From Auanema rhodensis (lineage: Eukaryota; Animalia; Nematoda), in the NCBI GenBank assembly GCA_964057225.1, contig OZ059897.1, forward strand, positions 9,920,001 to 9,984,000: a stretch of 64,000 bases of DNA, read 5' to 3'. The notes beneath the pieces were generated by a model, which was not told where the DNA came from, ran no database searches, and saw only the letters and a program-made list of their open reading frames with translations. How positions within the stretch are numbered: position 1 is the stretch's first letter; each line of letters opens with the position of its first letter. The translations under genes and the position numbers were made by a program. Positions 1 to 64,000 of this stretch are shown here, piece by piece.

Positions 1-195
1 GCTAACATTTGTCCTACACCAACAAATTGGTAAGATGGAAACCTTAAAAGATAAAATCAGGTGAAAGACAATGTTATCTTCGTAATCAAACCTATAATTA
101 GTGAGAAGAATTTTGTTTACAAATACAATAATTATAGAAGTTATTCCATAGAATAGAGCGGACATCAACCGCTGTAGGACCGTTGCTTCCGACAT
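1..195 (-). CDS. sqv-7: Nucleotide-sugar transporter (SLC35D / SQV-7), first two exons, truncated by window start
   Basis: Minus-strand ATG at 195 directly after TTTTAG. Spliced translation MSEATVLQRLMSALFYGITSIIIVFVNKILLTNYR|FPSYQFVGVGQMLA matches the remembered SQV-7/SLC35D N-terminus (SAxFYGxxSxxIVFVNKILLTNYxFPSxxFVGVGQM). Confidence 0.85.
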   Translation of the reverse strand, partial: MSEATVLQRLMSALFYGITSIIIVFVNKILLTNYRFDYEDNIVFHLILSFKVSILPICWCRTNVS

Positions 196-620
196 CTAAA
201 ACTGACAGTAAAATACAACACAACAACAAGAAATGGCCAAATATTAGGTAAAAACCATATCAGAACAATTAAACTATTTAAATCACAGAATTACAATTCA
301 TGTAAAGTAGTCATGTTCAAGAATCTCGCAAAATCTACCAAATATAAAGCGGAATATAAACATTTTTTGGCAACAAATGTCAGCTTTTATACAAAGATTA
401 GTAGAAATTTCAGTATTTTACAAACTATAAAAGAAACTAATATAGACACAGGGTTTTAATTTGAGCAAAAAAATACATTACATACCTGATGTAATAAGAA
501 AAAAATGCTCAAATAGCCAAATAAATCTTGATATATATATATATAAAAACTCTAAACAATATATACAAAAACTGATAAAGTGATATAGTAGAATCAGAGT
601 AATAACGATATTGCTAGCTC

Positions 621-3600
621 TTATACAATTCCATATGTTAATGAAGGTTCCAGGCGGAATTGGAACTCATTCAATGATTCCAGAAGTTTCGAGAGGTAGT
701 AAAGGTTTTCAGGTGTACGGAGGAATGATGGTTCTTCGTACATATCTCTTGTTATTGGAGTCAAAGACATAAGTCTAAGGAAACTAGATAGCACATGATC
801 ACTGTAAAAGACCATAATATAGAAACATAAAACTGTGAGAGTCATCGACATAGACTACAATATTTAATTCTCTTTGTAATGAGATCAAAATATAAAAATA
901 GAAAAAAGAAAATATACTTACCGGATTGCCAAAAGGATAAACACATGGAATTTTCCATCTTTTCCCAGTTCGCTCTTACTAGAAATTCTATTCACTAGTT
1001 CCAATGCATATTTTATCAGACGTTGGCGTTCTAGCGAGAGTTTATCGGATTCGCCACGTCGGAACAGTTCATGGAACCACATGGCTACCTTCTCTGTAAA
1101 CAGAAACGAATCTAATCTATTGAAGATTTCTTTCACGTACCAACATAATCCCAAGGAAAATGTTGTCTAAACATTCTAAGAGCCCATGTTGAATCTTGTC
1201 TACCAAATTGGAAAGCCTATGAGATTAGCTTTTACAAGAAACATTGAAAATATTAAAATATACCTGTTCAATGGAGTTCACTAAACCACGATCTCCACAT
1301 AGAAGAAGAGCCAGTTCACTTCTGATCTGTTTTTCGCTATGGAAATATTTCACTAAAGCATTTACAGAATCACCCAACATCTGTTGAATGTCATTCAGTC
1401 GTGATCCTAAGAGTTTTGCATATCAACTTGAAAGGTTCAAATTCAACGTACTTCTATTGTTGGATAATGAATCTGGCACTCTTCCCGTAGAGGGACTTCT
1501 ATCTCGTTGAGGTGTTTGACTTCGAGATGTCGCCCTTCTTCTACCTCTGGCTGGTGACCCTGGAGGACAATTTGACTGATCTGGGCAGTCATCTTCGTAA
1601 ACCTGTTCTGCTATCAGTAATCTTGAATATTAAAATTAAATTTTCTTCGTAAAGCTTAACAACAAACCTCTCTAAACTACCATCGTCAACTCCTTTTCCA
1701 AACCATCGGCTACATGGAAATCTATATGTTTGTCCAGTAATCTCATTTCTAACAATAACCTACAATCCGATATATTTAATAAGAACTCAAAGCTAAAACA
1801 TACGTAATCTAAAAACCATTTGGGAGGATTTTCAACTCCAGCAACATGCCCAATTCTCAAATTCGACAATAATCCAAGATTTTTGTGCTAAACAGTTTAA
1901 TATTATTGACAACTCATGGACAGCGAAGCAATCCACGATCGGGACGTGTTGCTGCTCAAATAAATCGTGAAACGTAGCAGCGAAATATTTTTGAATAAAA
2001 CTAACATCAAACTTGAACAATGGTGTTCCGGGAGGAAGTTTTATTTGAGGACTTTTAGCTAAACTGCCTTCCACTTCTACCCATACAGCAGGTAGGGATC
2101 CCCTCCATCCACTTGTTACTATAACTACTTGGTAATCCATTTCTAAACAGAAATATTAATATTAATTTAGTAACATGAAAGAATTTACTTGTCTTAGTAA
2201 ACGTATTAGTAAAACAGCGGAATTGAGCAGCGTTCAATGACAAAATATGAAATAAAAATTGTTCTTTTTCATCTTCACATCTTGAGAATGCATATGTCTT
2301 ATATAGATCCCTGGAATTAATGTTTAGAAAAAGTTGAGTTCAAAAGAAAAATACTTCAGAAGAGTTTGATTGCCCAAAAGGGTGGTAAGATGACGATGGA
2401 GCAATTTTCTTTCCAAAGCTAAGCGAACAAACGCTCGGGCATATCCTATATCAGTTTTGATCTCTGTCATCCTCAATACATTCCTAAAGAAACATAGTTA
2501 ACATGTGGTCCAAAATAATTAATTCATACTTTAAATCATATGCTATGCTAGTGGGTAAAGCAGCAAGAACAACACGTCCATCTGGACTTCGTGTTCTACT
2601 TTGCGACCTTTTGCGTGGAGAGCTTTCAACACTGGCGTAGCCATTTCGCGTCTGCCCACCTGACCACTGTGGGTTTGTGAAATCTAAATACAATCATCAA
2701 ATATATAATTTCAAAAATTAGCTAGAATAATGAAAAAGCTGTTGTTAAAGCTGAACGATTAATATATTGCCTTCTTAAACAGTTAGACCATACTTCGTAT
2801 ATCATGCAGGTTACAATTACTCACAAAACAGATATAATTCGTGCTACGAAAAATACATGCAACACAGTAATAAAGCATGCAACAGGTAAGTGTATTAACT
2901 ATGAGACGAGAAGTTTGCAAGTGCTGTTAGTGGCTTAGTCACAATCACATAGCACCTACCGCCTATAGAACTTGATCGTTTTATCAGCGTCTGACGGGAT
3001 AAACTCCTGGACTCTCTGGGTGGAATATACGATTTAGGTACAGGGCCCGGGGGTGCTTCATATCTTGGAGGTAAATCACGAGGCTGATTTGTATTACTAG
3101 GTACAGTAGCAGACGATATTTTATCACAAATAAAATTAGCTGCTCGCAGAATGCTTCGAGACCAAGCAGGGGCATCTGGATCTTCTTCTTTTGTTGTTAG
3201 CTCACGTTGAATGGATTCAACAAGATCCGATAGAGCAACTCCAAAATCATTCTCATTTGAAGCAGGGAGAATGATAGGAGCAGGAATATGTTCCAAATCA
3301 AAGTTTTGGAGACTGGGGCGCCGACGGAATCCTCGTTCTGTCACAACACAAGTTTAAAAATATAAAAATACACAAGCAGAAATATTGTTCAGCAATATGA
3401 AACGAGTAAACGGCGGCAATTCAGCTAATCTTTAACGGCCATATATAATATATAAACATTTCGAAACAGCGGCAATTTGCAAAACATAAGCTGAGGTAAT
3501 TTGAATTTCTTACGTTCTATTCGCCGTCGAAATACTAACCAGGCTAGTGCTAGAATTTTTTTAAAATGTATTTGATATAAATATATATTGATAAATAGAG

Positions 3601-6600
3601 ATTTGAGAAAATGAATATAATGAGAACGCTTGAAGAAAACAATACCTGGTGTTAGCATTGAAGAGGACATTGTTCTTGAGGACATTCCACTTTTTTCAAG
3701 GTCTTCGTGTTGAAGGACATACGACCACAAAGCAGATTTGCCCTGAAGATATAACAATTAGTACGAGTTAAAGTAAGTACGCCGGAACCTGTTTTTTGAT
3801 AAGACCGTGAGCATAAATGCGTTCGAGTAAGTCACAAAATGCGGCGACATGAGTGTTCTCTTCAACACCGGTGATTCCTGCGTCTAGATGACCAAGATGA
3901 ACGGCTTCTTTGCCCATTTTATCCACCAACATCCTTTTTGTTTTACCTCAAATTATTAACATAAATAAATATGGAAAATTAGAACACATTCAACCGCTCT
4001 TCAAACTTTTTCAAAATGAAATAGTATTAAATCATTTTCTGCAAGGGATAAACGTGGCGGATTAAAAGGATTAATGTACTTTTTAAAACAACTCTCTTTT
4101 AAAAGTTTAATTCATGTTCAAAAGTTTATTTTTTTTATCATGAACCTTTAGAAAACAAATTTAAAATAGCAAACCTTTGGTTTCTCTTAATAATTGTTCC
4201 ACAAATTTTAGCTGTTGCTGAGCTACCATAGACGGAGAATCAGACATCAAACTTTGGCCACCATAGGTACTAGTTGGTCTACCAGCATTTATTTGTGTTG
4301 ATGTCTTCAAAAAAAAATTGTATAATTACATGATTTGTGTGATACCTCTTGCTGTTTAGGCTTGGGATTAATATGGCGTTGCTTCCAAGGACTGGGAGCC
4401 GGGCTAAATCCGGCGAAACCTTCAAGAACGGCATTATTTAATTCAGGCCAGAATCCATTAAAACTAAAAATATTTTATAATGTTTGTATGAGCATAAAAC
4501 ACACGTTTCTGCGAATCCTCCAGCAATAGCATGAGGCCCAGCAACAACATAATCTAGGCTACTTTCGCGCTTTGATATTAATTCTTCTGAAAAATCAAGA
4601 TTTGAGAAGGAGGCCAGTAATTCACCAACCTGATTGAGCAAAGGGAGGCTTAGAATCATTCGTAGGAGTTCTGACCATAGATAAACCCAATTTGTTCCTC
4701 ATTTGAGCAATTCTCTGATCAAACAAAACTAAATACTCATCAGCTGTTTCCCATTGAGAAAGAATTTTGTTATCGATAAAAGATGTGAACATCTAAAAAA
4801 AATATTTGAAGTTTTCAAACTTATTCGGACAAACTTGAGTTTCTAAAAAAGCTGCAAGGAATGGTAGATGACTATCCGGTTGATCGGACAGGAAAGATGC
4901 CTTATCAAAGCACACTAAGCTTTCCCTAAAAGATCAAAGTAGATAAGGAATATTAACCTAAAAACAACCTGCTAGCTTCGAAACTAGTCTTGTCTACGCA
5001 ACCTTGCCCACCAACTACAAAATGCTCATACGAATAAAGCATGCCGACGATTCGATGTAATACGCACTCCCGAACCGCATTATTCAACTTGGCATCCTGT
5101 GAAATTTCAATAATAAATGAAACGCTAAATCTATATCTGATATCAAACCAGGAAATATCGACGACAAACAGGCGATTTCACATATTTATCGTTAGTCGTT
5201 ACTTCATTTACTAAATCCTTAACATCTACTGCAACACCGGCCCTTCGAGCAATTTCAGTTACTCTGAATTTGAATATACAAAGGCAAAATATAAAAAGTA
5301 CATACTTAGCAAGAGTTGAATTATTTCTGAGAACATCTTCTACGGGATACTGCCTACTACCTATTCTAGTATTACGGGAAAGTGAATCTAAAATGTTTAT
5401 AAGGAACAAGAATGAGTTTGAAAAGGATAACTCACTTAGAAAATCATCACCATCATCTAAATCAAAAGATCTACTCATTCGTTTCATTGACCATTCTTCG
5501 TTTCTTTTTCGATTTTCTGATGGTTTCCGTGGAACTACAAAGGTAGTTTCTTCATTTTTTGAACTTGTCGATAGGGCACTCAGATCGTTCCAAAGAGAGT
5601 AACTAAAAATTACAAGAAATCAAAAAGAAAACTAATTTGAAAACTACTTCGTTATAGCATCACTAATCTCCTGTTCAAGTTCCTTAGCACCAGGAAAGAG
5701 CGGCAAATCTTCAGGAAATTCGGATCTCCTATTGTCTATATCGATCACACATACATTAGATTGAAACAGGAACTCTGGGACAACATCTTCATAGCACCAT
5801 CCCATAACATACGGGACCTTTACGAAATTATGAATGAAAAAGAAAATATGAATAAAAAATACCGGAGCTTCTACGAATTTTAGTTGAGAACTGGGTAATA
5901 TTGGAACATAAACCATTTGCCATCGGAAAGGAAAAGCAAGAATTGTTAAGGACTCACATACACACATTAACTTAGCATAATCTAAAAATGATATTACTAC
6001 AGAAAAACATATATATAAATTACCCTTTGAACAAATTAAAATTTGATGTTCTAATAAGAAGCATGAAAACAATTTTATAAACTTATCAACGGGTAAAAAC
6101 TGAAAAAAAAAGAATAATAAACTTAATAACAAAAATGTAAAACTTGAAACAGATTTCCCAGAGAATCATCGAATAACGGCAACTCATTTAACCCTGGTCG
6201 TTGTACTATAATAGGAGTATTCAAAAAAGATACCTATAAATATAAAAATATGAAAAAGAAATAAACCAAGCAAACCTTCAGGCTCGTGCCAGGAGAAGGT
6301 AGCGGAATTTCATTCAATATCCAGAAAATATAGCTTTCTAACGGTAAATCCGCATCTTTATCTCCTCTTATAATCTCATGGAAAGTTTTTAAAATTGCTT
6401 TAGGCGCAGCAACCAAGGGTAGACGGGTTATCAAACATACGGTTTTTGACCTAATAAAGGAAGCAATAAAGTAACAATAAAAAGAAAATGATATTTGCAA
6501 ACTAACATAAACAGAATATTTTGGTTTCCACCGTCATAATATGATATTCTTTTGTTTTTATCTCGTCGCCCTCGTGGCAATGTATGGGTTCCACCTTAAG

Positions 6601-7282
6601 TGCAATACATAATCAGCATTTCTTTATAGATAACAAATAAATATTAAATAAATATTAAACCTGATATCATTCCAGGAGGTAGATGAGTTCGTTCTCGATC
6701 AACTCTTTCACGGGCTGTTAATTCTTTAACATGCTCTGTCTGAAGCCTGGACATGGCCTCACATATAGAAATATCGCGCACTTCCTAACAATTTTAAATG
6801 CAAATAAAGTTTATAAAAAATGTATACCTCATAAAAAGTTATTGCTGTTCCATTTATACGAGAACCATCTTCCTTGATATTAGCAAATGTATGGACTGAA
6901 GGAGTAGTTGGAACATCCTTTTCTGTATAGAACCTTAATCCCCTCGGCATCGAAAGCTAAAACTTTATATATGAATGCATGGAAGGTAAATATTTAGAAA
7001 CCGCAAGAACTTCATGGGAGAATGGAGCATCCTGTCTTCTTTGAGGATAGTGATTAAGAATTTTAGCTTCATAACTCCTTTCTAAAGGAGGTCGAAGACT
7101 ATCCAACGAAGGTGTATCAGAATTAATGGCATAATATGAGCTCGAACAAGGCTGTAATCAGCAGTTTATAGAAAAACAATAAAAGCAATATCTTCTACCA
7201 CTATTCCAGTTTCAGGATCAAACCCAGCTATGATGAAATAATCCACCAAAGTCGTTTGAACATTATCTTTACGAGCACTCAT
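621..7282 (-). CDS. lst-6: DENND5/Rab6IP1 orthologue (uDENN-DENN-dDENN-RUN-PLAT-RUN), multi-exon
   Basis: Start [30 protein letters not shown] motifs [22 protein letters not shown] and [23 protein letters not shown]; d[31 protein letters not shown]; [34 protein letters not shown] and [20 protein letters not shown]; [18 protein letters not shown]; C-terminus [15 protein letters not shown]. The lst-6 name for the C. elegans DENND5 orthologue is from memory. Confidence 0.88.
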
Positions 7283-7694
7283 TGTTTTAAACAAAATAAG
7301 AAACTAATATATCCATCTAGCACATCGTTCTGGAATATACTAATTTAGAATCTTTGTTCTATAAATTGATAAATAGATGATGACGAGAAGAAGATTGTAA
7401 TATTTTAGAAAATAGAAGACTCAATATTGTGAATTATATGTTACACACATATGGATTTGTTCGAATGATGGTTTATGATAGAACTTTTAAGAACTCATTA
7501 GAATTCCTAACATCTTATTAGTATTCTGAGAATATTATTCGGGCAGATCTGTGCACTTCTAATGTGAGTAATGATTTATATTTAATTATGTATTGATTTA
7601 AGCATAGCAAAGAAAATTTTGCCATTGCGCAAGATTAGTGTCAGCACGCGGTTTATGTCAATATGGCACGAAGTTGGATTTTGCATATCAGTTG

Positions 7695-7729
7695 GCTTCA
7701 CGTGGAATTAGCATTATTGCTTCACGTGG
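7695..7729. promoter_or_regulatory. Duplicated GCTTCACGTGG E-box motif in the divergent DENND5 / zinc-finger promoter
   Basis: Exact 11-mer GCTTCACGTGG at 7695-7705 and 7719-7729 in a GC-enriched patch between two divergently transcribed genes. Confidence 0.45.
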
Positions 7730-8022
7730 CTTTATGATGCTGGTTTTATTTTGTGAATCTCTCCGAAACAAAAGGGGATGTTGCCGACGGAAGAGTCATC
7801 AGGTTCTATTAGCAATCCGATAGTAGGAATAGATTTCCTTCTTTCGAACGCTACAATAAAAAAGTCAAATTACTGTATATGCTTATCAGGTTGGAAAAAA
7901 AGTTTTTTTTATACGAACAGCCGGCGAGGAAAGGAAATTATAATGATTTTCAAACTTCTAGTCATGCTAAAAATTATAAAATGAATATAACATCTTGTTT
8001 GTATGAAGCAGATTAGTAGATT

Positions 8023-9564
8023 ATGCAACGTTTTCTACACAATCCTCTGAATTCAGAGTAGAATAATAATACATGTGGATTATATTCTCAGAAAAAATCG
8101 ATGCTAATTGTATTTTTCAGAACGCTGCACCTGCATCCCAGAAGAAAAAAAAGCAGTCTTACATCAAAATGATAGCTTTACGTTTGGAACCAATACTGAA
8201 ACATCCACATCTCAGGTAAACATCTAGGCTACCCGGCAATAGCGTGGTTAAATTTAGTCTTCAACGATGTCGGTGTTCAATCCCTATAAATATGGACCGG
8301 AGTTGTCGTGTGACTATTCTAATGTTTTAGAAGACAACATACTTCAAGCATTTGCAAATTTTGATCCACAAAACTGTGAAGAAACAGAATCTATAAAAGT
8401 ATGTACAAACAAATAACTTGAAATATTAAAAATATTCAGAAAATTATATCTGAACCGTTAAAGGAAAAAAAGAAAGTTATAAAAGAAGAAATAACAGAAT
8501 CCGATGAAGGACGTAAAAAGTATTTTGTTAGAATATATGAAATTTTTATGATCACATATCTAGGTTCGCTCGTTTTCGAGAAAAAAAATTCGTTTGTGAT
8601 GTTTGTGACCATACTTTCACGTTGAAGCAAAATGTTGCGCAACATTTTTATCTAGTTAGACCAGCTAATCACATAGCTGTCTTTAAATATCTACTATTGC
8701 AGTATCATCATCCTCGGAAAGAATCATCAAACAAGCTTATTCGAGACAAAGTTGCTAGATATCAGTGTACAAAATGCGATAAAGTAAGCTTTCTATCAGT
8801 TATATGTCATATTGTGTTCAAGATTTTTCTCAAACTGGAACAAGCTAAGCGACATGAGTACCGCGCCCACAGCGATGTCGCTATTTTGAAGGAAAAAAAA
8901 GTTTTTGCTTGTGATGAGTGTGCGAAGGTATACTGCAAATTGAACTGAATAAATTTGTGAAATTTTAGGTTTACCCCACAAATACCCAATTGCGTGATCA
9001 TAAGCGAGTTTTTCATCAGTAAGTCTCCAGATGGTAAATAAACACTATTTTGTTAGAAACATACGTTTGTTTAAATGTGATAAATGCCAAATGGAATTCG
9101 GAAGATCAGGAGGTCTCCGTAGGCATATTCAAATGATTCATGAGCAACAGCTTTTCAAGTGCCCTTATGAAGATTGTACCCACCCAGGATACAAATGCAG
9201 CAAGGTAGCAAAAAACATTTGAAATTTCATCGTTTTTTAATTCTATTAGGCTTTGACAGCTCATATAAGGTCCCGTCATACGTTTGTCAGACCATTTTTA
9301 TGTCTACACTGCGACAAGAGTTTTGTTAGGAAAAACGACTTGAAGGTTTTTGAATTGAGAAAATTACTTTTAAAAGTTTGGTTAAAGGTCCATGAACAGA
9401 TTCATTCTTTGCAATCAGGTCATGATTGCCCACATTGCCAAAAAAGTAAGTTGGAACTCGTTTGATGAATTAACGTGAGCTTTTCAGCTTTCAAACGTAC
9501 CATATATCTGATGAAACATTCAAAGAAATGTGGGAGGCAGCCAAATGAAGATGTAAATATATAA
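8023..9564 (+). CDS. C2H2 zinc-finger protein (about 7 fingers), multi-exon; start codon uncertain
   Basis: Spliced fingers CDVCDHTFTLKQNVAQH, CTKCDKIFLKLEQAKRHEYRAH, CDECAKVYPTNTQLRDHKRVFH, CDKCQMEFGRSGGLRRHIQMIH, CPYEDCTHPGYKCSKALTAHIRSRH, CLHCDKSFVRKNDLKVHEQIH and CPHCQKTFKRTIYLMKHSKKC. Stop TAA at 9562-9564. Confidence 0.85.
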
Positions 9565-10166
9565 TTATGTTAATATTTTAAACATTCGTATAATGCTTCA
9601 TAAAATGAGGAAGCAGAATAAATGTATATATGTAAATTATTTGCAACTGTATGGTTTTAGCTCACAGTTTTTCTATCATTAAGTAATAGGTCTCAATTAT
9701 ATTTCAAATAACTGGCTCAATTGTTCACTGTTCCAATTTCTGTCCATACGCTGTTCATTTATAGAATAACAATACTCTTTTGTTTTTTTGTCTGAGTACA
9801 TCCTGCAGTGATATCGTATAAGTTCATCTCGTGATGCAATATTATTATTAGTTATAGTAGTATTTGAATATTCGTAGAAACTCTTCAGTTCTAGTTTTCA
9901 TTACCTTGATTTAACATTGTCTTATAGGAGAGAACTCAATCTATTGTTATTCATATTACTTAAATACATTTGTTTAACGCCAACTGACAACTTGTCTGCC
10001 ATATAAAATCTCTTTAAACCAATATTTCTGATTATTGAACATATTGAGTACAATTGCGTTGTTTTAGTCATGACAAAGAATAAAAATAAACGATTTAATG
10101 TGAAATTCACGATACAACATGACCGTAATGCTTGAAATACGTTATTAGCTAAACCTAGAAAGCTGT

Positions 10167-11645
10167 TCAAACTTTTGCAGGAAGTGGACGTTTTTTAAGT
10201 TCCCTTTTCTGTATTTTCCTATGTTTATGATTACGTATCCAACTTTCCATTCGTATAAGTAAATGACCAAATGTCTGTCGATATCTAGAGCTCATAAAGC
10301 AATAAAGAACAAAATCAACACTGTAAAACAAGGTTTTAAATAATAAGAAAGTAAATGAAAATTAAACAAACCTGCAATTGACTAATGATAATAAATCAAA
10401 AAGTTCTCCAACATTTTGATAAATAAAAGCATGAATATCAGATGTATAAACTCCTTTAAATAATTAGTTTCATTAGAATAAACAATATATTGTCAATAGT
10501 ATCATACCATTTAGTAATGCTAATATACCCTGAGGCAATTCTGTGACTAAAAATATAACCAGCATGATAATTAACATGTAAGTTGTTCGATCAGGCACAG
10601 TTGTTTTCTTTACATGTTTTCGGAAACTTTTCGAATATAGATAATTTCGTTTCTCATCTGTTGCTCGTAGTTTCATAACTAATACTATAGTAAACCATAA
10701 AAGTAGAATACATGGAATAGCCTAGAATGACGTATTGCTTTAATCATATTGAAATTTCTTTTAAAACGAAACTTCAGCTTTCATACCTTCATCATGATGG
10801 CTAAAGTCCACAAATTAAATTGAAAGAAAGTGCAGGAGTAATTGGAAAAGTTTAAAGTATAGAGTATGACTTCTTGTCCATCTTAAATTTAAAATAAAGA
10901 AAATAGAAAATAATAAATAATAAATTTACCTTCAAATGGTACAGCATATATTTCATGTAATAATACAGTGGGAATACATAATATAGACACAGTAAATGTT
11001 ATGATAACAAATAAAATCCTAAAAGAAAATAGGAATATTTCTAATTTTTGTGAGAAATTTCAAAAAAGAGTTATATACTAACCAAGCTGCTTTAGGTTGC
11101 AACCATCGACTATGAATATTTCCTAAAGCTTGCCATCTTATAAACGCTAATGCAGCACCCATATACAGTGTTATAGCATGTAATGCAATTGATAAAACCA
11201 CATGAAATTTTAAATATAAAGCCCAACTATATGAATACCCATTTGTTCCCTTAAAATATAAACAAATATTTTAGAAAATTCAAAAAATATTTCTTTTTTA
11301 CCTGATAAAATCTAAATCTAAATAAATAAATGATATATGATACCATTGTACATACATCGCAGAATGCAACAGCTATCAAAACACAATTTACTGCACATCG
11401 TCTCATTCTAGGTCTTGATAACACATGCATATGAATTAAATTTGATAGAACTCCCAAAAAACATATAACAAGACATGCATATCGATGAAATACAGTGTAG
11501 AATCTATAATAGAAATTCAATTTAATCAAGTTTTTGGATGAAAAATATATGAAAGTTACCTATTAAATTGCTCCAATTTGGTTATTATCAATAGAACAAC
11601 TGGATCTGTATGATTAAGTAATGAACCTTGTTCTTGGCACATCAT
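10167..11645 (-). CDS. DMSR-family (myosuppressin/FMRFamide-receptor-like) class A GPCR
   Basis: ATG just after TTTTCAG. TM1 [26 protein letters not shown]; TM2 [15 protein letters not shown]; TM3 [16 protein letters not shown]; TM6 [22 protein letters not shown]; TM7 [22 protein letters not shown]. These are typical DMSR motifs. The 3' end may include one more small exon. Confidence 0.82.
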
Positions 11646-12232
11646 AGTGACTGAAAAGAAGACAAAAATCAAAATTTACTTCAATTTTCGTACTCTCAAT
11701 ATTATATAATTTCCGTCAATTTTTTCAATTTTGAACGAAATGGCAAAGGATTGAAAATTGAAATGTATTTTTAAACTGCAGATTTTTAAAAATAATTCAA
11801 TAAGACTTGGCTTTTTAAGCATTTAGTGTTCCAAGAATGATTAGGTCATAGTTGGTTCAGTAATAGTTTAAAATATGCTGCTCAGAAACATTTACTAAAA
11901 CAGCTTTTTTTTTATTCAGAATACGGAATAGAAAAAAATAAAACTCGATTGAAAATAATAAAAATTGAGCAAATAAGGGTTTTTTTCGGGAAAAACATGT
12001 GATAATCATCATTGAAAAGAAATTTTATATAAGCTTGAACAAAAATCGCTCTGAAGATAAAAGATAGAAGCTTTGATTTATTCAAAAATTAAAGAAAATT
12101 AAATATATTTTCTTTTTTAGTGAAGTAATTATTGAAATAGAAATAGCATTATTTGCATATGTATGAAGGTTCTTGAAATTAATTCGTTAAAGCTCAATCA
12201 GTCTTTTTGCATAAAAAGAATTGAGCTTATAA

Positions 12233-12266
12233 TAGAGAGAGAAAGAAAGAGAGAGAGAGAAAGAAA

Positions 12267-12313
<47 letters not shown>

Positions 12314-12338
12314 AGAGATTGAGAGAGAAAGAGAGAGA
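12233..12338. repeat. Imperfect (GA)n microsatellite
   Basis: Visible GA/GAAA run; explains the spurious ERERER and SLSLSL ORFs. Confidence 0.95.
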
Positions 12339-13236
12339 AGGAAGGAAGATGAAGAAGACGAAGAAAACGACAAGTAAGTCATAAACTTTCAATTCTTTGA
12401 TCCAAAGATCCTGTGTGAAAGTCAAAGAATTATTCGAAAACCAAAGAAATCATTATTTTCATAAAAGCGGAACAAAAACATTTTTCGTATTTCAGCTGTT
12501 AATGTTCTTAAAATAGTATGAGAAGTAAGACATTATGGTTAAAATTACAGATTAGCTGGAAAGAACATATTTTCTTTTCATTGTATTTGAATATTTAATC
12601 AAGTTATATCATTTAAATAAGAATCTCGTATATAATTCAATTCATGAAATTTAAAAAAAAATGAAAAGAATATTCATTTGTTAATAATTTAGAAATAATA
12701 TTAATATTATATATTTAAATAATACCATCATCTATGAATGCTACAGATGTATCCATGTATGTATGTATTTGTATCAAATTTATATGTGAATCATGTATAT
12801 AGATGTCTAAAAATATAATTATAAAACATATAATATATATATATAAAATATAAAAATTTAGAGATAATTGATATATGAAACCGTAGATATGACATCTATC
12901 TACATCTACATCTGCACACATGCATACATGTAGAGATAGACAGATTCATCAATTAAAAATGTTGCCACTGAAAAGTATGTATGTTCAGATGACTTTAAGT
13001 AACCTTTCTATCTCGTACTCTTTTTCTTATTCTTCTTCCTCTCTCTCACACTTCCGATAACGTCTGGAAGATACATTTTTGAGAATGTTTCTCTCATCAC
13101 ACTCTACTGAAAGTGGTCTTCACTCTATGAACCCGTCTTCAATCACTAATTCCACTGGCCAAGAACACAATTGAATTCTCAAAGATGTGCTTTCTACCCA
13201 GAAGCTTTCATATCATTTTGTCTTCTCTCTAATATT

Positions 13237-13239
<3 letters not shown>

Positions 13240-13293
<54 letters not shown>
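13240..13293. repeat. Perfect (AG)n microsatellite
   Basis: About 27 uninterrupted AG units. Confidence 0.95.
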
Positions 13294-13297
<4 letters not shown>

Positions 13298-15080
13298 CAG
13301 GTTACTTACAAATGGCTCAAACATCCTAGCCAATCTTAATCTGCCTAGCATATTTAAATGTCTTTTGCTCCATTTTTTTTGTGTTGAAATCAATAAATCG
13401 AGAAATATAATAGAATTAAAAATGCAAACTGGACAAACAGTATAAATCTTTAGAAGAAAAAAAGAAAGATAAAATTAGAAAAATCTGTCAAATACACATA
13501 ATATTAGATTGGTTGTTAAGAATAGAAGCATGTGGATAATACAAAATATATATAATATATATACTATATACTATAATACTATGTATAATAATATATATTT
13601 TAAGATTTAGGATAATTTTAAATTCAAAATATTCAACTAAAAGAATTTTTTTCTAATTATTTAAATATTCTGATGACGTTTTACGTCGTATACATACATA
13701 TACAATATAATATAGATAAAAGAAAAAAAATTATTAATTCATCACGAATAGGATCATGATGGACAAATTTACACAGAAAGTACCAGAAAATCGGAAAATT
13801 AATTCTTAAAAATCATATAAGAAAATCTTTTTTGTTTTATTCAAAACTTATTTGTTGGATGTACAACAGGAGAAAAAATGTAAAATTGTTGAAATGAGCT
13901 GAGATTGTTCTCACAATTGTTCTGAAAGAAAATTGAATTTTTCAACCAATGGCTCTCAAGTAAGGAGATGTATCGAATATTTGACTGAATGGATGGCAGG
14001 TTTTTGCAAAAGAAGGAAATAAAAAATATTACGTTTTAATGATGCAAAAGCTTGAGATATACTTCGTCTATATATTTACTAACCGACGGCCCACAAACTA
14101 TTCAAGAGAGCCTCAAGCAATTGCCCCCCTGATGGCATTCACTTGAATGCCGCAAGTTCCGTAGTTTGCAACTTGATTATTAGTTTTTTATGTTTGAAAA
14201 TGTAAAGCATATAGATGGATAAGGTACACAATTAAAATTCAAATAAAATTAATTTCATAAGCGAATGGAGGCTGTCGTCAAGAACAAAAAAGTGATGATT
14301 TGGTCATATTTCGATATAAGCGACCACGGCTGTCAAATTTACAAATGGCTTCTGAAGCTAAGCAAGGAGGGAACGAAAATCGACGAAAAACCAAGAGAGT
14401 TGACACGATTAAACATGAGAGATCCGACAATTAAATGGTTAACTTTGCTATGTTCAGCTTATAAAAATGCAGAAAAAGATATAAATACTTGTTTCAATTT
14501 GAAAAAAAAAATTTAATTTTAAGTTTAAATTATCTCAGATCTCAAAATTTACATTTGAATTTGAAATAAAATAATGAATACAATGAAGTTTGACATTAAA
14601 GTTTGAATATTAAGAGAAAATGCTGGAAGCTCTAAGTGATCTACGAAACATTCTTTTTTTTATTCAGTTAATGCATTTTAAGCAGTTGCATTTGACTCCG
14701 TTAACATGAAGCTATACTGAGATGTGAGAGACATGGTTTCCTGGGTAATACACGAGTTCAGTTGATAAAAATATATTTTTGAAGATTTATTATCGAGAAA
14801 GCACATATATATATCATATTTCTCTATTCTTTATCTCTTCTTCTTGAGATTAATGTATATTTCAGAGGAAAAGTTTTCTTTTGACGACTAAAAAGAGTTT
14901 TATCTATTAGTAGATCATCTGAACTTTCAAAGGAATTACATTTGCCTCCGGCATTTCTTTTATAATTCTAATTCAATTGTTCTTCTTGCCTTTCGTGGAA
15001 GATAGAAAATAATGTTAAACATTTTGAATAAAAAATTTTTATTGATGACGGTTTTAATGAAAATAAAAAAGGAAAATCGT

Positions 15081-16073
15081 TTAGGCGGCCTTGGCGTGAC
15101 GGTGAAGATAGACCTTCTTGGCGACTCTTCTTCTGTATCCGCTGTCTCCACGGCTCTGAGTAGGAGCATCGCGGACTGGAGCTGGTCCTCCGCGAGATGG
15201 GCATGGACAGTAAGCGGCATCGCCTCCTGGTTGTCCGTCTTCTCCTGGGGCTCCTGGTTGTCCGTCTTCTCCTGGGGCTCCAGGTTGTCCGTCTGGTCCG
15301 GCTGGTCCTTCAGGTCCTTCAGATCCTGGTCCTGCTGGGGCTCCTGGTTGTCCATCGTTTCCTGGCTGTCCTGGTTCTCCGGCTGGTCCGGCTGGTCCTG
15401 GTCTTCCGACTTCGCGAGTTCCGTTGGCTCCTGGTTGTCCTGGTTGTCCGTCTTGTCCGTCTTGTCCATCTTGTCCAGCATCTCCTGGTGGTCCTTGTGG
15501 TCCTGGCTCTCCGTCTTGTCCACCTTCTCCGTCTTGTCCTGGCTCTCCGTCTTGTCCTGGTGGTCCGGCTGGTCCATCTGGTCCTTGTGGTCCTGGCTCT
15601 CCGGCTGGGCACACGATGCATTCGCTGCCTCCTGGGTTGGTTGGGATTCCAGTTCCTGGTAATCCTGGTCTTCCAGCTTCTCCTGGAATACCATCATCTC
15701 CTCTCTCTCCTGGTTGTCCTGGAGGTCCTGGTGGTCCAGCTGGGCAGTTGTTTGGTTGAGCTCCACAGTTGCAAGAAGATCCTCCACGGTTTTGTCTCTT
15801 ATGTTTTCTGTTGAAAACAGAACGTTCACGACGAACAGATACTTCATTAGAATCAATCATGTTAGTCCAGGCGTCATTAGCAAACATCTGAAAGTAGATG
15901 AAGATAAAGAAAGTTCAAACGAAAGTCTTAATCACTTTGAATTCGCTAAGATCAGACATGGCATCATCGTAGAAGTTGTTGATATCATTGACTAGATAGC
16001 CAACAGTACCAATAGCACCAAGAATGCATACTGTGGTTAAAACAGTTGTAAAACTAACAATGATATTCGACAT
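15081..16073 (-). CDS. Cuticle collagen, copy A (2 coding exons: 16073-15936 and 15887-15081)
   Basis: Col_cuticle_[47 protein letters not shown]|MFANDAW, subtilisin/furin-type sites RRER and KHKR, Cys pattern CxC-x6-C, CxxC and YCPCP, and Gly-X-Y blocks. 314 aa. Confidence 0.95.
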
Positions 16074-16474
16074 CTAAATATTTTAATTTATAAGATTATA
16101 AAATAAATTATTTGTACCTTCTAGATTGATGAGAAGACGAACAAATCATACCAACACTTAATTTCATTACCTTTATATAGTTACCAAGGGCAAGCCTTAA
16201 CATCGTTATAAAATCGAAACAACTTTTTAAACAAAAGTTGCAAACTGCTTAAAGAGATCGAAAATTTGATTCGATCTACATGTATCGCAAATGATTTAAG
16301 TGTAATCGTTCCACTTAAACCTTGATGTGAGACAAAAGATTTCAACATTTTCTAAGTTTCATTCAAGATTGCCATTATCAGCCAAACAACTTGCCATCTC
16401 ATAAAACAGTTTAAATAGCTAATTTATTTATTTTATCAAGTTTTTTCTGCTACATGAACTGTTTCATCGGTAAC

Positions 16475-16482
16475 TATATAAA
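16475..16482 (+). promoter_or_regulatory. TATA box of collagen copy B (mirrored at 16172-16179 for copy A)
   Basis: TATATAAA upstream of a short non-coding exon and a 5'UTR intron (16537-16580, GTAC...TTTAG) that ends right at the ATG. Confidence 0.7.
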
Positions 16483-16580
16483 GGTAATGAAATTAAGTGT
16501 TGGTATGATTTGTTCGTCTTCTCATCAATCTAGAAGGTACAAATAATTTATTTTATAATCTTATAAATTAAAATATTTAG

Positions 16581-17573
16581 ATGTCGAATATCATTGTTAG
16601 TTTTACAACTGTTTTAACCACAGTATGCATTCTTGGTGCTATTGGTACTGTTGGCTATCTAGTCAATGATATCAACAACTTCTACGATGATGCCATGTCT
16701 GATCTTAGCGAATTCAAAGTGATTAAGACTTTCGTTTGAACTTTCTTTATCTTCATCTACTTTCAGATGTTTGCTAATGACGCCTGGACTAACATGATTG
16801 ATTCTAATGAAGTATCTGTTCGTCGTGAACGTTCTGTTTTCAACAGAAAACATAAGAGACAAAACCGTGGAGGATCTTCTTGCAACTGTGGAGCTCAACC
16901 AAACAACTGCCCAGCTGGACCACCAGGACCTCCAGGACAACCAGGAGAGAGAGGAGATGATGGTATTCCAGGAGAAGCTGGAAGACCAGGATTACCAGGA
17001 ACTGGAATCCCAACCAACCCAGGAGGCAGCGAATGCATCGTGTGCCCAGCCGGAGAGCCAGGACCACAAGGACCAGATGGACCAGCCGGACCACCAGGAC
17101 AAGACGGAGAGCCAGGACAAGACGGAGAAGGTGGACAAGACGGAGAGCCAGGACCACAAGGACCACCAGGAGATGCTGGACAAGATGGACAAGACGGACA
17201 AGACGGACAACCAGGACAACCAGGAGCCAACGGAACTCGCGAAGTCGGAAGACCAGGACCAGCCGGACCAGCCGGAGAACCAGGACAGCCAGGAAACGAT
17301 GGACAACCAGGAGCCCCAGCAGGACCAGGATCTGAAGGACCTGAAGGACCAGCCGGACCAGACGGACAACCTGGAGCCCCAGGAGAAGACGGACAACCAG
17401 GAGCCCCAGGAGAAGACGGACAACCAGGAGGCGATGCCGCTTACTGTCCATGCCCATCTCGCGGAGGACCAGCTCCAGTCCGCGATGCTCCTACTCAGAG
17501 CCGTGGAGACAGCGGATACAGAAGAAGAGTCGCCAAGAAGGTCTATCTTCACCGTCACGCCAAGGCCGCCTAA
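16581..17573 (+). CDS. Cuticle collagen, copy B (exons 16581-16718 and 16767-17573), identical to copy A
   Basis: Same 314-aa protein as copy A. GT..TTTCAG intron at 16719-16766; AATAAA at 17611-17616. Confidence 0.95.
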
Positions 17574-18249
17574 ACGATTTTCCTTTTTTATTTTCATTAA
17601 AACCGTCATCAATAAAAATTTTTTATTCAAAATGTTTATCAAATAGTGCAAAGATTGAAACAATCTCAGCTGATTTTCACATAAGAACGAGTAGTGTAAT
17701 ATGTGATTTCCATTTTTTTTCCCGATATATGGCGCCATTAGAGTTGAAATTAAAATAAAATCACCTAAATAAAGAAAAATAAAAAATATTAAACTGAGAA
17801 TTTAAAAAAAGAAAAGAAAAAGAAGACAAATGAAAGTTTTTATTATAATTCAAAGATATATGTATATATATATATATAGATTTTCTATATGTACTCAATG
17901 AACTCCTCAAATTGTATGTTTTTCAATCAATGTTTACTTAAAATGATTCAATTTATTATTATCTTCATATACATATATATATATATACTATGTATATTGA
18001 CGTCATAAGAGAAAGATGAATGAAGATCTAATTTAACGGATGAAAAATTAAAAAATCAAAAAAGAAAAATGAAGAATTGAGCAATGTTGAACGCATTGAT
18101 TCACAATCAGATAGGTATTCAATTATTAAAAAGTAAAATTGAATTGAGAATTTAAAATTTTTGAAAATAATACATGAAAATGAATAATATTAGATATGTA
18201 TTGATATGTATATTATATAATAAAGTATATTTAGATAACTAAAGAGATG

Positions 18250-18252
<3 letters not shown>

Positions 18253-18297
<45 letters not shown>
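18253..18297. repeat. (AG)n microsatellite
   Basis: About 22 AG units. Confidence 0.95.
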
Positions 18298-18301
<4 letters not shown>

Positions 18302-18673
18302 CAGTCTAAACCAGAAAGAAAGTACGATTAGACGATATTAAGAAAAGTATAACATGTTAAAGAGGACAAGACATACAAGACGACGAAGACAGACAGAGAG
18401 AGAGAACGGAAATAGATGAAAATAGAGGAATACGAGTATGTTGGTAGAGATCGTTCACGTAAACGTTGACTGAGAAGAAAACGTTTTCTCATCAGAACTG
18501 GGTCAAACAGAACAGATTTCGAATGTAATATTGGCCAACCCTAACTATTGACATCCTCTTCCCCCCCCCCCTCCAACATTCATAATTGATTCATCGAACT
18601 TTGAGACGTTTGTCAACTTTTTCTCTTTTTTTTCTTCTATTTGAAAGTTTCATTTCTTTAATAATTCTACAAC

Positions 18674-19683
18674 ATGAGTTGTGAAAAGGTTCGTTTGGCT
18701 TCTTTCTGCTTTTTTTGTTAAAATAATGCTGTAATGCAGGTCGATATGGAGAGAAAAACATCAGTTAATTCAAGAAAATCAGACCAAGAACCGATTTTAC
18801 CATTTTGGGTTGAAACATGGCTTATCACATCAGCTGTTATATGCTTACTGGATGTTGGCTTCACTATGTTACGGCCACATACCATTCCCGGAGGCTCATT
18901 GGCTACTGTGTATTATGGATGTTAGAAGATAATATGCAAACTTCTTTGTAACATTAAACTTTCCAGGGAATATCTATGCTGATGTTGACAAACGTTATGC
19001 TGATCCATATGATCATGTAACATGTGCTACTGGAAGAGTTATGTTGATTGAGATTGTCATGGACTTTATCGTGTTCTTCATGGTTGGTGCAGAGCAAGTT
19101 TTCTTTTTCATCTCAAACTAAGATATTCTCATTCCCACCTTTATTTCTGAAACTTTACCTCTTCCTGAAATGCTCAATAGGTTCTCTTTTGATTTATGAA
19201 TGCTAGAGTTACAACTCAAATATGAGATCAAACATGAGCATACACGGGCAAAATTTTAAAAATTTAATCTTGCAAAACGAAAGTTTTAAAATAAAAAAGA
19301 AGGGAAATTGAATAATTTGAAGGCACGACGACAATCAAGACATACTGTTCTCACGGCATTTACTACATCCTGCTTCGTGTTCTGGAAGACAGTCCTCTAC
19401 CTGGTTCTCTTTGTTGCTCCACCACAAGGAATTTCCTATTTCTCAGAAAATGCTAGCTATTTCCGTATTTTCTGGGTGTTTTGGTTTATGAATGGTAAAA
19501 TTAAATAAAAAGAGAAAATATATTAATATTTTGCTAGGAATCTGGGTTATTATGCCATTTATGGTTATGGTTGCATTATGGAATCGTCTGGCCACGCCAC
19601 ACACAACATGCTCCAGATATGAACTATGCGAAACTGGATTAGTAGGATCTGAAAATATGATTGTTAATGAAAATTCTCATTGA
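18674..19683 (+). CDS. Small 4-TM membrane protein, EXPERA / emopamil-binding-protein-like
   Basis: Five exons giving ...WVETWLITSAVICLLDVGFTMLRPHT.PGG.LA..YYGWNIYADVDKRY...MLIEI...FWKTVLY...MNGIWVIMP. The W..Y..VD.RY, E and NG.W...P motifs resemble EXPERA/EBP proteins; the family call is an inference. Confidence 0.65.
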
Positions 19684-22600
19684 TGTGATCTCTTATAAGC
19701 GTTGGATTTTCTATTAAAATAGTTTGAAAGTTAACAGAAAAACTCTACATCCAGCTGTGTGAATCTATGAATCAGCACGTATTAGAATGTTTTAAAAAAA
19801 ACTTTTTTTTTCCCTTCATTTCTGTTGTGTTGTGCGCAAATTTTTATGAAATACATGAGCAACATATATTTTTTTAATAATTTCTTTATATATTTATATA
19901 TTGATTGAATAAAATTAATTTTATTTTTATATTTTGCATATTTTTCTTCTTTGACAATTTTTATTTTTTTGAATATGCTTTCAGGCGATCACGCAATAAC
20001 TCAGTAGTCAGTCAGGCAGCTATTCATTCGTTCTTTCTTTCATTTCATATATATCGCATATATTCACAAAAAAAAATGTCGTCAGTAGTCATATGAGTCT
20101 TATTAGATTACGGGATATCAATTATCCTGAGACCTACATTACCGTCAAAGAAACTGAGAATAAAGTCTAAGAGAGTACTGAGAGTGTCTCTCAGACAACG
20201 ATGAAGACAACGACAACCACAACGACATTCTTTGTCAGATATCAAACAAAAATCTTTCTTTTTTTCTTGTTGAAAATAACGTTGGCATCTCTTATTGAGA
20301 TCAAATTTCAAGCAACTTTTCTTTCGTAAAGAGGATTTGCAAGAGACAGGGATTACTGCAACATGCTTCGTGGGAATGCCATTAAGTTGTTGATTTTGAG
20401 AGAAATGAGAACAGTTCAATATGAACTTATAATTTGGATAAAACGTAGATTGATTCATATTCTCACGAAATTCATTACATTTCTTCTATTGAAGCCTTAC
20501 ATATATATTCTATATTTACATCTTAATATTCTTTATTCTCTATACATATACATATGTAAATCTTATAAACTTAATATGTTATATCAATTAGATATATGTA
20601 ACTAACTAACTAACTTCGTAGTATATATATATACATATAATCTCTTTGATGTAACCTTTTTTTTCCATATATCATATCTCTCATTTAAAAGCTTAACTAT
20701 ATATATATATATATATAGTTAAGAATGATAATATTTTAATTGTTGTATTAAATGTACGTTTTCAACTCCTTTTTTCCAGCTTCTATCTGTTCTATCTCTC
20801 ATCATTTCTTTTATATTTTCTATGCTCTCCTATTTCCACTCACTTCACTTCAATCGTTCTTCTTTCACAAATTTTCTTCTTCGTGCTCTCAATTTACTCA
20901 TAAATAGGCTTCGTTAACACACCATCTCATGTATATATTGTTAAAAGGAAAAAAAACTCCTTATCCGTATAGCATTAACAGCCATTTATAATTCAAATTT
21001 CTGATGAAATAACAAACGTTTTTTCTTCTTTTTTTTTGCATTTTCTTCCACTTTTCATTAGTTTTTCAATTATTATTATCATTATATTATATATTATATA
21101 TTATAATTTATATATAAATATATAATATCATAGAAGAATAACAACATCACTTAAACTAACTCGTTAGGATGTATCAGAATACATGTATCTGCTATCATAT
21201 CATTTACTCAATTAAGAACTTATGTTTTCAGTTATATCTTAAACCTATTTACAAATCTTTTTCTTCCTTTTTTTTCTTTTTTTCTTAACCTTTTTCTCAA
21301 AATTGATGGTAGTTTCTAAACGTCTGTTTGAATAATGATCTGAGTCCACGTGAGAATTCACGTGAAGAGAGCTTACATTTTTCTTTTCAATCGTCATCAA
21401 TGCAGCGCGGTTGTTTTCTTTTTCTTTCAATTCTCCATATCTCTCACAATCATTCACTCTTATACCTTTACAATCGTTCATTTTATTTCTTTTTTTCTTC
21501 TTTCAAATCATTTGTTTTATATAAATCTTTTCATTTTCTTCCATATATCACTTAATTTCAAATAAAACTCATTGCATAAACGCAATAAAATCCAAAAGAA
21601 ATGTATGCTTAGCAATAAATTTCTATTTGCAATTTGTATAAGTCGAAACTAATATGCTCAATAATTGAGTTATGTTTCCGAGATTTTTCTACTTTCATTA
21701 ACTATTCAACAAAACAATTGATTTTTAAGCATTTTTTATCCAACATCACATGGTTAAACATAATTATCAATATAATAAAATATAAAAACGTAAATGATTT
21801 TAAATATAAAAGCAAAGTGAATATTAGCTGTTTTTCATTTTCGTCAATTACGACTCAAAAAAATATAATATATATAGATAGATAGATAGAAGTATATATA
21901 TATTGTCTCTTAGAAATACTATTAAAATTTTCATCAAATTAATTCCTAGTAGAAGTTGATCCATGAGATCTAACCGGATACGTTTGAGAGAAGGGGAGGC
22001 GTCACATAATGGGCGTGTCACACTTATATGGCCAGATGCAGCTTTTCTTCTATTCGACTTACCGTTTAATTTCAACTTTGTACAACTTATCATACTACTT
22101 CTTTTACATCTTTTTTCATCATTTTAAAACTAAAAACTATTACTACTTAAAAAAAATTCTGAAAATAAAACTATTTCATCAAACATATTGCTCACTAGAT
22201 GTTCAATCTAATTATGCTATGAGAGGAAATAGAAGGGATGAGAGGAGAAGTTTAAAGAGGTTTGCAGTACTATTTTCATTGCTCCCTCTATGGAGCCTGT
22301 TATCCATCTTCTTACTCCGTAAATTCCTTTTCTTTTTTCTTTTTTTTGTTCAGCCTTAAATGTTTTTTTTTCTCTCTCTCTCATCACACGAGCAACAAGC
22401 AATGCGTATTTTCAATTTGTCTTTAATGATAAACGAAAATACAAATATGGATGTGTATATACATATGTGTGTGTGTCTTTTCTTTTTCTTTTTATAATCA
22501 GTATAGTTTAGAAATAAATTAGAAATAACATATTGTATATCATTTACTAAACTGTGAATATTAATTATAATCAAATATATCTTTTCTATTCTTCTATTAT

Positions 22601-22846
22601 TTAGGAGTCTTCAATGTTTTTTTTAATTCATCACATTTCGTTGACTTGCAGTGAACCCTCATTTGAAAAGCTTAATTTAATTGTTCTCTCGTTTTAACTC
22701 TTTGTTAGTACTTCATTCAGTTTTCAACCTTTTGCCTTTTTCCATCAAATTTTTCTAAATTTTTGCCATTAAATCTACATATATATTGAAATGTTTGTTT
22801 GACATATGAATTCATTTATATATATAATATATATAATTTTTAGATT

Positions 22847-25686
22847 ATGGATATAATTCCAATATATGCTGTATTAGAGCTAATACTTGCAATCCATATT
22901 TCGTTATCTAATTTGTTAGTTTTATGGGTTTACTGTCGATATAAGAATGTTCGAACAGCTACAAATACATATATTTTCTCTTTGGCTTTAACGGATTTCC
23001 TTGCAGGTATGTATACTTACCATCTTCTCTTACTACGTATATCTTATTTTGTTTTTTTCAATTTTTAAAATGTTCTTTCAGGAAGTTTGGGTATTCCATT
23101 AGCTGTAATGAGTGCTATAACATTAAAGCCAAATTCATATTATGAATGTTTAGTAGTTCATCTCTCTCTATGTATTCTATGTACAGTTTCAACATTTCAT
23201 ATGCTTGCTATAGCATTTGATAAGTATGTAACTATATGTTGTAAAGATCAATTATTTGAAACAAGGTTAGTTTCTTTTAAAATTTTAATTTTAACATCTC
23301 ATCCTCATCCTCATTATTATCGTCTCCTTCTTCCTATTCATCGTCTTCGTCTCTTCTTCTGTTTTATTTCAATTTAATCTTTTAATCATTAATTCTATTT
23401 TTCACTTAATATATATTTAACTTATAAACATATAAAAATATCTGTTAATCCATCTTCTAAATAGTTTGTAATCAGACAAATCATCGTATATCATATTACA
23501 CATGTCTCACCTCTATTCAGTGTAATTTTAGTAACAAAAGTGATTAAATGTTGACAAATAGTAAGTAAAACTCTAATACTCTTTACTCATATTTATCACT
23601 TTTAATTCACAAAAATAAGGGATTTTCAGTCAACATCTCTATAATTATAGACAAATGTTTTTTGATCTTCAATCAGCTCTTTTTCAAGCTTAATCTAATG
23701 ACTATCCTATGTTGCTTTTTGATTAATGAGTTCCCAAGATAACCTTACTGACTTTCTTTTTTTCTTTTTTTTTTATTTAATAATACTTGTTGCAGACATC
23801 ATAGGGCTATAATCCTTATTGCGTCATCATGGGTTGCAGGAACAGCAATCGCCATAATGCCCGTATTTAATATTTTTGGCTTTGCCGAGTACGTTTTCAG
23901 CTTTAAAGTTTTCAAAGTTATCGATGCCATAAAAAAAATGATTGGTATGCCATCATTTGTTGAAACATCCCCAAAGCTTCAGCACATTTTATAGCTTTGC
24001 TTGTTAGGTTTTCAAATAAAATTGGGGAGACGTTTCTCGAAAGTGAAATATCTGAACGAAAAGGGAGGAAAACCCGAAATCGAAAATATCTGGAAGCACA
24101 TGACCACTAGTAGAAGAGAGCCAGGAACAGAGAGTGTTAGTAGAAGAGAGCAAAGTTAGAAGAAGGGAGGGAGGAAGAAAGAGAGAGGAAGAAAAGGAGA
24201 AGCATGATATGCAATAAAGAGATAACGGTGGTAATATTAGGTCAAATCTTATTGATTTTAAATATACATATGTTAGTTCTCTCTCGTAACTTAAAATTGC
24301 TCTAACTATAGGTACATATATCTCTTATGTTGCAAAAAAGGTCGCAAAGGGCAATATCCTCGATTAGAATTCGAAAATTAAAGATTCAAATTACAAAGTT
24401 CAAGTTCAAAAACAAAATAAACTTTTACTCATATTTCAGAACTGAACCTGATTTCATTCGTCACAACATGGAATGTCATTTTACAGTAGTTGTAGACTAT
24501 CGTTATCTGATTTATGTAATCTTTGTTGGAACTATATTAGCTCCAACTGTTTTTATTATATTTTGTTATGTTAGTATATACAGTCGAATAAGAAAAGAAG
24601 AGCAACAGGTTTATAGTTTTAATTTAAGTTTTAAGTTTTAATTAATCCTCTTTCAGGTGCGATGTCTCTTACCGAAAACTGAGCAAGAGCGACGCTTACA
24701 GGGACGTCGAAAATTAATAAAAATTCTATTAATCTTAGTTGTTTCATATGGAATTTGCTGGTACGTCATTTTAAATTTTCACTTAAGAAACTTTCCAAAA
24801 AGGAAAAAGGTGTCCGTGTGTGCAAATCTAAAATAGCATCTTGAGCATCAGTAGTAGATATCTTCTTCTCGTCTCTTCCGTTCCATCAACTCTACCGGAA
24901 GCGAAAAGATGAAGATCGTCACGTATAAATGAGAATTAAGAGAGAAATATAAAGAAAAAAGTGAGAAAAAGGGAAATAATGATGTTACGAAATGGAAATA
25001 ACGTCTTCAAAGACGAAGTCTAAATGACCAATGAAATCAAAAATTGCCTCAAAATGGAATACGCGAGTTTGTTGTGTACAGCACAGGGGTGATAGAAGGG
25101 GAGTAGTGTATGATGATGATGATGATGATGTGAAAAGTTGTAAGTATGTCAATAGATTTATAAAAAATAAATATTTTATATTATAACATATAGTAATATA
25201 ATAATAATTTGATTTATTTATAGGTATCCATTATATATTATAAATACAATCGTTTACTTTTGGCCAAATTCAAAAGTAAAAGATTTAACTTTATGGACTG
25301 TTGTATTATCACATATTTCATGTGCTCTTAATCCATTAATTTATGCTTATGGTATGCCAGGTTTTAAGAAAGTAAGTTGGAATCTTACATCTTAAATGCT
25401 AAAAATTTTTTTCCACTTTCAGGCATTACGTAATTTCTTCAATATTCCATCTGATAATAATAATACTTTTATTGGAAATCATTCCCAATATATGAATAGC
25501 AAACGATTCGATCCTCATGGAAGCCAACAATCAAGACTTGGAACTTCACTTAAATCTTCTGAAGAATCTCATCTCAAAATTCGTAAAATTAGTGCTCCAG
25601 TCTCATATAATAGACGTCCAACTCCAACTAATCATCAATCAGCCCGTAAAGCAACACTCATCAGTATAGCTTTAGCTGTTATATGA
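22847..25686 (+). CDS. ador-1: Adenosine-receptor-like class A GPCR
   Basis: Very short N-terminus YAVLELILA..SNLLVLWV; TNTYIFSLALTDFLAG|SLGIPLA; STFHMLAIAFDKY; C.F..VV...Y; CWYPLYIIN; LSHISCALNPLIYAY. These are adenosine-receptor hallmarks (TM1 Glu, GIP, SH..S/C..NP.IYAY). Confidence 0.75.
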
Positions 25687-26425
25687 CCAAATTAATTTGA
25701 TTAATTTATTTCTTTTATTTCAAATTTTCTCATTTTTGATGTGATAGAGTTATGGTGATGATCTCATTTTCTTTTCTTCTGTAAGTATGCAACAAAAAAG
25801 TGATAGAACTCATATCAAGTACATGTATGAATGTATGAATATGTAAGAATTTACTGCCTTGTAATATAAATAAATCTTTCAATTTCAATCAGATCTATCT
25901 CAATTAAATAGAAAAACATATAAGTTTCCTAAGTTTTATTTTTTAAATTTTCATTTTTAATTTGCATATACGCAAAAGCGGTTGCATTTCTAATTCGCAC
26001 AAATTTTTTTGATTTCTTTTTTATTTCATATTTCCTCTTAAAATTCGATGAAATTACTACTAATACTACTGTTAGTTATAGTTATTTGTTTCTTCAAAGG
26101 CAGTATCTAATCGAATAGTTTTCTGTTACAGACGTCATAAGCAACTACAGAGCCACGAATTTCTCTCTCATAGCTCTTATAGCTCATCTTAGCTTTTTCG
26201 ATCGTCGACACCCCCTCATCTCTACCTCGTTAGCTTGGGGGTTCTTTTTCAAAGCTTTCATCTACGTTGTTTGCGTACGTAATCTGCTGATTAAAATAAA
26301 TGAGTGAATAAATGGTTACAGACATATTTCTATATACAAAAAGAAAATTTCGATAAATCTCATTGAGAAAACCCCCCTAAGTTAATTAAATTGTTCTTTG
26401 GTCATCAGTAAAATATAAACTAAAG

Positions 26426-26489
26426 AAGATGAAGAAGAAGAAGAATACAATGACGACGAAGATGATGATGATGATGATGATGATGATGA
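26426..26489. repeat. (GAA)n/(GAT)n trinucleotide microsatellite
   Basis: GAAGAAGAA...GATGATGAT run in intergenic DNA upstream of let-75. Confidence 0.85.
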
Positions 26490-27196
26490 AGTGAAGAGGG
26501 TGGTGGTATCTGAAGAAATATAGTTTGCTGTCCCTGTAAACTAAGGGATATTCAGCTCAATAGAAAAAGCTGATTTGGATAATTTCATCGAATGCATCTT
26601 AAATCATATTTTCTTCTTAGAACTATTGAATGCAGATTATCTAAAGATACAAAAAATCGGAAGGACAGTTTCAAAAAGAAGTTCCACTTCTATTGTTTAC
26701 AGATATTACTGTAGATTCCCAATACTTATTACAACTCATAGTTAATCGTCAAGTCTTTCGTCTTCCAAAACTTTTCTGAAACACCGGTCTGTTAAGAAGA
26801 AAAGAGCGAATCGGCGAGAATCAGACAACGAAAATCACTTAGAAGATATAGTCGATCCATGAATTCAAGGACAGAGAGCACTAATGGCTGAGCAAATCTC
26901 AAGTATTCATATACACAGTCTATCTCTTCTCTCAAGAATGAAAGAATAAAGAAAAAAGAGAGGAATAGAAGAAATAAATCGGACGATTGTTTGAGGGAAA
27001 ATGTTTCAAACGGAATCTTTGAGAGATTACGACATACAGAGAAGGGGGCGGTACAGAACGGTAAAGCTTTGCTGGCAACATCGCTGCGCGACCTTAGCGC
27101 GAGCGACTCCGCCATCCGACAGTCAGTGGAGCAACCGCACGAGCAATAGGCTATCCTCAGATCTTCGGAAGACAAATTCGACTGAAGACATAAAAC

Positions 27197-30100
27197 ATGT
27201 CAGCTGCACACGAAAAGGATCCAGGATGGCAATACCTCCGTCGTTCACGCGAACAAGTACTTGAGGTAAGCTTTAAGTTTATAAAGTTTTAAGCTGTATA
27301 TACTATGCAATATTACTATACTCAATCTAAATTCGTCTATCTATCTATTATACATTCTGATGGAGTTGTTTAGGATCAGTCTAAGCCTTATGATTCAAAA
27401 AAGAATTGTTGGATTCCTGATGCTGAGGAAGGATACATGGCAGCTGAGATCAAATCCACTAAAGGCGATACCACTACCGTAGTTACTATTGCTGGAGTAG
27501 AGGTAATCATCCATCATATCTTCTTATTAATTTTCTTAATTTTATTTAATCTTATTATAGAAAACCGTCAAAAAGGATCTCGTACAAGAAATGAATCCAC
27601 CTAAATTTGAGAAAACCGAAGATATGTCTAATTTGACTTTCCTTAATGATGCCTCTGTTCTTTGGAATCTTCGTGCTCGTTATGCATCTATGCTCATCTA
27701 CGTAAGTTCATTTGGTGCTATTGAAAATTGGAAAATATCTTGAAAACAATTAGCAGATTCACTCTGTTTGTTTCAATCAATAGATAAGTTTGAAAAATAT
27801 AATTTCAATACAGAATCTCAAAGCTCACTGTACTTTTTCTTTGAATGAACTATGGCACTTTGCGAGTGTATAGTGGAAGAAATAGGAAGAAATTAGCTCA
27901 GAAATTATTTTGCCATTGACTTGTCTCATCTCACTTAGGCTTCTCTCAAGAATTTTTAGGATAATCGTCAAATTCAATTGTTCTTAGAACAGTTTGCCTC
28001 TTTCATGCTATCGTTCTCTCTCTATTTTCTCTTCGTGATCTCTATCATAACCTATGCTCTCTCGATCGCCTTTCTTCGCAATGCGACGGAAGACAGCGAG
28101 GCATGGATAAGAGATTTGCAAACAACGAAGATCACCCGACTCACAGTTAGCTGACGACGGCACACTGTGCACGATAGCCGGTTTGAGCACGCCATACACT
28201 GTCGCAGTCCTTCACATCCTCCCCCACATCGTCTACTTATCTGCTGAGAAGAGGACGAAAAAATTCAAAAAGAAACATAGCAAGGGGGAATAATCGAGAT
28301 AAAACTTAATTAGAATGATAATAATTGGGAGAATAAAAAAGTTGATGAAACAACACGAACTTCAAACAACTTTACCATTTTCAGACTTATTCGGGTCTTT
28401 TCTGCGTCGTAATCAATCCATACAAACGTCTTCCAATTTACACCGACTCTGTCGCCCGTATGTTCATGGGCAAGAGACGTACTGAGATGCCACCCCATCT
28501 TTTCGCTGTTTCTGACGAAGCTTACAGAAACATGCTCCAAAACCATGAAAATCAATCTATGCTCATTACCGGAGAATCCGGAGCCGGAAAGACTGAAAAC
28601 ACCAAGAAGGTAGGATTCAGAATCTCGTTCTTTGATTCATTTTGACTTCTTTAGGTAATTGCCTACTTCGCCTCTGTTGGAGCTTCCCAACAAGAGGGCA
28701 ACAAGAACTCCGGAGAAAAGAAGGTCACCCTCGAAGACCAAATTGTACAGACCAACCCTGTCCTCGAGGCCTTCGGTAACGCCAAGACTGTCCGTAACAA
28801 CAACTCCTCCCGTTTCGGAAAGTTCATCCGTATTCACTTCTCCAAGCAAGGAAGACTTGCCTCTTGTGATATTGAACACTACCTCCTCGAGAAATCTCGT
28901 GTTATCCGTCAAGCTCCTGGAGAGCGTTGCTACCATATCTTCTACCAGATCTTCTCTGATTACAAACCTGAGTTGAAGGACAAGCTCCTCCTTAACAAGC
29001 CACTCAAGGATTACTGGTTCGTTGCTCAAGCTGAGTTGACCATCGATGGTATCAACGATACCGAAGAATTCCAACTTACTGACGAAGCCTTCGACATCCT
29101 TAACTTCTCCGAGCAAGAGAAGATGGACTGCTACAAACTTATGGCTGCTCATCTTCACTCTGGAGCCATGAAGTTCAAGCAACGTCCACGTGAAGAACAA
29201 GCTGAAGCTGACGGAACTGATGATGCTGAAAAGGCTTGTGCTATGTACGGAATTGATGTTGACCAATTCATCAAAGCCTTGGTTTCCCCAAGAGTTAAAG
29301 TAGGAACTGAATGGGTTTCCAAGGGACAGAATGTTGACCAAGTTAACTGGGCTATTGGAGCTATTGCCAAGGGTCTGTACGCTAGAATCTTCCACTGGTT
29401 GGTTAAGAAGTGTAACTTGACTCTTGATCAACAAGGAATCAACCGTGATTACTTCATTGGAGTACTTGATATCGCTGGTTTCGAAATCTTCGATGTAAGC
29501 TTTTCCATATTCAACTTCATTCTAATGAATTTTCTAATTTTAGTTCAACTCCTTCGAACAGCTCTGGATTAACTTCGTAAACGAGAAGCTCCAACAGTTC
29601 TTCAATCACCACATGTTCGTTCTTGAACAGGAAGAATATGCTCGTGAAGGTATCCAATGGACTTTCATCGATTTCGGTCTTGATCTCCAAGCCTGTATCG
29701 AACTTATTGAGAAGGTTTGTCAACTCTTCTCTTCAACTTATTCTGATTTTCTCCTCTTTTAGCCACTTGGTATCATCTCTATGCTCGATGAAGAATGTAT
29801 TGTACCAAAGGCTACTGATATGACTTTGGCTCAGAAGCTTGTTGAACAACATTTGGGCAAACACCCCAACTTCGAGAAGCCCAAGCCACCAAAGGGAAAG
29901 CAAGCCGAAGCTCACTTTGCCATGCGTCACTACGCTGGTACTGTCCGCTACAACGTCAGCAACTGGCTCGAGAAGAACAAGGACCCCCTCAACGACACTG
30001 TCGTCTCCGTCATGAAACAATCCAAGGCCAACGAGCTTTTGGTTGAAGTCTGGGGAGATTACACTACCCAGGAAGAGGCTGCTGCTCAAGCCAAGAGTAA

Positions 30101-33100
30101 GTTAGAAAAATCAAAGATGCGATAATAACAGAGAAACTTAGGCGGTGGAGCAAAGAAGAAGGGTAAGTCTGGATCTTTCATGACTGTATCCATGATGTAC
30201 CGTGAATCCCTCAACAAGCTCATGACTATGCTTCACAAGACCCATCCTCACTTCATCCGTTGTATCATCCCCAACGAGAAGAAGCAAGCTGGTAAGAATA
30301 CCCTGAGGCTATTGTGATATTTTATTTTCTTCTTTTAGGTATGATCGATGCTGCTCTTGTACTTAACCAGTTGACCTGTAACGGTGTACTTGAAGGTATC
30401 CGTATTTGCCGTAAAGGTTTCCCCAACAGAACCCTTCACCCCGACTTCGTCCAGCGTTACGCTATCCTTGCCGCAAAGGAAGCCAAGTCTAGCAAAGACC
30501 ATAAAGTTGCTGCTGGAGCTATTCTTGACGCCATCGTTGCTAGGAAGAGACTTGACAACGAACAATTCAGAATTGGACACACCAAGGTCTTCTTCAAGGC
30601 TGGAGTTGTTGCCCATATGGAAGATCTTCGTGACGAAAGACTCAACGATATCATTACTGGCTTGCAGTGCGCTATTCGCGCTCACAACGCTCTTGCTGAT
30701 TCCGGAGCTCGCAGACGTCAACTCAACTCTTACATCATTCTTCAAAGAAACATCCGTTCTTGGTGCATTCTCCGCACATGGGATTGGTTCTTACTCTTCG
30801 GTAAGATCAGACCTCAACTCAAATGCGGAAAGATGGCTGAAGAAATGTCAAAGATGGCTGAAGAGCACAAGTCTCTCGAAAGTGCCGCTGCTAAGGTTGA
30901 AGCCGAGCGTAAGGCTAAGGAAGAGAGCTACAACAAATTGAATGCCGACAAGGCAAAATTGTTGGAACAGCTCGAAATGACCAAGGGAGGATCTGCTGCT
31001 ATTGAAGAGAAGCTCACCAGATTGAATGGTGCTAAGCAGGAGTTGGAGAAGGGTCTTAATGATATCAGTGATAGACTCTCTGAGCAAGAAGATAGAAATG
31101 CCGATCTTGAGAAGCAGCGCAGAAAAGCTCAACAAGAAGTCGAGAATATGAAGAAGAGTATCGAATCTGTTGATTCCAGTCTTCTTAAATCCCAGGAAGA
31201 GAAGCAAGCTAAGGAAAACCAAATTCGCTCTCTTCAAGATGAGATGAACTCTCAGGATGAATCTGTTGCTAAGTTGAACAAGGAGAAGAAGCATTTGGAA
31301 GAAGTTGCTCGTCAACTTGTTGAAGATTTACAAGCTGAAGAAGCCAAGATGGCTCAAGCTAACCGTTTAAAGGCTAAGCTTGAACAAACTCTTGATGAAA
31401 TGGAAGAATCTGTTGAGCGTGAGAGACGTATTCGCGCTGATACTGAAAAATCCAAGAGAAAGGTTGAGTCCGAACTCAAGGCTGCTCAAGAAAATCATGA
31501 AGAAATGACTAGGATTAAACAGGAGGCCGAGTCTTCTCTTAAGAAGAAGGAAGCTGACATCCATGCCCTTAGCGTTCGTATTGAGGATGAGCAAGCTATG
31601 GCTAACCGATTAACTCGTCAATCTAAAGAAAACGCTGCTCGCATTATCGAGATTGAAGATGAGCTCGAGCATGAGCGTCAAACTCGTGCTAAGGCCGATC
31701 GCGCCCGTGCTGAGCTTCAACGCGAACTTGATGACTTGAATGATCGTCTTGATGAGCAAAACAATCAAATGCAAGCTCAACTTGAGCTCAACAAGAAGAA
31801 GGATTCTGAACTTATTAAGAGCAGACGCGACTTGGAAGAAAAGAACATGGCTCATGAAGATCAACTTGGATCTCTTCGCAAAAAGAACAACGATACCATC
31901 GCTGATTTAACCAATCAATTGGATGCTTTACAAAAGAACAAAGCTAAGCTTGATAAGGAAAAGGGAGGCCTCCAGAAGGACCTTGACGACTTGAATGTTC
32001 AAGTTGATCAGGAAACTAAGGCTCGTGTTGAACAGGAACGTCTTTCCAAACAATACGAAATTCAAGTTGCTGAGCTTCAACAGAAGGTTGATGAGCAATC
32101 CCGTCAAATCGCTGATTACTCCAGCTCTAAGGGACGTCTTGTCAATGACAACAGTGATCTCCTTAGACAAGTTGAAGAACTCGAAGTTCAGCTTGGAGCT
32201 CTCAATCGTGCTAAGGCTGCCCTTAGCAGTCAACTGACTGAGGCTAAGAAGGCGGCTGAAGACGAGACCCACGAGCGCCAAGACTTCAACGCCACCTGCA
32301 AGAACTTGGAGCACGAAATCGATCAGTGCCACGAACTTCTTGAGGAAGAAATTAATGCCAAGGACGACATCCAAAGACAACTCAGCCGTATCAATTCCGA
32401 AATTTCTCAATGGAAGGCCCGTTATGAGGGAGAAGGACTTGTCGGAGCCGACGAATTGGAAGACCTTAAGAGAAAACAAATGGCTCGCGTCATGGATCTC
32501 CAAGAAGCCCTTTCTGCCGCTCAAAACAAGGTTATCTCTCTTGAGAAGGCTAAGAGTCGCCTTCTTCAAGATACCGAAGATGCTCGGTCTGATGTCGATA
32601 GACACCTTACTGTCATCGCTGCCCTTGAGAAGAAACAAAGAGCCTTCGACAAGATTGTTGAAGACTGGAAGCGCAAGGTTGATGATATTCAAAAGGAAAT
32701 TGATGCAACCACTCGCGACTCTCGCAGCACATCTACCGAAATCTTCAAGCTTCGCTCTGCCATGGATAATTTAACCGAGCATATTGAGACTCTTCGTCGC
32801 GAGAACAAGGGATATTCCCAAGAGATTCGTGACCTCAATGAACAAATCGGACAGGGAAGCCGCAGCTACCATGATATTCAAAAGTGCGTCAAGCGCTTGG
32901 AACAAGAAAAGGAGGAACTCCAACACGCTCTTGATGAGGCTGAGGCTGCTTTAGAAGCCGAGGAAAGCAAGGTTCTTAGATCTCAAATCGAGGTTCAACA
33001 AATTCGCTCTGAGATCGAGAAGCGTATCCAAGAGAAGGAGGAAGAGTTCGAGAACACCCGCAAGAACCACCAACGTGCTCTTGAATCCATCCAAGCTTCC

Positions 33101-34403
33101 TTGGAAACTGAAACCAAGAGCAAGGCTGAACTCCTTCGCGCTAAGAAGAAGTTAGAGAGCGATATCAACCAACTTGAAATTGCCCTTGATCATGCTAACA
33201 AGGCCAATGTTGATGCTCAAAAGAACCTTAAGAGATTATTCGACCAGGTATGAAGTTATTTCAGAATATGATATTCTTATTCAAAACATTTTAGGTCAAA
33301 GAGCTCCAATCTCAAGTTGATGAAGAACAAAGACGCCGTGAGGAAATCCGTGAGAACTACCTGTCTGCCGAGAAACGTCTCGCTGTTGCCTTGTCTGAAT
33401 CTGATGACTTGGCCAACAGAATCGAAGCTGCTGAGAAGGTAAATATGACAGAATTTGCAAGTTTTCAAAAATTTCTTTCAGCACAAGAAGCAATTGGAAA
33501 TCGATCAAGGAGATCTTAAATCTCAGAACACTGAATTGATCGCCAACAATGCTGCTTTGTCTGCTATGAAACGTAAGGTTGAGAATGATGTTCAAATCGC
33601 CAGAGTAAGTTTAATGGAAGGAAACCTATCTAATATTCTGTTTATAGAACGAATTGGATGATATTCTCAATGAGCTTAAGGTTTCCGAGGAACGTGCCCG
33701 CAAGGTATAGTTGTTGTGTGTCAATATCATACTAAATGACTGATGATTGAAGGCTGCTGCTGACGCTGACCGCCTATCCGAAGAAGTCAGACAAGAACAG
33801 GAGCACGCTATGCATGTTGACAGACAACGCAAAGGACTTGAACTTACCGCCAAAGAATTACAACAGAAGATCGATGATGCCGAACGCGCTATGGTTCAAT
33901 GTAAGCAGCAAAAATCAAGATATGAACTTTAAAAATCATTTTCAGTCGGACAAAAAGCCCTTGCCAAGGTTGAAGACCGTATTCGCGTGTTGGATGCCGA
34001 ATTCCACTCCGAACAACGCCGTCACCAAGAAGCCATCAAGGGTGTTGCCAAGCAAGAACGTCGTTCTCGCGAACTCCAATTCCAGGTTGAAACTGAGTAC
34101 AACAGATGATTCTTAACATTGTGCTTGCTTATAGGTCGAGGAAGATAAGAAAGCCTTCGACCGCCTACAGGAAATGGTAGAGAAATTGCAACAAAAGATC
34201 CGCGTACAGAAGAGACAAATCGAGGAAGCTGTAAGAACTCATCAAACTGATCTATTTGTAAAGAAACTGTTTTACAGGAAGAAGTAGCAACGCAGAACTT
34301 ATCTAAGTTCCGACAGATACAATTAGCTCTCGAGAACGCAGAAGAACGTGCCGAAGTAGCCGAGAATAGCCTTGTTCGTATGCGTGGACAGAAGCGAGTA
34401 TAA
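27197..34403 (+). CDS. let-75: Pharyngeal-type muscle myosin heavy chain (MYO-1 / MHC D)
   Basis: [20 protein letters not shown]; ASVLWNLR; P-loop GESGAGKT; IQ/neck [25 protein letters not shown]; short C-terminus [27 protein letters not shown]. These match remembered MYO-1-specific sequence rather than UNC-54 or MYO-3. Confidence 0.85.
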
Positions 34404-37356
34404 CTTTATCGTTCTCTCCTTCTCTTTATATTAGATTCCAACAATATTTCTCAAATAAAACAAAAACAAGATTCTGTGAGGAAATTGTAAAATAACAAAA
34501 CTGATGTTCATTACAAAAATTTTCTTTTTTCTCTGAGTTATTTCAAAGAAGAATTATAAGAAGTAGAGTCTCGTCGATTAGATGATAATAAGCCCTCGTT
34601 GTCTTGATGTGAAATCTCTAATCAATTGGATGAAGACGTTTGACGGTTTGCTCCACTGCTCCGACGTCGTATCAACCAATAGTGTTTCACATCGCCAATT
34701 TTCAACGATCGATTCTCCTTTTAATCATTATTCTTTATATTCATTTTGTGTTTTTTTCTTACTTTTATATTTCTGATAAATAAAATAATGAGGGTGTATT
34801 AAAGGAAATATTGGTCTTTTCTTTGAAATTTCGTGTAATTTCATTTCATACACATATAAGAAATCAGATTATAAAATAGATTAATTCAATAGATTTATAG
34901 CTTTTTCTTCCTTTTTTTTTCAAAAAAATTCAATAAAATTTTCATTTTTTTCATCATTTACGTTATACAGAAGCGGAAGAAGGAGGTGATGAAGGTGATG
35001 ATATGATGTGAAGGGGAACGATAGACTGCCTGTCTACTGAACTGCTCTCTGTTTCTATAAACTGCGCCTTCTATCTGTAACATTCAAAAGAGAAGATAAG
35101 TCAAGATTGAGAAGAATGAGAGAGGGAATGAAGAAGGATAAAGAGAGAGATTGAGATTGAGAGAGATTGAGGTGAAGAGAGAGGAAAAACTAAGAAAACG
35201 CTTGGAAAGAATAAATAAGAAGAAGCACACGAGTAGAACTAAAGGAGCAGAGGCGGAAATTGAGGAGGTGGAAAAAGGAGAAAGAGGGAGAGAACGAGTG
35301 AGAACCACATAACGCATGACAGCCGTGCTTTAGATTTCACTAAAGCCGAAAGATAATCTACATTTTTACCAATATAGTTTTGAATATAGTTCTCTTCATC
35401 AACGGGTATAGCATACGCTGAACACAAAGAACTTGTAGTTTGTTTTAAAATTAAAAAAATTCGATAAAAATAAACAATGAAAGCAAGAGTTATGTTGATA
35501 GAGATAAACACAAATGTTTTGTTTTTTATCCTTTAAAAACAAATGAATTATCACGTCAAGCTTCAACTTGTATAATACTTTGTAATTGTAATTTTGGTGA
35601 AAAGAAATGAGCAGTATAATATGTTGAATCAACAAGAACAGTTGCCATCTTGCACACACTTGCAAGTCAAAGACTAATTAATTTAATTAAATATATCTTT
35701 TAATTATTTACATAAAATCTTAGTAAATACTTGACTATATATCCAATATTATTAAATCTCCCTCTTGGAATATTTTTTCTTTTCTTTTTTTTTCAAAATT
35801 AGTTCATTTCAGAAGTTTTTATGTCGATTACGAGCCAATCATTTAGGGTACACGGTGTAATGGCATCTATCATGAGGAGGAATCCAAATGCTGGAGCTCC
35901 TACTTCTGGCCATCTCTCTCTCTCTCTCTTTTTTGTCTCTCTTTATCTCACTCTCTCTCTCTCTATCTTCTCTCTTAAACATCAAACAAAACCACATTCA
36001 CTTCCGCTATTATAATTATTTTTTTGATCATGAAGTAAAACAATGTTATTTATACTAAAACATAAATTATAATTCAAAGTTTTAAGTTTTCAAGTTGAAA
36101 AAAAGTTTTTTTAATAAATTACAAAAACATTGATTAGATCACAAGTTCAAATAATGTTTCTTATAAACATACTATAACACTTCTTCTTCATTGATATGGT
36201 TCTCATTTCTTGATAACAAACCATCTTTCTTTGAGAAACAACATCGAAAATACGTTTATCATGGATTCTCTTCATCCGCCGGAATGTTGATATTGGTTCA
36301 AAATACTTCAAGGAATGTTATGAAATGTTTGAGAATCAGTAGAGCTCAACTTGCAAAAAAACGCAAAAACTTGAATGAATTTATTATATTTATCAAGTTG
36401 AAGGGAGGAAATATAATTAAATTATAAGAATAATACAATACAATACTGAAATACTTAAATAAAACAAATTAATATTAGAATAGTATGAAAAGGTAATTCG
36501 TAGTTCAAACAGGTGTCATCATCTTAACAAAACTTTTTTCACGTATCTTGCTAATACTAAACATCGCCTTTCCGTCTTTTTCTCTTTATCTTTCTCTTCT
36601 TTTTCAGTTTTCTATACCACTTCTTCTTCTACTTCTTCTAAAGCTTTCTTCATTTCCATTTCTCTAAATTTTCAAGAAAATCTCAAAAAACTATTCAGAA
36701 ACTTTTCAACAGATCTACATCTGTCTTCTACTGCTACGAGTAAAAAAAAATTTCAGATTCCAACTGTTGTTCACTTCCTTTTACCAAATATTTTACTGTA
36801 ATATTTGAGTGATGAACATTGGCATTGAAAAAATGGCTTTTTCAATTAGATGTACGGATATGTTAAAGTAAAATAGAAGAAAGAATGATGAAAATGGTTA
36901 GTGAGAGTATAAATATCTGAGCATTTTCTTGTGAAAAGTTTCGTTCTTGAAGTTATTCATAATATCTCTTTCTTCACTTTACCGATCCCCTTAGGAGATC
37001 ACTTCGGATTTTATTGAAAGAACCGCATGTGGCAAGAATTGTTGTAGATGAACAAGTGAAGAAGAAGAAGAGAAAATGAGCAGGAAGAAACAGAAAGTAG
37101 TCCAACTTTGACAGAGAAATCTTCACATCGACTAGAGAAACGAAAAAGAAATTCTAACATTGAAGATAAAAAGAGAGAAAAGAAGAGAGATTCATAAAGA
37201 TAGAGAATATCAGGAGATAGGAAACACAGTTGTTTTGTTGCTGGACACGAGATAAGCTTCATGTAAGCATTGCTATGTCTTTGAATGTAGAAAAGATATG
37301 GTGAAGAGAGGATAGGATGGAATGTTCACAAGGTAATGCAATGATAGAAGAAGATA

Positions 37357-37465
37357 GAGAGAAAATGAAGAATACAGAGAGAGAAAGAGAGAGAGAGAAA
37401 GAAAGAGAGAGAGAAGAGATAGAGATAGAGATATGTAGATAGATAGATTAAGGGAGAGAGAGAGA
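37357..37465. repeat. GA/GATA-rich low-complexity tract upstream of unc-54
   Basis: Visible purine-rich microsatellite mosaic. Confidence 0.8.
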
Positions 37466-38176
37466 GTGAAATATAAAGAGAAAAGATAAAGAGAATTAAC
37501 AAATCAAGAGAAGAACAGAATGATGTATTTATATATTTATGTATATACAATGTATATATATATATATATACATTATTTGTATAGATAGATAGATATATAG
37601 TATTGTACGTAATTTTAATAATTCATACATATACAGTTAACTATATGCATATAAATTAACTTTGAATGAAAAAGCTGTAAACGAAGAATAGTTTAGGGGA
37701 ATTATACCAAAAAATTCAAATCTGATTACCCATACCCCATACCCAATACCGTTTACAGTGAAATCAAAAGTATCATAGTTTTAAAACAAATCAGTTAAAC
37801 CTACTTGATATACGGAACTGATTAATACTCTAATTCACTTTAATAAATCAAACTTCGTTGAATGTAGGATTGCATCCCAAATTAAAAATTTTAGAACACT
37901 TACGGTATGTCATCATTCACTGTTTCATGGGTTACTGTATTTACAGTCTTCTGTATTCATTTTTGATGTTTGAAAATCAGTGTGTTTCGTACACTCTCCA
38001 ACAGTAATCATTTCTCTTGCTGGCTAAGTTTCCTGGAATCTCAGACATTTAGACATTACAGTAGAAGTGAGAGACGAAGAGGAGGAGGAGGGAACTTGAA
38101 CAGGAGGTGTGGCATCGCCTGAGGCTTTCCTGCCATTGCACGGGCAGACTCTCCACGAAGAAGCCGCATTTCCAAG

Positions 38177-41100
38177 ATGGAACACGAGAAGGATCCCGGA
38201 TGGCCGTACCTGCGTCGTACTCGCGAGCAAATGCTCGAGGTTTGAACCCATTTTGAGCCTTTTTTTCCTTTTTTAAATTTTTTTAAATTTTACAATTTAT
38301 TGTTTTTCTTTGGTTTAGGACCAGAGCAAGCCATACGATTCCAAGAAAAATTGCTGGATCCCAGATGCCGAAGAAGGATACGTTGCTGGTGAGATCACGG
38401 CCACTAAGGGAGATCAAGTCACTGTTGTCACCGCCCGTGGAAATGAAGTAACTTATTCTTATATTTCTTTCTAATTTAAATTAAAATTATTATTTTTTGA
38501 AATTCTTATTTCTAAATATTTTAAATTTAATTATAACTTGAGAATAATTGAAAAAAGGCTAAATTGATTTTGATTAATAATAGTATTCTATCTGCTATAT
38601 ATTCACATTGAAATATTCTATTACCGTAATTTTATTGGAATAATTTCATATACTGTATTCATATTTCTGTTTACAGTAATGCTTTTTGAAAAAAATTGAA
38701 TGAGAAAGGAAATTTGAAGTTGAAAATTACGATTTAAACTTACATCATGCTTACTTTTTCATATTGACTCTTTGTACATAAAATTCTAAAACATCTCCCT
38801 CCCCCACTTTTTCCCCTCTTCTTTCTCTATTACTGGCAGCTGTGAGTTTCGTTTACGACCATAGTCAAAAGGCAAGAAGAGAGGAAGGGCGATATGGGAT
38901 AAGGAGAAGAAAGATAGAAGCATCAGGTTAGAGCATAGGAAGAAGATAAGAGATATGAGTAGAAATTGAGAGAGTATGAGAGACATTGAGGTGAGAAGAA
39001 TGAGCCAAGAGGGAGGGAGTTCGTTAAGAAAAGAAAGATGAAGACTATGCCAAGAACAAGAGAAAAGAGAATGTGAGTCTATGAAAATGTGTAATAGTTG
39101 TCGCTGCCGTAGGCGAATATCAGAGAAAAACCCATGGTTTGAATTTCGCTTAAAACTTCAAAGTTGCAATAAAAACGGGAAAATTCAGAAATAATATAAT
39201 AGCCTAAAAACTTTTTTCAATTATTCCAAGAAATATGACAAAAAAAAGTTAAAATGTAACTGTGAAAATGGATCTGGAATTATAATATTTCTTTGTAGAT
39301 CACCCTCAAGAAGGAGTTAGTTCAAGAAATGAACCCTCCAAAATTCGAGAAGACTGAAGACATGTCCAACTTGTCTATGCTTAACGACGCCTCTGTACTT
39401 CACAACTTGCGTGCCCGTTATGCTGCTATGCTTATCTACGTAAGTTTTAAGTTTTCATTAATGATATTGAAGTCGAAGAACGAAAGAACGATGCAAATGA
39501 TACTGTATGGATGTGTCCATTCAAAGATGAAAAACAAAAGCTTTTGTTGTTGCATTCATATCTTAGTATTCATTCGCTACCGGCTATTACAATTGTGCCC
39601 ATCTTGTGTCAAGCAGAGCAAAGGAATCTCAACATCTGCCTCAGTAATCGTTCTCACTCCTTCTATCACTCGTTTCTCTTTCTTTATCTCTCATCTTAAT
39701 TTCTCTCACTAGTTGAGAACATTTGTTGTTCAGTAGTAGGATATCAAAGAAGAAAAAGAGAGAAAGATAGAGAGAGCGAGAGAAAGAGCGAGAGAAGCCA
39801 GAAGAGAGAGTGTTCTTATTCACAGAAAAGAGAATAAGAGAGAAAAAAGAAAAAATATAAGAGAAATTGGAAGAGATTTAGGCAGAAAAAGAAAAAAGAG
39901 AAAAGAGCACAAGCTAGAAGATAGAAGTGTACGACTGGCATTTTTGTTTTTCCTCAGACACAAAAGATGAAAGCAGCTTAAACAGCCGCGGTAACAGAGA
40001 TGGTTATAAAGTAAGAGAGAGAGATATCGAGCTTAATGTACAACGTTCGATTTCCTAGAAAAATGTTGGCAAAAACTTTAAGGACAGTTGAAGGGAGATG
40101 AGGAAGCAAACGAGTTAAGACGGGAAAATTTAGAAAATTATACGATATCAGGGTTTCGATTTGGAAATAAATATAAATATGCTTTCAGACTTATTCGGGT
40201 CTTTTCTGCGTCGTAATCAATCCATACAAACGTCTTCCAATTTACACCGACTCTGTCGCCCGTATGTTCATGGGCAAGAGACGTACTGAGATGCCACCCC
40301 ATCTTTTCGCTGTTTCTGATCAAGCTTACAGAAACATGCTTCAAGATCATGAAAATCAGTCTATGCTCATTACCGGAGAATCCGGAGCCGGAAAGACTGA
40401 AAACACCAAGAAGGTAGGATTCAGAATCTCGTTCTTTGATTCATTTTGACTTCTTTAGGTAATTGCCTACTTCGCCTCTGTCGGAGCTTCCCAACAGGAA
40501 GGCAACAAAACTGAAGGAGAGAAGAAGGCTACTCTCGAAGACCAAATTGTACAGACCAACCCTGTCCTCGAGGCCTTCGGTAACGCCAAGACTGTCCGTA
40601 ACAACAACTCCTCCCGTTTCGGAAAGTTCATCCGTATTCACTTCTCCAAGCAAGGAAGACTTGCCTCTTGTGATATTGAACACTACCTCCTCGAGAAATC
40701 TCGTGTTATCCGTCAAGCTCCTGGAGAGCGTTGCTACCATATCTTCTACCAGATCTTCTCTGATTTCAAGCCAACTCTCAAGAACGACCTTCTCCTTGAC
40801 AAACCACTCAAGGATTACTGGTTCGTTGCTCAAGCTGAGTTGACCATCGATGGTATCAACGATACCGAAGAATTCCAACTTACTGACGAAGCCTTCGACA
40901 TCCTTAACTTCTCTGGTCCTGAAAAGATGGACTGCTACAAGCTTATGGCTGCTCTTATGCACATGGGTAACATGAAGTTCAAGCAACGTCCACGTGAAGA
41001 ACAAGCTGAGCCAGATGGTACTGAAGAAGCTGAAAAGGCCGCCAATATGTTCGGAATCGACCCTGAAGGTTTCCTCAAGGCTCTTACCAAGCCACGTGTA

Positions 41101-44100
41101 AAGGTCGGAACCGAATGGGTATCCAAGGGACAGAACATCGAACAAGTCAACTGGGCTATCGGAGCCATGGCTAAGGGTCTCTACTCCCGTGTGTTCAACT
41201 GGTTGGTTAAGAAGTGTAACTTGACTCTTGATCAACAAGGAATCAACCGTGATTACTTCATTGGAGTACTTGATATCGCTGGTTTCGAAATCTTCGATGT
41301 AAGCTTTTCCATATTCAACTTCATTCTAATGAATTTTCTAATTTTAGTTCAACTCCTTCGAACAGCTCTGGATTAACTTCGTAAACGAGAAGCTCCAACA
41401 GTTCTTCAATCACCACATGTTCGTTCTTGAACAGGAAGAATATGCTCGTGAAGGTATCCAATGGACTTTCATCGATTTCGGTCTTGATCTCCAAGCCTGT
41501 ATCGAACTTATTGAGAAGGTTTGTCAACTCTTTTCTCCAACTTATTCTGATTTTCTCCTCTTTTAGCCACTTGGTATCATCTCTATGCTCGATGAAGAAT
41601 GTATCGTACCAAAGGCTACTGATATGACTTTGGCTCAGAAGCTTGTTGAACAACATTTGGGCAAACACCCCAACTTCGAGAAGCCCAAGCCACCAAAGGG
41701 AAAGCAAGCCGAAGCTCACTTTGCCATGCGTCACTACGCTGGTACTGTCCGCTACAATTGCAGCAACTGGCTCGAGAAGAACAAGGACCCCCTCAACGAC
41801 ACTGTCGTCTCCGTCATGAAACAATCCAAGGCCAACGAGCTTTTGGTCGAAGTCTGGGGAGATTACACCACCCAGGAAGAGGCCGCACTTAAGGCTAAGG
41901 GTTTGTGATTCTGATAAATTTATGGATTTGCTATGTTTTCTTTTTTAGAAGGCGGTGGAGGAAAGAAGAAGGGTAAGTCTGGATCTTTCATGACTGTCTC
42001 TATGCTTTACCGTGAATCCCTCAACAACCTCATGACTATGCTTCACAAGACTCATCCTCACTTCATCCGTTGTATCATCCCCAACGAGAAGAAGCAATCT
42101 GGTAAGAATACCCTGAGGCTATTGTGATATTTTATTTTCTTCTTTTAGGAATGATCGATGCTGCTCTTGTACTTAACCAGTTGACCTGTAACGGTGTACT
42201 TGAAGGTATCCGTATTTGCCGTAAAGGTTTCCCCAACAGAACCCTTCACAACGACTTCGTCCAGCGTTACGCTATCCTTGCCGCCAAGGAAGCTAAGTGC
42301 GACGATGACAAGAAGAAGTGCGCTGATGCTATCATGGGACGCCTTGTCAATGAAGGAGTTCTTCAAGAGGATAACTTCCGTGTCGGTCTTACTAAGGTCT
42401 TCTTCAAGGCCGGAGTTTTGGCTCACCTTGAAGACGTTCGTGACGACAAGCTTTCTTCCATCATGATTGGATTCCAATCCAACATCCGTTGGTACTTGGG
42501 ACTCACCGACCGCAAGCGTCGTATGGAACAAAGAGCCGGACTCCTCATCGTCCAGCGTAATGTCCGCTCCTGGTGCACCCTCCGTACCTGGGAATGGTTC
42601 AAGCTTTACGGAAAAGTCAAGCCACTCCTCAAGGCCGGAAAGGAAGCCGAAGAGCTCGACAAGATCAACGACAAGGTTAAGGCTCTTGAAGCTGACCTCG
42701 AAAAGGAATCCAAGCTCCGCAAGGAACTTGAAGACAGCTCTACCAAGCTCTTGGAAGAGAAGAACAGCTTGTTCACCAACTTGGAAAGCACCAAGGGACA
42801 ACTTTCTGAAGCTGAAGAGCGTCTTGCTAAGCTTCAAGCTCTTAAGGGAGATGCTGAGAAGCAACTTTCTGTAAGTTTAATTTGCGACTACTCGTATTGA
42901 AACTTTAATTTCAGGAATTGAACGACCGTTTGGCCGATCAAGAAGACCGTAACTCTGACATCCAGAGAGCCAAGAAGAAGGTTGAGGCTGAGGTTGAATC
43001 CCTCAAGAAGCAGATCCAAGACCTCGAAATGAGTCTCCGCAAGTCTGAGTCCGAGAAGCAATCTAAGGATCACCAGATTCGCTCCCTCCAAGACGAAATG
43101 CAACAACAAGACGAAAGCATCGCCAAGCTCAACAAGGAGAAGAAGCACCAAGAGGAAATCAACCGCAAGTTGATGGAGGATCTTCAAGCTGAAGAAGACA
43201 AGACCAACCATACCAACAAGGTTAAGGCTAAGCTCGAGCAAACTCTCGATGACCTCGAGGATTCCCTTGAACGCGAGAAGAGATCCCGCGCTGATCTTGA
43301 CAAGCAAAAGAGAAAGACTGAGGGAGAACTCAAGATTGCCCAAGAAAACATTGATGAGGCTGCCCGCCAACGTCATGACTTGGAAAACAACTTGAAGAAG
43401 AAGGAGTCTGAACTCCACTCTGTCAGCAGCCGTTTGGAAGACGAGCAAGCTCTTGTTAGCAAGCTCCAACGCCAAATCAAGGAAGGACAAAGCAGAATCT
43501 CTGAGCTCGAAGAGGAACTCGAGAACGAACGCCAATCCCGCTCCAAGGCCGACCGTGCTAAGGCTGACCTTCAGCGCGAATTGGAAGAGCTCGGTGAGCG
43601 TCTTGATGAACAAGGAGGAGCTACCGCCGCTCAAGTTGAGGTCAACAAGAAGAGAGAAGCTGAGCTCGCCAAGCTTCGCCGCGATCTTGAGGAAGCCAAC
43701 ATGAACCACGAAAACCAACTCGGTGGTCTTCGCAAGAAGCACACTGATGCCGTTGCTGAGCTTACTGATCAACTTGATCAGCTCCAAAAGCAAAAGGCTA
43801 AGATTGAGAAGGACAAGACCCAGATCCAACGTGAAGCTGAAGACCTTGCTGCTCAACTCGATGGTGAAACTTCTGCCAAGCTCAACAACGAAAAGCTCGC
43901 CAAGCAATTCGAACTCCAATTGACTGAGCTTCAATCTAAGGCTGATGAACAAGCCCGTCAACTCCAAGACTTCACCTCCATCAAGGGACGTCTTCACAAC
44001 GAGAACGGAGACCTCGGCAGACAACTCGAGGATGCTGAATCTCAAGTCGGACAATTGAACAGATTAAAGAGCCAACTTACCAGCCAATTGGAAGAGGCTC

Positions 44101-46182
44101 GCCGTACCGCTGACGAGGAAGCTCGTGAACGCCAAACTCTTGCCGCTCAAGCCAAGAACTACCAACACGAGGCTGAGCAACTCCAGGAAAGCCTTGAAGA
44201 AGAAATCGAAGGAAAGAACGAAATCCTTCGTCAACTCAGCAAGGCCAATGCTGAAATCCAACAATGGAAAGCAAGATTCGAGGGAGAAGGACTCATCAAG
44301 GCTGATGAGCTTGAGGATGCCAAGAGAAGACAGGCCCAGAAGATCAACGAGCTCCAGGAGGCTCTCGATGCCGCCCACTCCAAGATCGCTTCCCTCGAGA
44401 AGACCAAGTCTCGTCTCGTTGGAGATCTTGATGACGCTCAGGTTGATGTTGAGCGTGCCAACGGATTCGCTGCTGCTCTTGAGAAGAAGCAAAAAGGATT
44501 CGACAAGGTCATCGACGAATGGAAGAAGAAGACCGACGATCTTTCTGCCGAGCTTGACTCTGCTCAACGTGATGCCCGCAACACCGCCACCGATCTCTTC
44601 AAGGCTAAGAATGCCCAAGAAGAGCTCATGGAGGTTGTCGAGGGACTCCGTCGTGAGAACAAGAGCTTGAGCCAAGAAATCAAGGATCTTACCGACCAAC
44701 TCGGAGAAGGAGGACGCTCCGTCCACGAGATGCAGAAGATCATCCGCCGCCTCGAAATCGAGAAGGAGGAACTTCAGCACGCTCTTGACGAGGCTGAAGC
44801 TGCCTTGGAAGCCGAAGAGAGCAAGGTTCTCCGCGCTCAAGTTGAAGTTTCCCAGATCCGCTCCGAAATCGAGAAGCGTATCCAAGAGAAGGAGGAAGAG
44901 TTCGAAAACACCCGCAAGAACCACCAACGTGCTATGGATTCCATGCAAGCTTCTTTGGAAACCGAAGCCAAAGGAAAGGCCGAACTTCTCCGCGTCAAAA
45001 AGAAGCTCGAGGCTGACATCAACGAGCTCGAAATTGCCCTTGATCATGCTAACAAGGCCAACGCTGATGCCCAAAAGAACCTCAAGAGATACCAAGAACA
45101 AATCCGCGAACTCCAACTCCAAGTTGAGGAGGAGCAACGCAACCGCGATGATATCAGAGAACAATTCTTCAACGCCGAGAAGCGCGCCACCTTACTCCAA
45201 TCCGAGAAGGAAGAACTCTTGGTTGCCAACGAGGCCGCTGAACGTGCTCGCAAGCAAGCTGAGTACGAAGCCGCTGACGCTCGTGACCAAGCCAACGAAT
45301 ACTCTGCCCAAGCTAGCTCTTTGGCTGCTGCCAAGAGAAAGCTCGAGGGTGAACTTCAAGCCATCCACGTAAGACTTTATTTCAGGTTTCAAAATCATAA
45401 TTATTATCATTTCAGGCTGATCTCGATGAGACTCTTAACGAGTTCAAGGCTGCTGAAGAACGCAGTAAGAAGGCTATGGCTGATGCTGCCAGACTTGCTG
45501 AGGAACTCCGCCAAGAACAAGAACACTCTCAACACGTCGACCGTCAACGCAAGGGACTCGAACAACAACTTAAGGAAATGCAAGTTAGACTCGATGAAGC
45601 CGAAGCTGCTGCCCTCAAGGGAGGAAAGAAGGTGGATTGACAAAATGATAATGTTGTTTATAACAAAATTCATTTACAGGTTATTGCCAAGCTCGAGCAA
45701 CGTGTCCGTGAGCTCGAATCCGAACTCGACTCTGAACAACGCCGTTACCAAGAAGCCAACAAGAACCTCGGACGTGCCGACCGCCGTGTCCGTGAACTTC
45801 AATTCCAGGTTGATGAAGATAAGAAGAACTTCGAAAGACTCCAGGACTTAATTGACAAGCTCCAAAACAAATTGAAGACCCAAAAGAGACAAATCGAAGA
45901 GGCTGTAAGTTTATTTCCAAATTCCCTATTCTGATCTATTGAAATCGGTCATCTCATGATGTTTGTTTACAGGAGGAAGTTGCCAACACCAACCTCCAGA
46001 AATACAGACAAATTCAACACCAATTGGAAGATGCCGAAGAGAGAGCCGACGTTGCCGAAAACTCCCTCTCCAAGATGCGCGCCAAGTCTCGCTCATCTGC
46101 TTCCGTTGCCCCAGGTCTTCAGACATCTCAGTCTGCTGCTGTTCTCCGATCACCATCCCGTGCCCGTGCTTCTGACTTCTAA
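38177..46182 (+). CDS. unc-54: Body-wall muscle myosin heavy chain B
   Basis: [52 protein letters not shown]; full motor and rod; diagnostic non-helical tailpiece [34 protein letters not shown]. Confidence 0.93.
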
Positions 46183-46892
46183 ACATTTTTACTTTTCCTT
46201 CTGTTATATTATTTCATCATATATACACAAAAGTATATAGACTGTGCATATATGCCCTTGCATACCAGAGAATTTATATAAATCCTTCATCTAAATACCT
46301 TCGTTCTGTAGTTACACATGGATAGCTTAGTATTAACAAACGCCTTCGACATCAACTAGATATGATTAGTTTCCATTATTTTTATTCAATACTCGAATGA
46401 AAATATAAAAATTTTAAACATTATTCTAGTATTTATTATGTTGAAAGAAAAAGAAAGAGTATTTGCCAAAACATAAACAACAAAACAACACATGAAGTAT
46501 TTAGAAGATATCTTTCAATCATATTTGACTTGAAACTTGAATCTTAAATCTCAAGTTTAGCTTGAATATAAGGTTTCAAACTTAACGAGGTGTTACATAA
46601 TCTTGAAAGTATAAGATGACATCGATACATCTTATCACCTTCAAAACAAAAACAATTTATATGTAAATTGGTGGATTTCTCTACCTCTTATACTCACAAA
46701 TAGATACTTATGTCTTCATTTCTGGATGAGCTTTCAACTAATTTCAACATCTGCCATTACACTGCCCAACAATAGATTCTGATCTTTTCCATGACAAGAG
46801 AACGTAATGGAAAACACCTGTCAAATTGATGGCTTTTCATTCTTTCGTCGGCAAACTTATCGTCGAATTGAGCTTCTTTTGAATTTAAAAAA

Positions 46893-47740
46893 ATGACTGA
46901 AGATATTCCGCTTATGACATCTATTATTAGTACTAGTCCTTCAACTATTATGAGAAAATTTTATGAAGGAGGTAAATAAATATTTATAATTTCACAAATC
47001 TTAATTAAACTTTTGAGACAATGTAATGATTGTAATCAATCTTTTCAGATCCTCTTGAAAGTTTATCAAGATCATGGCCATGCTCAAGATGTGGTATCTT
47101 CTTAGGATTGATACATCTGATATTCAGTATTTTTATTTTGGTACTATTTACAATTTAATTTTGAATAAAACACGAATTCTTTTTCAGATTTTTGATATTT
47201 TCACTAATCCTATTACGTTAGAAGCTTATTCAACTACAGCAGCTTTAATGTATTTTCTATGTTCACTTCTTTGTTTTATTGCTGTTAGGTAAGATATAAT
47301 ATGAATATAATTCTTTTAATTTATTTCAATTATACAGAAGATTAGATAAAACTGCTCAAATTCTATTATTCATATCAAGTTCAATTTCTATTATATTGTC
47401 TATTGCACTCTTTATACAAAATGCTCAAACTGTTAACCAGATTAGTGATAAATCAAGCTGCACATTTCCAACTTGTATTGCACACGCTGTATTAATATGT
47501 GTAGGATTGTGTGAAGGTGAGAAACATTTATAATATTATTTTAAAAGTAAACTTGCAGGTGTCACATGCTTCATTACAACAATTTTATGTTATCGCTCTC
47601 TGAGAATGGCTTTTAAAGTACAAACATCATATAGTCCGTACAGCACTTTAATAATTGGTGATTATAAACAACTGAGTCTGAAGCCCCCTCTTAATAATCC
47701 ACGTCTTAATATTACTTCATCAACAACTTTTCTTCAATAA
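46893..47740 (+). CDS. Uncharacterised ~4-TM membrane protein, 5 exons
   Basis: Open spliced frame MTEDIPLMTSIISTSPSTIMRKFYEG|DPLESLSRSWPCSRCGIFLGLIHLIFSIFYF|...SPYSTLIIGDYK...TTFLQ* with GT-AG introns and four hydrophobic stretches; AATAAA at about 47774. Confidence 0.7.
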
Positions 47741-48569
47741 TATTTCGTTAATATTATTCTGTTTTCTTAAAAAAATAAAATTTTATTTAAATTTCTTATT
47801 TATTATTTGTGTTTTTTTTCAAAATTAGATTACACATGATTGTAATGAGATAATAGAATATCTATTTTTGACTCTTCAATATTATAAGGTATGAACTTTT
47901 CCAGAAATTGGAAAAAAAAGATTCTTATCGATGAAAAAGTGCAATTTCCTGTTCCACGAGTTTAAGGTCACTCACAAGGGGTACCCAGCTTTTTTCTATA
48001 AATACCATTGCAAAGGTTTTGGTCATTCAACTATTCCTCGTCATTTTCATTCATTGAAATGGAGAGGATTCACATTCTTTAATACAAAAAAATCATTAAT
48101 TTCAAGATATAGAAATTGTTTTTCTTAGCTTAAGCTTAAATTAAATTATTACCTTGAACTATCAAAAACCAATAAATTCGAACAAAGCCCGTGGCACATC
48201 GAGTTTCATTAATTTTATTTTTCGCTTAAAACCGGCTGTGTATAACTTTGCAAAGTTTTTGTTTGATCTGTGTCTGTAGTATTGATTTTTGATTTGTTAA
48301 AGAAACTATTACAAAAAAAAACTATTAAATCGTATCTATTTTAAAATCGCATTCACATGTTTTGATAGCATTAATCTAATAATTAATTTAGTATGAAGCA
48401 ATTAAGCTAACTGTAAAGGTTTACATTAATCTTCATTAAACTAAGTCGAGAATAACATCTCTTTTTGGAAAATATATGTCTATAAGTTAACTTTCAAACA
48501 ATATTAGAAACAAGTGAATGCCATTATCAAATAGATTAAACTTAATTTTTTTAAAGAACAAAATATGAA

Positions 48570-48778
48570 ATCGATGAAGGCGCGATGTTACAATGCTGAA
48601 AAGATAATGCTGTCTTTCTTGAGCGTAACTGTGAAGAATATCATTCTAACTTTCTGCAGCTTCCATCGCATTTCGATCAGTTGGGCTTACGGGAGTAAGC
48701 TCTTGGCCGTGTTTGTTCTTTATGTGCCTCACGTTGGCACAAGTTCTGTGCTTAGCGCTTCGGCTGAGTTTTGAGCTT
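48570..48778 (+). ncRNA. Candidate structured RNA element of unknown family
   Basis: GC island with several hairpins: GGGCTTAC-GGGA-GTAAGCTC, TGTGCC-7nt-GGCACA, GCTTAGC-GCTTCG-GCTGAGT followed by T4, and GCGATG/CATCGC closing two more hairpins. G-U pairs favour the + strand. Confidence 0.4.
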
Positions 48779-48878
48779 TATGTTAATTCTTGCTCTTTAG
48801 TATCAAAATCTTTGTTCTCTTCATTATCTTTTAACTTATTATCTTATATTAATTAATAATATTTAAATATTAGTAATA

Positions 48879-51311
<2,433 letters not shown>

Positions 51312-51524
51312 ACTGTGAATTTTGAAATATATCTGACCTCATAGAGTCATAATTTTGTTTTTTTTATTACATAATACTGATAGAGCATAATTTATAAATT
51401 TGTGCGTAATTGACCATCATCTAGTCATAATATGACGACTAACATAATAACTTCATAATGTTTTTGTTATAATAACAAGTTATAGTTATAGTAAATAGTA
51501 ATAGATTTTTAATTATGTGTGTTT

Positions 51525-51612
51525 ATTAAATTTGTTTTTCTTTGGTGTTGCACCTTTCAAATACTTTATATACAAATAATGGATTTATATAAGTTTCATC
51601 TTTTTTTTTAAG
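51525..51612 (+). promoter_or_regulatory. Operon intercistronic region with Ur-like element (SL2 trans-splicing signal)
   Basis: ATTAAA at 51525-51530, stem-loop GGTG-TTG-CACC at 51544-51554, TACTTT (UAYYUU) at 51562-51567, and acceptor TTTTAAG ending at 51612. Confidence 0.6.
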
Positions 51613-51627
51613 TTTTTTGTATACATC

Positions 51628-52922
51628 ATGGGAGGTTGTGAGCCTATTAATTTAAATAAAATCTCTTTTGATGGTAAGTTTGACTTTGTTTTTAATTGTA
51701 AACATTTATTTCTTAGACGCTAGAAAAATATTAAAAGAGTGGAGAGATTCTGGAGCAAGAAGAAGTGAAGAAGTGAGAAAAGTCTATAATAGAGATTTCG
51801 TTTATTGATTGGTTATAGACTGTTGAAATTTGGGAGAATGTTCTGAGAAAGAATAAATCTTCGTTAGGAGATGAAGTGTGGATAATATATGAGCAGGTTT
51901 TTCAATATAAAATTTACTTCTATGAATATATGTGCTTCAAGTTGTGTTTTGCTGCTTTGGATTGCCACAATCTTCCATTAAGTGATGAATGTCTTAAATC
52001 TCTTAACAGTCGTTTTCCAAATAGTTCACGCATTCTTAAGTTGCGTGCCATGTTCTTTGAGGTTCAAGAAAGGTTTGGATTTCAAGTTTAAATGGTTTTA
52101 TGGTTCTTATTAAGATATGATTCTGCTATGCAAATCTATGATAGCCTAATTGAAAGTGATCCAGCCAATAACGTAATTCTTCAATTTATGAAAAAAAAAC
52201 ACATAGCAAACCTTTTAGGGATATCGTAAAAGGAAAATTGCCTTGTTAATTGCTCAAGCTAAGCGCACAGAAGCTATCAAAGAGTTGAATGAATATTTAC
52301 AAGTAAACAATATTTATGTACACATCTTAATGAAGTTTCCAGACCTTCTTGAATGATACTGAGGCTTGGATTCAGTTGAGTGAGATGTTCTTGGCTGAAA
52401 ATGATTTACCAAAGGCAGTTCATTGCCTTGAAGAATGTGTTCTGATTACAGTTAGGATTTGGCATCTTTCATCTGTTGATTATTTTTTTTAGCCATTAAA
52501 TTCGCTGTTCTTGCGAAGACTAGCTGATCTCCGATATTGCCAAGGGGGCCAGGACAACATTGAGTTGGCTAAATCTTACTACGAACAGGTTGTTAAGCTT
52601 AATTCCACAGATCTCCGTGGGTTGTATGGTATAGTTTTGGTATGATTGCTTGCATAGAATTCTTGAATAGTATTTTTATTAAGTGTTCTAACTATCTGTC
52701 AAATCATACTAAGGGAGCACCAGAAAAGAAGAAAGACGCAATTGCTTTTGGAACTGAGGCCGTTGATAAAATACTTGAAATCTATGAAAAAGTAGTTCTA
52801 TTCTTTGTTTTAATGTAATTTCTTTTTTTAAGGTTGCAAAGACTGGTAAAAACTCTGAAATTGCTTCTATTATATCTGCCGTACAACAAACCCGTACTGA
52901 ATTGACTGTTGGCAAACCGTGA
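51628..52922 (+). CDS. emc-2: ER membrane protein complex subunit 2 (TTC35, TPR protein)
   Basis: LKEWRDSGARRSEETVEIW..LGDEVWIIYEQ..AALDC..L..RFPNSSRILKLRAM; DPANN.YRKRKIA; ELNEYLQTFLNDTEAW.QL; A.HCLEE..L.QP.N.L; RGLYG. Typical of EMC2. Confidence 0.92.
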
Positions 52923-53316
52923 GGAAGTTACAGTTTTGAGTTATTGATTAGAAGTGTTAACTATTTGTTAATGAATTAATTTATTCGTAAATTTTAAATT
53001 TTAATTTAAATATACTATTGTAGTTAGTGTGGATATAGTAAAATATAGGGGGAAAGTCTAACAAGATTTTAAATTGATTCGCACTCTCAAATGAGCTCAT
53101 TAAGAAATTTGATTAGGGTTTCGTGCTTGGCGAATTATAGAATCTTGTACAGACTAAAGATGTTTCCGGTTTCAAAGAACTCATAAACCATTTGTTTATA
53201 GCTTCCTTTCGGCTGTTCGAATCCCAAAGTCATACCATGCTAATACGGATTATTTCCATTACCGCAAATACTAGTTTAGTAACTTACGTGTAGTCAAAAG
53301 GATGCTAAGACCATAT

Positions 53317-53599
53317 GGTCCGTGGCTGTCTGACTTATCTAAGTGCCAGATGCTTACAATTTAAAATGCATTAATCATTAACCATTCCTTCTTCACTATC
53401 TTCTCTTTATTTAAACTTTTATTCTATTTTCTAATTATTTTTGTACAAAACGTTTTGTTAACTAAAGTAAACAAGAAAACTCTATCTGGTGCTTTGATTT
53501 ACTTCGAACTTCAAAGCAACAGATGCAACCGCTCTCCTAGACCAGTCTCATTTAAATGACCTCAGTCAGATGATGATGCTACTGTTGACCTTTTTTTTT
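53317..53599 (+). ncRNA. Y RNA / stem-bulge RNA (sbRNA) family gene with an unusually long loop
   Basis: The 5' end GGTCCG-TGGC-TGTCTGAC-TTATC pairs with the 3' end AGTCAGATG...GCTAC-TG-TTGACC, followed by T9. This gives the bulged-C Ro60 helix (GGUC-C-G/UUGACC), an upper stem with UG/CA, the UUAUC motif opening the loop, and an oligo-T terminator. Confidence 0.72.
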
Positions 53600-56500
53600 C
53601 TTTTGAGGAAAATTCATTTTCTTGTATAACATTATCTATTTGTACATAAGTCGCAAGAAATGTCGAAGAAAGTTCATAAATTGGGGTTCTTGATAGCCTT
53701 GATGAACAGGAACCGACTATGTCAATTTGTCCATAAGTACATCAGCGAAAAAAGGCAAGAAAAACCGACGTTAATTTTTATAAAAGCCTGACAGATGTTT
53801 GCTAAACATAAAAACAGGTATTTTTCTAAAAGTAAGCATGAATAGATAGAGTCACACTTGGCTCGTTTCCTGAAATGTACGTTTTCCGGTAAACGGGAAT
53901 GAAGACATAAGAAACGAGTCGATTGCAGAATAGACAACACATAATGATTCCCCGAAGATCAGCGTGAAGACATGAAATATCGTTTTTATTGTTTTTTTTT
54001 GTTGCTTAAAGTATTGTCCTGGCTGGTTATTGTGGAAGTGTTATGGTTAAACTTTGTTAAACTTGGTCTATCATCATACTCTCAAGTTATAAATTTGTAA
54101 ATTTGAAAAAAAAATTGTTTTGTTGTTGTGTATGTGCGTTTTATGTGTGCCATATGTTATGAAGTAGCACAAAAATGTTATTTTCAATAAATTTTTTTGA
54201 TCAATAACATTCCACTTTTCTTTTTTGTTAATGATTGATCATATAAACGTAATTTTTATGAAAAGAAAATCATTTTGAAGAATCAAGTGCTTAGATTGTA
54301 TTGAGAGTCTGTGGATTTTGTATTCTTTGCCGTCATTCTAGATAGATGAGATATTGACAAACGCTATCGCTCACATTTCTTTGAGAGAGTTTATGGCTCA
54401 TCTAGTTTTTCTGAAAATGCTACCTAATATTAATCAATCTGCATTGTATTTCAATTGAAAGAAGTTCTATTCTTTATGGTAAAGTTTATCATCATTACGA
54501 TGAGGATAGGATATAAATGAACGTTCTTTATTACATCTGTCGTCTTCACAATACTAAAGAGAAATCATCTGTTACTTTCACCTCAGATGTCCTCTAGCTT
54601 GACCTTTATTAACTACGAGCAGTTGTTAGCCGTTTAGAAAACCTTGTATTCTAGACTACAATTACTACTTAAACTTTACTTCTTCATCAAGATTTCACGA
54701 CAATCAATATCACATATCCAGAAGTTTCACATTTTCACAAGCAATATTTTGTTATTCTGCTATTATTGTTATGTTTTCTCTTTCTCTCTGACCACTATAT
54801 CTTACTCTAAGTCGTAGATATTTCAACTTCTGTTTACCAGACGCCTGTATATATATTTTATCTTATATATATTAGATGATGATTGAATATATATGTATTT
54901 AAGCTGTAAATAATACGCTTAGGCAGTTTTTCTTATATTTTCCTCAAAGTTTTAAGATAGAAAATTTGAAATTTCATGTTGTTCTCGACTTAATGGTCTG
55001 TCTATTTAAGAATTAAAGGAAATAAAGACAAGCGGAAGGAAGAATATTATCTTATTCACTACATCTAAACTACCAATTTACGATTGTATGTTGCTTCTAT
55101 CCCTTCATTCCGCCTTATTTGACACGAATCGCATAGAAAAGGCTAGTAGCAGAGACGTGTTGCTTATGTTTCTCCTCCAAATATTTTTATATCCTTTACT
55201 TTTGCTTTCCTCAGCTAAAAGAGGTCGATTGTTACTTTGCTTTTCTTACTTTACTTCCTTCAAAGTTGATTTTGCTTGAAATGAATGCTAATGATGTAAT
55301 CACTCCTAAGGGAAAATATCAATAGAAAGGCCTGATGCGTCTAAGAATTAAGCTTTCTGATGATTTATAGAACCTTTTCATTCAGTATCATGCAGTTGCA
55401 GTAAAGTTTATTAAGTTCTTCGGTCCTATACTATTATAATTTCGAATAGAGATTTACTCAGTATCTTACTAGTTCTTAGACATAAGCGTTTTCGTGCGAA
55501 CGTCAAATGCAGTTATTCCTTTCCCTTCGAGTTAAGAGCGTATTTGGAATTCTCAGTTTTGAAGCTTCCATTAGCTCGAATATCCCGCTACTGTTGTCTT
55601 CCTTTTACTTTCCTCACTGAGCTATTAATTACTAATAAGAGTGTCTAAGAGAGAGATAGAAGAAAAGAAGATGTAGAAGCTAGCTAGGCTACGAGAGAAT
55701 CATGAGAAAAAGAGTAACTTAATCATTCCAGAATTGTTCTGAAGCCGTTCCGGTTTTCTAACATTCTCATTTCCTCAATCATCATTCATAGCTCTGAGAT
55801 TGTTTGAATATTTTAATCATCTTCATCATCTTTTTGTTCCTCCTCTCTTCATTTTAATTAATCTATCCATGTTATATTCGTGTATTCTTTTCAAAAACTT
55901 TTCTTTATTATTGCCTTTTTAGAAATAGCAGAGTCATTATATGTTCTATTATGCTTATTATGAAAGATATTTTTATTTTATTCGATCTAGTTTTCACTTC
56001 CATCAAATGTCCAAAAATTTTAGGATATTAACTGATTTTTCAACGACTCGACTTTAAATGCCAGGTTGTGAAATCGGGTTGGTTTAATGGAAGAAATGAG
56101 ACTAGACTTTGCTAGAAGTAGGGAGTAAAGGTTGAGGAGAGGTTGAGAGATAGATGAAGAGAGTGTACGAGATTGAAAGGGATATGAAGAGATACAAAAC
56201 CAGAAACATCAAAGATAGAGGGATGCGTAAATTCGGAAGCCTTCCTATTCTATAACGTTCTCCATTCGCATTCACGATGTTTTTAAGAAAAGTTGATAAA
56301 TACATATGTAAATTTGTTTTTTATCTGTTTTGAATCAAAAAAATACTGCAAATGGCTGTCCTTAGAGATAATCGTTTTTTAGATATTTGTCGTTATCTAC
56401 CTACAGAAACAGTAATTGCCCTCCGTGAATCTAAGATGACATAGCCTGATATAAGATATATTTCATTCATGTTGTTCATTATTCACCCAATTTCTCATTC

Positions 56501-57263
56501 AATGTCTTTTCATTTTCTTTTCCAAAAAACCCACAAATATCCATTCAATTTCAACAATTTTAAATTCTCATTAACGTATCTTTTTCACTATTTTTCAACA
56601 TTTCCTTTAAAATGAATTCTAACTAAATTTATAAAATAAGATATATAGTATATGTTTCAAAGACTAGTAGATTTATTCATATAATAAAACATTGAGCGTT
56701 TTCTTTTCGTCGTTCCGTATTCATCTATCAAATTTAGCTTCTTTTGGCACCCAGCTTTGTGTCAGAAGACGAGAATTCTTTTCGGATGCTTTATCTTCTG
56801 TCTGACATGCCTTCTTATATCAACAACAAGAATGCAAAGAAAGCTAGCTTGTTGGTAATTTCTTGGTTTTGTGCTTCCGGAAAAACTTTGCTTTTTATTG
56901 CATCGTTCCTTTTTTTTTTCTTTTATATTGTCTTAAATGTTTCTATATATGCTCACGTTCGTATTGCAGATATTATGAAAACTTCAGTTTGGTTTCTAGC
57001 ACATTTTATTTCCATTTTTTTACTTCCAAGTAAGATTTTATAATATTTTTTATATGTTTTCCGAATATTAAATGAATACGACTTATGCGAACTTATGTCA
57101 TGACTGACGTAAACGACGTACATACTTCTCATTTTGATGTGAAATTGGAAGTGAACGGTTGTATTTATTCAACAAAACGATGTTTTCAAGTATTTTCTAA
57201 GTAAAATAATCGAAATACTTGAAACCAATATCAACATATTATGAATTTAAATATTTCCTCAAC

Positions 57264-58709
57264 ATGATACTATGCGTAAGTGAAAGAGAAATTAATAAAA
57301 CTAGTCTATAATGTATGCATATTGTGATTAACTTCATTTACTATATTTTGGAATTCTAAACAATATGTTTCCGGAGAAAACCAGTTATAAGAATAAAAAA
57401 ATATTTTTTCTTTACTATATCTATGTATAGCATTATTGTATTGAAATAATAATAATAACAATCCAATTCAATATAACTATTTTTAAAAAAAGTAAATAAA
57501 CAAAAGATTTGTATATTTCGATTATATAAGTAAATTATTTTTCAGCTTTATCTTTTCCAATAAAACAACAAAACATTTCTGATCTATTACTACCTCTACA
57601 TTCAACTACTGCTTTAATATGTGATCCTGTGTTCAAAACAACGAATAGTACGGCTCATTGGTACAAAAATGGAATACATATTGCTACAGTTGGAAGGTTT
57701 TTCTGAAGAAAAATGCGGTTTTGCCTAAACAATTGAATTTCAGTGATTACAATGCTCTATACATGAATCGTAATGATAGTATGGAGAAAGAGGATATACC
57801 ACAAGTTGGTTTTCTCATTATTAGGAATATTGAAAAAGGTATTTCATTCTTCTAATTTCCGATTTGAACATAATCTTTATTTCAGAGGATATGGGATTAT
57901 TCCATTGTGAAACAATTGGAGAAGACTCAAAATCTGGAGATATGTTCAACCTAAAAGTTGCTTATGTTGATCCATTACCAAGAGTTAATATGATCAAGTT
58001 TGAGGTTAATTGAATTTTGAAAAAATTAATTAATGAGTTTGCATTTCAGCCATCAAAACCTATTGTTGGCCGGCATTTGTATGCACATTGTCCTATTCCA
58101 CAGGCAGTTCCTAGACCGTCGATTGAATGGAACCTTGTTAGCTAATTTTCTTTAAAGTTCAAACTTTATTTTCTTCAACTTACAGAATGGTGAGCCCGTT
58201 AGTGCTACATCATCAGAAAGTTATGTATTTCCCAATGGAACCTTACTCATCCGATATATCACTAATCTTCATATTGGAAAGCTCGAATGCATTGTATCAA
58301 ACTTTGCTGCAAAAACATCAACATATAAAGAATTATTGCCAGATATCGATATGCCATATAGTTAGTTAATTTTACAAAAACAAGAAAAAACTATCTTTTA
58401 GGTAATAATGAACTAAGTTTTAAATGTGGAAGTTTATTACGAATGAAGGTTCTTTGGTTTTTAATTGGCTGCTTAGTTACAAGGTAAAACAATTTTTTTA
58501 AAAACATATTTCGCTCATATAATGTCTTCTTTTCCAGCTTTTGTGTTCTTCTGTATTTACTTTGCGTTCTGATGGTTCTCCGACCTAATCATCGGGCCAC
58601 TTTCCGGCCTGCTCAGTGGTTGCAAACCCATCCTCTGTTGGGGCCAGGTTTCCGGAAGGTTATAACACCTATACCAGATGTGTCACTACCTCGACAAGAA
58701 GAAATTTAA
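57264..58709 (+). CDS. Two-Ig-domain type I membrane protein (ZIG family, zig-10-like); first exon uncertain
   Basis: Ig1 ALICDP..AHWYKNG..FLIIRNIEKEDMGLFHC; Ig2 AHCPIPQAVPRPSIEWNLNG..VFPNGTLLI..GKLECIVSNFA; TM VLWFLIGCLVTSFCVLLYLLCVLMVL; Pro-rich tail PLLGPGFRKVITPIPD..EEI*. Confidence 0.8.
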
Positions 58710-60489
58710 ACTTTACTACATGACTGTTATCAAAATGTAAAAACATTCTCAGAAAAACGGGTATTCTGTACAGATGTATGCATTTTAGATTTTATTCAAT
58801 AAGTCATTTAATAACAATAATAAAAATTTATTATTATTCTTATGAACAGTATAAAATTAAAATAAATACATATACATATATACATATACATATATTAAAG
58901 TTAAATTGAAGAAACTGCTTATATTTAAATTAAGACTTACAATGAAAGATTAAAGCAGACCGCAGCCCAGCAACAACCGATTGTCTCGGAAAAGATAATG
59001 AAAACAAGAAAACATCACGTACATATTATTAGAACAACGGTTCAATTGTTGTGTTTGAATATCATGAATGTAAAAAAGCTGAGTTGAGACAATAGGAGAA
59101 TTTGTTTTTGGAATTGTTTAGATAAGGGTTTTTGCATTTAAAATAATTTGAAATTAAAACTAACGGCTAAACAGATGAACGCCTTCTATAGGTATTGAAA
59201 GGAAATTTCAGGACAGCTAACAAATTTCCAGTTCATGAATCATCTTGAGTAGAAAAGGCGTAAAGAGACCGGTCTATCTCTTAGAAAATAAAGAGTCAGC
59301 TTCGTTTATTTTGAGCTGAATCTTAAATACTGAATCAAATTCTATCTAAATATATGAAACAACAGTTTCAATAAGAGAATATTAGGTTCCATTTAATCAT
59401 CATTATAAACAAACCTTTCCATGATTCATTCATAAAGAAAGTTTCAAAAGTTTTCTTAATTTTCGTAAATTCGTGTCTTTTAAAGTAGATGGATCTATAC
59501 TTTCACCTCTATCGCCACCTTTTTTAAACTTTTTAATCATTTTTCCCACTTTTCTTTTTGATCCTTTCATTCATATTCCTGTTTGATCTCTCTTTAACCA
59601 TTCTCATTTTCCTAGTTCTTCCTATTTCTTCATTCCGTTGTCCCTCTTAGTGCCTTCTTGTTCGACATTGTAGCAAAGAGGTGAAGGAAGATGAGGAGGA
59701 GTGAAAACAAATACGTATTCACCTTGCCAACTTAAATAACTCATCTATTCTCATTATACAAAGCTTACGTGAGTAAAAAAAAACTTTTAAAACAATAGTT
59801 ACTGTCCAAATGTTAATTTGCAAGCCAAAGAGCCGTTTAAGATTTTAAACAGCTTGTTTTACCTCCTCTTTCCAATCTCCCTCTCTCTCAATTTCTCTAT
59901 TCCTCTCTTCTCGCCCTTTCACCTGCTTCTATCCAACTCTTTCGTAATGCTCATTGCTCTTTCTTGACCTTTCTCCAGTTTATTCTCTCCCTCTCTCCTA
60001 ATCTTCTGATCTCTAGCATTGCTCTATCTTTCTTGCTTTGTCAACACCGCTTCTGTGATGTCGTGATCTGTCCATGAGCAGTTTTCAGTTATTCACCGTT
60101 CTCTTTGTTTTTCCCACAGTTTAATAGCCGGAGACAAACTGACCACATTCGTATGTATGTCGAGACCGAAACCTTTCCTCTCCATTCGTTTATCCCTCCC
60201 CTCACATCATCCACACTACACAGAACAAGTCTCTTTCACTGAAGGGCGGGCCTTCGTCATAGAACTCAATCAAGTACCAGCTCCTCATCCCTTTTCTTCA
60301 TCTTTGCATAACAGTATGTGATGGTAGAGAGTCTTGTCCCTTTCCTGAATATCCAATTGCAGGAAAATTATGTTCCAGTTTTTCGTTTAAATAATTTGTT
60401 AAATGTTGCTTAAATCGTTTTTTCTTTTTTTTCCGGCATAATGTACTGAGAAAGATCACAAATCGAATTTTTTTATATTTCAGCTAATC

Positions 60490-63400
60490 ATGCTATCTTC
60501 ATATTCGTATATTATTTTACTTTCACTAAATCTTCTACTTGTATTTGGTCAAGAAATACAATCGGAAGCGTGTAAAGCTGCTTTGGAAGCTTGCGAAAAT
60601 GATTTAGAATGCTCTAATAGACTGGCACCCTTAACAGCAGCATGGTAGGTTCAGTTACACTTTTTTTCCAACTTTTTTTAAAAGAAAAAATGCGGAAAAA
60701 GGACGGATATACACAAAAGTAAAATATGTATATAGCAATATGTAGATTTATAAGTTATTATCTAAACCAATAATTAAAGTATTAAAAGTATCTTCTTTAA
60801 TATTTTCGTTTAAAATACTTTTAAAGCTATTTCAAAACTTTCTTCTTCTTATACTTATTAATCTTTCTATTATTCTACCTTCTATAAGGACATACAGATT
60901 AAGAGACAGAATATTTGATTGTTGTTGTTCGGTCATTCAAATCATTATTCCCTTTAAATCCTTATACTGTAATGGAAAAAGTAAAATAGGGGTGAGAAAT
61001 AGATTTATCTGAATAAGAATTATTAAAAAGCATATTATATTACTTGGTCTTTATAATATTCAATTATTACATGATTTGGTATTAATCATATTTTCAAGTG
61101 TTATTGCTTGTGTTGTATGACCTTATATGTACATGCTTATATACATATAAACATATATTATATACATTTCAATTAATGTTTCTTTTTAAAAATTTATTCT
61201 TTTTAATGAACAATTTTTAAATCAAAATAAGTGGATGTTAGATCAAATAGTCCAGTAAGCTTACAGTCCGTTTCGAAAATATCGTTTTCTCTTTGTTTAC
61301 GAAGACCCTGAATAACGAACAGAAGCTGTCTTCAATCAGTCATCTCAACTTGAGGACGGCTTTTGCCCTTTTCATACATTACTCAAACATTAATCCATTT
61401 CCAGTTTCAAATGGTTTGAGGATTTTTGAAATTTTATCCCAATTAAGCATTCCTAAGAGCTTTCATAACAAATATATGTTTAGAATCTATAGATATTCAG
61501 CTTCCTACATCTCTTTCCGCCAAATATTTTTTGAAAAAGAAAACTTAAAACTATTTTTGCCTGATATACAACCGTTCATGATAATCAGAAAATAACGTAT
61601 GCCTTATAATCATGTCACGTGCAAACGTGGAACCACGTGCAATTTGACGTGGAAGCTGTTCCAAAGGAATAGACCATATGAAAATGACTTAATATGTCAT
61701 TAAGTATTACTAAAATGCATATAATGTGTATACAAACATATTATATATACGATGCTATATAAATACTATATATATATGTGTATCTAACTTTCTGTATATT
61801 ACTATATATAGTACATATGTAATCATACCGCGATCAGATGTGCTAATACAAACCTTTTAATTATTTGTATTTTTACTGTTTGACTAGTAGCTCTCTTTCT
61901 GGCCAAGGAATAACATTTTCGGTTAATTCTTTAACTATACATCATCAATATGTAGATGTAGTATCATGTAATAGTTCTACTTCTGCATTTTTTATTATGA
62001 GCCTTCTCGGTTTCTCTCTCTTTTCTCCCTCTTTCTTGCTTTCTCTCTCTCTCTCTCTATCTTCCTTGTATCTATTAACCATGAACAAACTTCATACAAC
62101 TTCATACAACTTCAACAGAAGAGTCTCCTTTTTTCTTTATTCGTTTATATCGTGACCTAAAAAGGAAAAAAAAGAATAATACAACATGATGGCTGAAAAG
62201 GAACAAATTTTATCCTATTTTGTATTTTCTTTTCATGAAAACAATCATTTATATCTGCATTAAGTCTATGACTTCTTTTGAATTTTTATAGATTCACGCT
62301 TTTCTTGGCTTAAATGTATTATATCAAGACAGATAAAGAATTTCGAATGAGAGGTTGGAATTTCAAGGGGGTAAAGTGGATTGACGAGGAGTGGTGGGGA
62401 GAAGGGTGGTGATGAAGGAGGGGGGTCAGTTAGAGAGAGGGGTGAATGAGCAAGGAGAATGATTGCTGATGTCTATAATTCTGTAGATTGTTTGTAGATC
62501 ATTGAAAACTCTCACCGAGCCGCCTCAAATGTGCACGTTCGCTCAACAAAAAGCGAGTGCGAAAGAGCTTGTGAAAGAACGAACGATTACTATTGAAGAG
62601 CCGAGAAAACGATAGACTATTGGTCATTGTACAGTTTTATGAAGAAAGAAATGTGAGGAAGTACGCATCTTAAATCTGAAGAAAAGGTGAAAATGAATGA
62701 GAAGAGGACAAAACAGAAGTGCTTCGTCAAAACGCTTCTTCCAAACTTCTTTTTCTTCTCTTGAGCTCAGTCTTTTCTCGCCTCTTAACTATCTTTGGTT
62801 GGTTACTTGCTTGGTCATCGTTAACGAAGAGACAAAGGGAGAGAAAAAGAGAGAGAGAATAACTTGTTCATTTCAAACAAATAGAAATAGGGCTATTTGA
62901 ACATTAGAACGTTGGAAGAAAAAGACAAAAAACCTCTGTAGGTAAACTACCACGAGTTATTCCTTTCTTTCTCAATAGTAAATTCCTCATAATCAATTGA
63001 AGAATAAAGATTCTTTATTTGAATACTACTTCAGCGAATATCCAGCTTTGTCATCTGTTTCCTCATGGGATCACTCGTATGCACATTAAGATTTTACCAT
63101 AAAGCATGACAGATGACTTGTAGAAATCTAGAGTCAGAAAGATGTTTATCTGTGATTTTCCTGACTAGAAACCCAACAAGTCCAACTAAATCTCTTTTCA
63201 TGGTGAACATTGGAAATAACTTATTCTAACAATGAAAATTAGAATAATATATATTTAGTTTCAGATTAATCTAATCATATGACGTTTATTTCATCTCGTT
63301 CGGGTTTTCTAAAAGAATAAACAAGATTTTTTTAAAAGAAACGACATCTAAAACCAGTTGTTTCAATATGGATAATAAGCTAATTGTCATTTTATCCAAA

Positions 63401-64000
63401 CGTACCTACAGCTAGAATTACTTAAAATCCACTTTTTCCATCTTTTATGCAAATTTTATATTAAAATTATGCTTAGGTGTTAAAGATTAACTTATGTATA
63501 AACTTGAAAACTGCTATGCAATCTGTTAAAAGTCAAATTTCAGTTCAACATCCACATGTCAACCACAATGCAGAAATGCAGTTCTGAATGTTTATCAAAA
63601 TAAATTAGGAAGAAACCTTTTAAGGTAAGCTATTCAACAAACTAAAACATCTCATGAACTTAATTTGCTAAAGATCGGACGCTTCCTGTATTCATGGACG
63701 TGAAGAACTTCGAACATGCAATTTCTTGCCTGCTGGAGAACAAGTACATTGCAGCTTAGCCAAGCTCGCTTGTGAAGCTGACCTTCAGGTATTTACTTAA
63801 TTTCTTAATTTCTTAACGACTGTTGGAAAACAAAATAGTTTGGTGTGATGATAGGCATTTGTGGTTTCTCAGCAAATTCATTTATCAATTATTTATGAAA
63901 ATTTTTTTGGAAAAACTGATAACGAATATAAATCTTTCTAGTGTAATTCTAAATGGGGAATTTTCTTCTCTGAATGTGAAGCTGAGACTGGACGAGGGGA
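60490..64000 (+). CDS. phg-1: GAS1 homologue (GDNF-receptor-alpha-like Cys-rich repeats), truncated by window end
   Basis: Signal peptide, then CKAALEACENDLECSNRLAPLTAAC|STSTCQPQCRNAVLNVYQNKLGRNLLR|SDASCIHGREELRTCNFLP..HCSLAKLACEADLQ|CNSKWGIFFSECEAE. Matches remembered PHG-1 sequence. First intron about 2.9 kb. Confidence 0.9.

Follow-up and report, generated by a model that had tools for sequence, protein, structure and literature searches.

In muscle genetics, unc-54 and let-75/myo-1 belong to the textbook cases, and in the nematode Auanema rhodensis their orthologs stand in tandem. Within the window of 64,000 nucleotides that was analyzed (contig OZ059897.1, positions 9,920,001 to 9,984,000 of the forward strand), the motor domains of both genes share long stretches of identical DNA, introns included. 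The locus hence raises the question of how one part of a deeply diverged pair of paralogs is kept alike, and of what holds the divergent blocks inside that part apart. The two genes are as follows:

27197–34403, + strand: gene A, ortholog of let-75/myo-1, pharyngeal-type myosin heavy chain D; 16 exons, 1933 amino acids
38177–46182, + strand: gene B, ortholog of unc-54, body-wall myosin heavy chain B; 13 exons, 1960 amino acids

The two genes share one strand, gene A being followed by gene B after 3.8 kb. The model of gene A was built locally against P0121, features GT/AG junctions and an open frame, and yields a protein without the nonhelical tailpiece; the model of gene B was built against P0135. 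Database searches used single exons or database proteins as queries—the joined models were used in local scripts only—and the Pfam domains referred to had been precomputed for homologs of the two genes. In the protein collection, a single-exon query had no match of more than 84% identity, so that proteins of this species seem to be absent from it. The motifs [17 protein letters not shown] and DIAGFE are present in both translated models. The top PDB match, from a single-exon search with exon 28655–29494, is the UNC-54 motor 6QDJ (E = 5e-158), and this exon aligns to residues 187–468 of the Caenorhabditis elegans UNC-54 motor with nearly the same numbering. Orthology was judged on regions outside the converted segment, and the rods were compared by full models and alignments, since summed tblastn is too noisy because of off-register coiled-coil matches. 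The rod of gene A is 82–84% identical to LET-75/MYO-1 proteins, including Myosin-1 of C. elegans, and that of gene B is 90–92% identical to UNC-54 proteins; in the rod tree, they fall into the LET clade (support 100) and the UNC clade (support 99), respectively. The names let-75 and unc-54 assigned in the preliminary description are, hence, correct in the sense of orthology. A. rhodensis is placed near Caenorhabditis and the strongylids in rod trees. The rods of the pair are 57% identical and thus deeply diverged.

The homogenized region was delimited by blastn, base-by-base alignment, and a list of identical runs. Blastn returns a single match of 2122 columns across it, and the remainder of gene A is 72–84% like gene B in short patches only. 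A search of the region against a phage database gave no match. The run list contains 11 perfectly identical runs of 45–335 nt each, 1437 nt in total. The region and its parts, in the coordinates of gene A unless stated otherwise, are as follows:

28379–30488, + strand: homogenized motor-core region of gene A, 92.55% identical to 40183–42298
40183–42298, + strand: homogenized motor-core region of gene B
28379–28515, + strand: tract 1, 137 nt, identical to 40183–40319, starting at the 3′ splice site of a long intron
28556–28677, + strand: tract 2, 122 nt, identical; end of the P-loop exon and the whole intron 28610–28654 (45/45)
28678–28729, + strand: island, loop 1; 11 differing columns
28730–28961, + strand: tract 3, 232 nt, identical; switch I region
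28962–28999, + strand: island, residues ~291–303; 13 differing columns; converted in N. brasiliensis
29000–29109, + strand: tract 4, 110 nt, identical
29110–29393, + strand: island, upper-50K block (loop 4, cardiomyopathy-loop region); 74 differing columns
29394–30043, + strand: tract 5, 650 nt, 6 of them differing; covers switch II, the relay, and the lower 50K and contains introns 29495–29543 (49/49) and 29715–29762 (46/48)
30044–30151, + strand: island, loop 2 with an unrelated intron (30097–30141 and 41901–41948, 52% identity)
30152–30488, + strand: tract 6, 337 nt, 12 of them differing; covers the SH helices and the first part of the converter and contains intron 30292–30338 (47/47)

In gene A, the region corresponds to about residues 114–736 and carries the P-loop, switches I and II, the relay, the SH helices, and the start of the converter. 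The identical sequence begins with the last 6 nt of the intron, the acceptor TTTCAG, and runs to about 30488. One further small divergent block, 28516–28555, lies near residue 160. The four intron matches given in the preliminary description were reproduced exactly, and alignment and run list agree with its account of long identical tracts, introns included, that are interrupted by the divergent blocks named there.

The likeness extends to sites that the protein does not constrain. Between genes A and B, pS rises from 0.05 in the tracts to 0.54 in the islands and reaches 0.69 in the rod. Four of the five core introns are 96–100% identical between the paralogs, as against 52–57% for the N-terminal and loop-2 introns, which is background: when aligned, unrelated short introns average 60% identity and do not exceed 71%. 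Between species, the core introns are 40–70% identical, the level of shuffled sequences, and conservation of these introns across species by selection—which had been named beforehand as an explanation that would count against conversion—thus fails. Presence or absence of the core introns tracks the species and not the gene; the intron at residue 687 (30292–30338) has its position in no other species compared and is identical in both A. rhodensis paralogs. In a GENECONV-type permutation test (own script; 10,000 permutations within the motor core; sites polymorphic across ten sequences), the longest difference-free run spans 99 polymorphic sites, with a permutation maximum of 66 (p <= 1e-4). The test gives p <= 1e-4 for Caenorhabditis auriculariae and Pristionchus pacificus as well, 0.0026 for Nippostrongylus brasiliensis, and 0.013 for C. 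remanei. A rod segment, 32906–33236 in gene A and 44760–45090 in gene B, is 84% identical and was considered as a second tract; its pS of 0.4–0.6 at low pN reflects protein constraint only.

Trees of separate segments conflict in the manner that was predicted for converted tracts. In the tract DNA tree, all five species pairs group by species (100/99–100), paralogs within a species being closer than orthologs between species, and monophyly of let-75 is rejected (AU p = 9e-58, log-likelihood difference 573). The rod tree groups by orthology (100/100), and on the islands, the LET-75 proteins of 16 species form a single clade (100/97, in 100% of bootstrap trees). Island DNA does not reject a clade of the window pair (AU p = 0.31), so the orthology signal of the islands comes from the protein tree. 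At saturated silent sites, codon usage peculiar to each species could contribute to the grouping by species; this matters for the weak signal of C. remanei. That the paralogs are ancient, as previously stated, holds: the rod places UNC-54 with the Myosin-4 of spirurids and ascarids and LET-75 as sister to MYO-2. On the insect-rooted rod, (UNC,(LET,MYO-2)) is obtained with a support of 99–100, and on the insect-rooted core (MYO-2,(UNC+LET mixed)) with 99; judged by the former, the duplication is older than the split between rhabditids and spirurids. An ancient head swap with myo-3, suspected from raw identities, was abandoned, as rooted trees indicate that fast pharyngeal rods explain most of it. 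The conflict between LET with UNC on the core and LET with MYO-2 on the rod is real. Trees of nematode myosin motor domains are misleading because head and rod topologies disagree in this way.

The tandem of let-75 and unc-54, with the same bounded region, occurs also in N. brasiliensis, Haemonchus contortus, C. auriculariae, and P. pacificus. In N. brasiliensis, the region starts and ends as in A. rhodensis, and near-identical introns are again found between the paralogs (93% and 88%); C. auriculariae features one intron with 43/45 identical positions and a pS of 0 in several windows of 20 codons. H. contortus yields a match of 2.3 kb at 83.5%. An apparent conversion of its N-terminal part (99% identity) was discarded as an annotation chimera, the unc-54 model starting on the first exons of let-75. 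In P. pacificus, the introns next to exons of 97–99% identity are unrelated, a pattern not accounted for by simple long DNA tracts. The genes of C. remanei lie 6.3 Mb apart, with no recent tract left in the pair. Tract pS amounts to 0.05–0.30 in tandem pairs versus 0.48 in this dispersed pair. The comparison shows that the process is old, is still active where the tandem has been kept (five species), and has run down in C. remanei.

Recurrent interlocus gene conversion in short tracts between the tandem genes let-75 and unc-54 is, with high probability, what keeps ~2.1 kb of motor core and its introns alike; the low tract pS and the species-wise tract trees strongly support this reading, which had been proposed in the preliminary description. 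The exchange would take place at the DNA level between same-strand neighbors, repeatedly and in short tracts. It begins where homology begins, at the acceptor site after a long nonhomologous intron, and stops ~15 codons into the converter, where the protein sequences differ strongly. Outside the region, in the N-terminal exons and from most of the converter through the neck to the rod, the genes have been diverging since the duplication. Five blocks within it escape homogenization: one near residue 160, loop 1, residues 291–303, the upper-50K actin-binding block, and loop 2. The gene unc-54 is probably the net donor, as GC3 is 0.54/0.53 in the tracts and, in the unconverted N-terminus, 0.56 for unc-54 and 0.34 for let-75. 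GC-biased conversion is an equally possible source of these values.

Three other accounts of the likeness were weighed against conversion. Reads of one paralog could have corrected the other during polishing, or a collapsed repeat could have been expanded; such an artifact is very unlikely, since polishing is unable to make unrelated introns identical and intron identity between species is at random level, the tracts hold scattered single differences (among them the 46/48 intron), the islands are in frame with ortholog-specific residues, and the same bounded pattern recurs in the independent assemblies of four other species. Likewise very unlikely is one recent replacement of 2.1 kb, or a partial re-duplication of the motor region, followed by fast divergence of the islands. 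It would account for the one sharp start, the one sharp end, and the absence of any difference in most tracts. However, the let-75- and unc-54-specific residues of the islands are common to 15 and 13 other species, and because of these residues, the LET clade on the islands, and the island pS, the islands have not been overwritten recently; moreover, the tracts are of unequal age, some without any difference and one with 12 in 337 nt, and the region is homogenized to varying degree in four other lineages. An account without any exchange—in which strong purifying selection, the codon bias of muscle genes with high expression, and functional elements in introns would keep the sequences alike—has next to no probability, even though no part of any myosin is under stronger constraint than the motor core and the dispersed pair of C. 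remanei has a core pN of just 0.09 and a core pS of 0.49 versus 0.69 in the rod. Orthologs under the same constraint show a tract pS of 0.50–0.67, the introns are not conserved between species, and a tree with let-75 monophyletic on the tracts is rejected. The conserved rod residues 1531–1650, with an equally low pN of 0.08–0.15, keep a pS of 0.4–1.0, so protein constraint by itself does not lower pS. For the tandem species, this account is refuted by the silent-site and intron data.

A separate matter is why the islands persist. Selection against tracts that cover isoform-tuning surfaces, as the preliminary description had proposed, is plausible. The islands could also persist without selection on converted alleles, having drifted apart until mismatches block extension of the heteroduplex, in a self-sustaining manner; this is a serious candidate, with somewhat less than an even chance, and it opposes the selection part of the reading only and not gene conversion itself. 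Low homology alone could block conversion here because the islands are the fastest-evolving parts of the core between orthologs, with a pN of 0.08–0.16 versus 0.03–0.07 in the tracts (2–4 times faster). Loops 1 and 2 are not of equal length in the two copies, and the island at residues 286–302 has been erased in N. brasiliensis, where both genes are still present. Just three positions by a strict and seven by a loose count are consistently paralog-specific among the 612 residues of the core. Against this stand the upper-50K and loop-2 blocks, which are unconverted in every species examined despite converting tracts on both sides, the former being divergent in all five species. The upper-50K island carries His354, Val398, and Ser399 in all 16 LET-75 sequences and Leu, Thr, and Lys in 13–14 of the 14 UNC-54 sequences; the islands thus combine residues fixed differently in the two groups of orthologs with grouping by orthology. 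We infer that selection on a few isoform-specific residues keeps the upper-50K block distinct, helped by the fact that diverged sequence is a poor substrate for conversion. The proposal of selection is hence supported in part, by the fixed upper-50K residues, and is weakened by the speed of the islands and the overwritten residues 286–302. Similarly, the mosaic does mark some diagnostic positions, as a residue map of pharyngeal and body-wall myosin was expected to do, and as such a map, it is thin.

Under recurrent conversion, the catalytic cores of pharyngeal and body-wall motors would be effectively interchangeable in many nematodes. Candidate isoform determinants in the core are residues 354, 398, and 399, less strictly 376, 391, 634, and 655, and the two surface loops; other determinants would sit in the N-terminal domain, converter, neck, and rod. 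The core introns show gain or loss in concert in two genes, and tandem versus dispersed pairs offer a clean comparative system for the limits that distance and divergence set on ectopic conversion. Tentatively, and at a probability that we place below even, the tandem may be one evolutionary unit with a shared motor cassette kept by recombination for hundreds of millions of years. If so, isoform specificity would be confined to a few modules: at the ends, the N-terminal domain and, from the converter on, the neck and rod; in between, loops 1 and 2 and about five residues of the upper 50K. Recombination would then achieve what arthropods achieve with a single gene and alternative exons. An older and weaker signal suggests that myo-2, too, may once have taken part in the exchange. 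Where the tandem is broken, as in the C. remanei lineage, the motors would be free to diverge, providing a natural before-and-after experiment.

Gene conversion is familiar from the cardiac alpha and beta myosin genes MYH6 and MYH7. For the tandem skeletal myosin heavy chain clusters of vertebrates, it is among the subjects of Moore et al. (1992, J Mol Biol 223:383), cited by a preprint (bioRxiv 10.1101/2025.10.28.684953) that itself reports homogenization by conversion. The vertebrate clusters and the nematode locus share tandem same-strand class II genes, nonreciprocal exchange, and species-wise grouping over parts of the genes. Unlike in vertebrates, the nematode partners are the pharyngeal and body-wall pair with its diverged rods, exchange is limited to a single domain, its boundaries being found again in distant species, and the islands follow orthology in 16 species. 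In the searched literature, which excludes the original gene-family paper (Dibb et al. 1989), no case of conversion between nematode myosins was found. A review of Caenorhabditis conversion (PMC3966223) covers hsp-16, act-1/act-3, col-12/col-13, zim/him-8, and the survey of Semple and Wolfe, with no occurrence of myosin, and reads conversion-resistant regions as functionally diverged. As at the present locus, conversion there extends into short introns, favors close neighbors of the same orientation, and declines with distance; however, those cases are mostly young or near-identical duplicates, whereas here one third of an ancient pair is concerned, in five genera. The C. elegans UNC-54 motor (PDB 6QDJ and 9H6S, "Myosin-4") provides a structural frame for tracts and islands, although it stems from another species and loop 1 is two residues shorter in A. 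rhodensis. Arthropods rely on a single Mhc gene, in which mutually exclusive exons form clusters (PMC3912159, PMC2257972); nematodes have lost such clusters in favor of separate genes (PMC3912159). Both systems add a few isoform modules to a common motor framework, in the vicinity of the nucleotide pocket, the actin-binding surface, and the converter; the arthropod solution is alternative splicing of one gene and the nematode one recombination between two, so that the analogy is one of outcome only.

Two class II muscle myosin heavy chain genes stand in tandem on the + strand of the window: gene A, the let-75/myo-1 ortholog (pharyngeal myosin), and gene B, the unc-54 ortholog (body-wall myosin). 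The exon models were built locally with guidance from database orthologs and feature GT/AG junctions and open frames; the spliced, joined models were handled by local scripts only, and searches were run with single exons or database proteins.

27197–34403, + strand: gene A, 16 exons, 1933 aa
38177–46182, + strand: gene B, 13 exons, 1960 aa; 3.8 kb downstream of A

Outside the homogenized region, A is 82–84% identical to LET-75/MYO-1 proteins—C. elegans Myosin-1 among them—and B is 90–92% identical to UNC-54 proteins; the large exon of A has no match above 84% identity in the protein collection searched. The rod tree, with insect Mhc as outgroup, has A in the LET-75 clade (support 100) and B in the UNC-54 clade (99). 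Auanema rhodensis is a rhabditid, close to Caenorhabditis and the strongylids.

The motor core (28379–30488 in A, 40183–42298 in B) forms one blastn match of 92.55% identity over 2122 columns, the remainder of the two genes matching in patches only, at 72–84%. Eleven perfect runs of 45–335 nt each were found by alignment and run list, and the four intron identities claimed in the preliminary description were reproduced exactly. The identity starts at the acceptor site closing a long, unalignable intron and ends approximately 15 codons inside the converter. Between the near-identical tracts lie divergent islands, delimited by the alignment and the run list (positions in A):

28516–28555, + strand: divergent block
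28678–28729, + strand: divergent block, loop 1
28962–28999, + strand: divergent block
29110–29393, + strand: divergent block, upper 50K
30044–30151, + strand: divergent block, loop 2 with an unrelated intron

The likeness of A and B in the tracts is due to exchange and not to constraint, as judged by silent sites, introns, and permutation.

Silent differences (pS) by region
Tracts, A versus B: 0.05
Islands, A versus B: 0.54
N-terminal exons, A versus B: 0.76
Rod, A versus B: 0.69
Orthologs at the same tract codons: 0.50–0.67

The most conserved rod segment (32906–33236 in A, 44760–45090 in B; residues ~1531–1650) features 84% DNA identity and low amino-acid-changing differences (pN 0.08–0.15), yet its pS is 0.4–1.0 in all five species compared; protein constraint thus does not lower pS, and the segment was rejected as a conversion candidate, this combination marking protein constraint. 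The preliminary description had named conservation of the core introns across species as one alternative to exchange; their cross-species identity is in fact 40–70%, and introns align after shuffling at 60% on average and at 71% at most. Among sites polymorphic across ten sequences, the longest difference-free run between A and B spans 99 sites; 10,000 permutations confined to the core gave runs of at most 66 (p <= 1e-4).

The paralogs are ancient, as had been proposed, and trees built by segment conflict in the predicted manner: tract DNA groups by species and the rod by orthology (100/100). In the rod tree, LET-75 is sister to MYO-2, and UNC-54 clusters with the Myosin-4 proteins of spirurids and ascarids (support 99–100), so that the let-75/unc-54 duplication is older than that deep nematode split. 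On tract DNA, all five species pairs—A. rhodensis, N. brasiliensis, C. auriculariae, C. remanei, and P. pacificus—are sister pairs (100/99–100), and a tree constrained to a monophyletic let-75 falls 573 log-likelihood units short (AU p = 9e-58). The tract protein tree (460 residues) has A and B as sisters and mixes let/unc sequences by taxon; the island protein tree (152 residues) unites the 16 LET-75 proteins in one clade (100/97, all bootstrap trees). The islands are too short for discrimination at the DNA level (AU p = 0.31 and 0.57). In the motor-core tree, UNC-54 and LET-75 are intermixed (99), with MYO-2 outside. The core also places rhabditid UNC-54, LET-75, and MYO-2 together (support 88), leaving outside the spirurid and ascarid Myosin-4, which are the partners of UNC-54 on the rod; this hints weakly at past exchange of head sequence by myo-2 as well.

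The same mosaic occurs in other nematodes. Ortholog loci were fetched, and every annotated protein was mapped back exactly onto its exons.

Arrangement and likeness of let-75 and unc-54 in other nematodes
N. brasiliensis: tandem, ~16 kb apart; 2.3 kb match, 86.9%
H. contortus: tandem; 2.3 kb match, 83.5%
C. auriculariae: tandem, 6.7 kb apart; 43/45 match in one intron, pS 0 in several 20-codon windows
P. pacificus: tandem, 2.9 kb apart; single exons 97–99% identical, introns unrelated
C. remanei: 6.3 Mb apart on one chromosome; intron positions differ

The homogenized region of N. brasiliensis begins at the same splice site as that of the window and shares its end; introns are 93% and 88% identical between let-75 and unc-54, and the upper-50K and loop-2 blocks are likewise divergent. 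In P. pacificus, myo-1 and unc-54 share short exon matches of 77 and 95 nt with flanking introns at background (35–57%); this exon-limited identity could be due to very short conversion tracts or to exchange via a spliced intermediate. Comparison of the cores in C. remanei revealed neither near-zero pS windows nor similar introns. Tract-only pS is 0.05 in the window and 0.21, 0.29, and 0.30 in the other tandem species (H. contortus lying outside this set), against 0.48 in the dispersed C. remanei pair. In C. elegans, too, chromosome I presumably carries the two genes at a great distance from each other. Synteny around the pair is shared by N. brasiliensis and H. contortus: upstream of let-75 lies a 7TM receptor gene, and downstream of unc-54, on the opposite strand, an EMC1-like gene. 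An apparent 99% N-terminal identity of LET-75 and UNC-54 in H. contortus (GCA_041937105.1, CP149424.1) was rejected as spurious: the annotated unc-54 protein P0134 spans 40 kb (10001–50784 of the fetched locus), starts at the let-75 gene start (let-75, 10001–19708), and takes in let-75's first exons, which explains the identity; unc-54's own N-terminal exons lie at ~43642–44208 and are only 77–79% identical.

An assembly or polishing artefact as the source of the identical tracts is very improbable: polishing cannot turn unrelated introns identical, scattered A/B differences persist within the tracts, the islands preserve the reading frame and are ortholog-specific, and the same bounded pattern recurs in independent assemblies of four other species. 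Core intron positions track species rather than gene in the five species, which suggests concerted intron loss or gain by conversion. The phase 1 intron at residue 687 (30292–30338 and 42102–42148) is identical in A and B (47/47), and neither gene has it in N. brasiliensis, C. auriculariae, C. remanei, or P. pacificus; this points to copying at the DNA level. It was either gained in this lineage and passed to the partner by conversion, or lost repeatedly from gene pairs elsewhere. In the two Caenorhabditis species, let-75 and unc-54 alike lack the residue-189 intron; C. remanei and P. pacificus carry the residue-264 intron in both copies, and the other three species in neither.

On the structure, with residues numbered after UNC-54 (PDB 6QDJ) and MYH7, the islands correspond to loop 1, residues ~291–303, the upper-50K actin-binding part—covering loop 4 and the cardiomyopathy-loop region—and loop 2. 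That selection protects the islands, as the preliminary description held, is plausible for the upper-50K block, where H354, V398, and S399 are fixed in 16 of 16 LET-75 sequences and replaced by L, T, and K in UNC-54. A pure homology barrier, which would keep the islands without selection, is a live alternative, since no part of the core evolves faster between orthologs than the islands, and in N. brasiliensis one island has been overwritten. The reading of the mosaic as a map of isoform-specific residues proves thin: the 612 core residues hold only 3 diagnostic positions by the strict criterion and 7 by the relaxed one, against 11 in residues 726–850 and 127 in the rod.

The pattern is best read as recurrent short-tract ectopic conversion between let-75 and unc-54 as close, same-orientation neighbors, which would be limited at the 5' side by the nonhomologous intron and at the 3' side by the strongly diverged converter. 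Codon usage hints at unc-54 as the net donor: GC3 is 0.54 in the tracts, 0.56 in the unconverted N-terminus of unc-54, and 0.34 in that of let-75; GC-biased conversion would leave the same signal.

Gene conversion is well known as a process. Full-text searches, with a 1989 gene-family paper outside their scope, found no paper tying it to unc-54 and myo-1/let-75; let-75/unc-54 conversion is absent from the principal comparison of Mhc genes across metazoans, and myosin from the Caenorhabditis conversion review PMC3966223. What stands out here is how old the pair is, that the exchange is confined to one domain, that its boundaries recur, and that tandem and dispersed pairs offer a natural contrast. 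In Caenorhabditis paralogs, conversion reaches into short introns and declines with distance (PMC3966223), and the let-75/unc-54 pattern agrees in both respects. The mechanism also agrees with that of the vertebrate tandem MYH clusters (Moore et al. 1992, cited in 10.1101/2025.10.28.684953).
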